Shown: positions 1-41,023 of the stretch, piece after piece
How the letters are laid out: every line of letters starts with the position of its first letter
How positions within the stretch are numbered: the first letter of the stretch is position 1
IMG/VR virus record: IMGVR_UViG_2690316062_000001
Coordinates: 1 to 41,023 of that record
Strand: one strand, 5' to 3'
Origin: a virus
Taxonomy: Duplodnaviria; Heunggongvirae; Uroviricota; Caudoviricetes
Length of the DNA stretch: 41,023 nucleotides
Notes under the pieces: model-generated
The model's input: the letters and a program-made list of their open reading frames with translations, nothing else
The model's database searches: none
What the model was told of the DNA's origin: nothing
Made by a program: the position numbers and the translations under genes

Positions 1-380
1 TCCTCATGCATAAGATAAGGGGCAAGTTCACTTCCTAAGTAGAACCCTGCTTCTTTACAGGTATCACCAATTATCGCGTTGGTTAATCCAAGGTTTTCGA
101 GAGCCGTTTTCACCGTGCCATCCGATTTGATATCGCCAAACGGATTCTTGCGGCTTAACAGCAGCGCGCGAAGCGCGGTAAGTAGCTGGTCGTGCCGCCC
201 CTTATCCAGGCTGGCACCGGACGCCTCCACAACGCTGCAAAGCTCCTCCTGCAACATGTCAAAGTAGTCATCATCCAGATCGGTGGCAGGCGTGCCGGTC
301 TGGGGGTTACCACGGGTAAAACCGTTCTTACCCGCGCCGAACTTATCCTTCTGCGCGGTTTTCGTGTCTATACGATGCAT
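1..380 (-). CDS. Side tail fibre protein, N-terminal 126 codons (gene continues beyond window start)
   Basis: Minus-strand ATG at 380-378 translates [47 protein letters not shown], the conserved N-terminus of lambdoid/Mu-type tail fibres; frame stays open to position 1. Confidence 0.75.
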
Positions 381-383
381 GGA

Positions 384-968
384 TTACTCCGGATATTTAA
401 AAATTACGTAGGTATGCGAAGGGCAGAGTTTGTTAAGCACGCACTCGACAACGGTGTCGCCCCAGATACGCAGTGCGGAATCACAGGGATCGCCACATGT
501 CATCCAGGTGGTGTTGGTGGCGGCTGGCATGTTGACCTGCCAGTAATAACGCCATTCCGGCGCATTCACTGCGTCAGTACAGGCCGATGAGCAGGTGAAC
601 GTGCTTTTATCGTATCGCGTGATAGTGGCGTCTGGTCTGCCCAGGGCAGCAAGCTGTGCAAGATAAAAATCCTCATTGATGCCGCCCGCCAGATTAACCT
701 TCGCATCCAGCCGTTGCTGACGCTGGCGAAGGGTCTGTGTCCCTGCGGGAATACATTCATCCGGCAGACCGCACAGACGCTCCCAGCGGTTTATCAGTTC
801 AGTGGTGGTGCGCGGATCCAGCTCCCGCATCAGGGCATCCGCACGCTGATGAACGCGGGTTAATGACGGTGCCGCACCGGCAATCGCCGGATCGCTGACT
901 GACCACGCCGGACCGGGCGGCAACAGTGCCGACAACAGACGGATATAATCATCGTTTGTCACGTCCAT
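384..968 (-). CDS. Tail/baseplate protein, Mu gp48-like (DUF2313-type)
   Basis: 194-aa ORF, overlaps upstream baseplate J gene by 10 nt; position and size fit the last baseplate gene before the fibre in Mu-type tail modules. Confidence 0.55.
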
Positions 969-2017
969 GAAATCGTCCCCAGTACCGCCAGTTCATTTTT
1001 TGCAATGGAGATATTGTCCACCGGTGCAAGCAACTGATGGCTGTATTCCCCGTTCGCACCGGAAATCGCCTCACTGATACGCGATACCTTCAGTTCTCCC
1101 TGCGGATAACCATCACGCAGCAGGAACGAACGCAACTCCGCGGTAATGGCAGCCCGTATTTCCGGTGTGTCCGGCGTCACGCGGATATGAAAATCCACCG
1201 TATGTGCCACCGGCCTGAATACATACAAATCAGAGCCTGCCACCGGGGCCAGTGGCCCGATATGTTGTCTTGCTGCCGTTTCCGTTGATTCTTCCGGAAT
1301 GGGATTAATCAGGTCACTGCTGGCAATCATCACACCGACAGTTCCCGTTCCCATCCAGTGACGGTATGTCCATGCGCGGGTAATGCCGGGCACTTCTTTA
1401 GCCCAGACGACATAGTCCCCGTCAGCCCCGCCCTGAGGCGTCCAGTAATACCGCTCAATGACGCGGGCGCGCCACGTTTCCAGCTCTTCAGTATCAAATC
1501 CACCTGTCAGGGTATCTGCCACGCCGGAAGACGGCAGACCATTCACCGGCGTGACCAGGATTAATGACGTACCGTCGTCAGCGTTACCGACCGCGCCTGC
1601 ACTTGAGCAGGCGATCGGCACGCGCAGGACACCACTGGAGCTGGTTGCATCGGCAGTTGCCGTGTACTGAACCAGGTCATCGCGCTGAATAACACTCCCG
1701 GCGGTCACCTTCAGGCCATCGCTGACACCTTCCCAGCGCATATACCCGCTGGCAGCCGTGGCCCCCTTGCGCGGACACCGTTTCATCGCAGCATGTCGCG
1801 CCAGCCAGGACTCATCGCACAGGTCAGGCAGCATGTTCATTGCCAGATAATCGATGTACCCGTAAACCGTATGCAGCGCCGCCGCATACACCTTTGCCCG
1901 CACGTCTTCATCCATGCGCCGGAGCGTGTCGCTGACGTCCAGCCTGGCGAATAAATCGTTACGGAGCATACTGATATTTTCTGCCAGCGTCGGGCGCTGA
2001 AATTCACTGTCCGCCAT
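959..2017 (-). CDS. Baseplate J-like protein (Mu gp47-like)
   Basis: 352-aa ORF in baseplate gene run; overlapping starts and stops with neighbours typical of a structural operon. Confidence 0.65.
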
Positions 2018-2432
2018 GCGTTATCGCACTCCACAGATCATCAAAAGAAATCATTACCGGTCCGTCACGACGCCAGAGAGTGATACTGTTACCCAGTTCA
2101 TTAATCCCGGTGCGGCGGATATCCAGATCAATACGGGACACCACGCCGTCATCAGTCATCCATTGCAGGCATTCGCGGATATACCCCCTTACCGTCTGCA
2201 CCAGCTGATTGGTCAGTTTGCTGCGCTGAAGCAGCCACAGTCGGGAGCCGTAACGGTCATTCTGTACCGCAGGCCAGGTATCCCCCCACCATCCCATCGG
2301 GACGTCGGCGTTGTCATCAGGCTCCGCCCGCCGCCAGGTAAACAGGGAAATCACCACGGCGCGGGTCAGCGGATCCAGCGGTGCGCTGGCGCAGGTGCGT
2401 TTACCGTTCACCGTCAGCCACAGTTCCATCAT
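2004..2432 (-). CDS. Baseplate protein, Mu gp46-like (phage GP46 family)
   Basis: 142-aa ORF between spike and J genes; order matches Mu-type baseplates. Confidence 0.55.
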   Translation of the reverse strand: MMELWLTVNGKRTCASAPLDPLTRAVVISLFTWRRAEPDDNADVPMGWWGDTWPAVQNDRYGSRLWLLQRSKLTNQLVQTVRGYIRECLQWMTDDGVVSRIDLDIRRTGINELGNSITLWRRDGPVMISFDDLWSAITHGGQ

Positions 2433-2977
2433 GCCTCCATCGCTTTATCAGGTTTGTCGGTGTTACTGCCCTGACCGTTCTCTCTGTGACGATGCCCATT
2501 ATAGGCAAGCCGCATCGCTGACATGGTGGTGCCGCCGGAGTCGCACAGGTCTTTCACCTGTCCTGTCACTTCCAGGTCCATTTCAAAACGCGCTTTAGGT
2601 GAATTGCGAAACGTGATCGTTTTACCTGCACCGTCCACCACAATCCCCTCCCGGGTCAGCGTCACGGACTGCCCCTGATCGTCATAGACAGCCACCTCAC
2701 CCGTCTGCAGCCCTTTCAGGCGGTAGCGCCGGTCCGACACCGTAACAACCACCGCATGAGAACGGTCGCCATCCGGAAACAACACCACCGCTTCCGCACC
2801 GCTGTTTGCCCTTGCGGTAAAACCGTAGGGTTCAAGATGTTCAACCCCGGCTTTGGGTTCACCGGCAATCAGGGACACATCCACGGTCTGACATTTCGTG
2901 GCGGCACTGATACTTTTCACCACTGCCCGCCCAATCAGGCCGAGGAGTTGTCGCTGCATGGCTTCAATCGTCCTCAT
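2429..2977 (-). CDS. Baseplate assembly protein V / central spike (Mu gp45-like)
   Basis: 182-aa ORF, ATGA overlap with next gene, downstream of hub protein gene. Confidence 0.6.
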   Translation of the reverse strand: MRTIEAMQRQLLGLIGRAVVKSISAATKCQTVDVSLIAGEPKAGVEHLEPYGFTARANSGAEAVVLFPDGDRSHAVVVTVSDRRYRLKGLQTGEVAVYDDQGQSVTLTREGIVVDGAGKTITFRNSPKARFEMDLEVTGQVKDLCDSGGTTMSAMRLAYNGHRHRENGQGSNTDKPDKAMEA

Positions 2978-4056
2978 CAGAACGGGTCCTCCTGTACTCT
3001 GGCTTTTTTCTTTTTCCGCGCGCCGGGGGCTTCGGGTTCAGGCAGATAAGCATCAGGTGGGCCGACACGGATTTCCGTCAGGGTGCCGTTCTGGTCCTGA
3101 GTAAACGTGACTTCCGAGACAAGCAGTTCGGTATTGTCGAAACCACAGACCGGATCGAAGACAATCACCCGCTGGTTGGGCTGCCACAGCGTACCGTTAC
3201 CCTGTCGCCAGCCCTGCACCACATAGGTGGTTTCATCCGTCCGCGCCGCCCGTTGCCGGGCTTCAAAGTCAGCACGCGCGATACAGCCTGCCCCCGTGGC
3301 CTGCCCTGTCTGCCTGATATACATCGGACGGTAACGGGCAATAAATGCGTCCTCTGTGCGGGCCCGCAGCGCGGTGGTGGTGGTCTCACCGAAATCATCG
3401 TCGTTTCCGGCACGCTGCCCCGCCACCTGGTAAACAGAAAATCGCTCCCGGATACTCTTCTCCGTATCGCAGGAAAGGATGTTTTCCCCGAGTACCAGCG
3501 CAGTATGTGCCCGCGTTGAGCCAATACCGCCAATCACCAGCCTGCCGTGCGGGTCGTCGTAAGCCAGTGCCTGCTGCTGACCGAGTATTTTGTTGATTAC
3601 CTCAATCACCGTTTCACCGTGATCAGGCTGAACATCAGGAATAACACCCGACGGCGCACCGCTGTTCACCACCTCAATACCGAAAGGCGCAGCAAGCGCC
3701 TGCGCAATCTGCACCAGCGAGCGTCCGTTAAACTGTGTCGGTTCGGCTGCACAGTCAATCAGGTCTGCCGTCAGACTACGTCCGGCAATACCGGTGCTGA
3801 CCGAACGGGCATCGTAACGAACGGGCGTCGCCTCCACCCAGCCGGTGATCACCAGCTCATCACCAATCAGCACTTCCACTTTTGAACCATTTTTAATGCG
3901 CGGCTGAAGCGTGGTGATACCCTCATCTCCCGGCCACTGGCGGGTGATCTCCACACTGAAATCCCGCGCCAGCCGTTCAATACCGGCACCGATGCGCACC
4001 GATGTCCAGCCATTCCACTCCCGGCCATTTACCCGTAGCGTGACATTGTCGTTCAT
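2977..4056 (-). CDS. Baseplate hub / tail protein (Mu gpP-like, late control D family)
   Basis: 359-aa ORF after the DNA circulation gene; 4-nt overlap with it. Confidence 0.6.
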   Translation of the reverse strand: MNDNVTLRVNGREWNGWTSVRIGAGIERLARDFSVEITRQWPGDEGITTLQPRIKNGSKVEVLIGDELVITGWVEATPVRYDARSVSTGIAGRSLTADLIDCAAEPTQFNGRSLVQIAQALAAPFGIEVVNSGAPSGVIPDVQPDHGETVIEVINKILGQQQALAYDDPHGRLVIGGIGSTRAHTALVLGENILSCDTEKSIRERFSVYQVAGQRAGNDDDFGETTTTALRARTEDAFIARYRPMYIRQTGQATGAGCIARADFEARQRAARTDETTYVVQGWRQGNGTLWQPNQRVIVFDPVCGFDNTELLVSEVTFTQDQNGTLTEIRVGPPDAYLPEPEAPGARKKKKARVQEDPF

Positions 4057-5387
4057 TGCACTGGCACCTTCAGAGGGATCACCGGCACAAAGCCGGGATG
4101 CGTAATGGCATTACGCCGGATAATGTCCGCGTCACGCGCCGCGTTATCAAACCAGGTCGCCGCCAGCACCAGCGCGGGTAAAACCTCATCCGGTGTGCGC
4201 TGAATGATCCGTGCAGACTGTTCAAGGCGCGTGTTGATATCCGCATTCAGATCTGCTTTCACCCGGCGCAGCGCCAGAAACAGCGCATCACTGGTTGTAC
4301 GGGACAACTCCTTATCAATTGCCGTATTCAGTGTGTCGCGAATGTCAGTCAGTTCTTCCCACGTCGGCAGATCAACCGTGTTTTTCACCGCCGGTGCATT
4401 GTTCAGTGCCGGATGCGTGACGGAAGGCCAGCCGGTGCTCTGCGCAGCTGTTGTTGCCTGCCCCACTGCGGCATTCTGCATCACCGCGGAAGTTGTTGGC
4501 GCAGGCAATCGGGTGACGGCATACGCCGCTTCGCTGATTGCGGTCGTACGAAGGGTGCTGGCAACCACGTTACGCTGCTGCGTCGCCGTGGCGGTGGTTT
4601 TACTGTCCGTTTTCCAGACGCCGCGCGGTTGCAGATCGCTGCCGAGGCTGACACCGGAAAGCGTTTTGATCATGGTGACCAGGTCGCTGGCGTTACCATA
4701 AAGGCGTTTCCCGGTACGCCACATTTTCTGCACCTGCTCAACGAAATTTTTGCCTGACGATGGCGGCGGCAGAAGTACCGAGATATCCCCCTGCAACAGC
4801 CTGGCGGCATCCGATACGGCAGAATCCACCACTTTCATCGCATCAGAAACATACCCCAGCATTATGCTGGCATTACCGATAACGTCGTTCTGCACGAAAT
4901 CCGCCACACCATCGATACTGAAACCGCTGAAGCTGTCACTGATGCAGTCATCCAGTGCAGAACAGGATGACATCAGCGTCTGCGCCGTCGCCGCACCTGA
5001 TGTGGGGTAAGAGAGTTCTCCTGCTTCGACAAACTTCAGGTCAAAGCGGACAATACGCCCTTCACTTTTCGATGTGCTGACCCGAACTTCCCCGTCAACA
5101 CAGACTTTCAGCTCACCATATGTCGGGTGGACAAGCGTGCCGGGACCGGGTTTATTCAGCGCTTCAATCAGGCGATCGCGCTGGTCAAAGCAGTCATCTC
5201 CCACCACATAAGCTGTGATGGACGGGCGGAAAGTGACTTTTCCCAGATCTTCGGTATAGGGCTTGTCGCGGTTCGGGTATTCATGTGTTTCCACACGGCG
5301 ACCGGTTCCCGCACTTTCTTCTTCAACCTTAAACGGCACACCTCGAAATGACGCATCCTGAAGCCTGTCTTTCCACGTCATATACAC
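4053..5387 (-). CDS. DNA circulation protein (Mu gpN-like)
   Basis: 444-aa ORF; N-terminus MYMTWKDRLQDASFRGVPFKV...THEYPNRDKPYTEDLG...PGPGTLVHPTYGEL matches the recalled Mu N signature. Confidence 0.7.
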   Translation of the reverse strand: MYMTWKDRLQDASFRGVPFKVEEESAGTGRRVETHEYPNRDKPYTEDLGKVTFRPSITAYVVGDDCFDQRDRLIEALNKPGPGTLVHPTYGELKVCVDGEVRVSTSKSEGRIVRFDLKFVEAGELSYPTSGAATAQTLMSSCSALDDCISDSFSGFSIDGVADFVQNDVIGNASIMLGYVSDAMKVVDSAVSDAARLLQGDISVLLPPPSSGKNFVEQVQKMWRTGKRLYGNASDLVTMIKTLSGVSLGSDLQPRGVWKTDSKTTATATQQRNVVASTLRTTAISEAAYAVTRLPAPTTSAVMQNAAVGQATTAAQSTGWPSVTHPALNNAPAVKNTVDLPTWEELTDIRDTLNTAIDKELSRTTSDALFLALRRVKADLNADINTRLEQSARIIQRTPDEVLPALVLAATWFDNAARDADIIRRNAITHPGFVPVIPLKVPVQ

Positions 5388-5390
5388 TCC

Positions 5391-5421
5391 GAAAATAAAA
5401 AAGCCACCTATTAGAAGGTGG
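5391..5421 (-). terminator. Rho-independent terminator after tail-operon moron
   Basis: Minus strand reads GCCACCT-tctaat-AGGTGGC followed by TTTTTTATTTT, immediately 3' of the 5443-5973 ORF. Confidence 0.6.
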
Positions 5422-5442
5422 CCTTGTAATGAATTTTATTAA

Positions 5443-5973
5443 TTAGCGGGTCAGAAACAACGAATCTTTATACTTTTGCTGTTGTTCATTTAAATACTTA
5501 GCTGTTTCATCGCTGGCAAATGGAAATATTACCGTATTTTTAGGCATGGTAATTTCTTTTTTGTCCAGCGTCAGAGTAAACATAGGAACATACTGAGCAG
5601 AGTAACGCACCGCAGAAACGAGCTCTAGTTTAGACTCTTCAATAACACTTAAATTATCCAGGCTAACTTTCTCTTCATCTTTTTTCTTTGACGCATTTAA
5701 AGTTTTTATTACTTTATTTAATTTCTCCTGAAAATCCTCCTTAAAGTTTTCAGGATTGCCGTCGACAACAAGAATCTGTTCACCCTGATTATCTGGAAAA
5801 ATAATCTTTGCACTTATCAATTTATTTTCTTTATAAACATCACCAAGTTTTATGGCTCCTCCAGATAACTGAATAATATGTTCATCTTTAAAGGAGATGT
5901 TGCCAGAGATTATGAGAGATGAAAAAATAGCCGCTGCTCCAAGAATTACACTTGCTGTGATATAGCCTTTCAT
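5443..5973 (-). CDS. Hypothetical membrane-anchored or secreted protein (AT-rich moron inside tail operon)
   Basis: 176-aa ORF with hydrophobic N-terminus MKGYITASVILGAAAIFSSLIISG; visibly AT-rich compared with GC-rich flanking tail genes; own terminator. Confidence 0.6.
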   Translation of the reverse strand: MKGYITASVILGAAAIFSSLIISGNISFKDEHIIQLSGGAIKLGDVYKENKLISAKIIFPDNQGEQILVVDGNPENFKEDFQEKLNKVIKTLNASKKKDEEKVSLDNLSVIEESKLELVSAVRYSAQYVPMFTLTLDKKEITMPKNTVIFPFASDETAKYLNEQQQKYKDSLFLTR

Positions 5974-6064
5974 TTTTCGCCTATTAACATTTTTCTAAAT
6001 GTGCATTAATTCTATCACTCTATTTATGACTTACAACCAGCAATACATGTGAGGGGAATCCTGG

Positions 6065-7897
6065 CTACCAAAATCGGGTATAGCCAACATCGTGATTTAT
6101 ATCAATGCCACTGGAGCGTGTTTCCGTAACCCGCATACCTGGTGGCATATTTATAAATGATACCTTGATCTCACCATCAACTTTTGGCGCGGTAGCTTTA
6201 TTAATCATGAAGGGATTCGAGCCTGTGGCATCGGAGGCGTTGTTTGCCTGAGCCGGATCCACCGCCGGATAAGGAGTGTATCCCCGTGCCGGTATTCCCG
6301 TCCCATAAGCATCATAAGCACCCGCGCCCCACTGCGCAGAGTTAATGGCATCGACCGTGTCACCGGAACTGTCGGTAAACCACTCAATAATTGGCTTCAG
6401 CTTGTCCCACATATCCTGAAACCACTTAACAACCGGCCCCCAGTTATTGATCACCATCCCCAGCGGCGACCAGGCAAAAACTTTCTTAAGGAGTTCCCAG
6501 CCAGCCTCAAAATAAGGACCAATGGTTTCCCAGAGCTTCTTGAAATAAGGTCCGACAACATCCCAGTTAGTGATAATTAATCCCGCAGCCAGGGCTATCG
6601 CCGTCGCAATCATGCCAATCGGCGTCATCGACATGATCCTGCTGACAATGCTGATGGCACTGCCCACGCCCATCAATCCCAGTTTCAGAATCGCAAGACC
6701 GGCAGCAAGCCCGACGACGGCGCGAATAACCCGGGGATTTTCATCCGCAAACTTCGTGAATTTTTCCCCCAACTCCCCCAGCCATTGCGTGATATTTTTG
6801 GCGTCACCAGAAAATGCGCCGCCAATAGCCGCAAGGCCGTTAGTTGCGGTCCCCGTCATTGCCTCCCACAGGTTGGACAGCGTACCAAGCTGTGCCTGAA
6901 CACGTTTATTCAGGCTGGCCTGTTTATTCATCTTTTGCTGGATCTGATCGTAACCATCCTTTCCTTTATCGATCAGCGCATTGACCACCTGAAGGGTTTC
7001 GGCATCATCACCAAATATTGCCTTAAGTACACCTGTTCGCTTAACGTCGGTAAGTTTTCGCAGCTTTGCCAGTTGCTTAAACATGTTATCAAGACCGCCA
7101 AAACTTCCTTTGCCGTCAGTAAAATCGAGCTGTACCCCGAGTTTCTGACGGGCCATAACTTTATTGACGTCCCTGATTTTCTTAACGCTTAATCCGGACT
7201 GGATAACTTTTCGCAGGGCATTACCTGCCGACTCCCCGTTCATCCCCATCTGATCCATCATGACGCTGATGGGGGCAAGGCTCTGTGCAGCCTGAAGACC
7301 GTCCTTGTTCACCATCTTCAGAACAGAACTGGTTTTAGTGAAGAAGGACAACATGTTGGTATCGTCAACGCCCAGATAAAACGCCTTCTGGATAGTGTCG
7401 AACAGCCCCATCATGTCTTCTGACGCCGTTCCGGTAGCATCCTGCATCTTTGCAGCAAACTCAGCAGCCGCTTCCGGTGTTTTTTTTAGTTGTACCGCAA
7501 GATAAGCTGTCGCTTTACCCACACCGCCAAGAATATTTTCTGCCGGGATCCCCTGACGCACCAGCATCTGCATCATGTTCTGGAAATCAGCCGTTGTACC
7601 GGGTAGCTGGTTACCCAGGCCAATAGCCAGTTTATTGATGCCCTGAAAGCTCTTTCCGACCTCGCCGTTCGCATCCATCATGGCGACTTTCAGCCCGGTG
7701 GCGGCGTTTTCCTGATCGGCATAAGATTTCAGGGAAAGCGTCAGCCCCGCTGCCAATCCGCCACCAAGCGCCAGCCCACCCTGTGACGCCTCTTCCGCCT
7801 GGCGTTTAAATCCCCGGATTTTCTTTTGCATTTTCGACAGCGCGGGAGAAAGCCTGTCGACACCGGTGATCAACGCCTTAAGCTCAAATTCAGCCAT
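6065..7897 (-). CDS. Tail tape measure protein
   Basis: 610-aa ORF rich in Gly/Ala with hydrophobic segments, immediately after chaperone frameshift pair. Confidence 0.85.
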   Translation of the reverse strand: MAEFELKALITGVDRLSPALSKMQKKIRGFKRQAEEASQGGLALGGGLAAGLTLSLKSYADQENAATGLKVAMMDANGEVGKSFQGINKLAIGLGNQLPGTTADFQNMMQMLVRQGIPAENILGGVGKATAYLAVQLKKTPEAAAEFAAKMQDATGTASEDMMGLFDTIQKAFYLGVDDTNMLSFFTKTSSVLKMVNKDGLQAAQSLAPISVMMDQMGMNGESAGNALRKVIQSGLSVKKIRDVNKVMARQKLGVQLDFTDGKGSFGGLDNMFKQLAKLRKLTDVKRTGVLKAIFGDDAETLQVVNALIDKGKDGYDQIQQKMNKQASLNKRVQAQLGTLSNLWEAMTGTATNGLAAIGGAFSGDAKNITQWLGELGEKFTKFADENPRVIRAVVGLAAGLAILKLGLMGVGSAISIVSRIMSMTPIGMIATAIALAAGLIITNWDVVGPYFKKLWETIGPYFEAGWELLKKVFAWSPLGMVINNWGPVVKWFQDMWDKLKPIIEWFTDSSGDTVDAINSAQWGAGAYDAYGTGIPARGYTPYPAVDPAQANNASDATGSNPFMINKATAPKVDGEIKVSFINMPPGMRVTETRSSGIDINHDVGYTRFW

Positions 7898-8072
7898 GTG
7901 TGCGTTTCTCCTGCTCTATCCTGTTTGCCTGACTGACCAGCAAGGGAATTTCACTGATCGGCATATTCAGCAATTCGAAGGGATTAATGCGCCAGTAGCT
8001 GGCGCAGTCAAAGAAGCGATCAGTGAGGTATTCAGCCGTCAGGCCTGGAGGAAAAAACCAGCCACAAGCCAC
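7890..8072 (-). CDS. Tail assembly chaperone, -1 frame C-terminal extension (reached by programmed frameshift)
   Basis: ORF overlapping the 3' end of the 8039-8308 gene in the -1 frame; reading through the slippery site gives ...WFFPPGLTAEY... Confidence 0.55.
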   Translation of the reverse strand: MACGWFFPPGLTAEYLTDRFFDCASYWRINPFELLNMPISEIPLLVSQANRIEQEKRTHG

Positions 8073-8308
8073 GCCGCTGCATTCAGGTCTGCCGGAGACA
8101 TCTGGTCGACAGAGCTTTGCGGCACTTTCGCCAGCCGCACAATGTATTTCGACACCACATGCGCCAGAAGTCTGACGGACTCATCCTGATTCATCTGGTA
8201 GGGATACCCCAGCTCGCGGACATCCTTCCCGGTGGGTTCATCAAACTCCAGTACGGAGAGTGTCTCACCATGAGCGATAATCGGTTTCTTTAACTCAAGC
8301 TCTTTCAT
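8039..8308 (-). CDS. Tail assembly chaperone (0-frame product)
   Basis: 89-aa ORF between tail tube and tape measure genes, the conserved position of the G/GT-type chaperone. Confidence 0.6.
   Translation of the reverse strand: MKELELKKPIIAHGETLSVLEFDEPTGKDVRELGYPYQMNQDESVRLLAHVVSKYIVRLAKVPQSSVDQMSPADLNAAAWLVAGFFLQA
8051..8057 (-). promoter_or_regulatory. Slippery heptamer T_TTT_TTC for -1 ribosomal frameshift
   Basis: Minus strand GCT GGT TTT TTC CTC CAG GCC TGA; heptamer T TTT TTC lies 4 codons before the stop of the upstream ORF, and the -1 frame continues into 7890-8072. Confidence 0.6.
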
Positions 8309-8664
8309 TACTGGTAATCCCCTTCTTCACCGTGGAACTCAAGATCAACCGTGCCTTCTTCGGCATTATGGTTCGCTTCTCCGTGCAGCCAGGCGGACGA
8401 CAATACATAGACCTGACCGTTCGCCAGCTCGGCAGTGATGGTCATCTCATCAGACGAGGTGATTTTGCTCACCGGAAAATTCTTCGGCACCTTGAAGGTC
8501 CCTTTGACATAAGGCGCACGGTGAGTTTCCTTGCGGTCCACTGAACCGTCCAGGCCGATGATGTCATCATTGACCGTCCTGTTCATGGGCACCTCAATGC
8601 CGCCGGTCAGCGATAGCTGCTGACCGTCAATTTTGAAATAACAGGTTCCCCCGATACGGGCCAT
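8308..8664 (-). CDS. Tail tube protein
   Basis: 118-aa ORF directly after sheath gene; MARIGGTCYFKIDGQQL... is tube-like. Confidence 0.75.
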   Translation of the reverse strand: MARIGGTCYFKIDGQQLSLTGGIEVPMNRTVNDDIIGLDGSVDRKETHRAPYVKGTFKVPKNFPVSKITSSDEMTITAELANGQVYVLSSAWLHGEANHNAEEGTVDLEFHGEEGDYQ

Positions 8665-10160
8665 TATGCAGACTCCTCTGAATACTGAAGACGGAACTGG
8701 TTAACCACGGCAAAGACACGCAACTGGTTAACATAGTCAGGCGGGAACAGCGTGTTCAGGCGGTTCGGATCGCTGGCATCACGCTCCACAACCAGGTACT
8801 GCTTAAACAGTTCGTAGTTTTCCACGATCCCCGCACGCTCAAGCTGACGGTAGGTTGCCAACAGTTCCCCTTTGATCACCGCCGGGGTGACAATCGCCTG
8901 ACCGGGACCAAAGCGGGTACCGTCACTGGCAAGCTTGTGACGCCCGTACTTACTGGTAATGACGGATTTCAGTTTGCGCAGTACATACGCGCTGGTATGC
9001 AGTGTCTCACTGTCGAGGTAGCTGTTATCCGCAACCCCGTAAGCGTTTTTCCTGTACGTGGTGACATCACGCTGAATGCGCAGTACCCCGCTTTCGACAT
9101 ACGCCGTTGCCACGCCATGAGACAGCAGGGTCTGTTGTTCGGTCATCGTGAACCGTTTCCCCTTCGGCGCAGGCAGCATACCCACCAGCTCACCGGTCTG
9201 CGTGGGACGTGCCGGATCGTTGCGGATAAACACCGCTGCGCGGGCGGTACGGCTTGCCGCAAGTTCGTCGGCAGGCGTCTGGGTCTCTTTTTCGTACCCT
9301 GCCAGGGTAATGTGCTGCTGGTTAAACTGGTCACCTGCGGTCACCAGTTCTGACAGCGTGCCGATCTTTGCCGTATACACATGACCATACAGCTGACGCG
9401 CATAGCTCCAGCGACCGCTGGTATCGTTCATCTCGGTCACCAGCGTGTTAACGGAGGCCGTGTCGTTGAACGGCAGGCCGATATAATCAAACGGCTCATC
9501 CGCCATTGCAGCCACCGCGCCGGTGAGAACCGGAGCACCCGTTCCGGCGGTACCCGTCGCCACGGCAATCTGTACGCCCGCTGGCAGCACTTCGCCCCCA
9601 CCAAAGCCGTAGTAATTGAGGCTGACAGGAATTTCATTCCCGCAAAGCCCCTTATGACGCGCGGTAAGTGTGACCACGCCTGCCGAAGATGAAGCCGTAA
9701 ACGGCAGGGCCGGAACGGCATTGATGGCATCTTTGATACTGCTGGCAATCGTCGTGACGTTATCGCCGTTGGTCACCGGAGCCTGCACGCGGGTACGTCC
9801 CACATAGACATTCACCGTGCCGCTTTCGGTTGCTTCCCCGGTCACCGCCAGCGTAACCGTTGCCGCCGCGCCTGTGGCTTCCGGAACGGCAATCACATAC
9901 AGCTCACCAAACGGGTCTGTCTGGCGATAAGCCTCGACCATACGCGCCAGCTGACTTCCCGCACCACAAATCTGGCGTGCATAGTCTGCCGACGGCATCA
10001 GCACCAGACTGTTGGCAACAATCTCTGCACCGTTATTGGCATGACCAATCAGCAGCGATGCTCCGCTGTCCTGTGCAGTATTCGCAGCCTGGTTATCCAT
10101 TTCCGCATAAAACAGCGGAACCAGCGTATTCGACGGAATGGTGTTAAAGCTTATCGTCAT
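8664..10160 (-). CDS. Contractile tail sheath protein
   Basis: 498-aa ORF, sheath-typical size, followed by tube gene with 1-nt overlap. Confidence 0.85.
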   Translation of the reverse strand: MTISFNTIPSNTLVPLFYAEMDNQAANTAQDSGASLLIGHANNGAEIVANSLVLMPSADYARQICGAGSQLARMVEAYRQTDPFGELYVIAVPEATGAAATVTLAVTGEATESGTVNVYVGRTRVQAPVTNGDNVTTIASSIKDAINAVPALPFTASSSAGVVTLTARHKGLCGNEIPVSLNYYGFGGGEVLPAGVQIAVATGTAGTGAPVLTGAVAAMADEPFDYIGLPFNDTASVNTLVTEMNDTSGRWSYARQLYGHVYTAKIGTLSELVTAGDQFNQQHITLAGYEKETQTPADELAASRTARAAVFIRNDPARPTQTGELVGMLPAPKGKRFTMTEQQTLLSHGVATAYVESGVLRIQRDVTTYRKNAYGVADNSYLDSETLHTSAYVLRKLKSVITSKYGRHKLASDGTRFGPGQAIVTPAVIKGELLATYRQLERAGIVENYELFKQYLVVERDASDPNRLNTLFPPDYVNQLRVFAVVNQFRLQYSEESA

Positions 10161-10322
10161 CGGTGTTCACCTTTTTATTCACGCGCCGGATATCACCCGC
10201 TGCTTCACGGCGCAGCCAGTAGTTGTTCTCGTCAACATTTCGCCCTTCGGCGGGCAAAAGGTCGCCGCGGGCAGGGTCAGGCACTGACCGCCCTTTAACA
10301 GGTTTGACAAACATGAGGATCC

Positions 10323-10883
10323 TCAGGAAGGAAGGGTTATTTCGGTGTGATGTTCGATATCGCCGTCAGGCCCGTTACCGGGCTCGAGATAATCAACATC
10401 AATCGCCAGCGTTTGCAGTTCACCCAGACTGTTCAGATCATCCTGCTGGCGGGTATCGTCTTCAGTCAGCTCGCTGATGACCGAAAAATCGAACTGATAA
10501 ATCAGCTCATGACGATTCAGATCCAGCAGCGTGCCGCCGTCATAGGTAATCGGGTTACCGCACGCTTCCGGGTTCCAGCCCAGCAGGGCCTTAAAGAGCA
10601 TTTGCCGGACATCGTCCACCACATCATACGAGGAAAACTGACCGCGCTCATCACGCCCGTTACTCAGTATGACAACCACGGAGAAGCCCTCTTTCAGCTC
10701 CTGCCAGTAGTCGGTCTGGCTTTTGTTTTCTCCCGGAGAGTCATCACCCGGTACCACATACGCCGCCGGGAGTCTCAGCTTTCCGACCTCCGGCAGATTT
10801 TTGAACTGTGCCGCGCCTGCCACCCGGTTTTCAAAATACGGGCAGCGGGCACGCAGCGCAGCAATAACAGGCGTCAGTTTCAT
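10323..10883 (-). CDS. Virion structural protein (tail completion / DUF1834-like)
   Basis: 186-aa ORF between head-tail joining genes and sheath gene. Confidence 0.45.
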   Translation of the reverse strand: MKLTPVIAALRARCPYFENRVAGAAQFKNLPEVGKLRLPAAYVVPGDDSPGENKSQTDYWQELKEGFSVVVILSNGRDERGQFSSYDVVDDVRQMLFKALLGWNPEACGNPITYDGGTLLDLNRHELIYQFDFSVISELTEDDTRQQDDLNSLGELQTLAIDVDYLEPGNGPDGDIEHHTEITLPS

Positions 10884-11386
10884 CTGTGTCGTCGCTCCGG
10901 CTTCAGTGATTTACGCAATTCCCGCGCCAGAAAATAGCGTGTCCAGCTGCGGTTCTTTTCAAGCGTTTCCACCATGAAGTTATTACGTGGAGCCAGTCGC
11001 CAGCCGCTGCCACCGGATGCACCACGATGATGACTACGACGACGTTTTGCTCCTCCCCGGACACCAAAAAACAGAAACGCCGGATAGAAGTCACCAGAGA
11101 TCATCCGGTTCCCCTTCCCGTTGCGCTGGTTAGGGGCAATGCGTGTCATAAAACCGGCTCGCTTTTTACTGGCTCTCGGCACCATATAACCAATCGAACG
11201 AGCCAGGCGTCCGGTCTGATAACCGGGGTTTTCACCCGGTGCCGACCGCGCACGGCGCATCACCAGCCGACGGGCATCACGCATATGACGCTGCCCAATC
11301 GTGACAAACGCCCGCCGGACACGGGCGCGGTTAAAGCGCATCTCGGCGGGCTGCTGAACATCAACGTGAAAAAAGGGAGTCGCCAT
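10880..11386 (-). CDS. HK97 gp10-like tail component
   Basis: 168-aa basic ORF in head-tail joining block. Confidence 0.55.
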   Translation of the reverse strand: MATPFFHVDVQQPAEMRFNRARVRRAFVTIGQRHMRDARRLVMRRARSAPGENPGYQTGRLARSIGYMVPRASKKRAGFMTRIAPNQRNGKGNRMISGDFYPAFLFFGVRGGAKRRRSHHRGASGGSGWRLAPRNNFMVETLEKNRSWTRYFLARELRKSLKPERRHR

Positions 11387-11771
11387 TGCTGCCTCCGTGA
11401 CTCTGCCTACATTCGCCCAGCTCCGTACACTCCAGCAGCAGAAAGCGCCGCGCCCCGTTCAGATCACGCTGACGTTTCACCCGGTACACACTGTCATCAC
11501 AGACCACCTCATAATCAGCAGTGATCCCCCGGCGGTAACGAATGGTGATGTAATGGGTGATGGCGTCCCCGGTCTGCGCGGTTTCCTGCCAGGTGGTGGC
11601 ACTGGTCTGGATAACCTTCGCCCATGTCCGGAACGTAACCGGGTATTGAGACTCCACGCCAAAGTTATCCGCGGGCATATCCACCCGCTGGCGGATCAGG
11701 ACGCGTTTATTCAGTTCACCGGGGTCCGGCAGAATGTAGGTTGCGCTGGTCTGCGCCTGACGAATTTTCAT
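11361..11771 (-). CDS. Head closure / head-tail adaptor protein
   Basis: 136-aa ORF following gp6-like connector gene. Confidence 0.55.
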   Translation of the reverse strand: MKIRQAQTSATYILPDPGELNKRVLIRQRVDMPADNFGVESQYPVTFRTWAKVIQTSATTWQETAQTGDAITHYITIRYRRGITADYEVVCDDSVYRVKRQRDLNGARRFLLLECTELGECRQSHGGSNGDSLFSR

Positions 11772-12091
11772 TGCGGAAAGTACCTGTACGGGCCGACAAG
11801 CCAGCCAAAACTCTGCGGCATGTCGAGTTTCTCCACTTCCGTAACCGACGAGCGGTTTTCGTAAAAATGGCTGATAAGCATCAGCATCCCCAGACGAATA
11901 TCATCCGGCAGGTGCAGCCCGTCCGGATCGCTGTCCGGAATGGTTTCATCCGGTGCATAGAGCTTCCGGTTCAGATACGTTTCCGTCCGCTTTTGTGCCG
12001 CACAGGCCAGCAGTTGCAGATGGCGGTCATCAGCATCGAAATCCTCATCCAGCCGGAGTTGGGCTTTAATCTCTTCCATTGTCAGAAGCAT
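11768..12091 (-). CDS. gp6-like head-tail connector protein
   Basis: 107-aa acidic ORF MLLTMEEIKAQLRLDEDFDADD..., typical of the HK97 gp6 family. Confidence 0.6.
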   Translation of the reverse strand: MLLTMEEIKAQLRLDEDFDADDRHLQLLACAAQKRTETYLNRKLYAPDETIPDSDPDGLHLPDDIRLGMLMLISHFYENRSSVTEVEKLDMPQSFGWLVGPYRYFPQ

Positions 12092-12093
12092 AC

Positions 12094-12294
12094 TCAGCCC
12101 TCTTTACTGGTCGTGGCTTTTTTCTCTTTTGTCGCTTTACTGCTTTTTGCACTGGTTCCGCGCTCTGCTAACCCGGCCTGAAGTGCAATCTCCTGCACCC
12201 GGGCAGGAAGCGCCCCGTCGTCATACTCACCGGCCCGAATGACCTCAACACGCATACCGTCCGGTGACCATTTCAGATCTTGTTTCAGGATCAT
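12094..12294 (-). CDS. Small hypothetical head-associated protein
   Basis: 66-aa ORF between capsid and connector genes with Lys-rich C-terminus. Confidence 0.4.
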   Translation of the reverse strand: MILKQDLKWSPDGMRVEVIRAGEYDDGALPARVQEIALQAGLAERGTSAKSSKATKEKKATTSKEG

Positions 12295-12315
12295 GATTCT
12301 TCACCCGTCAGAACA

Positions 12316-12336
12316 GGGGGCGCGGTTCCGCGCCCC
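12316..12336 (-). other. GC-rich hairpin between capsid gene and downstream genes
   Basis: GGGGGCGCGG-tt-CCGCGCCCC inverted repeat just 3' of the major capsid gene; no T-tract. Confidence 0.3.
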
Positions 12337-12343
12337 TGAGTGA

Positions 12344-13549
12344 TTACGCCGCTGCAATCTTCAGCAGTTTGATGGCCTGCGAATCGACCAGCATCCCGCC
12401 GGTGCGCTTGGTGGTATAAAAACCGACAAACGGTTTATTGGTGTACGGGTCACGCAGAATGCGGGTGCCGATACGGTCAACGATGGTGTAACCCCGTTTG
12501 AAGTTACCAAATGCAATGGCTTTCGCATCAGCGGCGATATCCGGCATCTGTTCGTTTTCAGCGATACCGTAACCCGCCAGAGAGGACGGCTGCCCCAGTT
12601 CCAGCCCAGGACGCCACAGATAGTTACCCTCGGTGTCTTTCAGCAGACGGATGGCAAACAGGCTGTTGTTGTTCATCATGAACTTCGCGCCAGTGCGGTG
12701 TGCCTTTCGCAGCGTGTAAATCAGTTTGATAATGGCGTCTGCGGTCACCGCAGTCGCGTCGCCGGATACAATATGCTGAAGTTTGCCGAACGCCCGGACC
12801 TTATCGGTTTCATCAGTGGACTCATACGCCAGGAACCCTTTCGGCTTCTTGGTGCCATCGCCGGAGGTAAAGGCAATTTCTTCCTGTTCGGCAAATTCGG
12901 TTGCCAGCTCGCTGTTGATCCAGGCCTCCACGTTGAAGAAGGCATCGTCCAGCATTTTCTGGGTAGCCTGCGGGTTGCCGTAGATTTCCCCCATGAGAGG
13001 TTCAATCAGCTCCAGTCTGGAGGTGGCAGTCTGGGATCGCGTATCCGTTTCCCCCACCCATCCGGAAGCCGTACCGCCCAGATTCACCAGTTTTTTGTAG
13101 TCGGAACCGCCAACGGTGATCACCGTGGCTTCCTGACGCATCGCCACTTCATCTTTCAGCAGGTTAAGAATGTTGCGATCCAGTTCTTCCGGCACGGCGT
13201 AGCCACCGTCTTCATCGGTGCCCACCTGCAATGCCTTACGCTCCAGATCGCGCAGACCGTCTTCACGGCCTTTACGCAGGAAGCCCACAAACGCCTCTTT
13301 ATGCTCGGTGGCCAGTTTATTTTGCGCTCCACCTGCCGGACGTTTCAGCTCAAGCAGCTCTTTTTCAAGGTCGCTTTTGAGATTTTCCAGCTCGCTGAGT
13401 TTTCCGTTCAGGGTTTCCACCTGCCCGGCAAGTTTGCCTTTTTCCTGCTCAATCGCCTCAACGCGCTTGTCGTTCTTTGCTTTGAAGTCGTCAAACTTCT
13501 GCTGCAGCTCCTGCGCGACCTGTTCGACATCTTTAATATCAACCGCCAT
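12344..13549 (-). CDS. Major capsid protein, HK97 family
   Basis: 401-aa ORF with coiled N-terminal delta-domain-like region, downstream of prohead protease. Confidence 0.9.
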   Translation of the reverse strand: MAVDIKDVEQVAQELQQKFDDFKAKNDKRVEAIEQEKGKLAGQVETLNGKLSELENLKSDLEKELLELKRPAGGAQNKLATEHKEAFVGFLRKGREDGLRDLERKALQVGTDEDGGYAVPEELDRNILNLLKDEVAMRQEATVITVGGSDYKKLVNLGGTASGWVGETDTRSQTATSRLELIEPLMGEIYGNPQATQKMLDDAFFNVEAWINSELATEFAEQEEIAFTSGDGTKKPKGFLAYESTDETDKVRAFGKLQHIVSGDATAVTADAIIKLIYTLRKAHRTGAKFMMNNNSLFAIRLLKDTEGNYLWRPGLELGQPSSLAGYGIAENEQMPDIAADAKAIAFGNFKRGYTIVDRIGTRILRDPYTNKPFVGFYTTKRTGGMLVDSQAIKLLKIAAA

Positions 13550-13563
13550 CGTATTTCTCCTGA

Positions 13564-14250
13564 TTAGAAGTTCAGATTTTTCAGTGCATTCAGTGCAGAG
13601 CCCACATCCTCAGCGTCGCGCAGGGACAGTGCGCCATAGCCCCCGGCCATGAATGCTTTGGCCTGGGTACGGGAGAGTCCGACATCACGCAGGACTCTTT
13701 CGATTTTTTTCTGTTCGGGGATTTCCCCGCGGGCCAGTGCGTTCTTGACGTCGCTGATCCGCGCCTCGTCGTTAGACGGGAACGTCACCAGGCTGACTTC
13801 CCAGAGGTCGATTTCTTTCAGCAGAAAGGCTTCTTTGCTCCGGTCGTATTCCCAGTCTTTCAGGACGTACCCAATAGAAAGGCCGGTTAACGAACCGGCC
13901 TTCATGTGTGCATGTGCGCGTTTTGCGAGGGGATCATCATCAATAAGCAACCGTCCCCTGACGTAAAGCCCGACATTGTCTTCCTTCATTTCGGTGTAAA
14001 CACCGATGGGTTCATCCATGCGGTGCTGCCAGAGCAGCGCAGGTAACGCTTTTCTGTCACTCCACGCCCGCAGGGAAGCGGCAAATGCCCCTGACATCAC
14101 CACATCATCGTGGCTGTCCTTTACACCAAAGACGGAGCCATACCCTTCAAACTCACCGGAGTCACTGACAGATTTCAGACTCAGCGGTACATCAAGACGT
14201 TGTTTCGTCTGCATTGGCGTTATCCTTCTGCTTACCGGCTTTACTGCCAT
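13564..14250 (-). CDS. Prohead protease, HK97 family (S78)
   Basis: 228-aa ORF between portal and capsid genes; sequence signature recalled as HK97-type protease. Confidence 0.85.
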   Translation of the reverse strand: MAVKPVSRRITPMQTKQRLDVPLSLKSVSDSGEFEGYGSVFGVKDSHDDVVMSGAFAASLRAWSDRKALPALLWQHRMDEPIGVYTEMKEDNVGLYVRGRLLIDDDPLAKRAHAHMKAGSLTGLSIGYVLKDWEYDRSKEAFLLKEIDLWEVSLVTFPSNDEARISDVKNALARGEIPEQKKIERVLRDVGLSRTQAKAFMAGGYGALSLRDAEDVGSALNALKNLNF

Positions 14251-15433
14251 CGGAGGGTTTCGTGGTCATGTTCATCGGTGTGAGATAGACATCACCACCG
14301 GGACGCGGATTCATATCTTCCAGGTCGCGGCAGTCATTGGGAGAGTAAATTCCCCAATTGATCCCGGTAGCGTAGGCTTCAAAACGGGACTTCATATCCC
14401 CGCGCAGTAAGGCCCCGGCGTTAAATTTGGCGTAATAAACGCCCTGCTTACTTTTTCGTACCAGTCCGGTGTTGATCCGCTGCTCAATGCGGGTCAGATA
14501 CGGCACCAGTGAATAGTTGATAAATCCCAGCCCCAGCTCTTCGATATTGTTGAAGGTGGCGCGATCGGTGTTCTGCACCATGTGCAACGGCACCCGGAAC
14601 AGACGACGGATTTCTTCAAGCTGAAACTTGCGGGTTTCCAGGAACTGGCTGTCCTCGGCGTTCAGCGCCATCGACTTCCAGTCCAGCCCCATCTCAAGGA
14701 TCATCGGGCGGTGAGCATTGCCAAGCCCGGTGTGACGCTCCTCAAAATCTTTCTTCAGGCGCTCATAAGCCTGATCTGACAGCGTCTGCTCTGTACGCAA
14801 CACACCCGACGTCACCGCGCCATTGCTGAACAGTCTGGCCCCGTGCTCTTCGGTCGCAGCTGCCAGCGATATTGCCTCGCGGGCATAGGCGATGGGATTC
14901 AGCCCCACCAGACCGTCCAGCGTCAGCGTGCGCACATGCCAGATATCTTCCTGGCTCAGTACATCCGTAGAGCCGTCCGGGAATGTGACCTGATAGACCG
15001 GCTCCCAGCTACTGTTAAGCTTCGGTACCACACAGCCGGGATCGACGGGCAGCAGTTCAGCCACTTCGCCAAATGCTTTCACTTTGTAGGCGTAAAAGTT
15101 TCCCCGCAGGCACAGACAGGTGACCACCAGCTCCCAGAACTCCTGCGGCGTCATATAGCCATTGGGATGCGTGGAGATCAGCTTATGCAGACGCTCGCCG
15201 GTGGCTCTCTGTTTCAGGCTGCCGTTCAGGTGATACAGATTGCAGGGCAACATCCCGACCGACTCTGCCAGCACCCTGACGCAGGAAAAAACCGCCGTCA
15301 GTCGCATGGCCCGCTGGCTGCTGATCTGCTTTCCGGTATAGGTGTCGTAGGACAACCCGATAGCATCCGCCAGCTCTGCTGGCGTGGTCACCGGTGCGTC
15401 ACTTTTTCGTTGAAATAATCCCGAAAAGAACAC
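14192..15433 (-). CDS. Portal protein, HK97 family
   Basis: 413-aa ORF directly after terminase large subunit. Confidence 0.9.
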   Translation of the reverse strand: MFFSGLFQRKSDAPVTTPAELADAIGLSYDTYTGKQISSQRAMRLTAVFSCVRVLAESVGMLPCNLYHLNGSLKQRATGERLHKLISTHPNGYMTPQEFWELVVTCLCLRGNFYAYKVKAFGEVAELLPVDPGCVVPKLNSSWEPVYQVTFPDGSTDVLSQEDIWHVRTLTLDGLVGLNPIAYAREAISLAAATEEHGARLFSNGAVTSGVLRTEQTLSDQAYERLKKDFEERHTGLGNAHRPMILEMGLDWKSMALNAEDSQFLETRKFQLEEIRRLFRVPLHMVQNTDRATFNNIEELGLGFINYSLVPYLTRIEQRINTGLVRKSKQGVYYAKFNAGALLRGDMKSRFEAYATGINWGIYSPNDCRDLEDMNPRPGGDVYLTPMNMTTKPSDGSKAGKQKDNANADETTS

Positions 15434-15615
15434 TATTTACCTCCGCCGACAGACGACTGTGTACGGTCGAGATATCGCGCCACCAGCCACGACCAGAACA
15501 GGCACAACGCCCCGGCAACAACAAACCCCGCCGGGGGATAAATCAGCCAGGCACCATACGCCAGCAAAAGCGCCCCCAGCACGCCCACCAGAGGCGCGAG
15601 AATCAGCATGATCAT
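15433..15615 (-). CDS. Small hydrophobic protein (uncertain)
   Basis: 60-aa ORF with two predicted TM segments, wedged between terminase and portal genes. Confidence 0.3.
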
Positions 15616-15626
15616 AATTACCTCAG

Positions 15627-17360
15627 TTAAAGCGAGCGGATCCCGTAGGACTCAATGTGGTCAGACAGCGTGTCTTCTTTCTCGTACAGCATGGCTCTGC
15701 CAACCGCCATAATCAGCGCAACTGCACCGTCAATTTTGTTTTCCGCCTGCTCTTTGACGGGTTTCACCACATCATCGTTACCCGGAATGGTTTTGCCGAC
15801 CACATTGCCGATACACCAGGTCATGATGGGATTGCCATCATGATGAAAGCGCCCCGATTCAATTGCCGCTTCCAGCTCTTTCATCGGGTCGGACATGTTG
15901 GTGTAGTTCTGAATGATAGTGACGGGATTCAGGTCTTCATCAGCAAGGTCATGTGACAACCCGGTCGCCCCGAAGGGGTCGATGGGTGACTCACTGACCG
16001 GGCTGATTTTGTTCGCCGCTTTGGCCTCCTCGAGGATGTAGCGATAATCCACCTCCGCACCATCGGTAACGGTCAGAACGCCCATTTCCACCCATTTCTG
16101 AAAGCGTTCGGCTGTCCGGCGATCTTCATTTTTCTCGACGCTGTACACCGTGTCATACGGTACCCAGAAGCGCGGAGCCACACTGTAGTAATGCGTTTTA
16201 CCGTCAATCTCGCGGGTATAAAGTCGCGCCATGCTGTTCATATCCAGCTTACGCGCCAGGTCAAAGGCCAGAATGCACGGTTGCCCCTCGAACTGTTCAA
16301 GGGTCAGTGATTTATCCTCGCAGCTCTGCCAGCTCACCAGGTTGAAATACGCCGAACGCGCCGACACCCAGATATTGAGGTGTTTTGTTTTAAAGACGTT
16401 TGCCAGACGGGCGTTATTTTTCGCACGCTGCTGCTGACTTAACAAAAATTCGCGATAAACCGACACGCCAATATTCGGGTTAGCTTTTTCCAGCACCTGC
16501 GGGTCGGTCCAGTCATCGCCTTCGTCAACGGTATAGATGATCCCGAACAGTTCATCGTTGGGTACCGAACCGTTGAGCATCTCGATAACTTCCCGCCGCT
16601 TGTCGTAGCACGGCCCCTCAATGTTGTACCCGGCGGTGGTGATGGCCCACATCAGTGGCTGACGTCGCGCGCCCATCCCGGTAAGCATCGTGGTATAAAG
16701 CGCATCGGTGGCGTGCTCGTGATATTCATCCACCACGGCACAGTGGGGTGATGAACCATCACCGGGGTTACCGATCAGCGGTTCAAACCGCGCGCCATCC
16801 TCCGGACGGTTCATGTTTGAGGCGTTAACCTCAATCCCGAACGCTTCCGTCAGCATGGGTGTGCGTTTACACATCAGTCGCGCCGGGCGAAAGACTTCCC
16901 ACGCCTGTTTCTCTGTCGTGGCACCGGAATACACTTCCGCGCCAAACTCGTTATCACAGGCAAAACAATACAGGGCAACACCGGCAGAGATTGCCGATTT
17001 GCCGTTCTTACGGGGGATTTCGGTATACACCTCCCTGAAGCGGCGCAGCCGGGAGCCTTTATTGACCCAGCCAAACGCACAGCAGATCACAAAGAGCTGC
17101 CACGGTTCCAGCGTGATGGGCATCCTCTTGAATGCCCACTCCCCCTTGGTGTGTGGCAACAGCTGAATAAATTTCGCGGCCCGTTCAGCCAGGTCCTTGT
17201 CGAAGCGGTAACGAAACGACTTACTTTTTTCCGCCATCAGGTCATCAAGATGGCGCTGGCAGGCCTGAATCACAAACTGGCAGGCCACAATCTTTCCGCG
17301 CACGACATCACGGGCATACTGATTGGCAGCATTTACGTTGGGGTAAGATTTCCGGCTCAT
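15627..17360 (-). CDS. Terminase large subunit
   Basis: 577-aa ORF, ATGA overlap with the small subunit gene. Confidence 0.9.
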
Positions 17361-17860
17361 GATTCGATGATTTTCAGAAACTGGTTAGTGGCTTTCTTCT
17401 GCCCCGCCAGGCCAATCAGACGCTGGCGGCTGCTGGGGTCGAGTCCGAGCATTGCCCCCGTGCTGCTCATCTCGGACTCCTGTTCTTTCTTGGCGGTCAG
17501 CTCCGGATTTTTGACCATGCCACCCATTGCACCGGTGATGGTGTTGCCCTGTCTGGCAATATTTTTCACGGCACGCCGCCAGAACTCGTAGGCCACGCAC
17601 CACCGCTCAAGCACCGCGAGGTCAGTCACGCACAGCAGGCCCTGACCGCAGAGTTCTTTGGTTGTCAGTTGCCACATGATCGTGGCGAGAGGGAGATCTT
17701 CTTCAGCGAACCACTCCGGTGGCTCAACACCTTTGATGGGCGTAAAAACAGGTTCATCTTTATTCAGGGCTCGCTTGCCGGGGTTTCCGGCCAGCGCCTT
17801 GCGCGCCGTTGGCTTGGGGCGACGCCCGGAACGCCCCGCCGTTCCAGCCATATGCGGCAC
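17357..17860 (-). CDS. Terminase small subunit (P27 family)
   Basis: 167-aa ORF with basic N-terminus immediately upstream of large terminase. Confidence 0.8.
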
Positions 17861-17901
17861 TCCTGGTTAAATTTCATTTTTCGCGGGTATAAAAAAACGA
17901 T

Positions 17902-17950
17902 GGGGCGGGCAGTCCGGATGACGTCAGGTCACAGAGATTTGACCCGCCCC
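17902..17950 (-). other. Inverted repeat between HNH and terminase genes (candidate cos-region or terminator structure)
   Basis: GGGGCGGG at 17902-17909 and CCCGCCCC at 17943-17950 with internal TGACGTCA palindrome; on the minus strand followed by a T-run. Confidence 0.3.
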
Positions 17951-17976
17951 TCCCCTCAGACAGTTGAGAGTTATTA

Positions 17977-18327
17977 TCACTTAAGCCGTTCACGGGCCGT
18001 CTTCGCCTTATGACACGGCCAGCACAGACTCTGCAGATTACTGTCGGCATCAGTGCCGCCATGTGCTTTAGGGATGATGTGATCAACGGTTTTCGCTTCA
18101 CGCGCCACACCAGCACGCAGACATAACTGACACAGGCCTTTGTCACGTTGCAGCACACGCACACGGATAACATCCCACTTAGAACCATAACCGCGCTGAT
18201 GACGGGATTGTCCTGACTTGTATTGCTTCCAGCCTTCGCTTTTGTGGCTTTCGCAGTAGCCTGACGGGTCTGTCGTGGTATTACGGCAGCCGCGAACGCG
18301 GCAGGCTTTTGGAGTTCGAGGGGGCAT
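17977..18327 (-). CDS. HNH endonuclease
   Basis: 116-aa Cys/His-rich ORF (CxxC...HIIPKAHGG...CWPCH) in the position typical for HK97-like packaging modules. Confidence 0.85.
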   Translation of the reverse strand: MPPRTPKACRVRGCRNTTTDPSGYCESHKSEGWKQYKSGQSRHQRGYGSKWDVIRVRVLQRDKGLCQLCLRAGVAREAKTVDHIIPKAHGGTDADSNLQSLCWPCHKAKTARERLK

Positions 18328-18353
18328 AAATATATTCCTGTTCTTTGTCCGGA

Positions 18354-18626
18354 CTATTTGACTGCTGCCAGCAAAGCGTTACGGCGCATCTCGATACTTC
18401 TAATCCCCGCTTTGTCAATATTGCATTGTCCCAACGCCGAAAGCAGGCTCACATTCAGATCCAGGCTGGCCCCATAGGTCAGAAGATCGGGAATAACTGG
18501 CTGGGGAGTTTCAGTAGTCAGGCTTGCTGGCAACGGTACCGCCGGAATAGGCACGTAAACTGTTCGCGTACTTCCGCAACCGGTCAGCAGCGGCAGCAGG
18601 CACAGGACGTGAAGCACAATCATCAT
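18354..18626 (-). CDS. Rz1-like outer-membrane spanin (lipoprotein)
   Basis: Alternate frame overlapping the 3' end of the Rz-like gene; MMIVLHVLCLLPLLTGC lipobox, Pro-rich mature region. Confidence 0.5.
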   Translation of the reverse strand: MMIVLHVLCLLPLLTGCGSTRTVYVPIPAVPLPASLTTETPQPVIPDLLTYGASLDLNVSLLSALGQCNIDKAGIRSIEMRRNALLAAVK

Positions 18627-18903
18627 CCGCAACAGCCACTTTGATATCAGCCTGGGTTCTCTGTGACTCCAGTGCGATCTGCTGTTTTGCATGCTGGTTA
18701 GCCTCCAGAACTGTATTGACGAGTTGCAGTGATTGCAGGACGTTACGGGTAATGGCTGTTGCAGATTCAGCATTTTGTACAGCCTCATCAGCACGTTTCT
18801 TTTCGTGCTGATATTTGCTGTAGTAGTGGTTGGCAGACCAGATGAAAGAACCAATGACAGTAAAGAAGAATGCAGCGATAACCAGCTTATAGCTCAACTT
18901 CAT
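18511..18903 (-). CDS. Rz-like inner-membrane spanin
   Basis: 130-aa ORF with N-terminal TM segment and charged coiled region, after the endolysin. Confidence 0.7.
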   Translation of the reverse strand: MKLSYKLVIAAFFFTVIGSFIWSANHYYSKYQHEKKRADEAVQNAESATAITRNVLQSLQLVNTVLEANQHAKQQIALESQRTQADIKVAVADDDCASRPVPAAAADRLRKYANSLRAYSGGTVASKPDY

Positions 18904-19363
18904 TTACCACCCCACCAGCCTCTTTAAACCGGGAAATCAGGTCACTGATTTTATGTTCATACTGACCGTAACCTGCACCAGGTAACGACGCCCAGATATT
19001 GCTGCAACGATCGATAGCCTGACGGATATCACCGCGATCAATCATCGGTAAAGCGCCACGCTCTTTAATCTGCTGCAATGCCACAGCGTCTTGGCTTTTC
19101 GGAGAGAAGTCTTTCAGGCCAAGCTGCTTACGATAGGAATCCCACCAACGGGAAAGAAGCTGGTAGCGCCCGGCTGCTGTTGATTTGAGTTTTGGGTTTA
19201 GCGTGACAAGTTTGCGAGGGTGATCGGAGTAATCAGTAAATAGCTCCCCGCCTACAATGACGTCATAACCATGATTTCTGGTTTTCTGCCGTCCGTTATC
19301 CGTTCCTTCTGACCATGCCACCATATCGAGGAAAGCTTTACGCTGAGGATTAAGATTTTGCAT
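18887..19363 (-). CDS. R: Endolysin, lambda R-type lytic transglycosylase
   Basis: 158-aa ORF; ...NQRKAFLDMVAWSEGTDNGRQKTRNHGYDVIVGGELFTDYSDHPRKLVTLNPKLKSTAAGRYQLLSRWWD... is near-identical to recalled lambda R. Confidence 0.9.
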   Translation of the reverse strand: MQNLNPQRKAFLDMVAWSEGTDNGRQKTRNHGYDVIVGGELFTDYSDHPRKLVTLNPKLKSTAAGRYQLLSRWWDSYRKQLGLKDFSPKSQDAVALQQIKERGALPMIDRGDIRQAIDRCSNIWASLPGAGYGQYEHKISDLISRFKEAGGVVNEVEL

Positions 19364-19667
19364 TTTTCACCCCTGTCAGTCGTTCCCAGAAGTACGTCAG
19401 TGCAACCGAACCCATCGCACCACTAATCCCCGCTGTCGCGAGAATCATGTAAATACTGAATCCACTTTCGATGCTGATCAGGCCACCAATAACACCGGTG
19501 AATCCTGATACCACTATCTGAGCCAGAGCATTTATCCAACTCCACGTTGCTTTACTCTGCTTCACATCTATCAGGTAGCGGACCAGACCGCCCCAACCTG
19601 CGATGATCAGCAAAACGAGCCAGAACGCTCCGGCAAGGCTCTCTTTTTCGTGCATATGAATAGCCAA
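19350..19667 (-). CDS. Holin (possible dual-start)
   Basis: 105-aa ORF with three hydrophobic segments, MAIHM dual-Met start, 14-nt overlap with endolysin. Confidence 0.7.
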   Translation of the reverse strand: MAIHMHEKESLAGAFWLVLLIIAGWGGLVRYLIDVKQSKATWSWINALAQIVVSGFTGVIGGLISIESGFSIYMILATAGISGAMGSVALTYFWERLTGVKNAKS

Positions 19668-19976
19668 TGTTTCGCCGCCGACAAAAGGCCGGGACGTTAA
19701 ATGTCAGAAATCAGGCTCACGGGGTAATTTAACGACAAAGCACGGAGTTGATGCTCCCCGCAAGCCTGGAATAAAAAAGCCAGCATGTAGCTGGCAACAG
19801 AGGGTTAAGCAATATCAACTCAACAGCTGAAGACACCCTGGCTGGGGTACGCTGGAAGGATACTCACCGCCCAGAAACAGAAAAGCCCAAGGCTTTAAAC
19901 CTCGAGCTTGAATTTGGAATACTGCCAGTGCGTACAACATTGGCAAAATATCAGATTTATACAAAATATATGCTTT
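19668..19976 (-). promoter_or_regulatory. Late promoter / Q-utilisation region (inferred)
   Basis: About 300-bp non-coding gap between the Q-like gene and the holin, the canonical pR'-qut-tR' location. Confidence 0.35.
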
Positions 19977-20666
19977 TTAATCCAGTTTTGCAATATCTTG
20001 CTGTGAAAATGTGGTCTTTTGTTTTGAACGTGTTTTCGTTAAAAGCAATAAAGCTTGGCTATCAAGCTGTAGAAAAATGTGCTTCATTGCAACCCAGCGT
20101 TCAGTAAATGTCTCAGACCAGTTTTTTGATGTCACTCCCACCAGTGATGCCAGCTCCTGGTATTCATAGGTCTTACGCCCTGCCAGCTCGTTCTTCACAT
20201 CCTGTGCCGCCAGCCAGATCAACTTCTTCAAACGTTCCAGTGTCTTACCTGCAATTTTCCTGGTACCCAACAGAGTCTTAAACTCGCTCCATACCCACTG
20301 CGTTATGGTGACCTGATGTTCCCAGCGAACACTTTCGCTGTAACTCCACAGCAACCACGCTTTCTGATGTTCTTCGAGAGACAGAACCGCGCGGCGCCAT
20401 GAAGATGTTGAGAACTCAACCTGGCTGACCAGTGCAATGGATGAACCTTTTGCGTACGACTGCTTACCGGAAATCGGCGGATTATCCAGCGTAATCATCT
20501 TGCCCGTTACCTCATCCAGAATGCGCGGCTTCTTTCGTTTATATTTACCAGTATCAAATTGTGCATGCTCCAGCCAGGCTTCAAGCTGGCCTTTCGTTGC
20601 TCCGCTCAAATCAGCAGTAGCCACAATGAGTTGCTCGCGGACATACTGTAAATATTGGGTATTCAT
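19977..20666 (-). CDS. Antitermination protein Q-like
   Basis: 229-aa ORF immediately after ylcG/rusA and before the late-promoter gap. Confidence 0.7.
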   Translation of the reverse strand: MNTQYLQYVREQLIVATADLSGATKGQLEAWLEHAQFDTGKYKRKKPRILDEVTGKMITLDNPPISGKQSYAKGSSIALVSQVEFSTSSWRRAVLSLEEHQKAWLLWSYSESVRWEHQVTITQWVWSEFKTLLGTRKIAGKTLERLKKLIWLAAQDVKNELAGRKTYEYQELASLVGVTSKNWSETFTERWVAMKHIFLQLDSQALLLLTKTRSKQKTTFSQQDIAKLD

Positions 20667-20803
20667 GCGGCAGCTCCTTTCAGTGTTTTGGCGTAATTCT
20701 TCAGTATCCGGTAATCGGTCAAAACAGAACCGGGAAAACGATATAAGCGCAGGCGCACCCAGCGGCGGCGAAGACGTTCTGCCATATAAGACTCAAACAT
20801 CAT
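20663..20803 (-). CDS. ylcG: Small nin-region protein YlcG-like
   Basis: 46-codon [49 protein letters not shown] with overlaps to rusA (stop) and Q (start); below the 60-aa ORF-track cutoff. Confidence 0.6.
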
Positions 20804-21162
20804 TCATCTCCCAGTTCAGTGATGGTCAGCTCCAGCTTTCCACCTTTGGTAACGGGCATCTTCATAACGCGGTAATCAACGACCTGAGCATCATCCAGCC
20901 AGAAACCTGCTTTGGTGAGTGCGTCAAAAGCGGCCTTTTGTAGATTATCCAGGTCACGGCGACGGCGATCCGGCATGTGACACTCAATGCGGATTTTCAC
21001 TGGCATAGCCAGGCCGATATCCAGCATTGCGTTTTTAATGATTTGAGCGACGTTATCGCGGTATGCCTGTCCCTCTGCGCTGACGTGCGTGCGCCCGCGA
21101 TTATGGCGGTAATAGCGATTATTGCTCGGAGGCCAGGGTAATGTGATGCTGTAGGTATTCAC
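20800..21162 (-). CDS. rusA: Holliday junction resolvase RusA
   Basis: 120-aa [40 protein letters not shown]..., recalled as near-identical to DLP12 RusA. Confidence 0.9.
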
Positions 21163-21449
21163 GCCTTAATAACCCCCTCTTTCAGCCAGATAACCTGTGT
21201 TCTCGCCATACCTTCCAGCGCGCATTCTTTTGCATATGCTGCATCGACAAAATGTGTGCGGCGGTCGATTTCGTCGTGGCAGGCAGAACATGCAATGGTG
21301 GCAATCAGGTCTGGCGGTTTGATACCGGTACCGCACAATCCAGCCAGCCGGATATGTGCCAGTACAGACGTTTCAGGGTTGCCATTACATACGCCAGGGA
21401 TTCTTACCTGGCATTCCCGACCACGCGCTGCTTTTCTCAAATCAGCCAT
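21159..21449 (-). CDS. ybcO: YbcO-like nin-region protein (DUF1364, putative nuclease)
   Basis: Start at [14 protein letters not shown] (ATG overlapping ninE stop); Cys-rich 96-aa protein. Confidence 0.65.
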
Positions 21450-21612
21450 GACTCCTCCTTGCTGCCAGTCGCAACCATTTTTTATCAACCAGGCTGGCGG
21501 TATATCCGAGCAGTGTTGGTATTTCGGAAGGCTTCAGCTCAGGTTTACGCTTACGACGATTTGGTACTCTGTAAATGTGCCCGTTCATGACACGAATAAG
21601 CGGTGTAGCCAT
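21442..21612 (-). CDS. ninE: NinE-like protein
   Basis: 56-aa [64 protein letters not shown] overlap with ybcN stop. Confidence 0.65.
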   Translation of the reverse strand: MATPLIRVMNGHIYRVPNRRKRKPELKPSEIPTLLGYTASLVDKKWLRLAARRSHG

Positions 21613-22067
21613 TACGCCTCCTGCTTGTCGCGCAGCAGCTGGAACTCGCAGCTCGGCGGAATAGTCAGGTGGCAGCCAATATTCATCGCCCAGGCTTCAA
21701 CCTTACACAGGAAGACATACATCTCTCCGGTATCAAGATCGGAGGTATGGCGTAACGACTGAATAGTGGTGATTTCACCGGTTACGACATCAACCAGGTC
21801 TTTGGTTTCATAACCGAGGTATGTGTGTTTGAGAGCATCTTTTACCCATGCTGCAGTAGCGAACGATTTCCCCCTGCTTATGAGGTATTCACTGATTTCG
21901 CTGTACCACATGTGGCTAAGTGCATTCTGGGAAAGACTGCGTCTCTCGCGCCACGGTTTAAGCACCATGCGAAAGCATTTGCCGTCCTCCAGATAAGGCT
22001 GGATCTGCTGACCGATAGCGGTGAAGTTACCGCGATGCAGTTTGATGCCATCTTGTGGTAGGTTCAC
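21612..22067 (-). CDS. ybcN: YbcN-like nin-region protein
   Basis: 151-aa [42 protein letters not shown]..., matches recalled DLP12 YbcN. Confidence 0.7.
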
Positions 22068-22514
22068 GCTTCACCTCCACAGAGGTCAGACGCTGGATGC
22101 AAAAAAACGCAGGTGCATTTCTGCATCTGTGAAGGGAGAAGAGAATTTGGATTGTGTGTGCGCATAAACGTCCCCGTTTAGCGCAGAAGTCACCGAAGTT
22201 GTTCAGGCTCCGGTGATACAATTATGGCGAATTGATTATTCATAATCAAACAAGATAAGGTCTCAAACTTCATGCAAGCCAAGATTTATTTCTGACAGAA
22301 TCATACAAAGAAGCTATTGGTCAGAATCTACTCGGACTGTAAAACATACACATAACCTTAAGCTCTCACTTTAAGCATTGTTGAAATAATACCCGTCAAG
22401 TACAACCTTAACCACGACTGGGATATTTCCCTAGCTACCACGAGTTGTACGGCTATTAAACTGTCGTTAAATTCAGTAAGAGAATTTCATCCGATAAGTC
22501 AAGGCATGTAAAAC

Positions 22515-23558
22515 ATGAAAATTAACAAGATATTATCATCTGCAACACTATTGTATGGTATGTCAATGGCCATGTCGGTCGGGAGTTGTGCAACACCTGT
22601 CCAGACTAATCTTCCTGGTTACACCCCGGGTGCAGATATCATTAGTGTTTCACCGACCAGAAACCAGGTCGATCTCATTGGTGATGTTGTTTATTCCCAG
22701 ATAAAAGGAACTCGTTCTGTCAGACAGCTTCACATGTCAGTTCTTGTCCCACGAACAAATGATTTAAAACCAGCCATTATTTATTATCCCGGCGGCGGAT
22801 TCATGTCTTCTGAACATGACAAATTTATTGAAATGAGAATGGCTCTGGCTGAAGCTGGTTTTGTTGTGGCCGCTGTAGAATACAGAACAATTCCTGATAC
22901 ATTTCCAGCACCAGTTGAGGATGGGAAAGCTGCAATACGTTACTTGAGATAACATGCCAGCGATTATGGGATTGATCCTCAAAGAATCGGAGTTCTGGGT
23001 GACTCTGCCGGTGGATGGCTTGCCCAGATGATGGGAACTACAAATGGTGACAAAACCTTTGATAAAGGTGACTTTCTTCAGCAATCAGCAGATGTTCAGG
23101 CAGTTGCCACACTTTATGGGATTTCTGACTTGTTGAATATTGGCGAGGGGTTCCCTGAATCTGTGCAGGAGGTTCATCGATCTCCTGCCGTAACCGAAGC
23201 CTTAATGATCAATGGCCCTGCATTCAGAAGTTTTGCGGGAGCCCCCATAACAGCGTCAAAAGAAAAAGCGCTAAACGCCAGTCCAATCGGACATATGAAA
23301 GGAGTAAAACCCCCATTTCTTATTATGCATGGTAGCAAAGACACTCTGGTTTCACCTGAGCAAAGCGCCAAACTATTCAGGATGTTGAAGAAGAACGGCG
23401 ATAACGCTGAGTACGTTCTGGTAGAAGGGGCTGAGCATGGCGATAATACATGGTATCAGCCAATTATTATAAACAGAGTTGTTGAGTGGTTTACTAAAAA
23501 CCTGGGAACCCCAATAAAAACCGCTACCCAACAACAAAAAACAAACGCTGACCTGTAA
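22515..23558 (+). pseudogene. Alpha/beta-hydrolase esterase/lipase (GDSAG type) interrupted by in-frame TAA
   Basis: ORFs 22515-22952 and 23028-23558 are in the same frame; TAA at 22950-22952; the YYPGGGF oxyanion motif is upstream and the GDSAGG nucleophile elbow lies between the stop and the next Met. Confidence 0.7.
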
Positions 23559-23616
23559 AAAGCAGCCCACACTTATGCGGGCTAACCTATTTCACTCGAT
23601 TCAAAAGAAATTATTT

Positions 23617-23952
23617 TTAATGTGGTGTGCTTCGTGAAAATAAATTAATAACCAACACACCGGCACAAATCAACATCATGCCTATAATAGCTGGCAGGTC
23701 CAGCCGTTGGCCGAAAAATCCCCATGATAGTAAGCTAATCAGGACAATACCGACTCCTGACCAGATAGCATAAGCAATCCCTGTAGGAATATAAGCCAGC
23801 GTCTGAGCTAATAACCAGAATGATGCACAATAACAAATAATTGTACCAACAGATGGCCATAACCGTGTAAAACCTTCTGAAAACTTCATTAAGGTTGTAC
23901 CAATGACCTCTGCAAGTATTGCACCACCAAGATAAATATAAGGATTCATAGC
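23617..23952 (-). CDS. emrE: SMR-family multidrug efflux transporter EmrE
   Basis: MNPYIYLGGAILAEVIGTTLMKFSEGFTRLWPSVGTIICYCASFWLLAQTLAYIPTGIAYAIWSGVGIVLISLLSWGFFGQRLD... matches recalled E. coli EmrE. Confidence 0.9.
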   Translation of the reverse strand, partial: AMNPYIYLGGAILAEVIGTTLMKFSEGFTRLWPSVGTIICYCASFWLLAQTLAYIPTGIAYAIWSGVGIVLISLLSWGFFGQRLDLPAIIGMMLICAGVLVINLFSRSTPH

Positions 23953-24395
23953 ATATTCTTTCCTGTTCAAACTGGAGAGAATTGTACTACAGTTTGAACT
24001 CAACTCATCTGTTTCATCATTGTGTACCCATTGATGTTCTTTTATATACCCTCAATACCCGTTTCATCGCGGCACTCTGGCGACACTCCTTAAAAATCAG
24101 GTTCGTGCTCACCTTTCCTGCCCGTTCTCCCCGGGTAGCAAACCGATAATACACCGTTCGCCAGTCCTTACTATCAATGACCAAGATTCCTGCCCATATC
24201 ATTTTAGCCGCAGCCTAATTTATGCTGGTTATTGTTACGTGTGAATTCAGTTAGCTGCATAAATTGTCACGGAAGTGATACATCGATATTATCGAGAAAT
24301 TCACTCGAATTTATACGATTGAAACTGCACTTATATCTGTTTTAAATACTCCGAACACTCTTTACAACAACTGTGTGAAAATGGAGATAATTAAA

Positions 24396-25124
24396 ATGAA
24401 AAAGGGTTTGGCTATTTCATTCATTGCCGCCGTGTGTGCATTTGCTGCAAATGCGAGTGCTGAGGAAAGTAAAAACGGGTTTTATCTAACCGGTAAAGCC
24501 GGTGCCTCTGTGGCGTCGTTATCAGACCAGCGTTTTCAGTATGATGAAGGCGATTGGTCAACTGGATTTAAGGGCAGCAACAACCATGACACGGCGTTTA
24601 GTGGTGGTATCGCAGCGGGTTATGACTTTTACCCACAGTTCAGTATTCCTGTTCGTACGGAGCTTGAATTTTATGCCCGCGGAAAGGCTGATACAGAATA
24701 CAATCTTTTTAAGGACGACTGGGTGCGAGCTGACATGAAGAATGAGGTGTCAGTCAACAGCCTGATGTTGAACGCGTACTATGACTTCCGGAACGACAGC
24801 GCATTCACCCCTTGGGTGTCCGCAGGGATTGGTTATGCAAGAATTCATCAGAAATCAACGGGTGTCATCACCTTCGATAATGGATACGGATACAGTGACC
24901 GCGCATCTGATTCCCGTTCAGATTCTTCTGATAACTTCGCATGGAGCCTTGGTGCTGGCGTCCGCTATGACGTAACTCCAGATGTCAGTCTGGACATCAG
25001 TTATCGCTACCTGGATGCAGGTGATGCCAATGTGACTTATACCGATGATTGGGGCGATAAATATAAATCAGATGTTGATGTAAAAAGTCATGACATTATG
25101 CTTGGTGTAACCTATAACTTCTGA
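24396..25124 (+). CDS. Outer-membrane beta-barrel protein (Ail/Lom/PagC-like)
   Basis: Start chosen at the second Met with GGAGA 9 nt upstream; signal peptide MKKGLAISFIAAVCAFAANASA; alternating aromatic/hydrophilic strands; C-terminal ...GVTYNF. Confidence 0.7.
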   Translation: MKKGLAISFIAAVCAFAANASAEESKNGFYLTGKAGASVASLSDQRFQYDEGDWSTGFKGSNNHDTAFSGGIAAGYDFYPQFSIPVRTELEFYARGKADTEYNLFKDDWVRADMKNEVSVNSLMLNAYYDFRNDSAFTPWVSAGIGYARIHQKSTGVITFDNGYGYSDRASDSRSDSSDNFAWSLGAGVRYDVTPDVSLDISYRYLDAGDANVTYTDDWGDKYKSDVDVKSHDIMLGVTYNF

Positions 25125-25172
25125 ACAAACCTTTTCTAAATTATAATTACACGCTTACTGTGATTAACTAAA

Positions 25173-25206
25173 GCCCCCTGCAATATATTGCTATGGGGGG
25201 CTCTTT
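25173..25206 (+). terminator. Candidate terminator after OMP gene
   Basis: GCCCCC...GGGGGC stem enclosing a GCAATATATTGC palindrome, then TCTTT. Confidence 0.4.
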
Positions 25207-25605
25207 CGCTCATCGTGCAGGATGATTTTTGCCTAATTCCGTTATCACCACAATAATATTCATCGACATTTTCTTAATGGACACCTGAAAATATTTTATC
25301 GGGTAATATTCCGAGATTTTATTGTTTTTATTCTTTTCCGTTATCTCTGATAATATTGTAAGCATCCGGTGAACTCGCCTTGCGTGGACTAGCCAGTCGT
25401 TGTAGCACTGACGCCGCTGCGTTGAGTTCTTTTTTTCGCCATCAGCTCTCCTGCTTCTGTAGATAAAGAAGAGACAGAAGAATGGCGTTGATCACAACGA
25501 CCAGTAATGCGAATTCATCGGCCCCTCACACTGTTACCGCGGCAACGTCCTGCGCACAGAAGCTCTTATGCGTCCCCAGGTAATAAATAATTGCCTCTTT
25601 GCCCG

Positions 25606-26307
25606 TCATACACTTGCTCCTTTCAGCCCAAACTTAGCTTTGATTTCTGCGATCTTCGCCAGAGCCTGTGCACGATTTAGAGGTCTACCGCCCATGACAG
25701 GAAGTTGTTTTACTGGTTCAGGTATCGCCTCACCACGGTTAATTCGCGCGGTCATACAGGTCAGCTCATCGGCAGCTTTACGCCGTAATTCCGCGTCAGT
25801 CAGCGCATTGGCCCGCATGTTCTGGTACAGATTGGTAACCAACCAGTAGTGCGCGTTTGATTTCCATGGATAAGACTCTGCGTCCGGATACAGGCCACGC
25901 TTCCGGCAATACTCGTAAACCATATCAACCAGCTCGCTGGCGTTTGGCAGCCCGGCGGTAACGGATGCTTCTTCACGGCACCAGGCAACAAACTGCCCGG
26001 GTGATGGCAGGAATGGTCGATTCTGCCGACGGGCTACGCGCATTCCAGCGTTAACCTGTTCCATCGTGGTGATCCCATTTTCCCGGAAAGCCAGAACCCA
26101 CTGGCGGCGGATTTCGTTCAGTTCGTTCTGGTCCCGGTTAGCCAGGCTCGCCGGGAAAGTTGCCAGTAACTGGCTGAACACACCATTGATAATCTGCGCT
26201 ACCTGCTGTACCTGCGGCTTTTCGTCGTACTGTTCCGGCATGTTATTGGCGATCCGACGCATCTGCTCACGGTCAAAGTTAATCATCTGTGCGGCGATGT
26301 TTTTCAT
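25606..26307 (-). CDS. P: Replication protein P (DnaB helicase loader)
   Basis: 233-aa ORF MKNIAAQMINFDREQMRRIANNMPEQYDEKPQVQQVAQIINGVFSQLLATF..., recalled as near-identical to lambda P. Confidence 0.9.
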   Translation of the reverse strand: MKNIAAQMINFDREQMRRIANNMPEQYDEKPQVQQVAQIINGVFSQLLATFPASLANRDQNELNEIRRQWVLAFRENGITTMEQVNAGMRVARRQNRPFLPSPGQFVAWCREEASVTAGLPNASELVDMVYEYCRKRGLYPDAESYPWKSNAHYWLVTNLYQNMRANALTDAELRRKAADELTCMTARINRGEAIPEPVKQLPVMGGRPLNRAQALAKIAEIKAKFGLKGASV

Positions 26308-27233
26308 AGATCCACCCCGTAAATCCAGTCTGTGTTTGTCAGGTCGAGTTTTGGTTTTCCGGCTGTCACGCCAGCCTGTTGTTTGTTACGGTTGATTTCG
26401 AGTTGGGTCCACTTGTCGCGAAGTTTGGCCGGGCTCAGCACGTTACCGGACCAGAAGTTGTCCTGGCATGCCCAGCGGAAAAGCACGCACATGTCGCGGT
26501 GGTTACGTCCGTCACGTTCACGCATCAGGCGGATATCGTTAGCCCACCCTGCAAAATTCGGTTTTCTGGCTGATGGTGCGATGGTCTTCACCATGTCAAA
26601 CATCCACTCTGCGGCGGTCAGGTCTTCTGCTGTCCCCCACTTGCTGCCGCTCTGAATTGCAGCATCTGGTTTCACCACAGGAAGATCGTTTTCTGGTTGG
26701 TCAGAGGATTCGCCAGAATTCTCGGACGAAAAAGGTTTTATATTGTCTTTTGTTAGTTTGTCTTTTGTGTTTACCTGATTCGGGTAAACGCCTTTACCTG
26801 ATTTGGGTAAACTTTTCTTACCTGATTCAGGTAAATTTACCTCTTTCAGGTAAACTTTATTTTTCTTACCTGATTCGGGTAATGTTGACCATTCACTGAC
26901 CACATTATTAATACCGATATTCCGCCCGCTCTGAATCAAAATCCCACGCTTTACCAGAACACTTTTTGCAGCAGAACACTTGTGCGGTAATATCCCGGTC
27001 AATCCGGACAGTTGCTCGTTGCTCACCCAATCCAGTTTTTTATTAAAGCCATATGTTTTGCGCATGACAGCCAGGAAGACCAGAAGCTGGTGCTGTGTTA
27101 ATCCGGCCAGCATCACAGCTTCCAGCAACTCATTTGCAATGCGCGTATAACCATCATCGAGATCTGCCACGCGCGGCTCCTTTTGTGCCGCATCCGGCAC
27201 TGGAAAATTGAATATCTCAGCAGTGTTTGCCAT
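26304..27233 (-). CDS. O: Replication initiator O
   Basis: Start set at MANTAEIFNF with GGGAGG 5 nt upstream; ADLDDGY motif; iteron array inside the gene; ATGA overlap with P. Confidence 0.8.
   Translation of the reverse strand: MANTAEIFNFPVPDAAQKEPRVADLDDGYTRIANELLEAVMLAGLTQHQLLVFLAVMRKTYGFNKKLDWVSNEQLSGLTGILPHKCSAAKSVLVKRGILIQSGRNIGINNVVSEWSTLPESGKKNKVYLKEVNLPESGKKSLPKSGKGVYPNQVNTKDKLTKDNIKPFSSENSGESSDQPENDLPVVKPDAAIQSGSKWGTAEDLTAAEWMFDMVKTIAPSARKPNFAGWANDIRLMRERDGRNHRDMCVLFRWACQDNFWSGNVLSPAKLRDKWTQLEINRNKQQAGVTAGKPKLDLTNTDWIYGVDL
26781..26894. repeat. Replication origin iterons (5 copies of about 19 bp TTACCTGATTCGGGTAAAC)
   Basis: Copies at 26781-26799, 26804-26822, 26828-26846, 26847-26865, 26876-26894, each internally palindromic (TTACC...GGTAA), inside the O gene as in lambda ori. 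Confidence 0.75.
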
Positions 27234-27319
27234 AATTCCTCCCGCAATGAGTGTGTTACGATTTGCACCTGAAAGTCGGTTCTGTTCCAGCAGACCGGCT
27301 TTCGCCATTTCTGAACCTG

Positions 27320-27865
27320 TCATATCGCCCCCAGCATGGTAGTAACCATCGCCATCAATGGACCAGCCAGATCTGGGTCCACACGAAACATCGATACAAT
27401 ACCTTCACTAATTTCCTTCAGTTTCTGGTGGCGTGGTGCGTTGAGAATGACAGCCTGTTTTGCCTCACTGAGTTCCTTTTCCATTTCAGCCAACCTAGCC
27501 ATGAAGCTATCCTGCTCAACCAGGTAACCGCGATATTCCAGCGGTAGTACCGCCAGAATTGCCGGGGTCAGTTCACGCACGTTATTTCGGTATTTTTCAG
27601 AATCGAATTTGTTATCGAGGAAGCGGAACAGCTTCTGGCGTGCACGGCTGACATCATCAGGGAAATCGATGGTGCCGCCGCCCTGCTCCCGATACTCATT
27701 CACAATGAGTGTGGCAACGACATCCTGATTATCTACAGCCGACCAGGCGCGGACGGCATCACGGATTTTTTCGTGGCCTGCCACCTGTTTTGTTTGAGAA
27801 CGATTTATCACCGCAGTCGGGCTAAATCCGCTAGTCTGTTGGTATGTAAGTGGTTGCATAGTCAT
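27320..27865 (-). CDS. YdaT-like regulatory protein (cII position)
   Basis: 181-aa ORF between cro-like gene and O; motifs NEYREQGGG and ILAVLPLEYR resemble recalled Rac YdaT. Confidence 0.5.
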   Translation of the reverse strand: MTMQPLTYQQTSGFSPTAVINRSQTKQVAGHEKIRDAVRAWSAVDNQDVVATLIVNEYREQGGGTIDFPDDVSRARQKLFRFLDNKFDSEKYRNNVRELTPAILAVLPLEYRGYLVEQDSFMARLAEMEKELSEAKQAVILNAPRHQKLKEISEGIVSMFRVDPDLAGPLMAMVTTMLGAI

Positions 27866-27889
27866 TGCCTTATCAGTTAACGCCGCAGT

Positions 27890-28117
27890 TTAGGCGGCAG
27901 AATTACTCGCGTTAAACAATGGTGCGAGGTCGGGACGAATATCTGCTGGTTTAATCTTTCCACCAGTGGCTGAGACAATTTTCATTACATAGCGGGCATC
28001 AATTCCGCCACCGTGTAGCCAACGCCAAACTGTGGGTTGGGCTACACCGCATAGATCTGCCAGTCGTTTTTGACTGCCTGTAATACTGATTGCGAGTTGA
28101 ATGGTTTGATTTGTCAT
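27890..28117 (-). CDS. Cro/YdaS-like HTH repressor
   Basis: Start at ATG preceded by AGGA; HTH QKRLADLCGVAQPTVWRWL; divergent from cI. Confidence 0.6.
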   Translation of the reverse strand: MTNQTIQLAISITGSQKRLADLCGVAQPTVWRWLHGGGIDARYVMKIVSATGGKIKPADIRPDLAPLFNASNSAA

Positions 28118-28151
28118 TATCAATTCCTATTGGTATTGCAATGAATGAATA

Positions 28152-28180
28152 ATAGCAATGCGTATTAATCCAAGCAATAG
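28152..28180 (-). promoter_or_regulatory. PR-like promoter for the cro/replication operon
   Basis: Minus strand TTGCTT-17 nt-TATTAT upstream of the cro-like gene; overlaps AGCAATAGCAA operator-like motif. Confidence 0.45.
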
Positions 28181-28191
28181 CAAAACGTGTT

Positions 28192-28220
28192 TTGACCATC
28201 AATACGCAAGCGTATAAATT
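28192..28220 (+). promoter_or_regulatory. PRM-like promoter for cI (near-leaderless)
   Basis: TTGACC then 15-17 nt then TATAAA/TAAATT; expected start lies within a few nt of the cI ATG at 28228. Confidence 0.4.
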
Positions 28221-28227
28221 AAAACTT

Positions 28228-28920
28228 ATGAAAAAAGAAACTCTTGCTGATCGCTTAAATCTAGCGATGGAACAATCTGGAATGTCTCAAGGCGCTCTTG
28301 CAAAGGCGTCTGGCGTAGCTCAACCCACAATCTGGAGACTGACAAGCGGCAACGCGCGCGGCTCAACAAAAATTGTTGAAATAGCTAATGCATTGGGTGT
28401 TCGAACAGAATGGCTCTCTTCAGGCATAGGCCCGATGAGAAATGACGGTCAACAATCAGGGAAGCCTGCTGTCAGCCATTCCAAATACTTCAAAATTGAC
28501 GTTCTTGATATAGAAGTCAGTGCCGGGCCGGGTGTAATCAACCGTGAGTTTGTAGAAGTTCTACGCTCGGTTGAATACTCGTTTGACGATGCTCGTCACA
28601 TGTTCGATGGCAGGAAGGCGGAAAATATCCGCATCATTAACGTGCGTGGTGACAGCATGTCAGGAACGATCGAACCAGGTGATCTGCTGTTCGTTGATAT
28701 CACGGTTAAATCTTTCGACGGTGATGGTATCTATGCGTTTCTGTATGACGACACCGCCCATGTAAAACGCCTGCAAATGATGAAGGATAAGCTGCTGGTT
28801 ATCTCTGATAACAAGAGCTACTCACCGTGGGACCCGATCGAGAAAGACGAGATGAACCGCGTGTTCATCTTCGGGAAAGTCATCGGGAGCATGCCGCAGA
28901 CATATAGAAAGCATGGGTAG
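28228..28920 (+). CDS. CI-type repressor (HTH plus S24 LexA-like autopeptidase)
   Basis: N-terminal HTH QGALAKASGVAQPTIWRL; C-terminal GDSMSGTIEPGDLLFVD (Ser) and HVKRL (Lys) catalytic dyad. Confidence 0.85.
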   Translation: MKKETLADRLNLAMEQSGMSQGALAKASGVAQPTIWRLTSGNARGSTKIVEIANALGVRTEWLSSGIGPMRNDGQQSGKPAVSHSKYFKIDVLDIEVSAGPGVINREFVEVLRSVEYSFDDARHMFDGRKAENIRIINVRGDSMSGTIEPGDLLFVDITVKSFDGDGIYAFLYDDTAHVKRLQMMKDKLLVISDNKSYSPWDPIEKDEMNRVFIFGKVIGSMPQTYRKHG

Positions 28921-29004
28921 AAATCAGAACAAAATTATGCACTTCGCTTTTCAGCTTACTGTAGTAAGGCAATAAATTAGGCTTGACGTTAGCTATCAGG
29001 TGCA

Positions 29005-29019
29005 CAACAATAATTGTTG
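29005..29019. promoter_or_regulatory. Perfect 15-bp palindrome CAACAATAATTGTTG upstream of cassette
   Basis: Read directly; lies 31 nt upstream of the 29050 ATG, after a TTGACG -35-like hexamer at 28983-28988. Confidence 0.4.
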
Positions 29020-29049
29020 AATAATAGGTTTTTTTAACTAGGTGATAAC

Positions 29050-30189
29050 ATGGCAGCGGTTGAATTTCAATTGTCTAGGAAGATGATTGATTGGATAGCA
29101 AATTCTCAAGGAGTTTCTATCGAAACTCTTGCTGACCAAGTCATGCCCAAAAAGATTAATAAATTTCTTAACGGAGTGGTAAGTAAATCCGCAGCAGAAA
29201 AACTGGCAAAAATTGGAGGAATCCCTTTCGGTTTTTTATTTCTTGAAACGCCACCAACTCCAGCCAAACCCAAGATCCCTGACTTAAGGCAAGCTATAAA
29301 TAGCCGTGAGTTAGGAAAAGATTTTTTTGATGTTTACTATGATATAGAATATAAACTTGAGTGGTACAAAGACTATTTAAGAGAAAATGGTAATGATGAT
29401 CCACTCGATTTTATTGGTAAATTTAAATTTAATAGAAAATTAAATTATAAGGTTGTTGCTACAGACATAGCAAACACAATACATTTTGATATACAAAAAG
29501 AGATAAAAAATGTCACTTTTGAGAGCTATTTTTCTAAAGTGGCAAAATTAATAGAAGACACTGGCGTATTAGTTTTCAAGAATGGTGTTGTGGGTAATAA
29601 TAATAAAAGAAAACTTGACACGCGAGAGTTTCGTGGTTTCTGTATATCTGATAGCGTTGCTCCGATCATTTTTGTAAATAGCTCGGACGCGTTATCTGCG
29701 CAGGTATTTACATTATTTCATGAGGTGGCTCATCTTTGGCTTGGAGTCGATGGAGTCTCTGGGTGGGACACAGAAAAAAACATAGAATCTTTTTGTAATA
29801 AAGTTGCTGCTGAAATCTTAATGCCTGATAATCTCTTCAAATCTTTCTGGCTTAATGCATCCAGCGATAATAATTATTATCGAGTAAAAGAGGTTTCTAA
29901 GTTATTTAAGGTTAGTGATTTCGCTTGTGCAATCAAAGCGTTACAATTAGATTTGATAGAAAGAAACACTTTGGAGATAATTAAAGATCAAGCTTACAAT
30001 AAGCCCAAAAAAGAATCTAATGGTGGTTCTTTCTTTAACACATTACCTGTTCGTAACAGTCCAAAACTTACGAATATAATAATTTCCAAAGCAATGTCTC
30101 AACAATTACCATTAAGGGAAGCAGGCGTACTGCTAAATGTAAAAGCAGATACAGTTGTTGAATTTTATAAAAAACGAGAATCTCTATGA
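29050..30189 (+). CDS. HTH domain fused to ImmA/IrrE-family zinc metallopeptidase (COG2856)
   Basis: AGGTGA RBS; N-terminal HTH-like segment; HEVAHLWLG (HExxH) followed by VAAEILMP, the ImmA/IrrE signature; strongly AT-rich. Confidence 0.8.
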   Translation: MAAVEFQLSRKMIDWIANSQGVSIETLADQVMPKKINKFLNGVVSKSAAEKLAKIGGIPFGFLFLETPPTPAKPKIPDLRQAINSRELGKDFFDVYYDIEYKLEWYKDYLRENGNDDPLDFIGKFKFNRKLNYKVVATDIANTIHFDIQKEIKNVTFESYFSKVAKLIEDTGVLVFKNGVVGNNNKRKLDTREFRGFCISDSVAPIIFVNSSDALSAQVFTLFHEVAHLWLGVDGVSGWDTEKNIESFCNKVAAEILMPDNLFKSFWLNASSDNNYYRVKEVSKLFKVSDFACAIKALQLDLIERNTLEIIKDQAYNKPKKESNGGSFFNTLPVRNSPKLTNIIISKAMSQQLPLREAGVLLNVKADTVVEFYKKRESL

Positions 30190-30698
30190 TTCATAATGGA
30201 AAATTCTTAATTGATAGTAATGTCTTCATAGAGGCAAAAAACTTTGCATATAACTTCAATTATTGCAAAATATTTTGGGATTTTCTTCTCGCTTTACACA
30301 TTAATGGTCTGATTTATAGCATTAATGCTGTAAAAAAAGAACTATGTGCAAAAGATGATCCATTGTGTAAATGGATTAAAGAAGAGTTACCATCATCATT
30401 CTTCGAAGATGAGCATAGTTCAATAGAAAATTATGCAAAGTTAATAAATTGGTCAACTAAATTAGATGTTACCGAAAAGGCAAAGTTTGATTTTGCAAGC
30501 CATGAAAAAGCAGATGCTTTTTTAATAGCCCATGCGATGACACATGGATATACTATTATTACCCATGAGAAACCATCCGGTGGCAAACCTAAAAAAAGAA
30601 TAATGATCCCGGATGCTGCTGCTTCTCACGGCGTTAAGACATTAACACTATATGAATTTCTTCCAAGATACGCTAGTCATAATTTTTCTTTGAAATAA
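30186..30698 (+). CDS. PIN-like nuclease domain protein (DUF4411 family)
   Basis: ATGA start/stop overlap with upstream gene; N-terminal FLIDSNVFIEAKN PIN-like strand with Asp; further acidic residues spaced as in PIN folds; ...IAHAMTHGYTIITHE. Confidence 0.7.
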   Translation: MIHNGKFLIDSNVFIEAKNFAYNFNYCKIFWDFLLALHINGLIYSINAVKKELCAKDDPLCKWIKEELPSSFFEDEHSSIENYAKLINWSTKLDVTEKAKFDFASHEKADAFLIAHAMTHGYTIITHEKPSGGKPKKRIMIPDAAASHGVKTLTLYEFLPRYASHNFSLK

Positions 30699-30703
30699 AA
30701 CGT

Positions 30704-30730
30704 CCCGGCCACCGTGCCGGGTTTTCTTTT
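30704..30730 (+). terminator. Rho-independent terminator ending the cI-cassette operon
   Basis: CCCGGC-caccgt-GCCGGG followed by TTTTCTTTT, 6 nt after the stop at 30698. Confidence 0.7.
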
Positions 30731-30860
30731 GCCTCCCCTCATCACACACACCGTTCAAAAAACCACCACAACCCCGCTTCAGTTATCGCTATGCGATGCA
30801 AGTCACAAAATTAATTCTTTTTGCTATCAAATATTTAATATCAAAACACATCTAGCAATA

Positions 30861-30889
30861 GCAATAAGTATTGATATCATCAATAGCAA
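30861..30889 (+). promoter_or_regulatory. PL-like promoter with operator-like repeats
   Basis: TTGATA-17 nt-TATTAT; spacer and flank carry AGCAATAGCAATA / CAATAGCAATAGC, the same motif as in the cro-cI intergenic region. Confidence 0.45.
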
Positions 30890-31176
30890 TAGCTATTATC
30901 ACCATGTCGCAACAACACAACGATACGGCAATCACCTGATTCACCGTTGCGATGACCGCTTAGATCCGCAGCTTGAATTTCAGCAGGCTCCGGGGAGTGC
31001 GAGGGGTGAAGCGGACGCGTGAACGTCGGTGTGACCAGCTGAAATCAACTCAACACTTCATACCTTAGTCGCTTCAACGAGGCGGCTTAGTTATGACAAC
31101 CGGCGGCCATCCACCGCCTGAATACGCGCAGAAGTCTCTATATGTTCAGCAGCCCAGCTTACGGGCAGGAGTTTTT

Positions 31177-31383
31177 ATGGTTCATCAACATTACGGAACG
31201 CAGACCGTTAATCGCGGCGCGGTCATGCCAGGAATGCTGGTCAAACACAAAGATGGTACCTGGACTGCATCAGCTAATTTACGCGGACGGCTTTATCTGC
31301 ATCGCGGCATCGAGCGCACTTATACCCGTGATTTGCTCGTGGAAGTTTTTCTCGACGGACGCGGTAACGGCCTGAATCACTAA
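31177..31383 (+). CDS. Hypothetical early protein (kil/cIII position)
   Basis: 68-codon ORF starting at ATG with CAGGAG 7 nt upstream (MVHQHYGTQTVNRGAV...); the longer 31093 start lacks an RBS. Confidence 0.35.
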   Translation: MVHQHYGTQTVNRGAVMPGMLVKHKDGTWTASANLRGRLYLHRGIERTYTRDLLVEVFLDGRGNGLNH

Positions 31384-31459
31384 CCCCCCTTTCCTGTTTT
31401 CCTAATCAGCCTGGCATTTCGCGGGCGCTATTTTCACAGCCATTTTCAGGAGTTCAGCC

Positions 31460-31756
31460 ATGAACGCTTATTACATTCAGGATCGTCTTGAGGCTCAGAG
31501 CTGGGCGCGTCACTACCAGCAGATCGCCCGTGAAGAGAAAGAGGCAGAACTGGCAGACGACATGGAAAAAGGCCTACCCCAGCATTTGTTTGAATCGCTC
31601 TGCATCGATCATTTACAACGCTGCGGGGCCAGCAAAAAAGCCATTACCCGTGCATTTGATGACGATGTTGAGTTTCAGGAGCGCATGGCAGAACACATCC
31701 GGTACATGGTTGAAACCATTGCTCACCATCAGGTTGATATTGATTCAGAGGTATAA
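31460..31756 (+). CDS. gam: Gam, RecBCD inhibitor (short GamS-length form)
   Basis: 98-aa [63 protein letters not shown]..., recalled as near-identical to lambda GamS. Confidence 0.9.
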
Positions 31757-31761
31757 AACGG

Positions 31762-32547
31762 ATGAGTACAGCACTCGCAACGCTGGCTGGGAAGCTGGCT
31801 GAACGTGTCGGCATGGATTCTGTCGACCCACAGGAACTGATCACCACTCTTCGCCAGACGGCATTTAAAGGTGATGCCAGCGATGCGCAGTTCATCGCAT
31901 TGTTGATCGTCGCCAACCAGTACGGCCTTAATCCGTGGACGAAAGAAATTTACGCCTTCCCTGATAAGCAGAACGGCATCGTTCCGGTGGTGGGCGTTGA
32001 TGGCTGGTCCCGCATCATCAATGAAAACCAGCAGTTTGATGGTATGGACTTTGAGCAGGACAATGAATCCTGCACATGCCGGATTTACCGCAAGGACCGC
32101 AATCATCCGATCTGCGTTACCGAGTGGATGGATGAATGCCGCCGCGAACCATTCAAAACCCGCGAAGGCAGAGAAATCACCGGACCGTGGCAGTCGCATC
32201 CCAAACGGATGTTACGTCATAAAGCCATGATTCAGTGTGCCCGTCTGGCCTTCGGATTTGCTGGTATCTATGACAAGGATGAAGCCGAGCGCATTGTCGA
32301 AAATACCGCATACACTGCAGAACGTCAGCCGGAACGCGACATCACTCCGGTTAACGATGAAACCATGCAGGAGATTAACACTCTGCTGATCGCCCTGGAT
32401 AAAACATGGGATGACGACTTATTGCCGCTCTGTTCCCAGATATTTCGCCGCGACATTCGCGCATCGTCAGAACTGACACAGGCCGAAGCAGTGAAAGCTC
32501 TTGGATTCCTGAAACAGAAAGCCACTGAGCAGAAGGTGGCAGCATGA
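31762..32547 (+). CDS. bet: Bet (Red-beta) single-strand annealing protein
   Basis: 261-aa [69 protein letters not shown]..., matches recalled lambda Bet. Confidence 0.95.
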
Positions 32548-33224
32548 CACCGGACATTATCCTGCAGCGTACCGGGATCGACGTAAGAGCTGTCGAACAG
32601 GGGGATGATGCATGGCACAAATTACGGCTCGGCGTCATCACCGCTTCAGAAGTTCACAACGTGATAGCAAAGCCCCGCTCAGGAAAGAAGTGGCCTGACA
32701 TGAAAATGTCCTACTTCCACACCCTGCTGGCTGAGGTTTGCACCGGTGTGGCTCCGGAAGTTAATGCTAAGGCGCTGGCATGGGGAAAACAGTACGAGAA
32801 CGACGCCAGAACCCTGTTTGAGTTCACTTCCGGCGTGAATGTTATTGAATCCCCGATCATCTATCGCGACGAAAGTATGCGTACCGCCTGCTCTCCCGAT
32901 GGTTTATGCAGTGACGGCAATGGCCTTGAGCTGAAATGCCCGTTTACCTCCCGGGATTTCATGAAGTTCCGGCTCGGTGGTTTCGAGGCCATAAAGTCGG
33001 CTTACATGGCCCAGGTGCAGTACAGCATGTGGGTGACACGAAAAGATGCCTGGTACTTTGCCAACTATGACCCGCGTATGAAGCGTGAAGGACTGCATTA
33101 TGTCGTGGTTGAGCGGGATGAAAAGTACATGGCGAGTTTTGACGAGATGGTGCCGGAGTTCATCGAAAAAATGGACGAGGCACTGGCTGAAATTGGTTTT
33201 GTATTTGGGGAGCAATGGCGATGA
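32544..33224 (+). CDS. exo: Exo (lambda exonuclease)
   Basis: 226-aa [47 protein letters not shown]..., matches recalled lambda Exo; ATGA overlap with bet. Confidence 0.95.
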
Positions 33225-33403
33225 CGCATCCTCACGATAATATCCGCGTAGGCACGATCACTTTCGTCTACTCCGTTACGAAGCGAGGCTGGGTATTTCC
33301 CGGCCTTTCTGTTATCCGAAATCCCCTGAAAGCACAGCGGCTGGCTGAGGAGATAAATAATAAACGGGGAGCTGTATGCACAAAGCTTCTCCCGTTGAGT
33401 TAA
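33215..33403 (+). CDS. Hypothetical protein
   Basis: 62-aa ORF overlapping the exo stop; no recognisable motif. Confidence 0.3.
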
Positions 33404-33567
33404 GAACGAGTATCGAGATGGCACATAGCCTCGCTCAAATTGGAGTCAGGTTTGTGCCAATACCAGTAGAAACAGACGAAGAATTTCATACGTTAGCCGC
33501 ATCCCTTTCACAAAAGCTGGAAATGATGGTGGCGAAAGCAGAAGCAGATGAGAGAGACCAGGTATGA
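33376..33567 (+). CDS. Hypothetical protein (lambda b-region orf63-like)
   Basis: 63-aa acidic [26 protein letters not shown]... Confidence 0.45.
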   Translation: MHKASPVELRTSIEMAHSLAQIGVRFVPIPVETDEEFHTLAASLSQKLEMMVAKAEADERDQV

Positions 33568-33647
33568 CAACCACTGAATGCATTTTTCTGGCAGCGGGCT
33601 TCATATTCTGTGTGCTTATGCTTGCCGACATGGGGCTTGTTCAATGA
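33564..33647 (+). CDS. Candidate small hydrophobic peptide (27 aa)
   Basis: MTTTECIFLAAGFIFCVLMLADMGLVQ; ATGA-type overlaps at both ends (with 33376-33567 and 33644-33859). Confidence 0.25.
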   Translation: MTTTECIFLAAGFIFCVLMLADMGLVQ

Positions 33648-33859
33648 CACCTCAGCAAGAAAACGCCCTTCGCAGCATTGCCCGTCAGGCTAATTCTGAA
33701 ATCAAAAAAGCCAGACAGCAGTTTCCGGATAATAACGTCGATGACATTTGCCGTAGCGTACTAAAGAAGCACCGCGAAACGGTAATGCTGATGGGATTCA
33801 CACCGACTCATTTAAGCCTGGCGATCGGCATGTTGAACGGCGTCTTTAAGGAACGGTGA
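33644..33859 (+). CDS. Hypothetical protein
   Basis: Start at internal Met MTPQQENALRSIARQ... of the 33578 ORF, overlapping the small-peptide stop. Confidence 0.4.
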   Translation: MTPQQENALRSIARQANSEIKKARQQFPDNNVDDICRSVLKKHRETVMLMGFTPTHLSLAIGMLNGVFKER

Positions 33860-33957
33860 ACATGAAAAGCAAAATCATCAGGGAGCTACAGGCTCCTTTT
33901 TTATTATTCGCATTTACCCTCAAGCGTATTAACCAACAATTCAGGGATTAATGAAAG

Positions 33958-34176
33958 ATGGCAGACATCATTGATTCAGCATCAGAAATCGAAGAATTAC
34001 AGCGCAATACAGCAATAAAAATGCGTCGTCTGAACTACCAGACTGTATCCGCAACTCATTGTTGTGAGTGTGGCGATCCGATAGATGAGCGAAGACGCCT
34101 GGCTGTTCAGGGTTGTCGGACTTGTGCGAGTTGCCAGGAGGAGATCGAACTTAAGAACAAACAATGGGGACTGTGA
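33958..34176 (+). CDS. TraR/DksA-family C4 zinc-finger protein
   Basis: 72-aa ORF with CxxC...CxxC (CCECGDPIDERRRLAVQGCRTCASC). Confidence 0.75.
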   Translation: MADIIDSASEIEELQRNTAIKMRRLNYQTVSATHCCECGDPIDERRRLAVQGCRTCASCQEEIELKNKQWGL

Positions 34177-34223
34177 TGGCCTCAAAGCAGCAAATTTCAA
34201 CATCGTCCAACTGAGGTGTAAAA

Positions 34224-34502
34224 ATGTTCAGAATCATTTTTCCTAACACCTGGTACGTCGACCACCACGGCACTCCCTGCAAAATCCTGCGTTCTACCCA
34301 CAACAAAGTTCACTACATCCGAAAAGGCAGAACATGTATCGCCAGCATGTTCCGCTTTAATCATGACTTTGAACCTGTGAATAAAGCTGATGCAGATCGG
34401 ATAGCAGAAGAGATCGAAACGGCAGAACACATTAAGAAGTTACGTGACATGCGTTCAAAAAGCAGAGGTAACCATGGAATCATACAGCCTCACACTCGAT
34501 GA
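34224..34502 (+). CDS. Hypothetical protein
   Basis: 92-aa ORF upstream of xis; basic. Confidence 0.35.
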   Translation: MFRIIFPNTWYVDHHGTPCKILRSTHNKVHYIRKGRTCIASMFRFNHDFEPVNKADADRIAEEIETAEHIKKLRDMRSKSRGNHGIIQPHTR

Positions 34503-34824
34503 GGCCTGTCAGTTTCTTAAGATATCCAGACCAACCGCCACCAACTGGATACGAACAGGCCGCCTACAGGCAACACGCAAAGACCCCACTAAACTAAAAT
34601 CTCCTTACCTCACAACACGACAAGCCTGCATTGCGGCGCTTCAGTCTCCGCTGCATACTGTCCAGGTGAGCGCGGGTGATGGCATAACAGAGGAAAGAAA
34701 ATGTCACTCTTCCGCAGAGGTGAAATATGGTACGCCAGTTTCACATTGCCGAACGGTAAAAGATTTAAACAGTCTCTTGGAACAAAGGACAAAAGGCAGG
34801 CGACAGAGCTCCATGACAAGCTAA
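34474..34824 (+). CDS. xis: Excisionase (P22 Xis-like)
   Basis: 116-aa product from [32 protein letters not shown] (HTH); overlaps the int start by about 120 nt. Confidence 0.65.
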
Positions 34825-35864
34825 AGGCTGAAGCATGGCGGGTCAGCAAACTTGGTGAAATACCTGATATGACGTTCGAGGAGGCGTGTATCAGGTGGCT
34901 CGAAGAGAAAGCACATAAAAAATCACTGGACGATGACAAAAGCCGGATCGGATTCTGGCTTCAACATTTCGCAGGAATGCAACTAAGAGACATTACTGAA
35001 TCAAAAATTTATTCAGCAATGCAGAAAATGACGAACCGGCGTCATGAGGAAAACTGGAAACTCAGGGCAGAAGCATGCAGAAAAAAAGGGAAACCAGTTC
35101 CAGAATACACGCCAAAACCAGCGTCCGTTGCAACGAAGGCTACGCATCTTTCATTTATAAAGGCCCTGCTAAGAGCCGCAGAGCGTGAATGGAAAATGCT
35201 GGATAAGGCACCAATTATTAAAGTGCCTCAACCAAAGAATAAACGGATCCGCTGGCTGGAGCCCCATGAAGCACAAAGGCTGATTGATGAATGTCCGGAG
35301 CCATTAAAGTCTGTTGTTGAATTTGCACTGGCAACAGGCTTAAGACGCTCGAACATCATCAACCTTGAATGGCAACAAATAGATATGCAGCGCCGGGTGG
35401 CATGGATAAACCCGGAAGAGAGTAAATCAAACCGCGCAATTGGCGTTGCGCTGAATGATACTGCATGTCGCGTATTGAAAAAACAAATCGGGAATCATCA
35501 CCGTTGGGTATTTGTGTACAAGGAAAGCTGTACCAAACCAGACGGAACGAAAGCGCCAACAGTAAGGAAGATGCGGTATGACGCAAACACAGCCTGGAAA
35601 GCAGCGCTGAGACGGGCTGGTATTGATGATTTCAGATTTCACGACTTGAGACACACCTGGGCAAGTTGGCTGGTTCAAGCCGGAGTCCCGTTGTCAGTGT
35701 TACAGGAAATGGGAGGCTGGGAGTCTATCGAAATGGTTCGTCGATATGCTCACCTTGCACCTAATCACCTTACCGAACACGCACGGCAAATAGACTCGAT
35801 CCTGAACCCATCGGTCCCAAATTCGTCCCAGTCAAAAAATAAGGAAGGTACTAATGATGTGTAA
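34701..35864 (+). CDS. int: Tyrosine integrase (P22/DLP12 Int-like)
   Basis: 387-aa [45 protein letters not shown]...; catalytic-domain motifs ...[10 protein letters not shown]...RYAHL; stop 16 bp from the att core. Confidence 0.9.
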
Positions 35865-35880
35865 CTTATTGATTTAAATG

Positions 35881-35928
35881 GTGCCGATAATAGGAGTCGA
35901 ACCTACGACCTTCGCATTACGAATGCGA
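35881..35928 (-). other. att core: 48-bp copy of the 3' end of tRNA-Thr(CGU) (thrW-type), not a complete tRNA
   Basis: Reverse complement GCATTCGTAATGCGAAGGTCGTAGGTTCGACTCCTATTATCGGCACC corresponds to anticodon loop (CGT), T-arm and acceptor 3' strand of tRNA-Thr; flanking sequence on the 5' side does not continue the tRNA. Confidence 0.7.
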
Positions 35929-36012
35929 AGTTTTTATATTTTAACTGCTTGAACAACCATCAGAAATCACAAATTTATCATTTTAAATCATAATATTAAA
36001 ACAAAAAACCTG

Positions 36013-36038
36013 TTGATGTAAATTGATGAGTGTTGATG
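36013..36038. repeat. Three TTGATG repeats phased at 10 bp upstream of second integrase
   Basis: TTGATG at 36013, 36023, 36033; similar GTTGAT / ATCAAC copies at 37416-37447 after the gene. Confidence 0.4.
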
Positions 36039-36110
36039 TTTATCCTTTCAATTTACTTACACCAGCCGTTACATTACTGTAAACCGTAATCCCCAACAGG
36101 AACCCTAAAA

Positions 36111-37430
36111 ATGGCGCTTTCAAGACAAAAACTAACCTTCGAACGAATTCGAAGATTTACTTTACCTGAAGGGAAAAACCAAGTTTTCCTTTGGGATACG
36201 GACGTAACAAGCTTGGCATGTCGAGCAACTCGTGGAGCAAAAGCCTTTGTATTCCAAAGCCTGTATGCGGGAAAAACCCTTCGCATGACCATTGGCAACA
36301 TTAACGATTGGAGGATTGATGATGCGAGGGCCGAAGCCAGGCGACTGCAAACATTAATCGATACTGGGATAGATCCGCGTATAGCTAAGGCGGAAAAAAT
36401 TGCTGAAGCGGAATCACAGCAGGCTGAATCTCGTAAAACGAAGGCAACCTTTTCAAGCGCTTGGGAAGATTATCTTGATGAATTGAGAACCGGAATCAGC
36501 GCAAAAACTAAACGCCCCTACTCTGCACGCTACATTGCCGATCACGTTAACTTGTCCAGTCGTGGAGGCGAAAGTAAAAAAAGAGGCCGGGGCCCAACCT
36601 CACCTGGGCCACTGGCTAGCCTGCTCGACCGACCATTATCAGAACTAACACCAGAGAACATTGCCGAATGGCTAAGTACAGAGAGACAAAATCGGCCTAC
36701 CGTCACTGCTCATGCCTACCGTCTGTTGCGTGCATTCATCAAATGGGCTAATTACCAGAAAAAATATCAGGGAATAATCCATGGCGATCTTGCACAAGAT
36801 CATAACGTGAGAAAAATGGTTCCAATATCAGCGAGCAAAGCGGGAGATTGCTTACAAAAAGAACAGCTCAAAAGCTGGTTCAGTGCCGTGCGTAGCCTCA
36901 ATAATCCCATTGCATCAGCCTATCTCCAAGTGCTTTTGCTCACCGGTGCACGGCGTGAAGAAATTTCCTCACTTCGCTGGTCTGACATAGATTTCAAATG
37001 GTCAAGCATGCGAATTAAAGACAAGATCGAAGGCGAGCGAATTATCCCCCTCACTCCCTATGTTTCTGACTTGTTACGCTCACTGATGGAGATCCCCAAT
37101 CGTGGTACAAACGAGGAGAATTGGGTTTTCAGAAGTAACAGCAAAAGTGGCAAAATTATTGAACCGCGTTCAGCACATAATAGAGCATTAACTCGCGCGG
37201 AGTTACCACATATCAGCTTGCACGGATTGCGCCGTAGTTTTGGGACCCTCGCTGAATGGGTCGAAGTACCAACAGGTATTGTTGCGCAGATTATGGGCCA
37301 TAAGCCTAGCGCTCTTGCTGAAAAGCACTATCGCCGCCGTCCATTAGATTTGCTAAGAAAATGGCATGAAAAAGTTGAATTATGGATCTTAGAAGAAGCA
37401 AAAATAAAAAACAACGTTGATAAGCGTTGA
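36111..37430 (+). CDS. Tyrosine integrase of second element (P4-type)
   Basis: 439-aa ORF; C-terminal LHGLRRSFGTLAEW...IMGHKPSALAEKHYRRR catalytic motifs (R, HxxR, Y). Confidence 0.85.
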   Translation: MALSRQKLTFERIRRFTLPEGKNQVFLWDTDVTSLACRATRGAKAFVFQSLYAGKTLRMTIGNINDWRIDDARAEARRLQTLIDTGIDPRIAKAEKIAEAESQQAESRKTKATFSSAWEDYLDELRTGISAKTKRPYSARYIADHVNLSSRGGESKKRGRGPTSPGPLASLLDRPLSELTPENIAEWLSTERQNRPTVTAHAYRLLRAFIKWANYQKKYQGIIHGDLAQDHNVRKMVPISASKAGDCLQKEQLKSWFSAVRSLNNPIASAYLQVLLLTGARREEISSLRWSDIDFKWSSMRIKDKIEGERIIPLTPYVSDLLRSLMEIPNRGTNEENWVFRSNSKSGKIIEPRSAHNRALTRAELPHISLHGLRRSFGTLAEWVEVPTGIVAQIMGHKPSALAEKHYRRRPLDLLRKWHEKVELWILEEAKIKNNVDKR

Positions 37431-37966
37431 TTTTATCAAATATCAACAACTTACATAAAATCACATGTGTTGACAGAAATTTTTTTTCAGTTATCTTTTA
37501 TTACTGCTAACTACATTCACTCACTAAGCAGGAGATTAACTACAGTGACTAACCCAATAACTGTATCAAGAGAAGACCGAAGTGCGGAAATCAGAGCGAG
37601 ATGGGGTTTACATCCGACTAAAAACAAAAGTTCTAATTTTTGGGAAACAACAATTCAGCGTTTTAATAATAGTAGTACTGACCGAATACTACCTCTTTGG
37701 CACCGTGTTTCAAAACTTTTAGTTGCTATTAGGAATGTAGTCAATACTATAACATGCCCTTTTCCACCAAAGGGGAATACTTCCCGCTCACGCCGAAGTT
37801 CAACAACGTCATCAAAAAACTCATCATCATCTTCATCGGATGGTAGTAGTAGCGACCCCGATCCCGATAGAGACCCCATATTCACCCCTTTTCATTTCAT
37901 TCTTTCATCTCTGTTAAAAACAATGATCGTCTTATTTGCCCACATATCAAATGTTGGGGTGATGAA

Positions 37967-38188
37967 ATGAGCGATATCAAACATCAAAAACCCTCTCAGT
38001 CACAACTAATTTCTACCCGCGAGTTAGCTAATATTATTGGCTATGAAGTACAAACTATTCGAGCTTGGCTTTGCAAAGACAAACTGCCTAATGGTTTACC
38101 GCGACCGAAGAAAATTAAAAACCGACATTATTGGTCACGTAAAGACATTGATAGATACCTATTAACCTTCTCAGTATATAGTAACTAA
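37967..38188 (+). CDS. AlpA/excisionase-like HTH DNA-binding protein
   Basis: 73-aa ORF LISTRELANIIGYEVQTIRAWL...; followed by perfect hairpin CCGGCTATTC-taaa-GAATAGCCGG at 38201-38224. Confidence 0.5.
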   Translation: MSDIKHQKPSQSQLISTRELANIIGYEVQTIRAWLCKDKLPNGLPRPKKIKNRHYWSRKDIDRYLLTFSVYSN

Positions 38189-38310
38189 TAGAGGCCTCCC
38201 CCGGCTATTCTAAAGAATAGCCGGGTTAGTTAATACAAACCTTCCATTAACAATGGGGGGAGATTAATACTATTTATCACATCTCACATTAACAAAATTC
38301 AAGGTCACAT

Positions 38311-39075
38311 ATGAAAAAACGCATCACTTTCAGCGTAAACAATAGTTCTACTATTGATGCAATTGACGACTATAGCAATGCAAAAGGATACTCCAGGTCA
38401 GAGGTGATATCATTTTTATTAAACGCCACAGTCCCAGCATTGAATAAAATAACATCGCAATATCATATAGCTCAAACTTTGGAGTCAACATTAGGCTGTA
38501 TTTTTGAAGAGAAGGCCCCGTCAATAGCACGGGGGGAGCCAAAATTAACTTACGAAGAGTTTTTTCATTCCGTCTGGAACACTCACATTCGACACCGGAA
38601 CGAGGTTATCGACCAGAATTTTTATGCACACAAAATATCTCATGATAAGATGGGGAAGAGTGAAAAAAAATTAATTCATGAAAAGCTCACATACATTATA
38701 AAAAGCTTCAATGTAAAAAAAGCAATTTTTATTTACACAGATCGGCGCGTGAACCACAAACATCTAATTGCAGGAGGGTTGTCAAATATCATACTGATAA
38801 AGGAAACAGTTTACGATGGTTGTTTTTTTGATTTGAGCAGCATTGTGATTATGCCAATCTTTGAACTTATTACATTTGGAATTGAAGAGGTATTGAAAAG
38901 AAATAAAATCCACCATAAACAATCATGCTATTGCTGGATACCAATTTATTACACAAATGATCTAGCGGTAATGGTCCCGGTGATTGCCGAAGGCGATACA
39001 CCTCAAAAGGCGATGAAAGGAGGAGATGCCATCATTATTAACCCCTTTAACGGTGAAGTAAACCATACTTTCTGA
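38311..39075 (+). CDS. Ribbon-helix-helix (CopG-like) N-terminus fused to about 200-aa domain of unknown function
   Basis: MKKRITFSVNNSSTIDAIDDYSNAKGYSRSEVISFLL is an RHH-type beta-strand/helix motif; the remainder has no motif I recognise; AT-rich. Confidence 0.5.
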   Translation: MKKRITFSVNNSSTIDAIDDYSNAKGYSRSEVISFLLNATVPALNKITSQYHIAQTLESTLGCIFEEKAPSIARGEPKLTYEEFFHSVWNTHIRHRNEVIDQNFYAHKISHDKMGKSEKKLIHEKLTYIIKSFNVKKAIFIYTDRRVNHKHLIAGGLSNIILIKETVYDGCFFDLSSIVIMPIFELITFGIEEVLKRNKIHHKQSCYCWIPIYYTNDLAVMVPVIAEGDTPQKAMKGGDAIIINPFNGEVNHTF

Positions 39076-39157
39076 TACCAATGTTAAGCATAACCACTTA
39101 GTTGCATACATCTCGACAGTATGGAGTTAGTACCTAATAGCTTGATGAGGGTAAAAG

Positions 39158-39334
39158 ATGCCTACTAACAAAGCAAAATCAAAGAAAATTCTAGGAAGGC
39201 CTGAAGGAAGTAAATATTACCATTTAATTCAGAGTGAGAAGGCTAAGCATTACTCTCAATCCAAGGTGGCAAAGATCTTAGGAATAAGTATTTCCACGGT
39301 AAAAAGACACTGGGATAACGGCATCTTTGGGTGA
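39158..39334 (+). CDS. Small HTH protein (uncertain)
   Basis: 58-codon ORF MPTNKAKSKKILGRPEGSKYYHLIQSEKAKHYSQSKVAKILGISISTVKRHWDNGIFG; below the ORF-track cutoff. Confidence 0.35.
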   Translation: MPTNKAKSKKILGRPEGSKYYHLIQSEKAKHYSQSKVAKILGISISTVKRHWDNGIFG

Positions 39335-39537
39335 TTATAATTGCAGAGTTGCTTTTTAAGTATTTTACTGCATGGGTAATGGGTTGATAACAAGTTTTAT
39401 TGTTGGAAAGGTATTATATAACAGTCATTACTATTAATAGTTAATTAATATAAATAACCACAGACATTCATCTATGTCTTATCATATTACTATATACGGC
39501 TTTAGAAAACCGTAGAACTAACTACAAGGGTATACAT

Positions 39538-40158
39538 ATGGAATTATATCATGGTTCCCATGGTGAGCATGTACTCGCCTATAGAAAGCATATTGAGCGA
39601 GTCGTTAATGATGCTGTCAGTGAATTCCCTAGAACAATGGCATTACGTGTTGATGCCCATTACCCCCCTATTTTAGATAGAGGTGATACGGTTTGCTGCT
39701 TTCCTAATCTAGAGCCTGGTGCCATATCCCGTTTCCGTAATGCATTAAATGCCATGTTGGAGGCCAATGAGAGAGCCAGAGCCGCCAACGGTAAAAGAAT
39801 ATATTCAAATCGTGTTCGTCATGTTTGGGTAAGGGAGTTTTCCGAAGAGGGGAAATGTCATTTTCATCTTGGTCTTTTTTTTAACAAAGATGCTTATTAC
39901 CATTTAGGTGATTATGAGGCTGAAAGCAATTTACGGATGATGATTGTAAGGGCATGGTACAGTGCCCTGGGGTTGGAACTGGATGATTATCCGGGATTAG
40001 TTCACTACCCTGAAAATTGTCGTTATATATTAGACGTCAATGATTTTAACTTTGAAGGAGAATACAATAAATTACTGAATCGCTTCGACTACCTAGCTAA
40101 ACTCGATACAAAAGCATATGGAGATGGCGACCGTAGCTTCGGCTGCAGTCGCGGTTAA
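39538..40158 (+). CDS. Inovirus Gp2-family protein (YagK/YfjJ-like)
   Basis: 206-aa ORF MELYHGSHGEHVLAYRKHIERVVNDAVSEF..., resembles recalled CP4-type island proteins. Confidence 0.6.
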   Translation: MELYHGSHGEHVLAYRKHIERVVNDAVSEFPRTMALRVDAHYPPILDRGDTVCCFPNLEPGAISRFRNALNAMLEANERARAANGKRIYSNRVRHVWVREFSEEGKCHFHLGLFFNKDAYYHLGDYEAESNLRMMIVRAWYSALGLELDDYPGLVHYPENCRYILDVNDFNFEGEYNKLLNRFDYLAKLDTKAYGDGDRSFGCSRG

Positions 40159-40213
40159 TTTATTTTTTACAGCAATGGCCTTTCTTATAGATGGAAAGGC
40201 CAGACCTTATATA

Positions 40214-40936
40214 TCAAGACGATGGTGAGCGATAAAGTATTGTTTTCAAGTAATCATCTGTTGCAGTAAACTCAGGGAGTTGGCCACTCATGGCCTGTGT
40301 TAGTGGAATAATCTTTGTCCTGACTCCCATCCCCCTGAAATCAACGTAACCATAATCACGTAAGACTTCCATAATAATCGTATTACGTGGTGAACGCTGA
40401 CCTGCAACCATCTTTTCAACCGACATCGAATTATTCAGTGCCCCTGGGCTAATAACTTCAAATCGATTGCTATACAAGCCAATCTCTATCTCAACAAAGC
40501 GTGTCCAGTCACGATGAGCCAGTGCATTTACAACAGTTTCGCGAATAGCTTCCAGTGGATAGTACCAGGTTGTTTCACGACGTAGATGCGTATCGGGTAG
40601 AGGAGCCTCTGAAGTGATAAAGGGCATGATAGTCGACATCAAACGCTCAATCAATCCACCATCGATCAAAGCCTTTCCGGCTTCCTCAGTATCAAAACGC
40701 CCAACCATTGGACCATCCAGAATATCATCGAGTAACGGTTGGTACTCCTTATCCTCGCTGGCAAACGCAAAGACTCGGATACCTGATTGACGTAAATACT
40801 GGCGTGGATGTTTACCGAAGAGCACCAACCCGGCAATTGTACAACAGACATTTTCACCCGCTTGTGTCAGAAAACTTAATCCTAACAACCGTTGTTGCCA
40901 TTGTTCCTGAGTCTCAGGAATATCAGGATCACGCAA
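40214..40936 (-). CDS. AlbA_2 / RecG-C-terminal-like putative DNA-binding regulator (5' end unresolved at window edge)
   Basis: 240 codons from a TTG; motif VVNALAHRDW; in-frame TGA at 41012-41014 and an ATG in another frame at 41019 suggest a frameshift or a start outside the window. Confidence 0.5.
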   Translation of the reverse strand: MRDPDIPETQEQWQQRLLGLSFLTQAGENVCCTIAGLVLFGKHPRQYLRQSGIRVFAFASEDKEYQPLLDDILDGPMVGRFDTEEAGKALIDGGLIERLMSTIMPFITSEAPLPDTHLRRETTWYYPLEAIRETVVNALAHRDWTRFVEIEIGLYSNRFEVISPGALNNSMSVEKMVAGQRSPRNTIIMEVLRDYGYVDFRGMGVRTKIIPLTQAMSGQLPEFTATDDYLKTILYRSPSS

Positions 40937-41023
40937 AATATCACGCAGATAATTCAGTAAACGTGCGGCTTTGTTGAATAAATCGAACTTTTGCTGAGTT
41001 GAAGGATCAGATCACGCATCCTC

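Follow-up and report, generated by a model that had tools for sequence, protein, structure and literature searches.

In phage lambda, the two control regions that share the operator motif lie 2.4 kb apart. Here, we analysed a window of 41,023 nt, the whole of one stretch of tailed-phage DNA, in which two control regions with one shared motif take the same places in the gene order and are separated by about 2.7 kb. The likeness to lambda extends to predicted operators that lie over the -35 and -10 hexamers, to three evenly spaced OR units with an OR2-like unit adjoining the -35 of PRM, to a cI start directly after the -10 of PRM, and to a CI with an S24 autocleavage domain. The window differs from lambda in its operator sequence and HTH, in having a YdaS-family Cro and a YdaT-family protein in the place of CII, and in the lack of N, nutL and tL1, with kil being the first gene after PL.

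Rac, with its racR-ydaS-ydaT/kilR arrangement, shares with the window the YdaS and YdaT families, a KilR-type kil and, as far as is known, the lack of N. RacR, unlike the CI of the window, is not known to have an S24 domain. Also, Rac is defective, whereas the close relatives of the window prophage are isolated phages. For CP-933P from E. coli O157:H7, footprints and reporter fusions have been presented and the OR repeats recur at PL933P (PMC8630535; PMC9986795). Its PaaR2/YdaS/YdaT system (PR933P, PRM933P, PL933P) has a YdaS-type cro, a YdaT-type cII and division-inhibitor genes past PL, as does the window, but it differs in its repressor, in its half-site consensus GTTTAGTAA, in having four palindromes and a toxin-antitoxin pair in the repressor operon, and in being a cryptic prophage.

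The CI of Salmonella phage BTP1 was described as the repressor of that prophage, transcribed with a downstream moron from one start, and the moron/defence slot that BTP1 likewise has between cI and PL holds bstA (PMC7067206). BTP1 (and also ST160; P22-like) has the same CI HTH as the window, a near-identical OR and an OL with the same -35, spacing and units. It differs from the window in cro and c2 and in the presence of a P22-type nutL (boxA CGCTCTTTAA and boxB GCGCTGACAAAGCGC) and an N gene downstream of PL. HK022 and HK639 are lambdoid phages without N, like the window, in which an RNA element begins right after PL, and the left arm of HK639 with kil and gam is similar to that of the window. 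Their put elements show no sequence similarity to the leader of the window and have no second copy in it. The closest relatives are of two kinds, the BTP1 immunity region, which has the same repressor specificity and an N gene, and the CP-933P/Rac type, which has the same cro/cII families and no N.

The predicted PL promoter in a lambda-like gene order

The gene order of the window is lambda-like and comprises P, O, YdaT (CII-like), YdaS (Cro-like), OR, cI, two morons, a terminator, the PL site, kil, gam, bet, exo, xis, and int, with the following coordinates.

25606-26307, minus strand: P
26304-27323, minus strand: O
27320-27865, minus strand: YdaT-family CII analogue (PF06254, E = 8.1e-30)
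27890-28117, minus strand: cro-like YdaS-family HTH protein (PF15943, E = 9.6e-15)
28228-28920, plus strand: cI repressor with HTH_3 and Peptidase_S24 domain matches
29050-30189, plus strand: IrrE/ImmA-like M78 peptidase gene, 379 aa
30186-30698, plus strand: DUF4411 gene, overlapping the M78 peptidase gene by 4 nt
30704-30731, plus strand: intrinsic terminator closing the cI-moron operon just 5' of OL/PL, CCCGGCCACCGTGCCGGG then TTTTCTTTTG, kept in the heteroimmune phage PhiR26_1
30871-30899, plus strand: predicted PL promoter, -35 TTGATA at 30871-30876, 17-nt spacer, -10 TATTAT at 30894-30899 (promoter scan and conservation)
31177-31383, plus strand: kil, KilR-type cell-division inhibitor and first gene of the PL operon (phrog_294, E = 1.3e-37; RefSeq annotation)

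The cI gene, the morons, the terminator, the PL site and kil-gam-bet-exo-xis-int are all on the plus strand, and PL reads away from cI. Downstream of exo, small genes are followed by xis and int (int at 34701-35864). As this is the lambda map read from right to left, OL/PL would be expected exactly at the PL site and in the orientation observed. A YdaS-family HTH protein is encoded at the cro position and a YdaT-family protein at the cII position, which places the locus among those with YdaS/YdaT-type immunity. Prophages of IAI1 and of about 30 further complete genomes show 99.8% identity to the region 27850-31470.

The preliminary description had reported a promoter TTGATA-17-TATTAT at 30861-30889. 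Sequence and 17-nt spacer are indeed present, but they are located 10 nt further to the right, at 30871-30899, and owing to this shift the range 30843-30889 that had been given for the site lacks the full -10. The promoter match alone is not significant, with 13 promoter-like sites in 3.8 kb as compared to 10.1 expected from scanning shuffled sequence, and the promoter call is therefore based on context and conservation. Transcription from PL would be predicted to start at about 30905-30907.

The slot between cI and PL (29050-30698, plus strand), which corresponds to the rexAB position in lambda and the bstA position in BTP1, holds SIR2 or ASCH genes in relatives. PADLOC gave only partial matches (capP, RmrA) for the M78 peptidase gene and none for the DUF4411 gene; possibly, the two genes form a defence or toxin-antitoxin-like pair that is co-transcribed with cI. 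Within the O gene (26766-26884), five tandem copies of the 20-nt palindromic repeat TTTACCTGATTCGGGTAAAC, spaced about 24 bp apart, are presumably replication-origin iterons. P and the nin genes are separated by an inserted ORF for a beta-barrel-like outer-membrane protein of 249 aa (24264-25124, plus strand) with a TTGTCA-17-TATTAT promoter-like site of its own. This ORF runs convergently to transcription from PR, and different genes take its place in the IAI1 prophage. Directly after int, a match to the Rfam tRNA model (35882-35954, minus strand; 36.3 bits, above gathering), for which ARAGORN calls no tRNA, possibly represents part of a tRNA gene that marks the attachment site.

Repeats of the two control regions and their relation to the CI HTH

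The CI of the window is 86% identical to the repressor of BTP1 and 82-83% identical to the CI proteins of prophages from Kluyvera cryocrescens and Citrobacter pasteurii, which were found via their kil genes. The HTH region (residues about 15-60) does not differ between these four, which are referred to as the four homoimmune sequences in the following. PhiR26_1 encodes a CI with a C-terminal domain as in the window and a different HTH. The predicted elements of the two control regions are as follows.

28148-28169: OR1, predicted unit AATAATAGCAATGCGTATTAAT over the PR -10 and spacer
28173-28194: OR2, predicted unit AGCAATAGCAAAACGTGTTTTG over the PR -35 and abutting the PRM -35; carries the 11-mer discussed below
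28198-28219: OR3, predicted unit ATCAATACGCAAGCGTATAAAT over the PRM spacer and -10
28177-28172 (-35 TTGCTT) and 28154-28149 (-10), minus strand: PR, with a 17-nt spacer and the extended -10 TGCTATTAT, kept in relatives
28192-28220, plus strand: PRM, TTGACC-17-TAAATT
30818-30906, plus strand: immunity-specific OL/PL segment, swapped in PhiR26_1 and kept in BTP1, Kluyvera, and Citrobacter
30819-30840: OL3, candidate weak third operator, block TTTTGCTATCAA...TTTAATA, kept in all four homoimmune sequences
30854-30875: OL2, predicted unit AGCAATAGCAATAAGTATTGAT over the PL -35
30879-30900: OL1, predicted unit ATCAATAGCAATAGCTATTATC over the PL spacer and -10, 25 bp from OL2

The PL promoter had been described as embedded in repeats, the core of which was said to recur in the cro-cI region over the -35 of PR. 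Both statements proved correct, as the repeats AGCAATAGCAATA and CAATAGCAATAGC are found at 30854-30866 and 30881-30893, respectively, and the core AGCAATAGCAA at 28173-28183 overlaps the PR -35. On both strands of the 41 kb, the exact 11-mer AGCAATAGCAA has only two copies, at 28173 and 30854. When one mismatch was allowed, six matches were obtained as compared to 0.82 expected (a count of six was reached in 0 of 100 shuffles), and four of the six are inside the two control regions. The regions are also linked by a 49-nt direct repeat (28151-28199 and 30857-30905; 73% identity) and by two 31-nt inverted repeats common to OR and OL.

These repeats resolve into heptamer half-sites, ATYAATA or AGCAATA, and the complement TATTRAT, blocks of which cover the -35 and -10 of PL, PR, and PRM. 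A 22-bp model, ATYAATA-N8-TATTRAT with up to two mismatches, gave five sites in 41 kb as compared to 0.46 expected, and four of these five are located at 28148-28169, 28198-28219, 30854-30875, and 30879-30900. Repeat units are 25 bp apart, starting at 28148, 28173, and 28198 in OR, and like units at 30854 and 30879 overlap the PL hexamers. PR, which drives cro(YdaS)-YdaT-O-P, is missing from the promoter scan list due to the fact that its -35 TTGCTT matches the consensus at only three of six positions. The cI ATG at 28228 is located 7 nt past the PRM -10 and the cI mRNA is therefore probably leaderless, as in lambda.

Several pairings of the half-sites were tried, AGCAAT-N4-ATTGCT (16 bp), ATYAATA-N8-TATTRAT (22 bp) and the outward TATTGAT-N3-ATCAATA (17 bp). 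Palindromes of 16 bp are present in OL2 (AGCAATAAGTATTGAT at 30860-30875) and OR1 (AGCAATGCGTATTAAT at 28154-28169), and the 17-bp outward pairing is found as TATTGAT-ATC-ATCAATA at 30869-30885. OR2, which is a gap in the series of 22-bp-model sites, also holds the palindrome CAAAAC-GT-GTTTTG and is identical in BTP1 and Kluyvera, with one substitution in Citrobacter. OL1 fits the 16-bp palindrome in the window but does so poorly in BTP1, Kluyvera, and Citrobacter. None of the three forms accounts for all units, each fitting some sites and failing at others in the four homoimmune sequences. The operator boundaries listed above are thus to be taken as predicted ones, with 16-bp, 17-bp, and 22-bp half-site pairings all fitting. 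Comparison of the four homoimmune OL sequences did not reveal a clear OL3, and the block at 30819-30840, which misfits the palindrome models, is assigned tentatively.

From the PR -10 to the cI ATG, OR is nearly identical in all four homoimmune sequences. Their OL regions align without gaps and have in common TTGATA, a 17-nt spacer, TATTAT (TATTGT in BTP1) and the outer half-sites; variation is seen at positions between the half-sites. The 22-bp model matches only OR and OL in BTP1, and in Kluyvera and Citrobacter it matches only one OR-side and one OL-side site each; zero sites were obtained in six loci with other or unknown immunity types. PhiR26_1 agrees with the window in the terminator, in about 100 nt preceding OL and in the entire leader, and only the segment of about 30818-30906 is replaced, by one with an ACAACC.../...GGTTGT repeat that also fills the OR of PhiR26_1; the promoter at the corresponding place is TTGACG-17-TTAAAT. 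HTH, OR, and OL have therefore been exchanged as one unit, as is characteristic of an immunity region and of repressor operators, indicating that the immunity-specific OL/PL comprises 30818-30906. Operators vary in concert with the DNA-binding domain of the repressor, the same HTH going with the same sites and a different HTH with different repeats. The earlier proposal that the two control regions mirror OR and OL of lambda is thereby supported by synteny, by conservation and by the co-exchange of operators and HTH in PhiR26_1.

We think it improbable that the repeats are mainly the target of another regulator, Cro-like YdaS or CII-like YdaT, rather than of CI. Cro of lambdoid phages does bind the same operators as CI, and in CP-933P YdaS and PaaR2 footprint the same repeats (PMC8630535). 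Also, there is a loose resemblance between the palindrome TATTGAT-ATC-ATCAATA at 30869-30885 and the site of YdaT, TTGATT-N6-AATCAA (PMC9986795). However, in BTP1, where cro (216 bp) is a different one and YdaT is replaced by a lambda-type c2, the OR/OL sites are nevertheless kept together with the CI HTH, which means that the motif tracks CI. Moreover, no match to the YdaT consensus is present inside OL, and a Cro that shares the sites of CI is compatible with an OL/PL function of the segment. Elsewhere in the window, a match to the YdaT consensus with one mismatch (28106-28123) spans the start codon of cro (ydaS) and a perfect one (22232-22249) in the nin region overlaps a promoter-like site; overall, such matches are not above chance (4 as compared to 3.15 expected).

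The PL leader and antitermination

The preliminary description had found no N-like ORF between PL and gam, had considered that antitermination might work differently from lambda, and had proposed a search for nut-like or put-like RNA structures. The first point was confirmed, the sole family-supported ORF in that interval being the KilR-type kil, and the proposed search found neither boxA plus boxB nor put in the PL leader. When lambda N, BTP1 N, phi80 N, and HK022 Nun were used as tblastn queries, E values of 0.36 or worse were obtained. A scan of the early strands for ORFs with an arginine-rich motif revealed no plausible candidate, one out-of-frame ORF inside gam being judged spurious, and the full record of phage 4A7 contains no annotated N. 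On the PL (plus strand) and PR (minus strand) transcripts, no boxA-like 8-mer followed by a hairpin was detected; the nutL of BTP1, which served as a positive example, is clear by eye. A covariance model for put, built from seven sequences (HK022 putL and putR, HK639, phiEt88, CobraSix, S9-5, and UPF_BP1), had its best match in the window inside gene O, with 9.9 bits and E = 0.14, and none in the leader. As cro and ydaT are only 24 nt apart, there is no room for nutR or putR, and a search downstream of PR for a second copy of the leader, as an analogue of putR, gave only chance-level matches of 26 nt and 73% identity.

Terminator scans detected no terminator between PL and kil. As the tL1-type terminator of relatives is absent, transcription would not need antitermination in order to reach kil through exo, and the simplest reading is that the family has lost N and tL1 together. 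Further downstream, antitermination may not be required either. Inside the PL operon, a hairpin with a T run that resembles an intrinsic terminator (33880-33898) and is followed by TTTTATTATT (33880-33908 in all, plus strand) is located between a phrog_303 ORF and a TraR/DksA-like gene and upstream of xis-int, and with such a site before xis-int a read-through mechanism for the distal genes is possible.

30907-31176, plus strand: untranslated PL leader, 270 nt, common to heteroimmune phages

The PL leader is 96-99% identical in 16 isolated phages. Of 5426 complete E. coli genomes, 2223 contain it, in nearly all cases as a single copy, and in none of them is it annotated as coding. The layout of PL, leader and kil is the same in the isolated phages 4A7, 4C10, 1W, 3W, D2, Perceval, and the PhiR series. 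Directly before kil, the final 58 nt of the leader show 100% identity in three divergent relatives.

It could be supposed that this leader is a new cis-acting antitermination or anti-Rho RNA that replaces N and nut in the phage family. Like putL of HK022, it begins at the transcription start, it is common to heteroimmune phages and occurs in 41% of the complete E. coli genomes, the phages in question are without N, nut, and put, and the terminator-like site at 33880 precedes xis-int; also, lambdoid phages without N have already been noted and suspected of RNA antitermination (PMC12315714). However, neither the whole leader nor its first 150 nt fold better than shuffled sequences (z = -0.55 for the first 150 nt), and the identity of 94% between these 150 nt and those of PhiR26_1 is the same as at the third codon positions of gam and exo, so that no extra constraint is apparent. 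As the first 150 nt are unstructured and drift at about the synonymous rate, the conservation of the leader is no evidence of function in this part. The lack of a second copy downstream of PR, the 24-nt gap between cro and ydaT and the fact that the Kluyvera, Citrobacter, and Enterobacter relatives have different and shorter leaders (75-165 nt) argue in the same direction. Moreover, the structured part at 31058-31118 is also found downstream of a terminator in phi80, an N phage, and in HK639, a put phage, which makes it an unlikely substitute for N. We give this proposal little credence.

Coding in the leader by an extended kil, starting at ATG 31093 or further upstream as in the annotation of PhiR26_1, was considered and rejected, as the frame is toggled by a TAG/CAG polymorphism at 31066. 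The kil deposited for PhiR26_1 (378 bp, locus 4607-4984) starts at a GTG in the leader; this long call exists due to a CAG where the window has TAG (31066), and it is probably over-extended.

A structured RNA element upstream of kil

31058-31118, plus strand: structured element with hairpin A (31059-31096) and hairpin B (31102-31118)

This part of the leader folds far better than shuffled sequences (z = -4.4). Hairpin A shows compensatory changes in 6 of its 15 pairs when seven phages are compared, and among 55 distinct variants its inner pairs occur as three to six Watson-Crick or wobble pair types each, with every position paired in at least 93% of the variants (51 of 55 or more). Hairpin B, GGCGG-CCATCCA-CCGCC, and the linker are invariant. 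Within the 3' arm of hairpin A, a GAG(G) is present that together with ATG 31093 opens a mini-ORF, MTTGGHPPP, the tail of which is variable, with 16-43 residues in some phages and an in-frame fusion to kil in the window type. Conservation ends with hairpin B and selection therefore seems to act on the RNA. The element is not represented in Rfam: with 25000-32000 as the query and E values up to 10, all families obtained were either unrelated or implausible eukaryotic ones, and with the whole window at the gathering threshold only the tRNA-model match was obtained.

The element occurs in at least 120 IMG/VR contigs and in phi80, HK225, HK639, ENT1, and KO-TP1, and in many phages it is located upstream of kil or other early-left genes. 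In the five named phages an intrinsic terminator directly precedes it, and in phi80 this terminator follows N. Of 122 contexts examined, 74 show five or more consecutive T directly 5' of the element, and 34 carry a leader of the window type, without such a run. The HK639 record annotates hairpin B as a terminator. In phages without N, such as that of the window, no other RNA element that seems to be under selection lies between PL and the first gene. As a guess, it might have a role in translation or stability of downstream genes. Tentatively, hairpin A and the invariant block TTATGACAACCGGCGGCCATCCACCGCC could constitute an undescribed cis-regulatory leader by which many lambdoid phages gate kil and the remainder of the early-left operon, possibly by a translation-, polyproline- or Rho-sensitive switch around MTTGGHPPP; we judge this to be possible, though rather doubtful.

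Discussion

The PL site is most probably (with a probability of roughly 0.85) the ordinary early-left operator-promoter (OL/PL) of a YdaS/YdaT-type lambdoid E. coli prophage. Position, orientation, repeat statistics, conservation and the co-variation of operators with the HTH were established by computation, and each OL/PL feature that can be examined in the sequence was found, namely the position and orientation, hexamers under repeated sites, and operator-HTH co-variation. The idea that the similarity of OR and OL is a by-product of two AT-rich promoters, with no operator function, is hardly credible, for although both regions are AT-rich and the promoter-like match is no better than expected by chance, the exact 11-mer has no copy elsewhere in the window, none of 100 shuffles reaches the observed count, four of five 22-bp sites are in the control regions where 0.46 would be expected in 41 kb, and in PhiR26_1 motif and HTH have been swapped jointly.

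As an ordinary OL/PL, the site would function as follows. In the lysogen, CI dimers, which have an XRE-type HTH and a LexA-like S24 autopeptidase domain, would bind to the predicted operators and occupy at least two adjacent ones in OL. With ATYAATA/AGCAATA half-sites as operators, OL2 over the -35 and OL1 over the spacer and -10, PL would be shut, and the three like units 25 bp apart in the cro-cI region (28148, 28173, and 28198) would shut PR and control PRM. Upon RecA-stimulated self-cleavage of CI, RNA polymerase would start near 30906, and the PL transcript would consist of a 270-nt untranslated leader followed by kil, gam, bet, exo and the genes towards xis-int. According to this model, neither an N protein nor a nut site nor a put RNA would take part.

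In large part this is textbook biology, with one more immunity specificity in the lambda mould, and BTP1, a phage of Salmonella ST313, has the same CI specificity. Definition of the operator half-sites and of the immunity-specific segment is useful for the annotation of a prophage family that is present in about 40% of the complete E. coli genomes. Two aspects go beyond the ordinary. A very common family of lambdoids, known from isolated phages, runs its early-left operon without N, nut, put, or a tL1-type terminator, and a strongly covarying hairpin with an invariant partner hairpin precedes the early-left genes in many phages.

Follow-up and report, generated by a model that had tools for sequence, protein, structure and literature searches.

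How does part of a tRNA-Thr gene come to lie between two integrase genes that read in the same direction? The question was raised by the initial annotation of a 41,023-nucleotide stretch of tailed-virus DNA (the window), which placed the junction of two tandem integrative elements at this point. Comparison of the sequence with phage, island and genome sequences indicated that the site is very probably the inner junction of a tandem array, in which two site-specific integrative elements occupy the tRNA-Thr(CGU) gene thrW beside proBA.

Alignment with the Escherichia coli thrW gene confirmed that the fragment corresponds to a tRNA 3' end. The minus strand of window positions 35879-35927 matched thrW nt 28-76 exactly; the plus strand of this 49-nt core reads TGGTGCCGATAATAGGAGTCGAACCTACGACCTTCGCATTACGAATGCG, the reverse complement of that part of tRNA-Thr(CGU). 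The copy had previously been given as 48 bp at 35881-35928, so its existence stood and its limits moved by 1-2 nt. In tRNA terms the core begins in the 5' strand of the anticodon stem and extends through CCA, and identity with thrW was exact over 49 nt and ended abruptly at thrW nt 28. The core was present as a single copy within the window, where a search allowing up to three mismatches returned no second copy and a scan for direct repeats returned just short families at chance level. No core copies were recovered from dinucleotide shuffles of the sequence (0/100).

The two integrase ORFs that flank the core, referred to here as int1 and int2, are both on the plus strand. The stop codon of int1 is at 35864, which leaves a gap of 14 nt to the core instead of the 16 reported, and the proximity of the prophage integrase to the core was thereby upheld with a corrected distance. 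The int2 gene starts at 36111, 183 nt past the core, as expected from the earlier figure of about 180 bp. The description of the integrases as unrelated was borne out, since there was no significant similarity between them (best BLASTP E = 0.24), yet the PF00589 domain was found in both. Beyond 36 kb the G+C content of the window was 36-46%, so that the term AT-rich island was correct.

To the left of the core lies the right-hand part, approximately 36 kb, of a lambdoid, SfV-like prophage (1-35878), the left end of which is beyond the window. Its tail is of the myovirus type, its head of the HK97 type and its early region lambda-like. Positions 1-25000 were 97-98.6% identical, over more than 85% of their length, to prophages in 71 complete E. 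coli genomes, in which tail sheath, tape measure, portal and terminase genes are annotated, and the early region was approximately 96-97% identical to lambdoid phages. An Xis gene (34444-34824, plus strand; 96.6% identity over 116 aa to the SfII xis region by tblastn) overlaps the start of int1, and the same xis/int overlap is annotated in SfII. The int1 gene (34701-35864, plus strand; 387 aa) encodes a thrW-specific integrase of the P22/Sf family, with 99.2% identity to the integrases of SfIV and SfII, 99.0% to that of SfI and 98.2% to that of SfV; identity to the P22-group phages ST64T, L and BTP1 was approximately 90%. The integration target of the Sf phages is thrW, which lies downstream of proA (PMC3306764). 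The prophage left of the core would probably be excisable.

Between the end of int1 and the core, the phage attachment arm (P', 35840-35878) was identical to SfII attP, and in the alignment with the SfII genome this identity extended through arm and core from 35840 to 35924. The SfII attP matches thrW for 46 nt only; past the sequence CGAAT its own P arm begins. Positions 35879-35924 of the core are thus common to the phage attP, and the last three core nucleotides, GCG (35925-35927), recurred only in thrW and the CP4-6-type repeat and were missing from the phage attP.

Other features of the prophage were recorded. A two-gene insert of low G+C content (34-36%) at 29050-30698 (plus strand), located between a cI-like repressor gene (28192-28920) and recombination genes, encodes an M78/IrrE-like peptidase of 379 aa and a DUF4411 protein of 170 aa. 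The peptidase had weak PADLOC matches to capP and RmrA, which suggest that the insert may be a defence or toxin-antitoxin-like moron. Within a prophage stretch of 43-45% G+C, an alpha/beta-hydrolase gene (BD-FAE/esterase; 22515-23558, plus strand) was present as two adjoining ORFs, which points to a frameshift or stop, and was followed by a gene for a 249-aa outer-membrane beta-barrel protein of the Lom/Ail type (24375-25124, plus strand).

To the right of the core, positions 35928-36110 constitute the attachment arm of the second element (P) together with the intF leader, and were homologous to the stretch between the repeat and intF in CP4-6 of E. coli K-12. Over the 45 nt read past the core, this arm was identical in ECONIH4, Z142-1 and loci L008-L015, L017 and L018, and had one mismatch in L016. 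The int2 gene (36111-37430, plus strand; 439 aa, PF13356 (Arm-DNA-bind_3) and PF00589) reads into the island and encodes an IntF orthologue, 89% identical to K-12 IntF over the whole 439 aa. The exact protein was found in 274 blocks of the public assembly collection.

The order and orientation of the island genes were those of K-12 intF-ykgV-yagM-yagK, as determined by tblastn. In the position of K-12 yagN there is a plus-strand ORF of 167 aa (37467-37970) without detectable yagN similarity, which had no Pfam or PADLOC match and no tblastn match to K-12 CP4-6; yagL is present as a 58-aa remnant. The following genes, all on the plus strand, encode a YkgV-like small helix-turn-helix protein of the AlpA/HTH_17 type (37967-38188; PF12728, 66% identity to K-12 YkgV), a YagM-like protein (38311-39075; 31% over 247 aa to K-12 YagM, E = 7e-39) and a YagK/YfjJ-family protein (39538-40158; PF11726, E = 1.5e-51, 55% identity to K-12 YagK). 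The YkgV-like protein is a candidate excisionase or regulator. The last gene, on the minus strand (40214-40936), is island cargo encoding a protein with an HATPase_c_4 domain (PF13749), which is annotated as an ATP-binding protein in ECONIH4 and Z142-1. These results show that the second element is a relative of CP4-6 and belongs to a known thrW island family rather than an unfamiliar one. In the literature searched, nothing specific to IntF or to CP4-6 excision was found.

Homologues of int2 in ECONIH4, Z142-1 and MS6192 (L001 21337-22731, L003 20165-21559 and L008 6159-7553) carry a pseudogene annotation that cites an internal stop. Those gene models begin 25 codons further upstream, as K-12 IntF does, and the corresponding leader of the window (36036-36110) contains an in-frame TAA at 36087-36089. 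No such interruption affects the ORF that begins at the ATG at 36111 (MALSRQK...), which can be aligned with K-12 IntF from residue 26 onward; the pseudogene annotation is probably an artefact. Upstream of int2, the island arm contains a direct repeat of GTTGATGT, at 36011-36018 and 36032-36039, 21 nt apart. In the K-12 arm, GTTGATTG and GTTGATGT are kept at the matching positions, and these repeats are candidates for IntF arm-type sites or intF promoter elements.

In K-12, CP4-6 is annotated at 262898-297205 (NC_000913.3), starting at thrW nt 28, and a 49-nt repeat follows at 297206-297254, approximately 110 nt from the annotated intF start. The layout is thrW, then yagK-yagM-ykgV-yagN-intF, a stretch of approximately 110 nt and the 49-nt repeat. 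Similarity was also seen outside the core: the 18 nt past the tRNA 3' end are alike in the phage arm (35861-35878, GTAACTTATTGATTTAAA) and in two flanks of the CP4-6 locus. The L004 counterparts are the K-12 chromosomal flank of the distal repeat (37256-37273, GTAACTCTTTGATTTTAA) and the CP4-6 proximal arm (2948-2965, GTAACAATTTGATTTTAA). The similarity of these attachment sites thus reaches, imperfectly, past the tRNA.

Since the left arm is the SfII attP arm, and the GCG together with the 183-nt right arm is that of a CP4-6-type distal end, the site is, as judged by these alignments, a hybrid that consists of the island P arm with intF reading inward, the 49-nt core, and the phage P' arm with int oriented toward the core. 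The claim that two integrative elements meet at the core was thereby confirmed. The 49-nt core is the exact boundary between the prophage and the CP4-6-family island, a result of value mainly for annotation, and it illustrates that a single site can combine the attachment arm of one element with the displaced core of another.

The nature of a longer array was apparent in the relatives of the window, which were 98-99% identical to it at the junction. E. coli ECONIH4 carries the same junction at 99% identity. At 43.9 kb to the right of this junction there is an intact thrW adjoining proA-proB, and a third core copy of 46 nt (L007 15572-15617) lies 40.4 kb to the left, at the far end of the prophage. 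The inner flank of this left core is an SfII-type P arm; on the outer side is the K-12-type sequence found after thrW, which leads into ykfI-yafW. All three core copies are direct repeats, and the prophage is sandwiched between two islands. When window positions 26001-41023 were compared, the ECONIH4 prophage matched that of the window only from 34474 on; at least the early region differs, and the two are not the same phage throughout. An intact tRNA-Thr gene to the right and a further repeat, both of which had been anticipated, were thus found in the closest complete relative with the junction; the window itself holds neither an intact thrW nor a second core. By analogy, intact thrW would be expected beyond the island to the right of the window, with a further core a few kb past its left edge.

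The opposite arrangement was found in 2022CK-00450. There, a prophage 98.6% identical to window positions 1-22250 lies directly at intact thrW-proA, its far end adjoins a CP4-6-type ykfI arm, and a core copy with the SfII P arm is present at L005 8478-8523. The two elements therefore occur in both orders. Among complete E. coli genomes the best matches to the window were 98-98.6% identical and covered the prophage or the island, not both.

The neighbours of the island across the core were also variable. The exact int2 protein led to 10 loci. Across the core, the neighbours at loci with this protein included other prophages with 387-aa integrases, P4-like satellites, other islands and plain chromosome. 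In CP045064.2, identity was 100% over 35878-40518 and a P4-like satellite replaced the phage. Inner cores flanked by P4-like satellites were seen at L003 18648-19844 and at approximately 8400-9600 in L012, L013, L014 and L017. These satellites carry Psu, Ogr/Delta, AlpA and primase genes and have their own arm-type integrase approximately 160 nt from the core, which indicates that a third integrase family uses the thrW core. The thrW arrays of ECONIH4 (L007 1-4576) and Z142-1 (L003 1-2508) also include, a few kb beyond the elements studied, a heat-resistance locus with trx-GI, kefB-GI, psiE-GI, htpX and S1C protease genes.

The junction would be explained as follows. The attP of either element includes a core that copies thrW from the anticodon stem-loop to the 3' end, over 46 nt in the phage and 49 nt in the island. 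Integration of either one would regenerate thrW at one end and leave a displaced core at the other, and a second element could then recombine with either of the two cores. We infer that the junction was made by a tyrosine-recombinase crossover inside the shared core. Placement of the crossover in the anticodon loop would follow from the end of sequence identity and from the Islander classification, in which core copies that start at the anticodon stem-loop form the anticodon-centred class (PMC4383910). The origin of tandem arrays has previously been attributed to the ability of a second element to use either of the regenerated cores (PMC7192596).

Two orders of arrival would suit this scheme. 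If the island had integrated first and the phage had then entered the island's distal core, the junction seen here would be obtained; if the phage had come first and the island had entered the regenerated thrW, an identical junction would result. Since both orders lead to the same sequence, the order of arrival is not readable from it, and none of the features examined (core length, the GCG triplet and the arms) discriminated between the two. The serial use of one tRNA site put forward in the initial annotation is consequently supported by both arms and the core, whichever element came first.

The junction need not have arisen in the strain that now carries it. The whole thrW region, comprising island, core and prophage, may have been built elsewhere and acquired ready-made by homologous recombination after transduction or conjugation, in which case the junction would record site-specific events in another strain. 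The occurrence of a 99%-identical junction in ECONIH4 and seven other complete genomes is consistent with such a transfer, as are the 98-100% identity of the island segment across many genomes of differing size and context, and the mosaic make-up of the prophage from pieces of different strains. We regard this history as possible and rather less likely than integration in place. It would alter where the junction arose and not its nature, since the arms and the core would still be site-specific in origin.

A second alternative concerns the fragment itself, which might be a decayed or truncated tRNA-Thr gene that lost its 5' part by deletion or by insertion of the island, and not an attachment-site copy. 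In favour of decay, the Rfam tRNA model matched positions 35882-35954 end to end with 36.3 bits, above the gathering score of 29, and the arm faintly resembles the 5' half of a tRNA. The Rfam alignment showed that the score is drawn from the exact 3' part of the tRNA copy; in the 5' part there were two broken or non-standard acceptor pairs, a D arm made up of A and U only, and no conserved D-loop bases. ARAGORN detected no tRNA in the window. A functional tRNA gene at the site was ruled out by this negative result, by the acceptor and D-arm defects and by the end of identity at nt 28.

Decay of a former gene is likewise contradicted by the ARAGORN result, and more directly by the flanking sequence. 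The identity to thrW drops after nt 28, exactly where it does in the distal repeat of K-12 CP4-6, and the sequence past the core is homologous to the K-12 arm that leads to intF. The 45 nt beyond the core were identical in nine of the ten int2 loci, the exception being the single mismatch in L016, whatever the neighbour on the other side. Furthermore, ECONIH4, which has the same junction, has an intact thrW in the usual place beside proA. These findings largely refute the decay of a resident gene, to which we assign a very low probability. That the fragment is an att core and not a gene, as had been proposed from its containing only the 3' portion, is supported by SfII attP, which contains the same 46 nt, and by K-12 CP4-6, whose distal end has all 49. 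Insertion of the phage at a secondary, non-tRNA site resembling its core, with the thrW match being the phage's own attP, would account for the 46 of 49 nt present in that attP, and is refuted, with next to no probability left to it, by the GCG and the right arm, which are absent from the phage attP and present in island loci with no phage at the site, such as L010, L016, L018 and K-12, where the full core therefore exists independently of the phage.

With the site read as the inner junction of an array at thrW, one further feature of the hybrid was noted. The plus strand at 35910-35940 is terminator-like, with CTTCGCATTACGAATGCGAAG followed by TTTTTATATT, that is, a 9-bp hairpin and a T-run. 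The hairpin is composed of the antisense anticodon stem and the first bases of the island arm, and begins 46 nt past the int1 stop. The immediate T-run is missing from the K-12 arm and from SfII attP. It is conceivable, and very doubtful, that the hybrid site is more than a scar and holds an intrinsic-terminator-like element that exists only where such an island arm meets the core. If so, the phage int transcripts would end 46-76 nt past the stop codon and intF would be shielded from read-through. The choice of core, intact thrW or the distal copy of the island, could then alter the fate of the int mRNA and the frequency of excision, loosely like sib for lambda int.

The frequency of the arrangement was determined in 5426 complete E. 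coli genomes. An int1-type integrase was found beside intact thrW-proA in 1266 of them. The window-type junction, counted where at least 80% of an 801-nt query was covered, was present in eight, including ECONIH4. These two figures are a rough measure of how seldom the phage ends up distal to the island. The reciprocal junction, in which the CP4-6 proximal arm, the core and the Sf P arm adjoin, was found in at least 12 of the 5426 genomes. Among species-representative genomes, the core-plus-island-arm pattern was found in one Enterobacteriaceae MAG contig, a single match that is uninformative as to distribution.

The hotspot is well known, with thrW among the most used tDNA sites in E. coli (PMC7545054). 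At least three integrase types, those of the Sf/P22 phages, of IntF and, in related loci, of a P4-like satellite, use it, and the window adds one example. The finding opens no new question.

Compared with the integration module of the Sf and P22 phages, the prophage shares the integrase (98-99% identity for Sf, approximately 90% for the P22 group), Xis, the 46-nt core and the arm between int and core. The rest of the prophage differs from the Sf phages in being a mosaic with a lambda-like early region. In the usual Sf/P22-type site int adjoins a regenerated thrW, whereas int1 adjoins a displaced core that is flanked by another element. The Sf phages carry gtr genes across attP, and their counterparts in this prophage would fall at the end that is outside the window.

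The island has the same target as CP4-6, thrW, and the same 49-nt core at its distal end. In both, the integrase gene is beside the distal repeat and reads inward, diverging from the repeat, with a homologous arm between them. The YkgV, YagK and YagM proteins have diverged (66%, 55% and 31% identity, respectively), and the cargo is different: relatives of the window island carry the sucrose (scr) regulon and other genes, whereas CP4-6 carries argF and xylonate genes. The distal repeat adjoins the chromosome (yagP) in K-12 and the prophage in the window.

The closest experimental precedent is the tandem integration of SfI and SfX at thrW in Shigella flexneri (PMC3306764). In these lysogens the two elements lie in series at proA-thrW, with an att copy at each end and one between, and the incoming phage used an att site of the resident. 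Both of those elements are phages with the same integrase type, whereas the window has unrelated integrases and cores of 46 and 49 nt. Arrays have also been catalogued, with 125 of two or more islands in the Islander collection, where every member must have an integrase gene and a tRNA fragment of its own, the latter oriented like the tRNA gene (PMC4383910). The window contains two integrases and one tRNA fragment, and ECONIH4 shows all of the features by which such arrays are defined. The Islander and TIGER arrays (PMC4383910, PMC7192596) have an integrase and a tRNA fragment for each member, an anticodon-centred crossover and diverse neighbours, and do not differ in any essential respect from the array described here. 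The arrangement is real, ordinary and well documented, and its parts, the Sf/P22 thrW module and the CP4-6/IntF island, belong to families that are already known.

Follow-up and report, generated by a model that had tools for sequence, protein, structure and literature searches.

Three direct copies of the hexamer rTTGAy, spaced exactly 10 bp apart, lie in the int-proximal attachment-site arm of a CP4-6/IntF-type island inserted at thrW, and on balance we take them to be a binding array for the island's small HTH_17 protein, a candidate recombination directionality factor (RDF). This reading draws on analogy with known recombination systems and on a handful of distant relatives. The array was found in a stretch of 41,023 nucleotides from a tailed virus record, here called the window, where it is placed between a displaced 3' fragment of thrW and the second integrase gene (int2), its start lying 84 bp from the tRNA fragment (Table 1).

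The original prediction described TTGATG at positions 36013, 36023 and 36033, at exact 10-bp spacing, and this holds. When all hexamers of the 41-kb window are considered, TTGATG is the sole one with three occurrences at a fixed period of 9 to 12 bp. We simulated the window 400 times with a first-order Markov model as the null; any such hexamer triple arose at a period of 10 in 0.25% of the simulations and at periods of 9 to 12 in 1.5%. The trailing G of TTGATG is not kept in relatives, and the conserved unit is therefore rTTGAy. RDF sites are direct repeats one helical turn apart that are bound cooperatively in a head-to-tail manner (PMC7498355). The three rTTGAy hexamers likewise are direct repeats about one helical turn (10 to 11 bp) apart, and they have the location of an RDF array, in an att arm and next to the proposed Int arm sites, a placement that leans on the TTACA pair described below being arm-type sites by analogy with phage P4.

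By BLAST, the locus is paoD/yagP-thrW of E. coli. The homologous gene order in K-12, intF-yagN-ykgV-yagM, stands at one end of CP4-6, which is one of the nine cryptic prophages of that strain. The junction of a P22-like prophage lies just left of the thrW fragment, and a 387-aa integrase (34701 to 35864) ends this P22/lambda-type prophage. AW1.7 carries the same island, 99.8% identical over int, without the left-hand prophage and running over 44.5 kb to an intact thrW, and the window therefore shows the integrase end of a thrW island, together with a second element inserted at the displaced tRNA fragment. ARAGORN found no complete tRNA in the whole window, and the Rfam tRNA model matched 35882 to 35954 on the minus strand with 36.3 bits. 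Excision of CP4-6 in K-12 was measured at 1 to 27 per 100,000 cells (Wang et al., PMC3105296), and the module is therefore active in that strain.

The int2 protein has about 89% amino acid identity to K-12 IntF when read from the same start. The pseudogene call by PGAP arises only from a model start at 36036, at the ATG that the third TTGATG contains; the annotation of K-12 IntF uses the corresponding ATG. In the window, a stop codon interrupts the extension from this ATG, and 36111 is the start that agrees with the Arm-DNA-bind_3 match. The gene, listed as a pseudogene by PGAP in this island type, is probably intact. The yagN-like ORF that follows has neither a family match nor a detectable DNA-binding domain among the Pfam and PHROG profiles. 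The gene for the HTH_17 protein comes next, followed by a yagM-like ORF and then a YagK/YfjJ protein. On the other side of the array, the CA-N5-TTA columns of the second of two IHF-like sites (35986 to 35998) are partly conserved in the alignments, and with low confidence the two may be bending sites between the core and the arm sites.

Table 1. Features of the int-proximal arm, the int2 gene and the adjoining operon in the window
Feature	Start	End	Strand	Basis
Displaced 3' part (49 nt) of tRNA-Thr(CGU) thrW; core-containing attachment-site repeat	35879	35927	-	Same sequence as the 3' part of the full-length thrW annotated in K-12, ECONIH4 and AW1.7
Two IHF-like sites, AATCACAAATTTA (35965-35977) and AATCATAATATTA (35986-35998)	35965	35998	+	Consensus scan; each one mismatch from WATCARNNNNTTR
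Phased array of three rTTGAy hexamers: GTTGAT (36012-36017), ATTGAT (36022-36027), GTTGAT (36032-36037)	36012	36037	+	Presence, rarity and conservation
AATTTACTTACACCAGCCGTTACATTA block with CTTACAC (36056-36062) and GTTACAT (36068-36074), 12 bp apart	36050	36076	+	Nearly invariant block
TGTAAA, inverted partial TTACA copy between the pair and the int start codon, weak in this window	36078	36083	+	Alignment
int2, IntF-family tyrosine integrase, 439 aa, with Arm-DNA-bind_3 and Phage_integrase	36111	37430	+	Pfam
Two direct GTTGAT repeats 10 bp apart	37416	37431	+	Encode the Int C terminus (V-D-x-R-stop)
TATCAACAACTTA, IHF consensus (WATCARNNNNTTR) with 0 mismatches, containing ATCAAC (37442-37447)	37441	37453	+	Consensus scan
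Promoter-like TTGACA-16-TATCTT facing the yagN-like/HTH_17 operon	37469	37497	+	Best promoter match in the region, 10/12
yagN-like ORF, 141 aa from a GTG start, first gene of the operon	37545	37970	+	Gene at the same position in K-12 (yagN) and L015-L019
73-aa HTH_17 (AlpA/Vis/YkgV-like) winged-helix protein, candidate RDF	37967	38188	+	Pfam, PHROG, AF2

We compared 11 int-proximal arms in an alignment, four from E. coli lineages and one each from Citrobacter, Kluyvera, Scandinavium, Pectobacterium, Serratia, Yersinia ruckeri and Aeromonas; they represent eight genera, with Int proteins that are 72 to 100% identical. A search of genome contigs with the Int protein gave four loci, and the wider relatives were gathered one at a time. 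Conservation of the motif and its phasing in related islands, one of the points on which the original prediction was to stand or fall, is seen across these 11 relatives while the spacers drift. The hexamers are found at -44, -34 and -24 from the TTACA pair, and their 10-bp register is kept in 10 of the 11, the middle site being displaced in Serratia; Aeromonas has a fourth rTTGAy at -14. The 4-nt spacers between the hexamers differ freely among the relatives, and of the three sites the middle one is the most degenerate (ATTGAT, ATTAAC or ATTGAC). Seven divergent arms give majority fractions of 0.92 for the hexamers, 0.66 for the spacers and 0.58 to 0.62 for the flanks; 12 of the 18 hexamer columns are invariant, and only one of 89 alternative triple-hexamer windows is equally conserved. 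This pattern is the footprint expected for protein contacts repeated on one face of the helix.

The AATTTACTTACACCAGCCGTTACATTA block begins thirteen bases past the third hexamer, which places the start of the TTACA pair (36056) 24 bp from the start of that hexamer. No other stretch of the region is as well conserved (majority fraction, 0.95); the block reads the same in nine loci, and the window holds a single copy. The inverted partial copy behind it reads TGTAAG at the same place in K-12 and ET881, whereas an ATGTAAC stands 5 bp further downstream in 1070/13, Citrobacter, Kluyvera and Scandinavium and a TGTAAG 7 bp further downstream in Y. ruckeri; no inverted copy was seen in the aligned arms of Pectobacterium, Serratia and Aeromonas. 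By analogy, the TGTAAA of the window would be the counterpart of the inverted arm repeat at the P4 int start. Because this layout matches the annotated arm repeats of P4 and the repeats upstream of CP4-57 intA, the TTACA pair, and not the TTGATG triple, is likely to be the Int arm-type site. The block probably overlaps the int promoter as well. An OmpR-like reading of TTTAC...GTTACA was dropped, the half-site spacing being 12 and 16 bp rather than 10 bp.

The same module, consisting of two rTTGAy hexamers and a TTACA pair, is found at the thrW-proximal end of K-12 CP4-6, AW1.7 and ECC-1470. The hexamers stand there at -24 and -14 from the pair and thus keep the 10-bp register of the int arm. 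The K-12 copy reads ATTGATcttcGTTGATagaATTTACTTACACCAGCTGTTACATTA and lies 53 bp from the tRNA 3' end. AW1.7, which carries the int2 of the window, has a thrW-proximal arm identical to that of K-12, and exactly two copies of the AATTTACTTACACCAGCCGTTACATTA block occur in its 49.9 kb, one at each island end. The diverged island of ECC-1470 has GTTGACtgttATTGATaaaa, then CTTACAC-N5-CTTACAT and an inverted TGTAAG. The two modules therefore flank the core, one on each side and in direct orientation, which is how the P and P' arms of attP should look. A second arm was not found in ECONIH4, the closest full relative of the two-integrase arrangement of the window, where the TTACA block occurs once in 49 kb and the thrW-proximal end belongs to another module (S8 peptidase/AAA ATPase). 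Since this closest relative has no second arm, the array in the particular island of the window may be a relic.

The presence of rTTGAy on both arms of the three complete islands is also what arm-type integrase sites would show, and the hexamers could accordingly be sites for the Arm-DNA-bind_3 domain of the IntF-type integrase, with the TTACA block serving as a promoter or as the site of another factor. The arm-binding domain of int2 fits this reading, and adjacent arm-type sites, for example, lambda P'1 to P'3, can be about one helical turn apart. Classical RDF sites, as in lambda, L5 and 186, occupy one arm only, whereas the motif here is on both. We nevertheless consider the reading unlikely. 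The TTACA pair fits the P4/CP4-57 layout much better, with its 12-bp tandem, its inverted copy and its place on both arms, whereas rTTGAy has a spacing of 10 bp and no inverted copy at the int start. It is also improbable that one arm domain reads two unrelated motifs.

The small HTH_17 protein, the binder that we favour, scores 28.0 bits with the Pfam HTH_17 model, just above the cutoff of 27, and matches PHROG 66, annotated as "excisionase and transcriptional regulator," with an E value of 3.5e-6. It is 63% identical to K-12 YkgV. Its AF2 model, built from a shallow alignment and with a pLDDT of 74.5, has the order beta-alpha-alpha-wing-beta-alpha, which is that of MerR/Xis-type winged helices. 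The Foldseek search with this model gave no significant match (best E value, 0.27), and the matches were all MerR-type winged helices, including RdfS, P2 Cox, Pukovnik Xis and BldC. A homologue search with the protein gave three matches. Membership in the AlpA family proper (Pfam Phage_AlpA) was rejected, as no Phage_AlpA match was found at an E value of 0.01 or below, the profile matches being HTH_17 and MerR_1 only; the BLASTP comparison with K-12 AlpA was not significant (E value, 0.69). The RefSeq name of the homologue in 1070/13 is "AlpA family transcriptional regulator."

Four distant loci, L019 to L022, bear on the choice between the two proteins. L019 (Int 63% identical) keeps the TTACA pair, its phased hexamers read GTCGTA, GTCTGT and GTTGGG, and its HTH_17 protein is 23% identical to that of the window. 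L021 (Paraburkholderia; Int 54%) has a TTACAT pair with an inverted copy, no phased sites and no HTH_17 homologue. L020 (Aquitalea; Int 56%) carries two copies of ACAAGTACAC and an inverted copy, together with phased GTTGA, GTTGAT and ATTGAC 11 and 10 bp apart, and the recognition helix of its HTH_17 protein reads FKPQTLRRW. L022 (Int 44%) has two copies of GGGGGACAT, phased GTTGAT and ATTGAT, and an HTH_17 protein (RKPQTLRSW) 37% identical to that of L020. The rTTGAy array and the TTACA pair thus vary independently in these relatives, and it appears that the phased motif follows the small HTH_17 protein and the pair does not. All four loci behave as expected for sites that track an RDF. As they are only four, and as the helix of the window (YEVQTIRAW) deviates from the xK(P/S/A)QT(I/L)RxW of most GTTGAT-bearing relatives, this co-variation is suggestive rather than proof.

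The same loci speak against the integrase as the binder of rTTGAy. GTTGAy persists in L020 and L022 despite their different pairs and despite Int N-terminal domains that are only 48% and 42% identical, while L019 and L021 keep the TTACA pair without GTTGAT; in this small sample, rTTGAy does not track the arm-binding domain of Int. As a predictor of the pair motif, the N-terminal identity gave no discrimination, L021 with TTACA standing at 46% and L020 with ACAAGTACAC at 48%. In metagenome contigs, the pattern GTTGAT-N4-RTTGAY-N4-GTTGAT gave at least 120 stretches; among those listed, a single one has an Int/HTH_17 pair nearby and is identical to the window, the others being unrelated repeats, which says nothing on co-variation.

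The idea of a protein array on one face of the helix, as first proposed, is thus supported by the conserved hexamers and their 10-bp phasing and by the recurrence of the module on the other arm of complete islands. Two binders had been named for it. The small AlpA/Vis-type protein is favoured and the arm domain of the integrase is disfavoured, the TTACA repeat fitting the P4 layout better, and the independent change of the two motif classes in distant relatives also backs this choice.

A further cluster of the motif lies at the end of int. The original prediction had listed GTTGAT/ATCAAC copies at 37416 to 37447 as inverted copies after the gene. They are present: GTTGAT starts at 37416 and again 10 bp on, at 37426, ATCAAC starts at 37442, and a weaker ATCAA is found at 37435. 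ATCAAC is indeed an inverted copy, and it forms part of a perfect IHF consensus; the two GTTGAT are direct repeats that overlap the end of int, whose stop codon (37428 to 37430) falls inside the second. The cluster was also said to overlap the TTGACA at 37470, which it does not, ending 23 bp upstream. The GTTGAT pair is kept in nearly all of the ten relatives with an intact int, with one-base variants in 1070/13 (ATTGAT), Citrobacter (GTTGAG) and Pectobacterium (GTTGAC); in ET881, where int is a pseudogene, the first copy is GTAGAT.

On a test for the consensus with an A/T-rich 5' flank, TATCAACAACTTA is a predicted IHF site, and ATCAA-N4-TTA is kept in 8 of 10 relatives. Its last four bases (37450 to 37453) begin a CTTACAT unit (37450 to 37456), and an Int site overlapping the predicted IHF site is conceivable there. 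The promoter-like site follows sixteen bases past TATCAACAACTTA, and TTGAC or TTGAT is conserved at its position in relatives; GTTGAC (37469 to 37474), a variant of the motif, overlaps its -35 hexamer. A second set of sites, located at a promoter, is common among RDFs (PMC7498355). By analogy with Apl, Cox and Vis, the downstream cluster may be an operator with an IHF site for autoregulation. A terminator-like hairpin, CAACGTT-GATA-AGCGTTG (z = -2.2), overlaps the GTTGAT pair. The reading of the repeats as a terminator was rejected, the 5' arm of the hairpin being missing in Pectobacterium, Yersinia and Aeromonas, where the direct repeats persist.

The IHF consensus brings up another class of binder for the upstream array, which we rate as somewhat less probable still than the integrase, namely, IHF or Fis, the YagN-like protein, or a replication initiator (DUF3987 or YagK/YfjJ) that uses the repeats as iterons. 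TTGAT complements ATCAA, the core of the IHF consensus, and the copy beyond int is a perfect site, but no upstream hexamer is within one mismatch of the full consensus, and the footprint of IHF does not fit sites 10 bp apart. Iterons would have a parallel in P4, where the replication repeats (crr) lie right beside attP. The array, however, is present both with DUF3987 (L015 to L018) and without it (the window and K-12), and L019, which has DUF3987, lacks it. The yagN-like gene always stands between int and the HTH_17 gene, but YagN-like proteins have no detectable DNA-binding domain. It is hardly credible that the triple has no function of its own, as a chance repeat, a coding part of a longer integrase or a by-product of the downstream terminator, since, despite the 36036 start, its K-12 equivalent and the hairpin, only the third hexamer overlaps the ATG and the first two are noncoding under any gene model, the extension carries a stop codon in the window while the arm-binding domain fits the later start, the conservation is periodic at 10 bp and not 3 bp across eight genera, and the direct repeats outlast the 5' arm of the hairpin.

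With the HTH_17 protein as the binder, its monomers would occupy the three rTTGAy hexamers head-to-tail on one face of the helix, like lambda Xis, 186 Apl and KplE1 TorI. The int-proximal arm would then be ordered as core, two weak IHF-like sites, three RDF sites, the Int arm pair with its inverted copy, and int. The bound array would bend the arm, abut the Int arm pair (36056 to 36074) and contact Int at the adjacent arm site, which would help or hinder the loading of Int and set the direction of recombination, with an effect on excision. As the int promoter must fall within the same stretch of 100 bp, the array would also modulate that promoter and tune int expression. In complete islands, a two-site version of the array with its TTACA pair would act on the other arm, beside the intact thrW. 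The GTTGAT pair at the int 3' end, together with the IHF consensus and the conserved promoter, would allow the HTH_17 protein to regulate its own operon. A more elaborate design, which we put forward tentatively and regard as possible though not likely, has short filaments of the HTH_17 protein on attL as well as on attR, keeping strict 10-bp register with the Int arm pairs (-44/-34/-24 and -24/-14), plus an IHF-aided autoregulation from the third array in the last int codons. If true, this would be a two-armed RDF design with autoregulation of a kind not described for lambda, P2/186, P4 or KplE1.

Islands of the CP4-6 family at thrW occur in many Enterobacteriaceae and carry, among other cargo, genes for sucrose utilisation, defence and toxin-antitoxin systems. 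The sites mapped here, consisting of the three rTTGAy hexamers, the TTACA pair on both arms and the IHF-like sites, amount to a map that can be mutated to study the control of excision and integrase expression. A published map of the CP4-6/IntF att arms was not found among the papers searched, and the known systems below serve for comparison.

In KplE1 (CPS-53; IntS, TorI, attL overlapping PintS; Panis et al., PMC2951348), int likewise adjoins an att site derived from a tRNA. Three RDF sites about 10 bp apart stand just upstream of the int promoter and are followed by Int arm sites that overlap it, and the RDF is a small winged-helix protein; the three TorI sites are 2 nt apart beside the -35 of PintS (PMC2951348). 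The sites themselves differ (GTTCG/GATCG/GTCCG against rTTGAy here), as do the proteins and the tRNA (argW against thrW here). Unlike KplE1, the IntF-type islands carry the phased motif on their other arm too, and again ahead of the operon that encodes the proposed RDF, and their sites are known from sequence alone.

P4 (NC_001609) also has an Arm-DNA-bind_3 integrase, and the annotation "attP arm sequence repeat" of its GenBank record gives 12-bp tandem pairs to either side of the core, with an inverted copy where int starts. Vis, its small HTH RDF, works at att and also regulates transcription, and the backbone order of int, small HTH gene and P4 alpha-like DUF3987 is related to that in relatives of the island of the window. 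The P4 Int is only about 20% identical, its arm motif is GGGGGCAT rather than TTACA, and the tRNA core is oriented towards int in P4 but away from int here. The rTTGAy array is absent from P4, and no phased motif was seen on its non-int arm. CP4-57 of K-12 has the same type of backbone, with the small HTH protein AlpA encoded downstream of int, and a 12-bp tandem pair (TAGGCCCA) and an inverted copy upstream of intA. The HTH_17 protein here has no significant similarity to AlpA, Int is about 26% identical in the catalytic domain only, and the motifs differ; CP4-57 was set aside as a close comparator for the sites, its proteins being too distant, and is kept as an architectural analogy only.

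The Xis sites X1-X1.5-X2 of lambda and the Apl sites of 186 form arrays of at least three direct repeats at a spacing of one helical turn, to which the protein binds head-to-tail beside an arm-type Int site (PMC7498355). The middle site, X1.5, is the weaker one in lambda (PMC7498355), and the middle hexamer is the most degenerate here. A second array at a promoter gives Apl its dual role in 186 (PMC7498355), and the downstream cluster could be compared with it. The protein sequences are unrelated, however, the RDF sites of lambda and 186 lie on one arm only, and the downstream cluster here consists of two direct repeats and an IHF consensus. The design as a whole appears to follow the rules of KplE1, P4, lambda and 186, and what is unusual is that the phased motif occupies both arms in a single register and that a third array lies partly in the end of int; as the rules are known ones, the island offers a worked example of them rather than a new principle.

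PGAP treats int2, the IntF-family integrase gene, as a pseudogene and notes an 'internal stop' (window 36036-36110), because its gene model begins at 36036, the ATG within the third TTGATG repeat. The K-12 IntF annotation of 466 aa begins at the equivalent ATG. In the window, the N-terminal extension 36036-36110 is interrupted by a TAA stop codon at 36087-36089, the ATG at 36111 is preceded by a GGA Shine-Dalgarno-like motif, and the arm-domain match of the protein agrees with a start at 36111. Taken together, these three features indicate that int2 is probably intact, encoding 439 aa, and the K-12 IntF annotation is likely to be about 25 codons too long.

At the other end of the gene, two GTTGAT repeats (37416-37431) encode the final four codons and the stop (V-D-K-R-stop). 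Most relatives retain the C-terminal V-D-x-R, and it is probably the DNA sites, not the protein, that account for this.

The displaced fragment of thrW, the tRNA-Thr(CGU) gene used for island attachment, lies in a region (35882-35954, minus strand) that matches the Rfam tRNA model over its full length with 36.3 bits (gathering score 29), with only the 3' 49 nt derived from thrW. ARAGORN calls no tRNA in this region, which appears to be a pseudo-tRNA composed of the thrW fragment and island DNA. A P22/lambda-type prophage, the second element of this region, is inserted at the fragment; the stop codon (35862-64) of its 387-aa integrase falls within GTAACTTATTGATTTAAAT. Similar sequence, TTGATTTTA adjoining the tRNA 3' end, occurs in several genera at both junctions of the island, placing the predicted end of the att identity segment about 20 bp beyond the tRNA.

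The AW1.7 locus carries the same island as the window, without the prophage. Across the whole ECONIH4 and AW1.7 loci, the island with this integrase is highly mosaic; its cargo includes sucrose PTS/hydrolase genes and a group II intron, together with numerous IS elements. In AW1.7 the island also includes a group of defence-like genes (DUF262, DUF1156, helicase, and retron-type HNH endonuclease), and one end is a yafW/ykfI toxin-antitoxin region like that of K-12. An S8 peptidase/AAA ATPase module takes the place of the thrW-proximal end in ECONIH4 and is a separate tandem element in ET881.

Coordinates of the neighbouring prophage features and of the (G/A)TCCG(G/A) regions
Feature	Location	Coordinates	Remark
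Integrase end of the P22/lambda-type prophage, second element	Window	34701-35879	Inserted at the island's displaced thrW fragment
HTH_17 Xis-like ORF of the prophage	Window	34444-34824	
(G/A)TCCG(G/A) regions	P4	3966-4010, 9050-9085	
(G/A)TCCG(G/A) region	CP4-57	170-215	

In the distant relative L022, the 621-aa integrase (3001-4866) has a catalytic-domain segment duplicated in tandem, with ...ILQREQLA.WF..VRQ..NP.ISAYLQCLLLTGAR... found twice. Its arm pair, GGGGGACAT, is close in sequence to the GGGGGCAT of P4. Repeated (G/A)TCCG(G/A) motifs are located immediately upstream of the arm pairs in P4 and CP4-57, and P4 has further copies near the vis start. These motifs resemble the TorI site cores GTTCG/GATCG/GTCCG, a likeness in sequence suggesting that Vis, AlpA, and TorI have a site type in common, one that differs from the IntF-family rTTGAy.

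What the first reader, a model, noticed from the sequence alone, without database searches (positions are those of the whole stretch)
38311..39334. RHH-fusion protein plus small HTH protein in the second island
The 254-aa protein starts with a clear ribbon-helix-helix motif (KKRITFSV...SRSEVISFLL) but continues for about 200 residues that match no domain I recognise. It is followed by a 58-aa HTH-type ORF and an AT-rich intergenic region. RHH domains are classic antitoxin or repressor modules, and P4/CP4-type islands are known accessory-gene hotspots, so this could be another uncharacterised regulatory or defence module.
Basis: partly seen in the sequence, partly recalled or inferred. Interest (0 to 1): 0.5.

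Follow-up and report, generated by a model that had tools for sequence, protein, structure and literature searches.

The report
YagM/YagL backbone genes of CP4-6-type island
The two genes are real, but they are divergent copies of the uncharacterised E. coli K-12 genes yagM and yagL (the latter cut down to its DNA-binding tip), which belong to the conserved backbone of a CP4-6-type genomic island and look like DNA-binding regulators, not a new defence or toxin-antitoxin cargo module.

Summary
Both ORFs exist as described: 254 aa at 38311-39075 and 58 aa at 39158-39334, both on the + strand.

**The 254-aa protein** is a homologue of E. coli K-12 YagM (32% identity, E 2e-44; Pfam PF27701 'UCP007319').
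- The roughly 175-residue C-terminal α/β domain, modelled at pLDDT above 90, matches no solved fold.
- Across the family this domain has no conserved catalytic residues.

**The 58-aa protein** is the C-terminal HTH of the pseudo-resolvase YagL. The resolvase-like domain has been cleanly deleted. The short form is intact and under purifying selection in several genera.

**Context.** The neighbourhood reproduces CP4-6 exactly: intF-like integrase (89% identity), yagN, ykgV (AlpA-like), yagM, yagL and yagK (an HUH Rep-like protein).
- The order yagM-yagL-yagK holds in all 23 related loci long enough to show it, while the cargo varies (sucrose genes, restriction-modification, Gabija).
- These are therefore backbone genes, not cargo.

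**Likely role (inferred).** A DNA-binding regulatory pair controlling the yagK promoter, whose spacer is nearly invariant, and so controlling island replication or mobilisation.

**Verdict.** A new member of a known but uncharacterised family, of modest interest.

The parts
38311..39075 (+). yagM-like gene, 254 aa. Residues 1-66 form an RHH plus a long helix (nt 38311-38508). Residues 68-75 are a low-confidence linker. Residues 81-254 form an orphan α/β domain (nt 38551-39072).
39158..39334 (+). Truncated yagL, 58 aa. It is the HTH_7-type DNA-binding domain of a resolvase-derived protein; the roughly 130-aa resolvase-like domain is deleted. A GAGG Shine-Dalgarno sequence lies 8 nt upstream.
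   Evidence: 58% identity to YagL residues 183-232. Alignments A2 and A7 place it on the C-terminus. The ORF is intact in E. coli, Kluyvera, Scandinavium, Serratia and Buttiauxella copies, with dN/dS 0.19-0.65.
39338..39353 (+). Conserved block TAATTGCAGAGTTGCT immediately after the stop codon of the 58-aa gene.
   Evidence: The exceptions are L022, L026 and the truncated L005.
39395..39422 (+). Probable yagK promoter: -35 TTTTAT, a 16-nt near-invariant spacer TGTTGGAAAGGTATTA, and -10 TATAAC. The spacer is a candidate operator.
   Evidence: The block TGTWGG-N4-6-GTATTATA is conserved across genera. In K-12 the equivalent sequence TTTAGA-16-TATAAT was mapped by genomic SELEX as a constitutive sigma-70 promoter for yagK, with H-NS bound (PMC3946193).
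39495..39514 (+). Inverted repeat TACGG-N10-CCGTA in the presumed yagK 5' leader, about 25 nt before the yagK ATG.
   Evidence: The arms are nearly invariant in 10 loci. With no covariation it cannot be assigned to RNA or DNA function.
38200..38225 (+). Perfect 12-nt palindrome CCCGGCTATTCT-AA-AGAATAGCCGGG between ykgV and yagM. It is either a terminator-like hairpin or a symmetric operator.
   Evidence: Found by the repeat finder. A compensatory G-C to A-T change occurs in the related clade.
38275..38288 (+). Tandem heptads TATCACA TCTCACA just upstream of the yagM ribosome-binding site. Speculative RHH operator.
   Evidence: The region TTTATCACAT.T.ACATTAAC is conserved in the clade. The resemblance to heptad operators of omega-type RHH proteins is from memory and untested.
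39538..40158 (+). yagK-like gene, 206 aa, an HUH Rep-like protein. Downstream partner of the module.
   Evidence: PF11726 at E 1.5e-51 and REP_ORF2-G2P at E 2e-5. 55% identity to YagK. Invariant H[FY]H and YLxK motifs.
37967..38188 (+). ykgV-like AlpA/HTH_17 protein, 73 aa. Probable excision or activator factor.
   Evidence: PF12728 at 28 bits. 66% identity to YkgV.
37467..37970 (+). yagN-like ORF, 167 aa, with a Ser/Asp-rich tract.
   Evidence: 30% identity and E 2e-11 to YagN. No Pfam family.
36111..37430 (+). IntF-type tyrosine integrase of the island.
   Evidence: Arm-DNA-bind_3 plus Phage_integrase domains. 89% identity to K-12 IntF.
35882..35954 (-). tRNA-Thr(CGU)-like fragment. Presumed att-site copy of the island, comparable to the pseudo-tRNA next to intF in K-12.
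   Evidence: Rfam tRNA model at 36.3 bits, but the acceptor and D arms are unpaired. ARAGORN finds no tRNA. The flank is conserved next to int in K-12 and other loci.

Best explanation
The two ORFs are the yagM and yagL genes of a CP4-6 (IntF, thrW-type) integrative island. They belong to its conserved maintenance backbone (int - yagN - ykgV/alpA - yagM - yagL - yagK), not to its cargo.

**YagM-like protein.** It is a ribbon-helix-helix DNA-binding protein. Its long second helix leads into a family-specific α/β domain with no catalytic signature. That domain most likely serves oligomerisation or partner/signal binding.

**58-aa protein.** It is the HTH DNA-binding domain of a resolvase-derived protein. 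The parent had already lost its catalytic residues in all island copies. In this clade the whole catalytic domain is gone, and only DNA binding has been kept under selection.

**Proposed mechanism (inferred, not shown).** The two proteins bind operators in the short intergenic regions. One lies upstream of yagM. The other is the nearly invariant promoter spacer and leader upstream of yagK. Through these sites they set expression of the HUH Rep-like YagK, and so control replication or mobilisation of the excised island. This would resemble CopG repressing RepB on rolling-circle plasmids.

**Origin.** The pairing descends from an RHH-protein plus serine-resolvase cassette still found on small plasmids.

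**Confidence split.** About 0.9 for identity and backbone status. About 0.4 for the regulatory mechanism.
For: **Shown.**
- Gene-by-gene homology to K-12 intF-yagN-ykgV-yagM-yagL-yagK.
- The order yagM-yagL-yagK holds in all 23 loci long enough to show it, from Escherichia, Salmonella, Pectobacterium, Providencia, Proteus, Erwinia, Pantoea, Serratia, Kluyvera and others. Cargo differs among them.
- Across the wide family the only invariant or near-invariant residues are S28/S30 (RHH turn), P42, E118, R145, F173, D174 and G190. This is not an enzyme-like constellation.
- The 58-aa ORF equals the YagL C-terminus. Island YagL proteins lack a full R8/S10/R68/R71 set, whereas the plasmid relatives keep it.
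- Both genes are under purifying selection.
- A circular 4.1-kb Providencia plasmid carries a YagM-like gene directly upstream of a bona fide resolvase with the same HTH.
- The promoter block with an invariant spacer occurs once per locus in 21 of the YagL-bearing loci. It is absent from the YagL-less loci.
- The K-12 equivalent is an experimentally mapped sigma-70 promoter for yagK (PMC3946193).
- YagK has invariant HUH-like and YxxK motifs.
- Distant YagM-like genes sit divergently from yagK-like plus alpA genes. A perfect 10-nt inverted repeat lies at their start.
Against: - No DNA-binding, regulatory or phenotypic data exist for any family member. YagM is on the E. coli y-ome list.
- RHH sequence matches are all below curated thresholds.
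- The operator assignments are guesses. The conserved spacer could be bound by H-NS, by YagK itself or by a host factor.
- The absence of the spacer block from YagL-less loci may simply reflect their divergence.
- Some copies are decaying: IS1 truncation in L012, a frameshift in L024, and a frameshifted yagK in L013. The module is therefore dispensable to the host.
- The monomer model cannot show the RHH beta-ribbon.
Confidence: 0.5

Rival explanations
1. Accessory factor of the YagK HUH nuclease. YagM, like the RHH proteins TraY, NikA, TraM or MobC of relaxosomes, would bind next to a nick site in the yagL-yagK intergenic region. It would help YagK initiate rolling-circle replication or conjugative mobilisation of the excised island, with little role in transcription.
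For: - yagM and yagK are linked in every island locus, in series or divergently.
- YagK has HUH and YxxK motifs.
- Conserved non-coding blocks and an inverted repeat lie upstream of yagK.
Against: - The plasmid copies of YagM-like genes (L025, L030, L031) have no YagK.
- The conserved block coincides with a mapped promoter.
- No nick-site-like stem-loop with covariation was found.
Confidence: 0.2
2. Recombination-site regulator or stability cassette. YagM is the partner of the resolvase-type protein, as on the small plasmids. It would serve as architectural factor or repressor at a res-like site for multimer resolution or inversion. The island copies would be relics of that system that now only bind DNA.
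For: - The YagM-like gene lies 133 bp upstream of an intact serine resolvase on the circular plasmid p21OH12SH02B-3.
- A second plasmid contig carries a distant YagM-like gene and the same resolvase.
- YagL always follows YagM in the CP4-6-type (YagL-bearing) island loci.
Against: - Island YagL proteins are catalytically degenerate, and here the domain is deleted, yet YagM stays under strong purifying selection.
- Some YagM-like genes have no resolvase-type neighbour at all.
Confidence: 0.15
3. Toxin-antitoxin or anti-phage defence module. The RHH would act as an antitoxin or repressor, and the unknown C-terminal domain (or the neighbouring gene) would act as effector.
For: - The best structural matches of the N-terminus are ParD/CopG-type antitoxins.
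- The islands carry defence cargo elsewhere.
- In K-12 strong Rho terminators precede yagM and yagL, in a region whose genes are described as toxic when derepressed (PMC9160355).
Against: - PADLOC gives no hit for the 254-aa protein and only a weak generic HTH match for the 58-aa ORF.
- There is no toxin-family neighbour.
- The C-terminal domain lacks conserved catalytic residues.
- The position is a fixed backbone slot, not the variable cargo slot.
- No homologue exists in 50,697 phage records.
Confidence: 0.07
4. Non-functional relics of a decaying cryptic element. On this view the truncated yagL in particular is a pseudogene fragment that happens to keep an ORF.
For: - The resolvase domain is deleted.
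- PGAP does not annotate the 58-aa ORF in E. coli genomes.
- Disrupted copies of yagM and yagK exist.
- The window allele is rare, in 14 of 5426 E. coli genomes.
Against: - The ORF is intact, with start codon and Shine-Dalgarno sequence, in six copies diverged to dS of about 0.3.
- Its HTH half is nearly invariant and dN/dS is well below 1.
- yagM dN/dS is 0.10-0.20.
Confidence: 0.08

Closest known systems
E. coli K-12 YagM (b0279; Pfam PF27701 'UCP007319') in cryptic prophage CP4-6
   Same: - Full-length homology: 32% identity over 248 residues, E 2e-44.
- Same slot between ykgV and yagL.
- Same IntF-type integrase and thrW-derived att fragment.
- Function is equally unknown.
   Different: - The allele is highly diverged although the integrase is 89% identical, so the backbone is mosaic.
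- It lacks the 32-residue N-terminal extension annotated in K-12.
- It is carried by an island whose relatives hold a sucrose operon instead of K-12's cargo.
E. coli K-12 YagL ('resolvase-like catalytic domain-containing protein') and serine resolvases (PF00239 + HTH_7)
   Same: - The 58-aa protein aligns to the C-terminal HTH of YagL (58% identity) and of an intact plasmid resolvase (56%).
- The recognition-helix motif S-T-V-K-R-x-W is invariant.
   Different: - The whole catalytic domain is missing here.
- Even full-length island YagL proteins lack a complete R8/S10/R68/R71 set.
- It is therefore a DNA-binding remnant, not a recombinase.
CopG (pMV158) and ParD-type RHH repressors/antitoxins
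   Same: - N-terminal beta-alpha-alpha signature with the G/x-S-R/K-S turn.
- Like CopG, the protein sits in a module with an HUH Rep-like gene. The CopG-RepB arrangement is from established knowledge of pMV158.
   Different: - CopG is 45 aa and ParD is about 80 aa. This protein adds a 175-residue orphan domain.
- It has no toxin partner.
- Sequence scores are below family thresholds.
NikR-type architecture (RHH + C-terminal ferredoxin-like regulatory/tetramerisation domain)
   Same: - General layout: an N-terminal RHH followed by an α/β domain that could mediate oligomerisation or ligand sensing.
- NikR C-domains and ribosomal protein S6-like folds appear among the very weak fold hits.
   Different: - The hits are insignificant (Foldseek E of about 5, probability 0.08).
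- There are no metal-binding residues.
- This is an analogy only.

Membership tests
YagM family (Pfam PF27701 / UCP007319) | Full-length sequence similarity to YagM and to family members | tested here: met
   BLASTP against K-12 YagM gives E 2e-44 and 32% identity over 248 aa. There are 22 clusters with E from 1e-31 to 1e-157, all carrying precomputed PF27701. The family HMM finds only 51 representatives among 1.84 billion proteins. PF27701 itself is not in the local Pfam copy, so the model score was not computed.
YagM family (Pfam PF27701 / UCP007319) | Position in the backbone between an AlpA/YkgV-like gene and a YagL-type gene, followed by YagK | tested here: met
   This order holds in the window and in all 23 loci long enough to show it.
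Ribbon-helix-helix (CopG/Arc/MetJ) superfamily | Sequence match to RHH family models | tested here: inconclusive
   CopG scores E 0.16 with an end-to-end alignment of residues 1-40. DUF6364 scores 18.1 bits against a cut-off of 27.3. aCcr1 scores E 0.003. All are sub-threshold.
Ribbon-helix-helix (CopG/Arc/MetJ) superfamily | Beta-strand, helix A, turn, helix B fold | tested here: met
Ribbon-helix-helix (CopG/Arc/MetJ) superfamily | Dimerisation through the antiparallel beta-ribbon and sequence-specific DNA binding | not testable with these tools
   Only monomer prediction is available, and there is no binding assay.
Type II toxin-antitoxin (RHH antitoxin) | Adjacent co-transcribed toxin gene of a known toxin family | tested here: not met
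   The neighbours are an AlpA-like HTH gene upstream and the HTH remnant and YagK downstream. There are no toxin families in Pfam, NCBIfam or PADLOC.
Serine resolvase/invertase (PF00239 + HTH_7), for the 58-aa ORF | N-terminal catalytic domain with the nucleophile Ser10 and Arg8/Arg68/Arg71 | tested here: not met
   The domain is absent from the window protein. Only 83 bp separate it from the yagM stop codon. In full-length island YagL proteins the residue set is incomplete, whereas it is intact in the plasmid resolvases of L025 and L030.
Serine resolvase/invertase (PF00239 + HTH_7), for the 58-aa ORF | C-terminal HTH DNA-binding domain | tested here: met
   56-58% identity to the HTH of an intact resolvase and of YagL. 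Pfam HTH_7 scores 19.1 bits against a cut-off of 23.8.
Known anti-phage defence systems (PADLOC) | Match to a defence-system protein model | tested here: not met
   There are 0 families for the 254-aa protein. The 58-aa ORF gives only a weak generic HTH match (mad1, E 0.0029).
CP4-6 / IntF-type integrative island | IntF-type integrase next to a thrW-derived tRNA fragment, followed by yagN-ykgV-yagM-yagL-yagK | tested here: met
   The integrase is 89% identical to IntF. A tRNA-Thr(CGU)-like fragment lies at 35882-35954. Gene-by-gene homology was established.
HUH endonuclease (Rep/relaxase), for the neighbour YagK used in the model | HUH metal-binding motif and catalytic Tyr motif (YxxK) | tested here: inconclusive
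   H[FY]H-x2-L-x-FN and Y-L-x-K are invariant in 13 sequences. Pfam REP_ORF2-G2P scores 25.2 bits against a cut-off of 27.8. No activity or structure test was done.

The most novel reading that the evidence does not exclude
YagM-type proteins may be the master regulators of a widespread family of thrW/IntF-type islands. In that case the 'cryptic prophage' CP4-6 would be a decayed member of a family of replicative or mobilisable elements.

- The RHH would repress the alpA/yagK (excision plus HUH Rep) genes.
- The orphan-fold C-terminal domain would be a sensor that releases repression on binding a signal, for example a helper-phage or plasmid protein. This would be analogous to the Stl repressors of SaPIs.
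- The HTH-only YagL would be a second, co-evolved operator-binding subunit.
Probability: 0.12. Interest if true: 0.65.

Novelty: new member of a known kind. Interest (0 to 1): 0.3.

Why it matters
- It assigns two anonymous ORFs to a catalogued but functionally blank family (E. coli y-ome genes yagM and yagL).
- It shows that this family is a conserved backbone component of islands that ferry defence and metabolic cargo among Enterobacterales.
- Knowing which genes are backbone and which are cargo sharpens defence-island mining.
- The analysis gives the first concrete, testable hypotheses for YagM, YagL and YagK: an RHH regulator with an orphan domain, a pseudo-resolvase reduced to its HTH, an HUH Rep-like partner, and a promoter with an invariant spacer.
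- It is not a new type of system, and no defence function is indicated.

Tried and rejected
1. **Domain libraries for the 254-aa protein.** Pfam, NCBIfam, PADLOC and PHROGs gave only sub-threshold RHH-like hits and a spurious MxiM match.
2. **PDB sequence searches.** The single-sequence search gave only MxiM at E 0.17, rejected as noise. The profile search gave CopG at E 0.16.
4. **Exhaustive HMM search of 1.84 billion representatives.** This found no link to any other family, only 51 family members and fragments.
5. **Phage records.** No homologue.
6. **Literature.** YagM, YagK, YfjJ, PF27701 and PF11726 appear only as hits in high-throughput screens (persister formation, oxidant resistance, Rho terminators), with no functional study.
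7. **Catalytic-motif idea (YTDR, IPIYHTND).** Rejected, because these motifs are not conserved in distant family members.
8. **Direct repeat CATTAACAA x2 upstream of the gene.** Not conserved in the closest clade, so not proposed as an operator.
9. **CRESS-like nonanucleotide or stem-loop reading of GGTATTATA.** Rejected, because there is no conserved stem and the block matches a mapped promoter.
10. **Rfam scan of the region and of the small plasmid.** No RNA family apart from the tRNA fragment.
11. **Sigma-70 and terminator consensus scan.** Counts did not exceed shuffled controls.
12. **CP101363.1, listed as a 'plasmid'.** It is a linear 11.7-kb record with chromosomal genes, so it was not used as plasmid evidence.
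Full report
**Observation.** The ORF scan confirms a 254-aa ORF at 38311..39075 (+) and a 58-aa ORF at 39158..39334 (+). A 203-bp spacer of 29-32% G+C follows them. Both are genuine genes.
- The 254-aa protein has 22 homologous clusters in a 5.8-billion-protein database.
- Both ORFs are intact in copies from E. coli, Kluyvera, Scandinavium, Serratia grimesii and Buttiauxella.
- Pairwise dN/dS is 0.10-0.20 for the long gene and 0.19-0.65 for the short one, whose HTH half is almost invariant.

**What the locus is.** The neighbours gave the key.
- Upstream lie a P4-type integrase (36111-37430), a 167-aa ORF and an AlpA/HTH_17 protein.
- Downstream lies a YagK/YfjJ ('inovirus Gp2 family') protein.
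- The K-12 record shows the same series in cryptic prophage CP4-6: intF-yagN-ykgV-yagM-yagL-yagK.

Pairwise comparison with K-12:

| Window gene | K-12 gene | Identity |
|---|---|---|
| integrase | IntF | 89% |
| 73-aa protein | YkgV | 66% |
| 167-aa ORF | YagN | 30% (E 2e-11) |
| 254-aa protein | YagM | 32% over 248 residues (E 2e-44) |
| 58-aa protein | YagL, last 50 residues | 58% |
| 206-aa protein | YagK | 55% |

- A tRNA-Thr(CGU)-like 3' fragment at 35882-35954 (Rfam 36.3 bits, acceptor and D arms unpaired, missed by ARAGORN) lies just before the integrase. Its flank is conserved in K-12, so it is the att copy.
- The 'second island' is therefore a CP4-6/IntF-type island with a strongly diverged allele of the yagN-yagM-yagL segment.
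- The homologues of the 254-aa protein all carry the precomputed Pfam family PF27701 'UCP007319', which is too recent for the local Pfam copy.

**Backbone, not cargo.**
- tblastn of the reference proteins against all loci fetched shows the order yagM-yagL-yagK in every one of the 23 loci long enough to show it. These come from Escherichia, Salmonella, Pectobacterium, Providencia, Proteus, Erwinia, Winslowiella, Pantoea, Enterobacter, Serratia, Kluyvera, Scandinavium and Buttiauxella.
- What follows yagK varies: a sucrose (scr) operon in the closest E. coli relatives, type I restriction-modification, and Gabija-like OLD/UvrD genes among others.
- PADLOC has no model matching the 254-aa protein, and no phage record encodes a homologue.
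- The window allele is rare in E. coli (14 of 5426 complete genomes). The K-12 allele is in 358.

**The 254-aa protein.**
- A family profile searched against PDB sequences gives CopG as its best hit. CopG is the prototype RHH repressor. The alignment runs end to end over residues 1-40: MKKRLTITL..LSKSAMIS against MKKRITFSV..YSRSEVIS. The E value of 0.16 is weak.
- Pfam DUF6364 and NCBIfam aCcr1 give similar sub-threshold signals.
- Two AlphaFold models were made, the second from a 42-sequence alignment. It has mean pLDDT 87.5, and above 90 through most of the C-terminal domain.
- Foldseek against the PDB finds nothing with E below 1.
- An exhaustive HMM search of 1.84 billion representatives finds only 51 proteins or fragments, all family members.
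- In an alignment that includes the most distant members, the only invariant or near-invariant positions are S28/S30 (the RHH turn), P42, E118, R145, F173, D174 and G190. Locally conserved motifs such as YTDR or IPIYHTND dissolve.
- The C-terminal domain is therefore an orphan α/β domain without an enzyme-like signature.
Neither is there any sign of a toxin or effector.

**The 58-aa protein.**
- Aligned with full-length YagL-type proteins (184-232 aa), it covers only their C-terminal HTH. The roughly 130-residue resolvase-like domain is absent, and only 83 bp separate it from the yagM stop codon.
- The full-length island proteins match Pfam Resolvase just below threshold.
- Aligned with intact plasmid resolvases, they lack one or more of R8, S10, R68 and R71.
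- The island lineage thus carries a pseudo-resolvase. The clade to which the window belongs has reduced it to the DNA-binding domain, with its own GAGG ribosome-binding site, and has kept that under purifying selection.
- PGAP does not annotate this ORF in the E. coli genomes examined.

**Where the pair comes from.**
- tblastn against plasmids found a circular 4,136-bp Providencia plasmid. On it a YagM-like gene (269 aa) sits 133 bp upstream of a bona fide serine resolvase (PF00239, E 1e-33). The HTH of that resolvase is 56% identical to the window's 58-aa protein.
- A Rep3-plasmid contig carries a distant YagM-like gene near an 89%-identical resolvase and a BrnTA pair.
- More distant chromosomal YagM-like genes lack YagL. 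They are transcribed divergently from a yagK-like plus alpA pair, with a perfect 10-nt inverted repeat ending 3 nt before their start codon.
- The recurrent partners are thus a resolvase-type HTH protein and the YagK protein.

**Non-coding elements.** The yagL-yagK spacer contains blocks conserved across genera whose YagM proteins are only 35-50% identical.
- TAATTGCAGAG... lies directly after the yagL stop codon.
- A block TGTWGG-N4-6-GTATTATA lies further on.
- An inverted repeat TACGG-N-CCGTA lies about 25 nt before the yagK ATG.
- The first two blocks occur once each in nearly every YagL-bearing locus and nowhere else in the 395 kb held. They are absent from the YagL-less loci.
- In K-12 this very sequence (TTTAGA-16-TATAAT) was mapped by genomic SELEX as a constitutive sigma-70 promoter for yagK, with H-NS bound (PMC3946193).
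- The window equivalent is -35 at 39395-39400, spacer 39401-39416 and -10 at 39417-39422.
- A near-invariant promoter spacer suggests an overlapping operator.
- The recognition helix of the YagL HTH (S-T-V-K-R-x-W) is likewise invariant. That makes the 58-aa protein the most economical candidate to bind there. This is inference.
- YagK itself has invariant H[FY]H and YLxK motifs and a near-threshold match to REP_ORF2-G2P. This is consistent with an HUH Rep-like nuclease.

**Mechanism proposed.**
- Shown: homology, synteny, RHH fold, loss of resolvase catalysis, selection, and conserved promoter blocks.
- Inferred: YagM (as an RHH dimer or higher oligomer through its C-domain) and the HTH-only YagL are DNA-binding regulators of the island backbone. 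They would set expression of yagK, and probably of themselves. This is comparable to CopG controlling RepB on pMV158 (established knowledge).
- Rivals:
  - YagM acts as an accessory factor of YagK at an origin or oriT.
  - YagM acts as a partner of the resolvase at a res-like site.
  - The pair is a toxin-antitoxin or defence module.
  - The genes are functionless relics.
- The last two fit the data poorly, for the reasons given under each rival.

**Literature.** YagM, YagL and YagK are on the list of uncharacterised K-12 genes (PMC11551758).
- yagM appears only in screens: rifampicin-induced persistence (PMC5845583) and oxidant resistance on overexpression (PMC8228696).
- It also appears downstream of very strong Rho-dependent terminators (PMC9160355).

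**Verdict.** The structural reading (an RHH fused to an unknown domain, plus a small HTH protein) is right. The functional guess (a defence or accessory module) is not supported. This is a new, diverged member of a known, uncharacterised family in a known kind of island. Interest is modest. It rests on the orphan domain, the resolvase-to-HTH reduction, and the testable link to an HUH Rep-like gene.

Noticed in passing
window 35882-35954 (-), with 34701-35864 and 36111-37430: A tRNA-Thr(CGU)-like 3' fragment (Rfam 36.3 bits; missed by ARAGORN) lies between the integrase of a lambdoid prophage and the island integrase. The prophage carries RecT, YqaJ, a cI-like repressor and O/P replication genes in roughly 25-35 kb. 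The two elements therefore sit in tandem at one thrW-type att site. The same junction occurs in E. coli ECONIH4 and CAVP776.
   Followed up: partly
window 39338-39353, 39395-39422, 39495-39514: Three non-coding blocks in the yagL-yagK spacer are conserved across genera. The middle one equals the mapped K-12 yagK promoter, with an almost invariant 16-nt spacer. The last is an invariant inverted repeat in the leader.
   Followed up: partly
L025 (NZ_CP114799.1, whole 4136-bp circular plasmid): This small Providencia plasmid carries only a YagM-like gene, an intact serine resolvase and a 381-aa lipoprotein-like ORF. It has no recognisable Rep protein and no Rfam RNAI-type match, so how it replicates is unexplained.
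   Followed up: partly
L028/L029 5968-5997: A perfect 10-nt inverted repeat TGTTATGCAT-N10-ATGCATAACA ends 3 nt before the ATG of a distant YagM-like gene. That gene is divergent from yagK-like plus alpA. L027 has an imperfect version. This is a candidate autoregulatory operator.
   Followed up: no
window 36111-40158 versus L010 (K-12): The backbone is mosaic. The integrase is 89% identical to IntF. By contrast YkgV is 66%, YagK 55%, YagM 32% and YagN 30% identical. The internal module has therefore been exchanged or has diverged far faster than the integrase.
   Followed up: partly
window 40214-40936 (-): An ORF with a HATPase_c_4 domain ('ATP-binding protein' in RefSeq) matches PADLOC models of pAgo-associated SIR2/PNTD proteins (E 2e-15). 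It is the first cargo gene after yagK. The window's similarity to its E. coli relatives stops at about 40786.
   Followed up: no
L012 4000-4374; L024 6001-6758; L013 5499-6118: Some copies of the module are decaying. An IS1 insertion leaves only the C-terminal 124 residues of YagM in E. coli PCP06171. The Proteus columbae yagM and one E. coli yagK are frameshifted.
   Followed up: partly
L001, L011, L013 (E. coli RefSeq records): PGAP leaves the 58-aa HTH ORF unannotated in these genomes. Locus-tag numbering skips one number at that position in L011 and L013, although the ORF is intact.
   Followed up: no
window 38200-38225: The perfect palindrome after ykgV shows a compensatory G-C to A-T change in the related clade. 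This speaks for a selected hairpin or a symmetric binding site.
   Followed up: partly
window 37467-37970: The YagN-like ORF has a Ser/Asp-rich low-complexity tract (SSTTSSKNSSSSSSDGSSSDPDPD), also present in K-12 YagN. Its stop codon overlaps the ykgV-like start (ATGA). It matches no family.
   Followed up: no

Follow-up and report, generated by a model that had tools for sequence, protein, structure and literature searches.

The right edge of the 41,023-nt stretch of DNA analyzed here (the window; IMG/VR record IMGVR_UViG_2690316062_000001) raises the question of what became of the 5′ part of its last gene. The original prediction described a Gp2-like gene followed by a convergent, AlbA_2-like gene without a convincing start, and offered three readings of the latter: a frameshifted pseudogene, a sequence error, or a true start lying outside the window. 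The layout it described was borne out by the open reading frame (ORF) listing, including the 206-aa plus-strand ORF, the convergent minus-strand ORF with its listed TTG start, the in-frame TGA, and the ATG opening a 21-codon ORF in another frame. The features at this end of the window are as follows.

39538-40158, plus strand: YagK/YfjJ ORF, ATG start, 206 aa
40214-40936, minus strand: ORF convergent to the YagK ORF, 240 aa, first start codon TTG
40214-40966, minus strand: gene remnant, codons 161-410 plus the stop codon (40214-40216), with HATPase_c_4 present and AlbA_2 absent
40958-40966: TAAACGTGC, left copy of a 9-bp target-site duplication, codons A161-R162-L163
40967-41023, plus strand: first 57 nt of an IS903-group (IS5-family) insertion sequence (IS), transposase gene on the plus strand and mostly beyond the window
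40967-40983: terminal inverted repeat GGCTTTGTTGAATAAAT, left end of the IS
41012-41014, minus strand: in-frame TGA, inside the IS end
40954-41019, minus strand: 21-codon ORF MRDLILQLSKSSIYSTKPHVY (MRDLILQLSK...), ATG at 41019

The C-terminal region of the minus-strand gene was as good as had been claimed. Protein searches with its 250 native residues identified intact 410-aa proteins (P0001 and P0002) at 97 to 98% identity, and in tblastn residues 161 to 410 of P0001 aligned to window positions 40966-40217 with 98.4% identity and without a gap. The remnant carried no internal stop codons, and the indel that was to be located by aligning it to intact homologues does not exist. Pfam analysis of the minus-strand ORF identified HATPase_c_4 (PF13749; E value, 2.7e−14, above the gathering score) and did not find SLFN_AlbA_2 (PF04326). 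In P0001, SLFN_AlbA_2 spans residues 14 to 128 and HATPase_c_4 residues 319 to 403. The AlbA_2 domain is encoded wholly upstream of the junction with the IS, and this locus represents the remnant of a family member and not an intact member; the AlbA_2-like label is appropriate at the level of the family, with the AlbA_2 domain itself outside the window.

The homology ends at a single position. Using megablast against complete Escherichia coli genomes, window positions 40850-40966 matched AlbA-family gene fragments at 99.1%, and the alignments of E. coli homologues broke off exactly at 40966, with other sequence from 40967 onward. The segment 40967-41023 matched approximately 6,900 places in 1,947 of the 5,426 complete genomes; among the matches listed, the annotation was that of an IS5-family or IS5-like element IS903B-family transposase. 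When positions 39100-41023 were searched, a few records collinear with the two genes were recovered alongside thousands of multi-copy matches, with up to 47 places per genome and many of them plasmid borne. The sequence from 40967 starts GGCTTTGTTGAATAAATCG, which we take to be an IS903-type terminal inverted repeat; those of the IS903 group are about 18 bp long and begin GGCTTTGTTGAATAAATC... The lost plausible start, the in-frame TGA, and the out-of-frame ATG together represent the gene/IS junction: both the TGA and the ATG belong to the IS, and the TGA and the 21-codon ORF are by-products of reading the IS end on the opposite strand.

Because the window itself holds 57 nt of the IS, the length and transposase of the element were read in window-identical relatives. 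The full element (11430-12485 in contig L012) measures 1056 bp, carries perfect terminal inverted repeats of 17 bp (ends compared in L012), and encodes a 307-aa transposase (L012 11462-12430; DDE_Tnp_1_5, E value 1e−38; DDE_Tnp_1, E value 6.6e−32). It shares with IS903 and IS903B the GGCTTTGTTGAATAAAT repeat, a length of ∼1.06 kb, a single 307-aa DDE transposase, a 9-bp target duplication, and multi-copy occurrence on enterobacterial chromosomes and plasmids. Searches recovered full-length copies of the 1056-bp element at 100% identity from plasmids found in Klebsiella, Serratia, Citrobacter, and E. coli; such copies are labeled "IS5 family transposase," whereas the copies labeled IS903B in RefSeq were ∼88% identical to it. 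The element is thus an IS903-group member and probably a sibling of IS903B rather than IS903B proper. Gene disruption by IS903B with a 9-bp duplication has been reported for cirA in Klebsiella (PMC13618097). The event at the end of the window is of this already known kind, a gene disrupted by an IS of a familiar type.

What lies past the window edge was examined in related contigs. Three of them (L006, L011, and L012) were 99.98 to 100% identical to window positions 35878-41023 and ran on into the IS, and the gene/IS junction was common to seven independent assemblies (L004, L005, L006, L007, L011, L012, and L013). In L005 to L007 and L011 to L013, TAAACGTGC was found at both ends of the IS (second copy at 12486-12494 in L012); the window shows the left copy only. 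The empty site was present in L009 and L010, which carry the same allele as the window (753-nt remnant, 100% identical) and read CAGTAAACGTGCTTCATCC, with one copy of the 9-mer, no IS, and a continuous reading frame. Exact-match scans of species-representative genomes for the junction and for the native 29-mer beside it returned no match.

Searching with P0001 (tblastn) placed codons 103 to 163 just past the IS in all IS-bearing relatives except L004, codons 161 to 163 being the duplicated target. The proposal that the true start lies outside the window was correct insofar as the story continues past the edge; the flank contains the IS, then 61 further codons, of which three belong to the duplicated target, followed by an IS3-family element. 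The same search did not recover codons 1 to 102 from the ten related contigs, within ∼10 kb of flank. The gene abuts the end of the IS3-family element at codon 102/103, and it had therefore been truncated at its 5′ end before the IS903-group insertion. The IS3-family element is in turn split by a group II intron-type reverse transcriptase gene (RVT_1 plus GIIM, 502 to 507 aa; L009/L010 11669-15095 and L013 15309-16817), and mobile elements nested in one another make up the region beyond the gene. In L004 (from 12486), the left junction was the same and the right IS end met unrelated sequence, which we take to resemble IS1, with neither a second TAAACGTGC nor codons 103 to 160. This arrangement implies a later IS-associated deletion or rearrangement in L004, and given that its right flank differs, the source genome of the window could be rearranged likewise.

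Overall, it is almost certain that the end of the window reflects an IS903-group insertion into an already truncated AlbA_2/HATPase_c_4 gene, followed by a contig break within the IS. The gene would first have lost codons 1 to 102 beside the IS3-family element. The 1056-bp IS903-group element would then have transposed into codons 161 to 163 of this Schlafen-AlbA_2/HATPase_c_4 gene, which forms part of a YagK/YfjJ-type integrative island, and would have duplicated the 9-bp target in doing so. The window is very probably a whole short-read draft contig. Short-read assemblers usually terminate inside multi-copy IS, and the contig presumably stops 57 nt into the element because the latter is multi-copy and the assembler was unable to extend it. 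We infer that the window end is such an assembly break and that the right-hand side in the window's own genome is that of the identical contigs.

Other readings of the same junction were weighed against this one. If a frameshift, or a sequencing or assembly indel, had occurred within 40940-41020, the gene would continue upstream as the MRDLILQLSK... ORF, and both the presence of that ATG-led ORF in another frame (40954-41019) and the run of the main frame into the TGA at 41012-41014 would fit. We consider this extremely improbable, however, since the gap-free alignment of P0001 reaches back to residue 161 (window position 40966) and has no continuation further upstream, whichever frame is read, the bases 40967-41023 belong to an IS end that recurs at thousands of unrelated positions, seven independent assemblies show the junction without a single base of difference, and codons 103 to 160, the true upstream sequence, are located 1056 bp further on, after the IS. 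From the idea of a frameshifted pseudogene only the non-intact gene remnant survives; no frame change occurs within the gene, and the IS starts at 40967. A sequence error is contradicted by the recurrence of the junction in those seven assemblies and by a remnant that is gap-free and 100% identical in nine contigs.

That the gene is intact, with its true start past the window edge and a long ORF to be gained from the flank, is suggested by the existence of intact 410-aa genes in other genomes and by a window that stops only 57 nt after the last homologous codon. Against it stand the in-frame TGA, the window-identical contigs, which enter the IS and not codons 1 to 160, and the recovery of codons 1 to 102 in 0 of 10 related contigs, and we regard an intact gene as very improbable; when the flank was added no uninterrupted longer ORF appeared, as the identical contigs continue into the 1056-bp IS. 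An assembly chimera, in which an IS end was misjoined to a gene that is uninterrupted in the source genome, is equally hard to credit. Contig ends located in repeats are prone to artefacts and the IS part here amounts to 57 nt only, but the 9-bp duplication and the next segment of the gene beyond the IS were recovered from independent NCBI isolate assemblies and ENA metagenome scaffolds. A target duplication is the signature of real transposition and not of misassembly.

With the IS insertion into a truncated gene as the preferred explanation, the start of the minus-strand ORF can be reassessed. In the alignment to P0001, the TTG of the 240-aa ORF corresponds to codon 171 of the 410-codon gene, and judged from this alignment the TTG at 40936 is a mechanical ORF start and no real gene start. 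The claim that the ORF lacks an in-frame ATG applies to its 5′ part only; further in, an in-frame ATG first occurs at codon 77 of its 240 codons (40708-40706). Public records assign one and the same remnant differing, arbitrary starts (240 aa and 207 aa); KUH21177.1 (E. coli, 207 aa, ARC89_11015), for example, equals the window ORF from residue 35 on, bar the annotated start residue. A promoter scan of the minus strand across 40937-41023 did not find a σ70-like site, and IS-driven expression of the remnant was thus without support. Given that the first 102 codons had already been lost beside the IS3-family element, we infer that the remnant is a nonfunctional 3′ fragment that is not expressed as a functional protein. 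Formally, the C-terminal fragment may retain residual function, as the remnant is stop-free and invariant in the nine independent contigs in which the 753 nt are 100% identical; this identity may simply be the mark of a recent event.

Compared with complete Schlafen-AlbA_2 plus HATPase_c_4 proteins, the window remnant shares the HATPase_c_4 domain and is without the N-terminal 160 codons, including the whole of AlbA_2. Family members are annotated as "RNA-binding domain-containing protein," "putative DNA binding domain-containing protein," or "ATP-dependent DNA helicase RecG" C-terminal-like. NCBIfam held no model for an AlbA_2/HATPase_c_4 protein, a PDB sequence search returned 3lmm, an "uncharacterized protein," as the sole relative, and a literature search for proteins combining the two domains found nothing relevant. 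PADLOC membership of P0001 among pAgo or pAgo-associated "Aga_SIR2..." proteins was considered and rejected, the matches being to partial domains only (E value, about 1e−14).

The neighborhood of full-length genes was more informative. In L014 to L017, an 883-aa gene (3329-5980, plus strand) ends 20 bp before the intact 410-aa gene begins, the pair spanning 3329-7233 in L014; the 883-aa product matched the NCBIfam model TrlF_fam_ATP (E value, 2.8e−165) and, more weakly, the anti-phage protein Ppl in PADLOC (E value, 1.5e−40). A TrlF-family gene was also identified in the E. coli contigs L001 (5958-8609) and L002 (5618-8269), and in the contigs seen such a gene always precedes the intact or full-length AlbA_2/HATPase_c_4 gene. 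In E. coli, the immediate neighbors also include a type III restriction-modification gene. A literature search on TrlF returned only spectroscopy (TRLFS) matches. The TrlF/Ppl-like and type III restriction-modification neighbors suggest that the AlbA_2/HATPase_c_4 gene may be defence-island cargo, and it is possible that the TrlF-like and AlbA_2/HATPase_c_4 genes form a candidate two-gene defence cargo that was lost in the lineage of the window.

Disruption of this gene was not confined to the window. In the contigs seen, it had been independently inactivated in at least five ways.

L001 4705-5937 and L002 4365-5597 (E. coli 0H26 and PCP06171): two in-frame stops, at P0001 Trp66 and Trp294, IS-free
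Codon 102/103: truncation by the IS3-family element
Codon 161: IS903-group insertion
L008 10677-11018: IS30-like (HTH_38/rve) element at about codon 309
P0033, 218 aa, Citrobacter freundii: first ∼30 residues (MKSLTTVRKKSPNYPVEFKIKMVELS...) fused at about residue 213

As a consequence of the two in-frame stops in L001 and L002, RefSeq annotates three separate coding sequences there. From their sequence, the first ∼30 residues of P0033 resemble the beginning of a transposase ORF, and its protein cluster has 221 members, one 218-aa member occurring on at least 1000 contigs. Recurrent selection for loss of the gene, perhaps within an anti-phage module, or a C-terminal fragment that is functional in itself, could be proposed from this pattern; we consider such a reading unlikely, and neutral decay in an IS-rich island accounts for the inactivations equally well.

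The disruption by an IS implies no new biology in itself, and its relevance is mainly to annotation. In many Enterobacteriaceae records, the "ATP-binding protein" calls of 240, 218, and 207 aa represent pieces of a gene disrupted by an IS. Several NCBI records name the remnant ORFs [quoted passage not shown] which, set against the HATPase_c_4 domain, is probably a propagated misannotation. A frame problem at the end of a contig, as found here, is a normal mark of a short-read assembly broken inside a multi-copy IS.

The gene convergent to the remnant has remained whole. The YagK/YfjJ gene at 39538-40158 is intact, and its 206-aa product matched YagK_YfjJ_C (PF11726) over profile positions 2 to 170 of 170 (E value, 1.5e−51; 175.1 bits versus a cut-off of 25.8), in keeping with the Gp2-like label given to it. 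The exact protein was indexed in 130 blocks of public assemblies and is named "inovirus Gp2 family protein" in Enterobacteriaceae records, following NCBI naming. Its match to REP_ORF2-G2P fell below the cut-off (25.2 versus 27.8), and the likeness to filamentous-phage replication proteins is therefore only faint. Upstream of it, the window carries the following genes.

36111-37430, plus strand: island tyrosine integrase, 439 aa, Phage_integrase and Arm-DNA-bind_3 (Pfam)
38311-39075, plus strand: UCP007319-family gene, 254 aa
39158-39334, plus strand: helix-turn-helix (HTH) gene, 58 aa, weak HTH matches

Related contigs, the intact islands of L014 to L017 among them, follow the same order as the window (integrase, small ORFs, UCP007319, 58-aa ORF, and YagK), and in the intact islands the 410-aa gene, in its P0002 allele (database name Klebsiella aerogenes), is likewise convergent to YagK. 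No tRNA gene was found in the window. The arrangement resembles that of E. coli islands of the CP4-57/CP4-6 type (yfjJ/yagK), with an integrase, small HTH or AlpA-like genes, and a YagK/YfjJ_C gene in one orientation, followed by cargo; the resemblance presumably extends to the K-12 islands CP4-57 and CP4-6 themselves. In E. coli L001 and L002, the neighboring genes are annotated intA, alpA, YfjI family, and inovirus Gp2 family, and the window island differs from these in having UCP007319 and the 58-aa HTH gene where L001 and L002 have alpA-yfjI.

Left of the island, most of the window (88-35870) is a prophage. The first part (88-12000) was ∼97% identical to the Shigella and Escherichia phages SfII, SfI, vB_EcoM-689R6, and SKA5, and the prophage regions matched included tail, sheath, and baseplate genes. 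A second tyrosine integrase gene, that of the prophage (387 aa, 34701-35864), directly abuts the island integrase gene. Identity between the window and the otherwise identical contigs begins at ∼35874-35920 (∼6337-6383 in L008 to L012), and left of that point the contigs differ, carrying 392- to 404-aa integrases, a primase-type satellite, or UvrD-like cargo (alongside the island integrase also in L009/L010 and L014). The position beside the island int gene thus looks like a hotspot for tandem integration.
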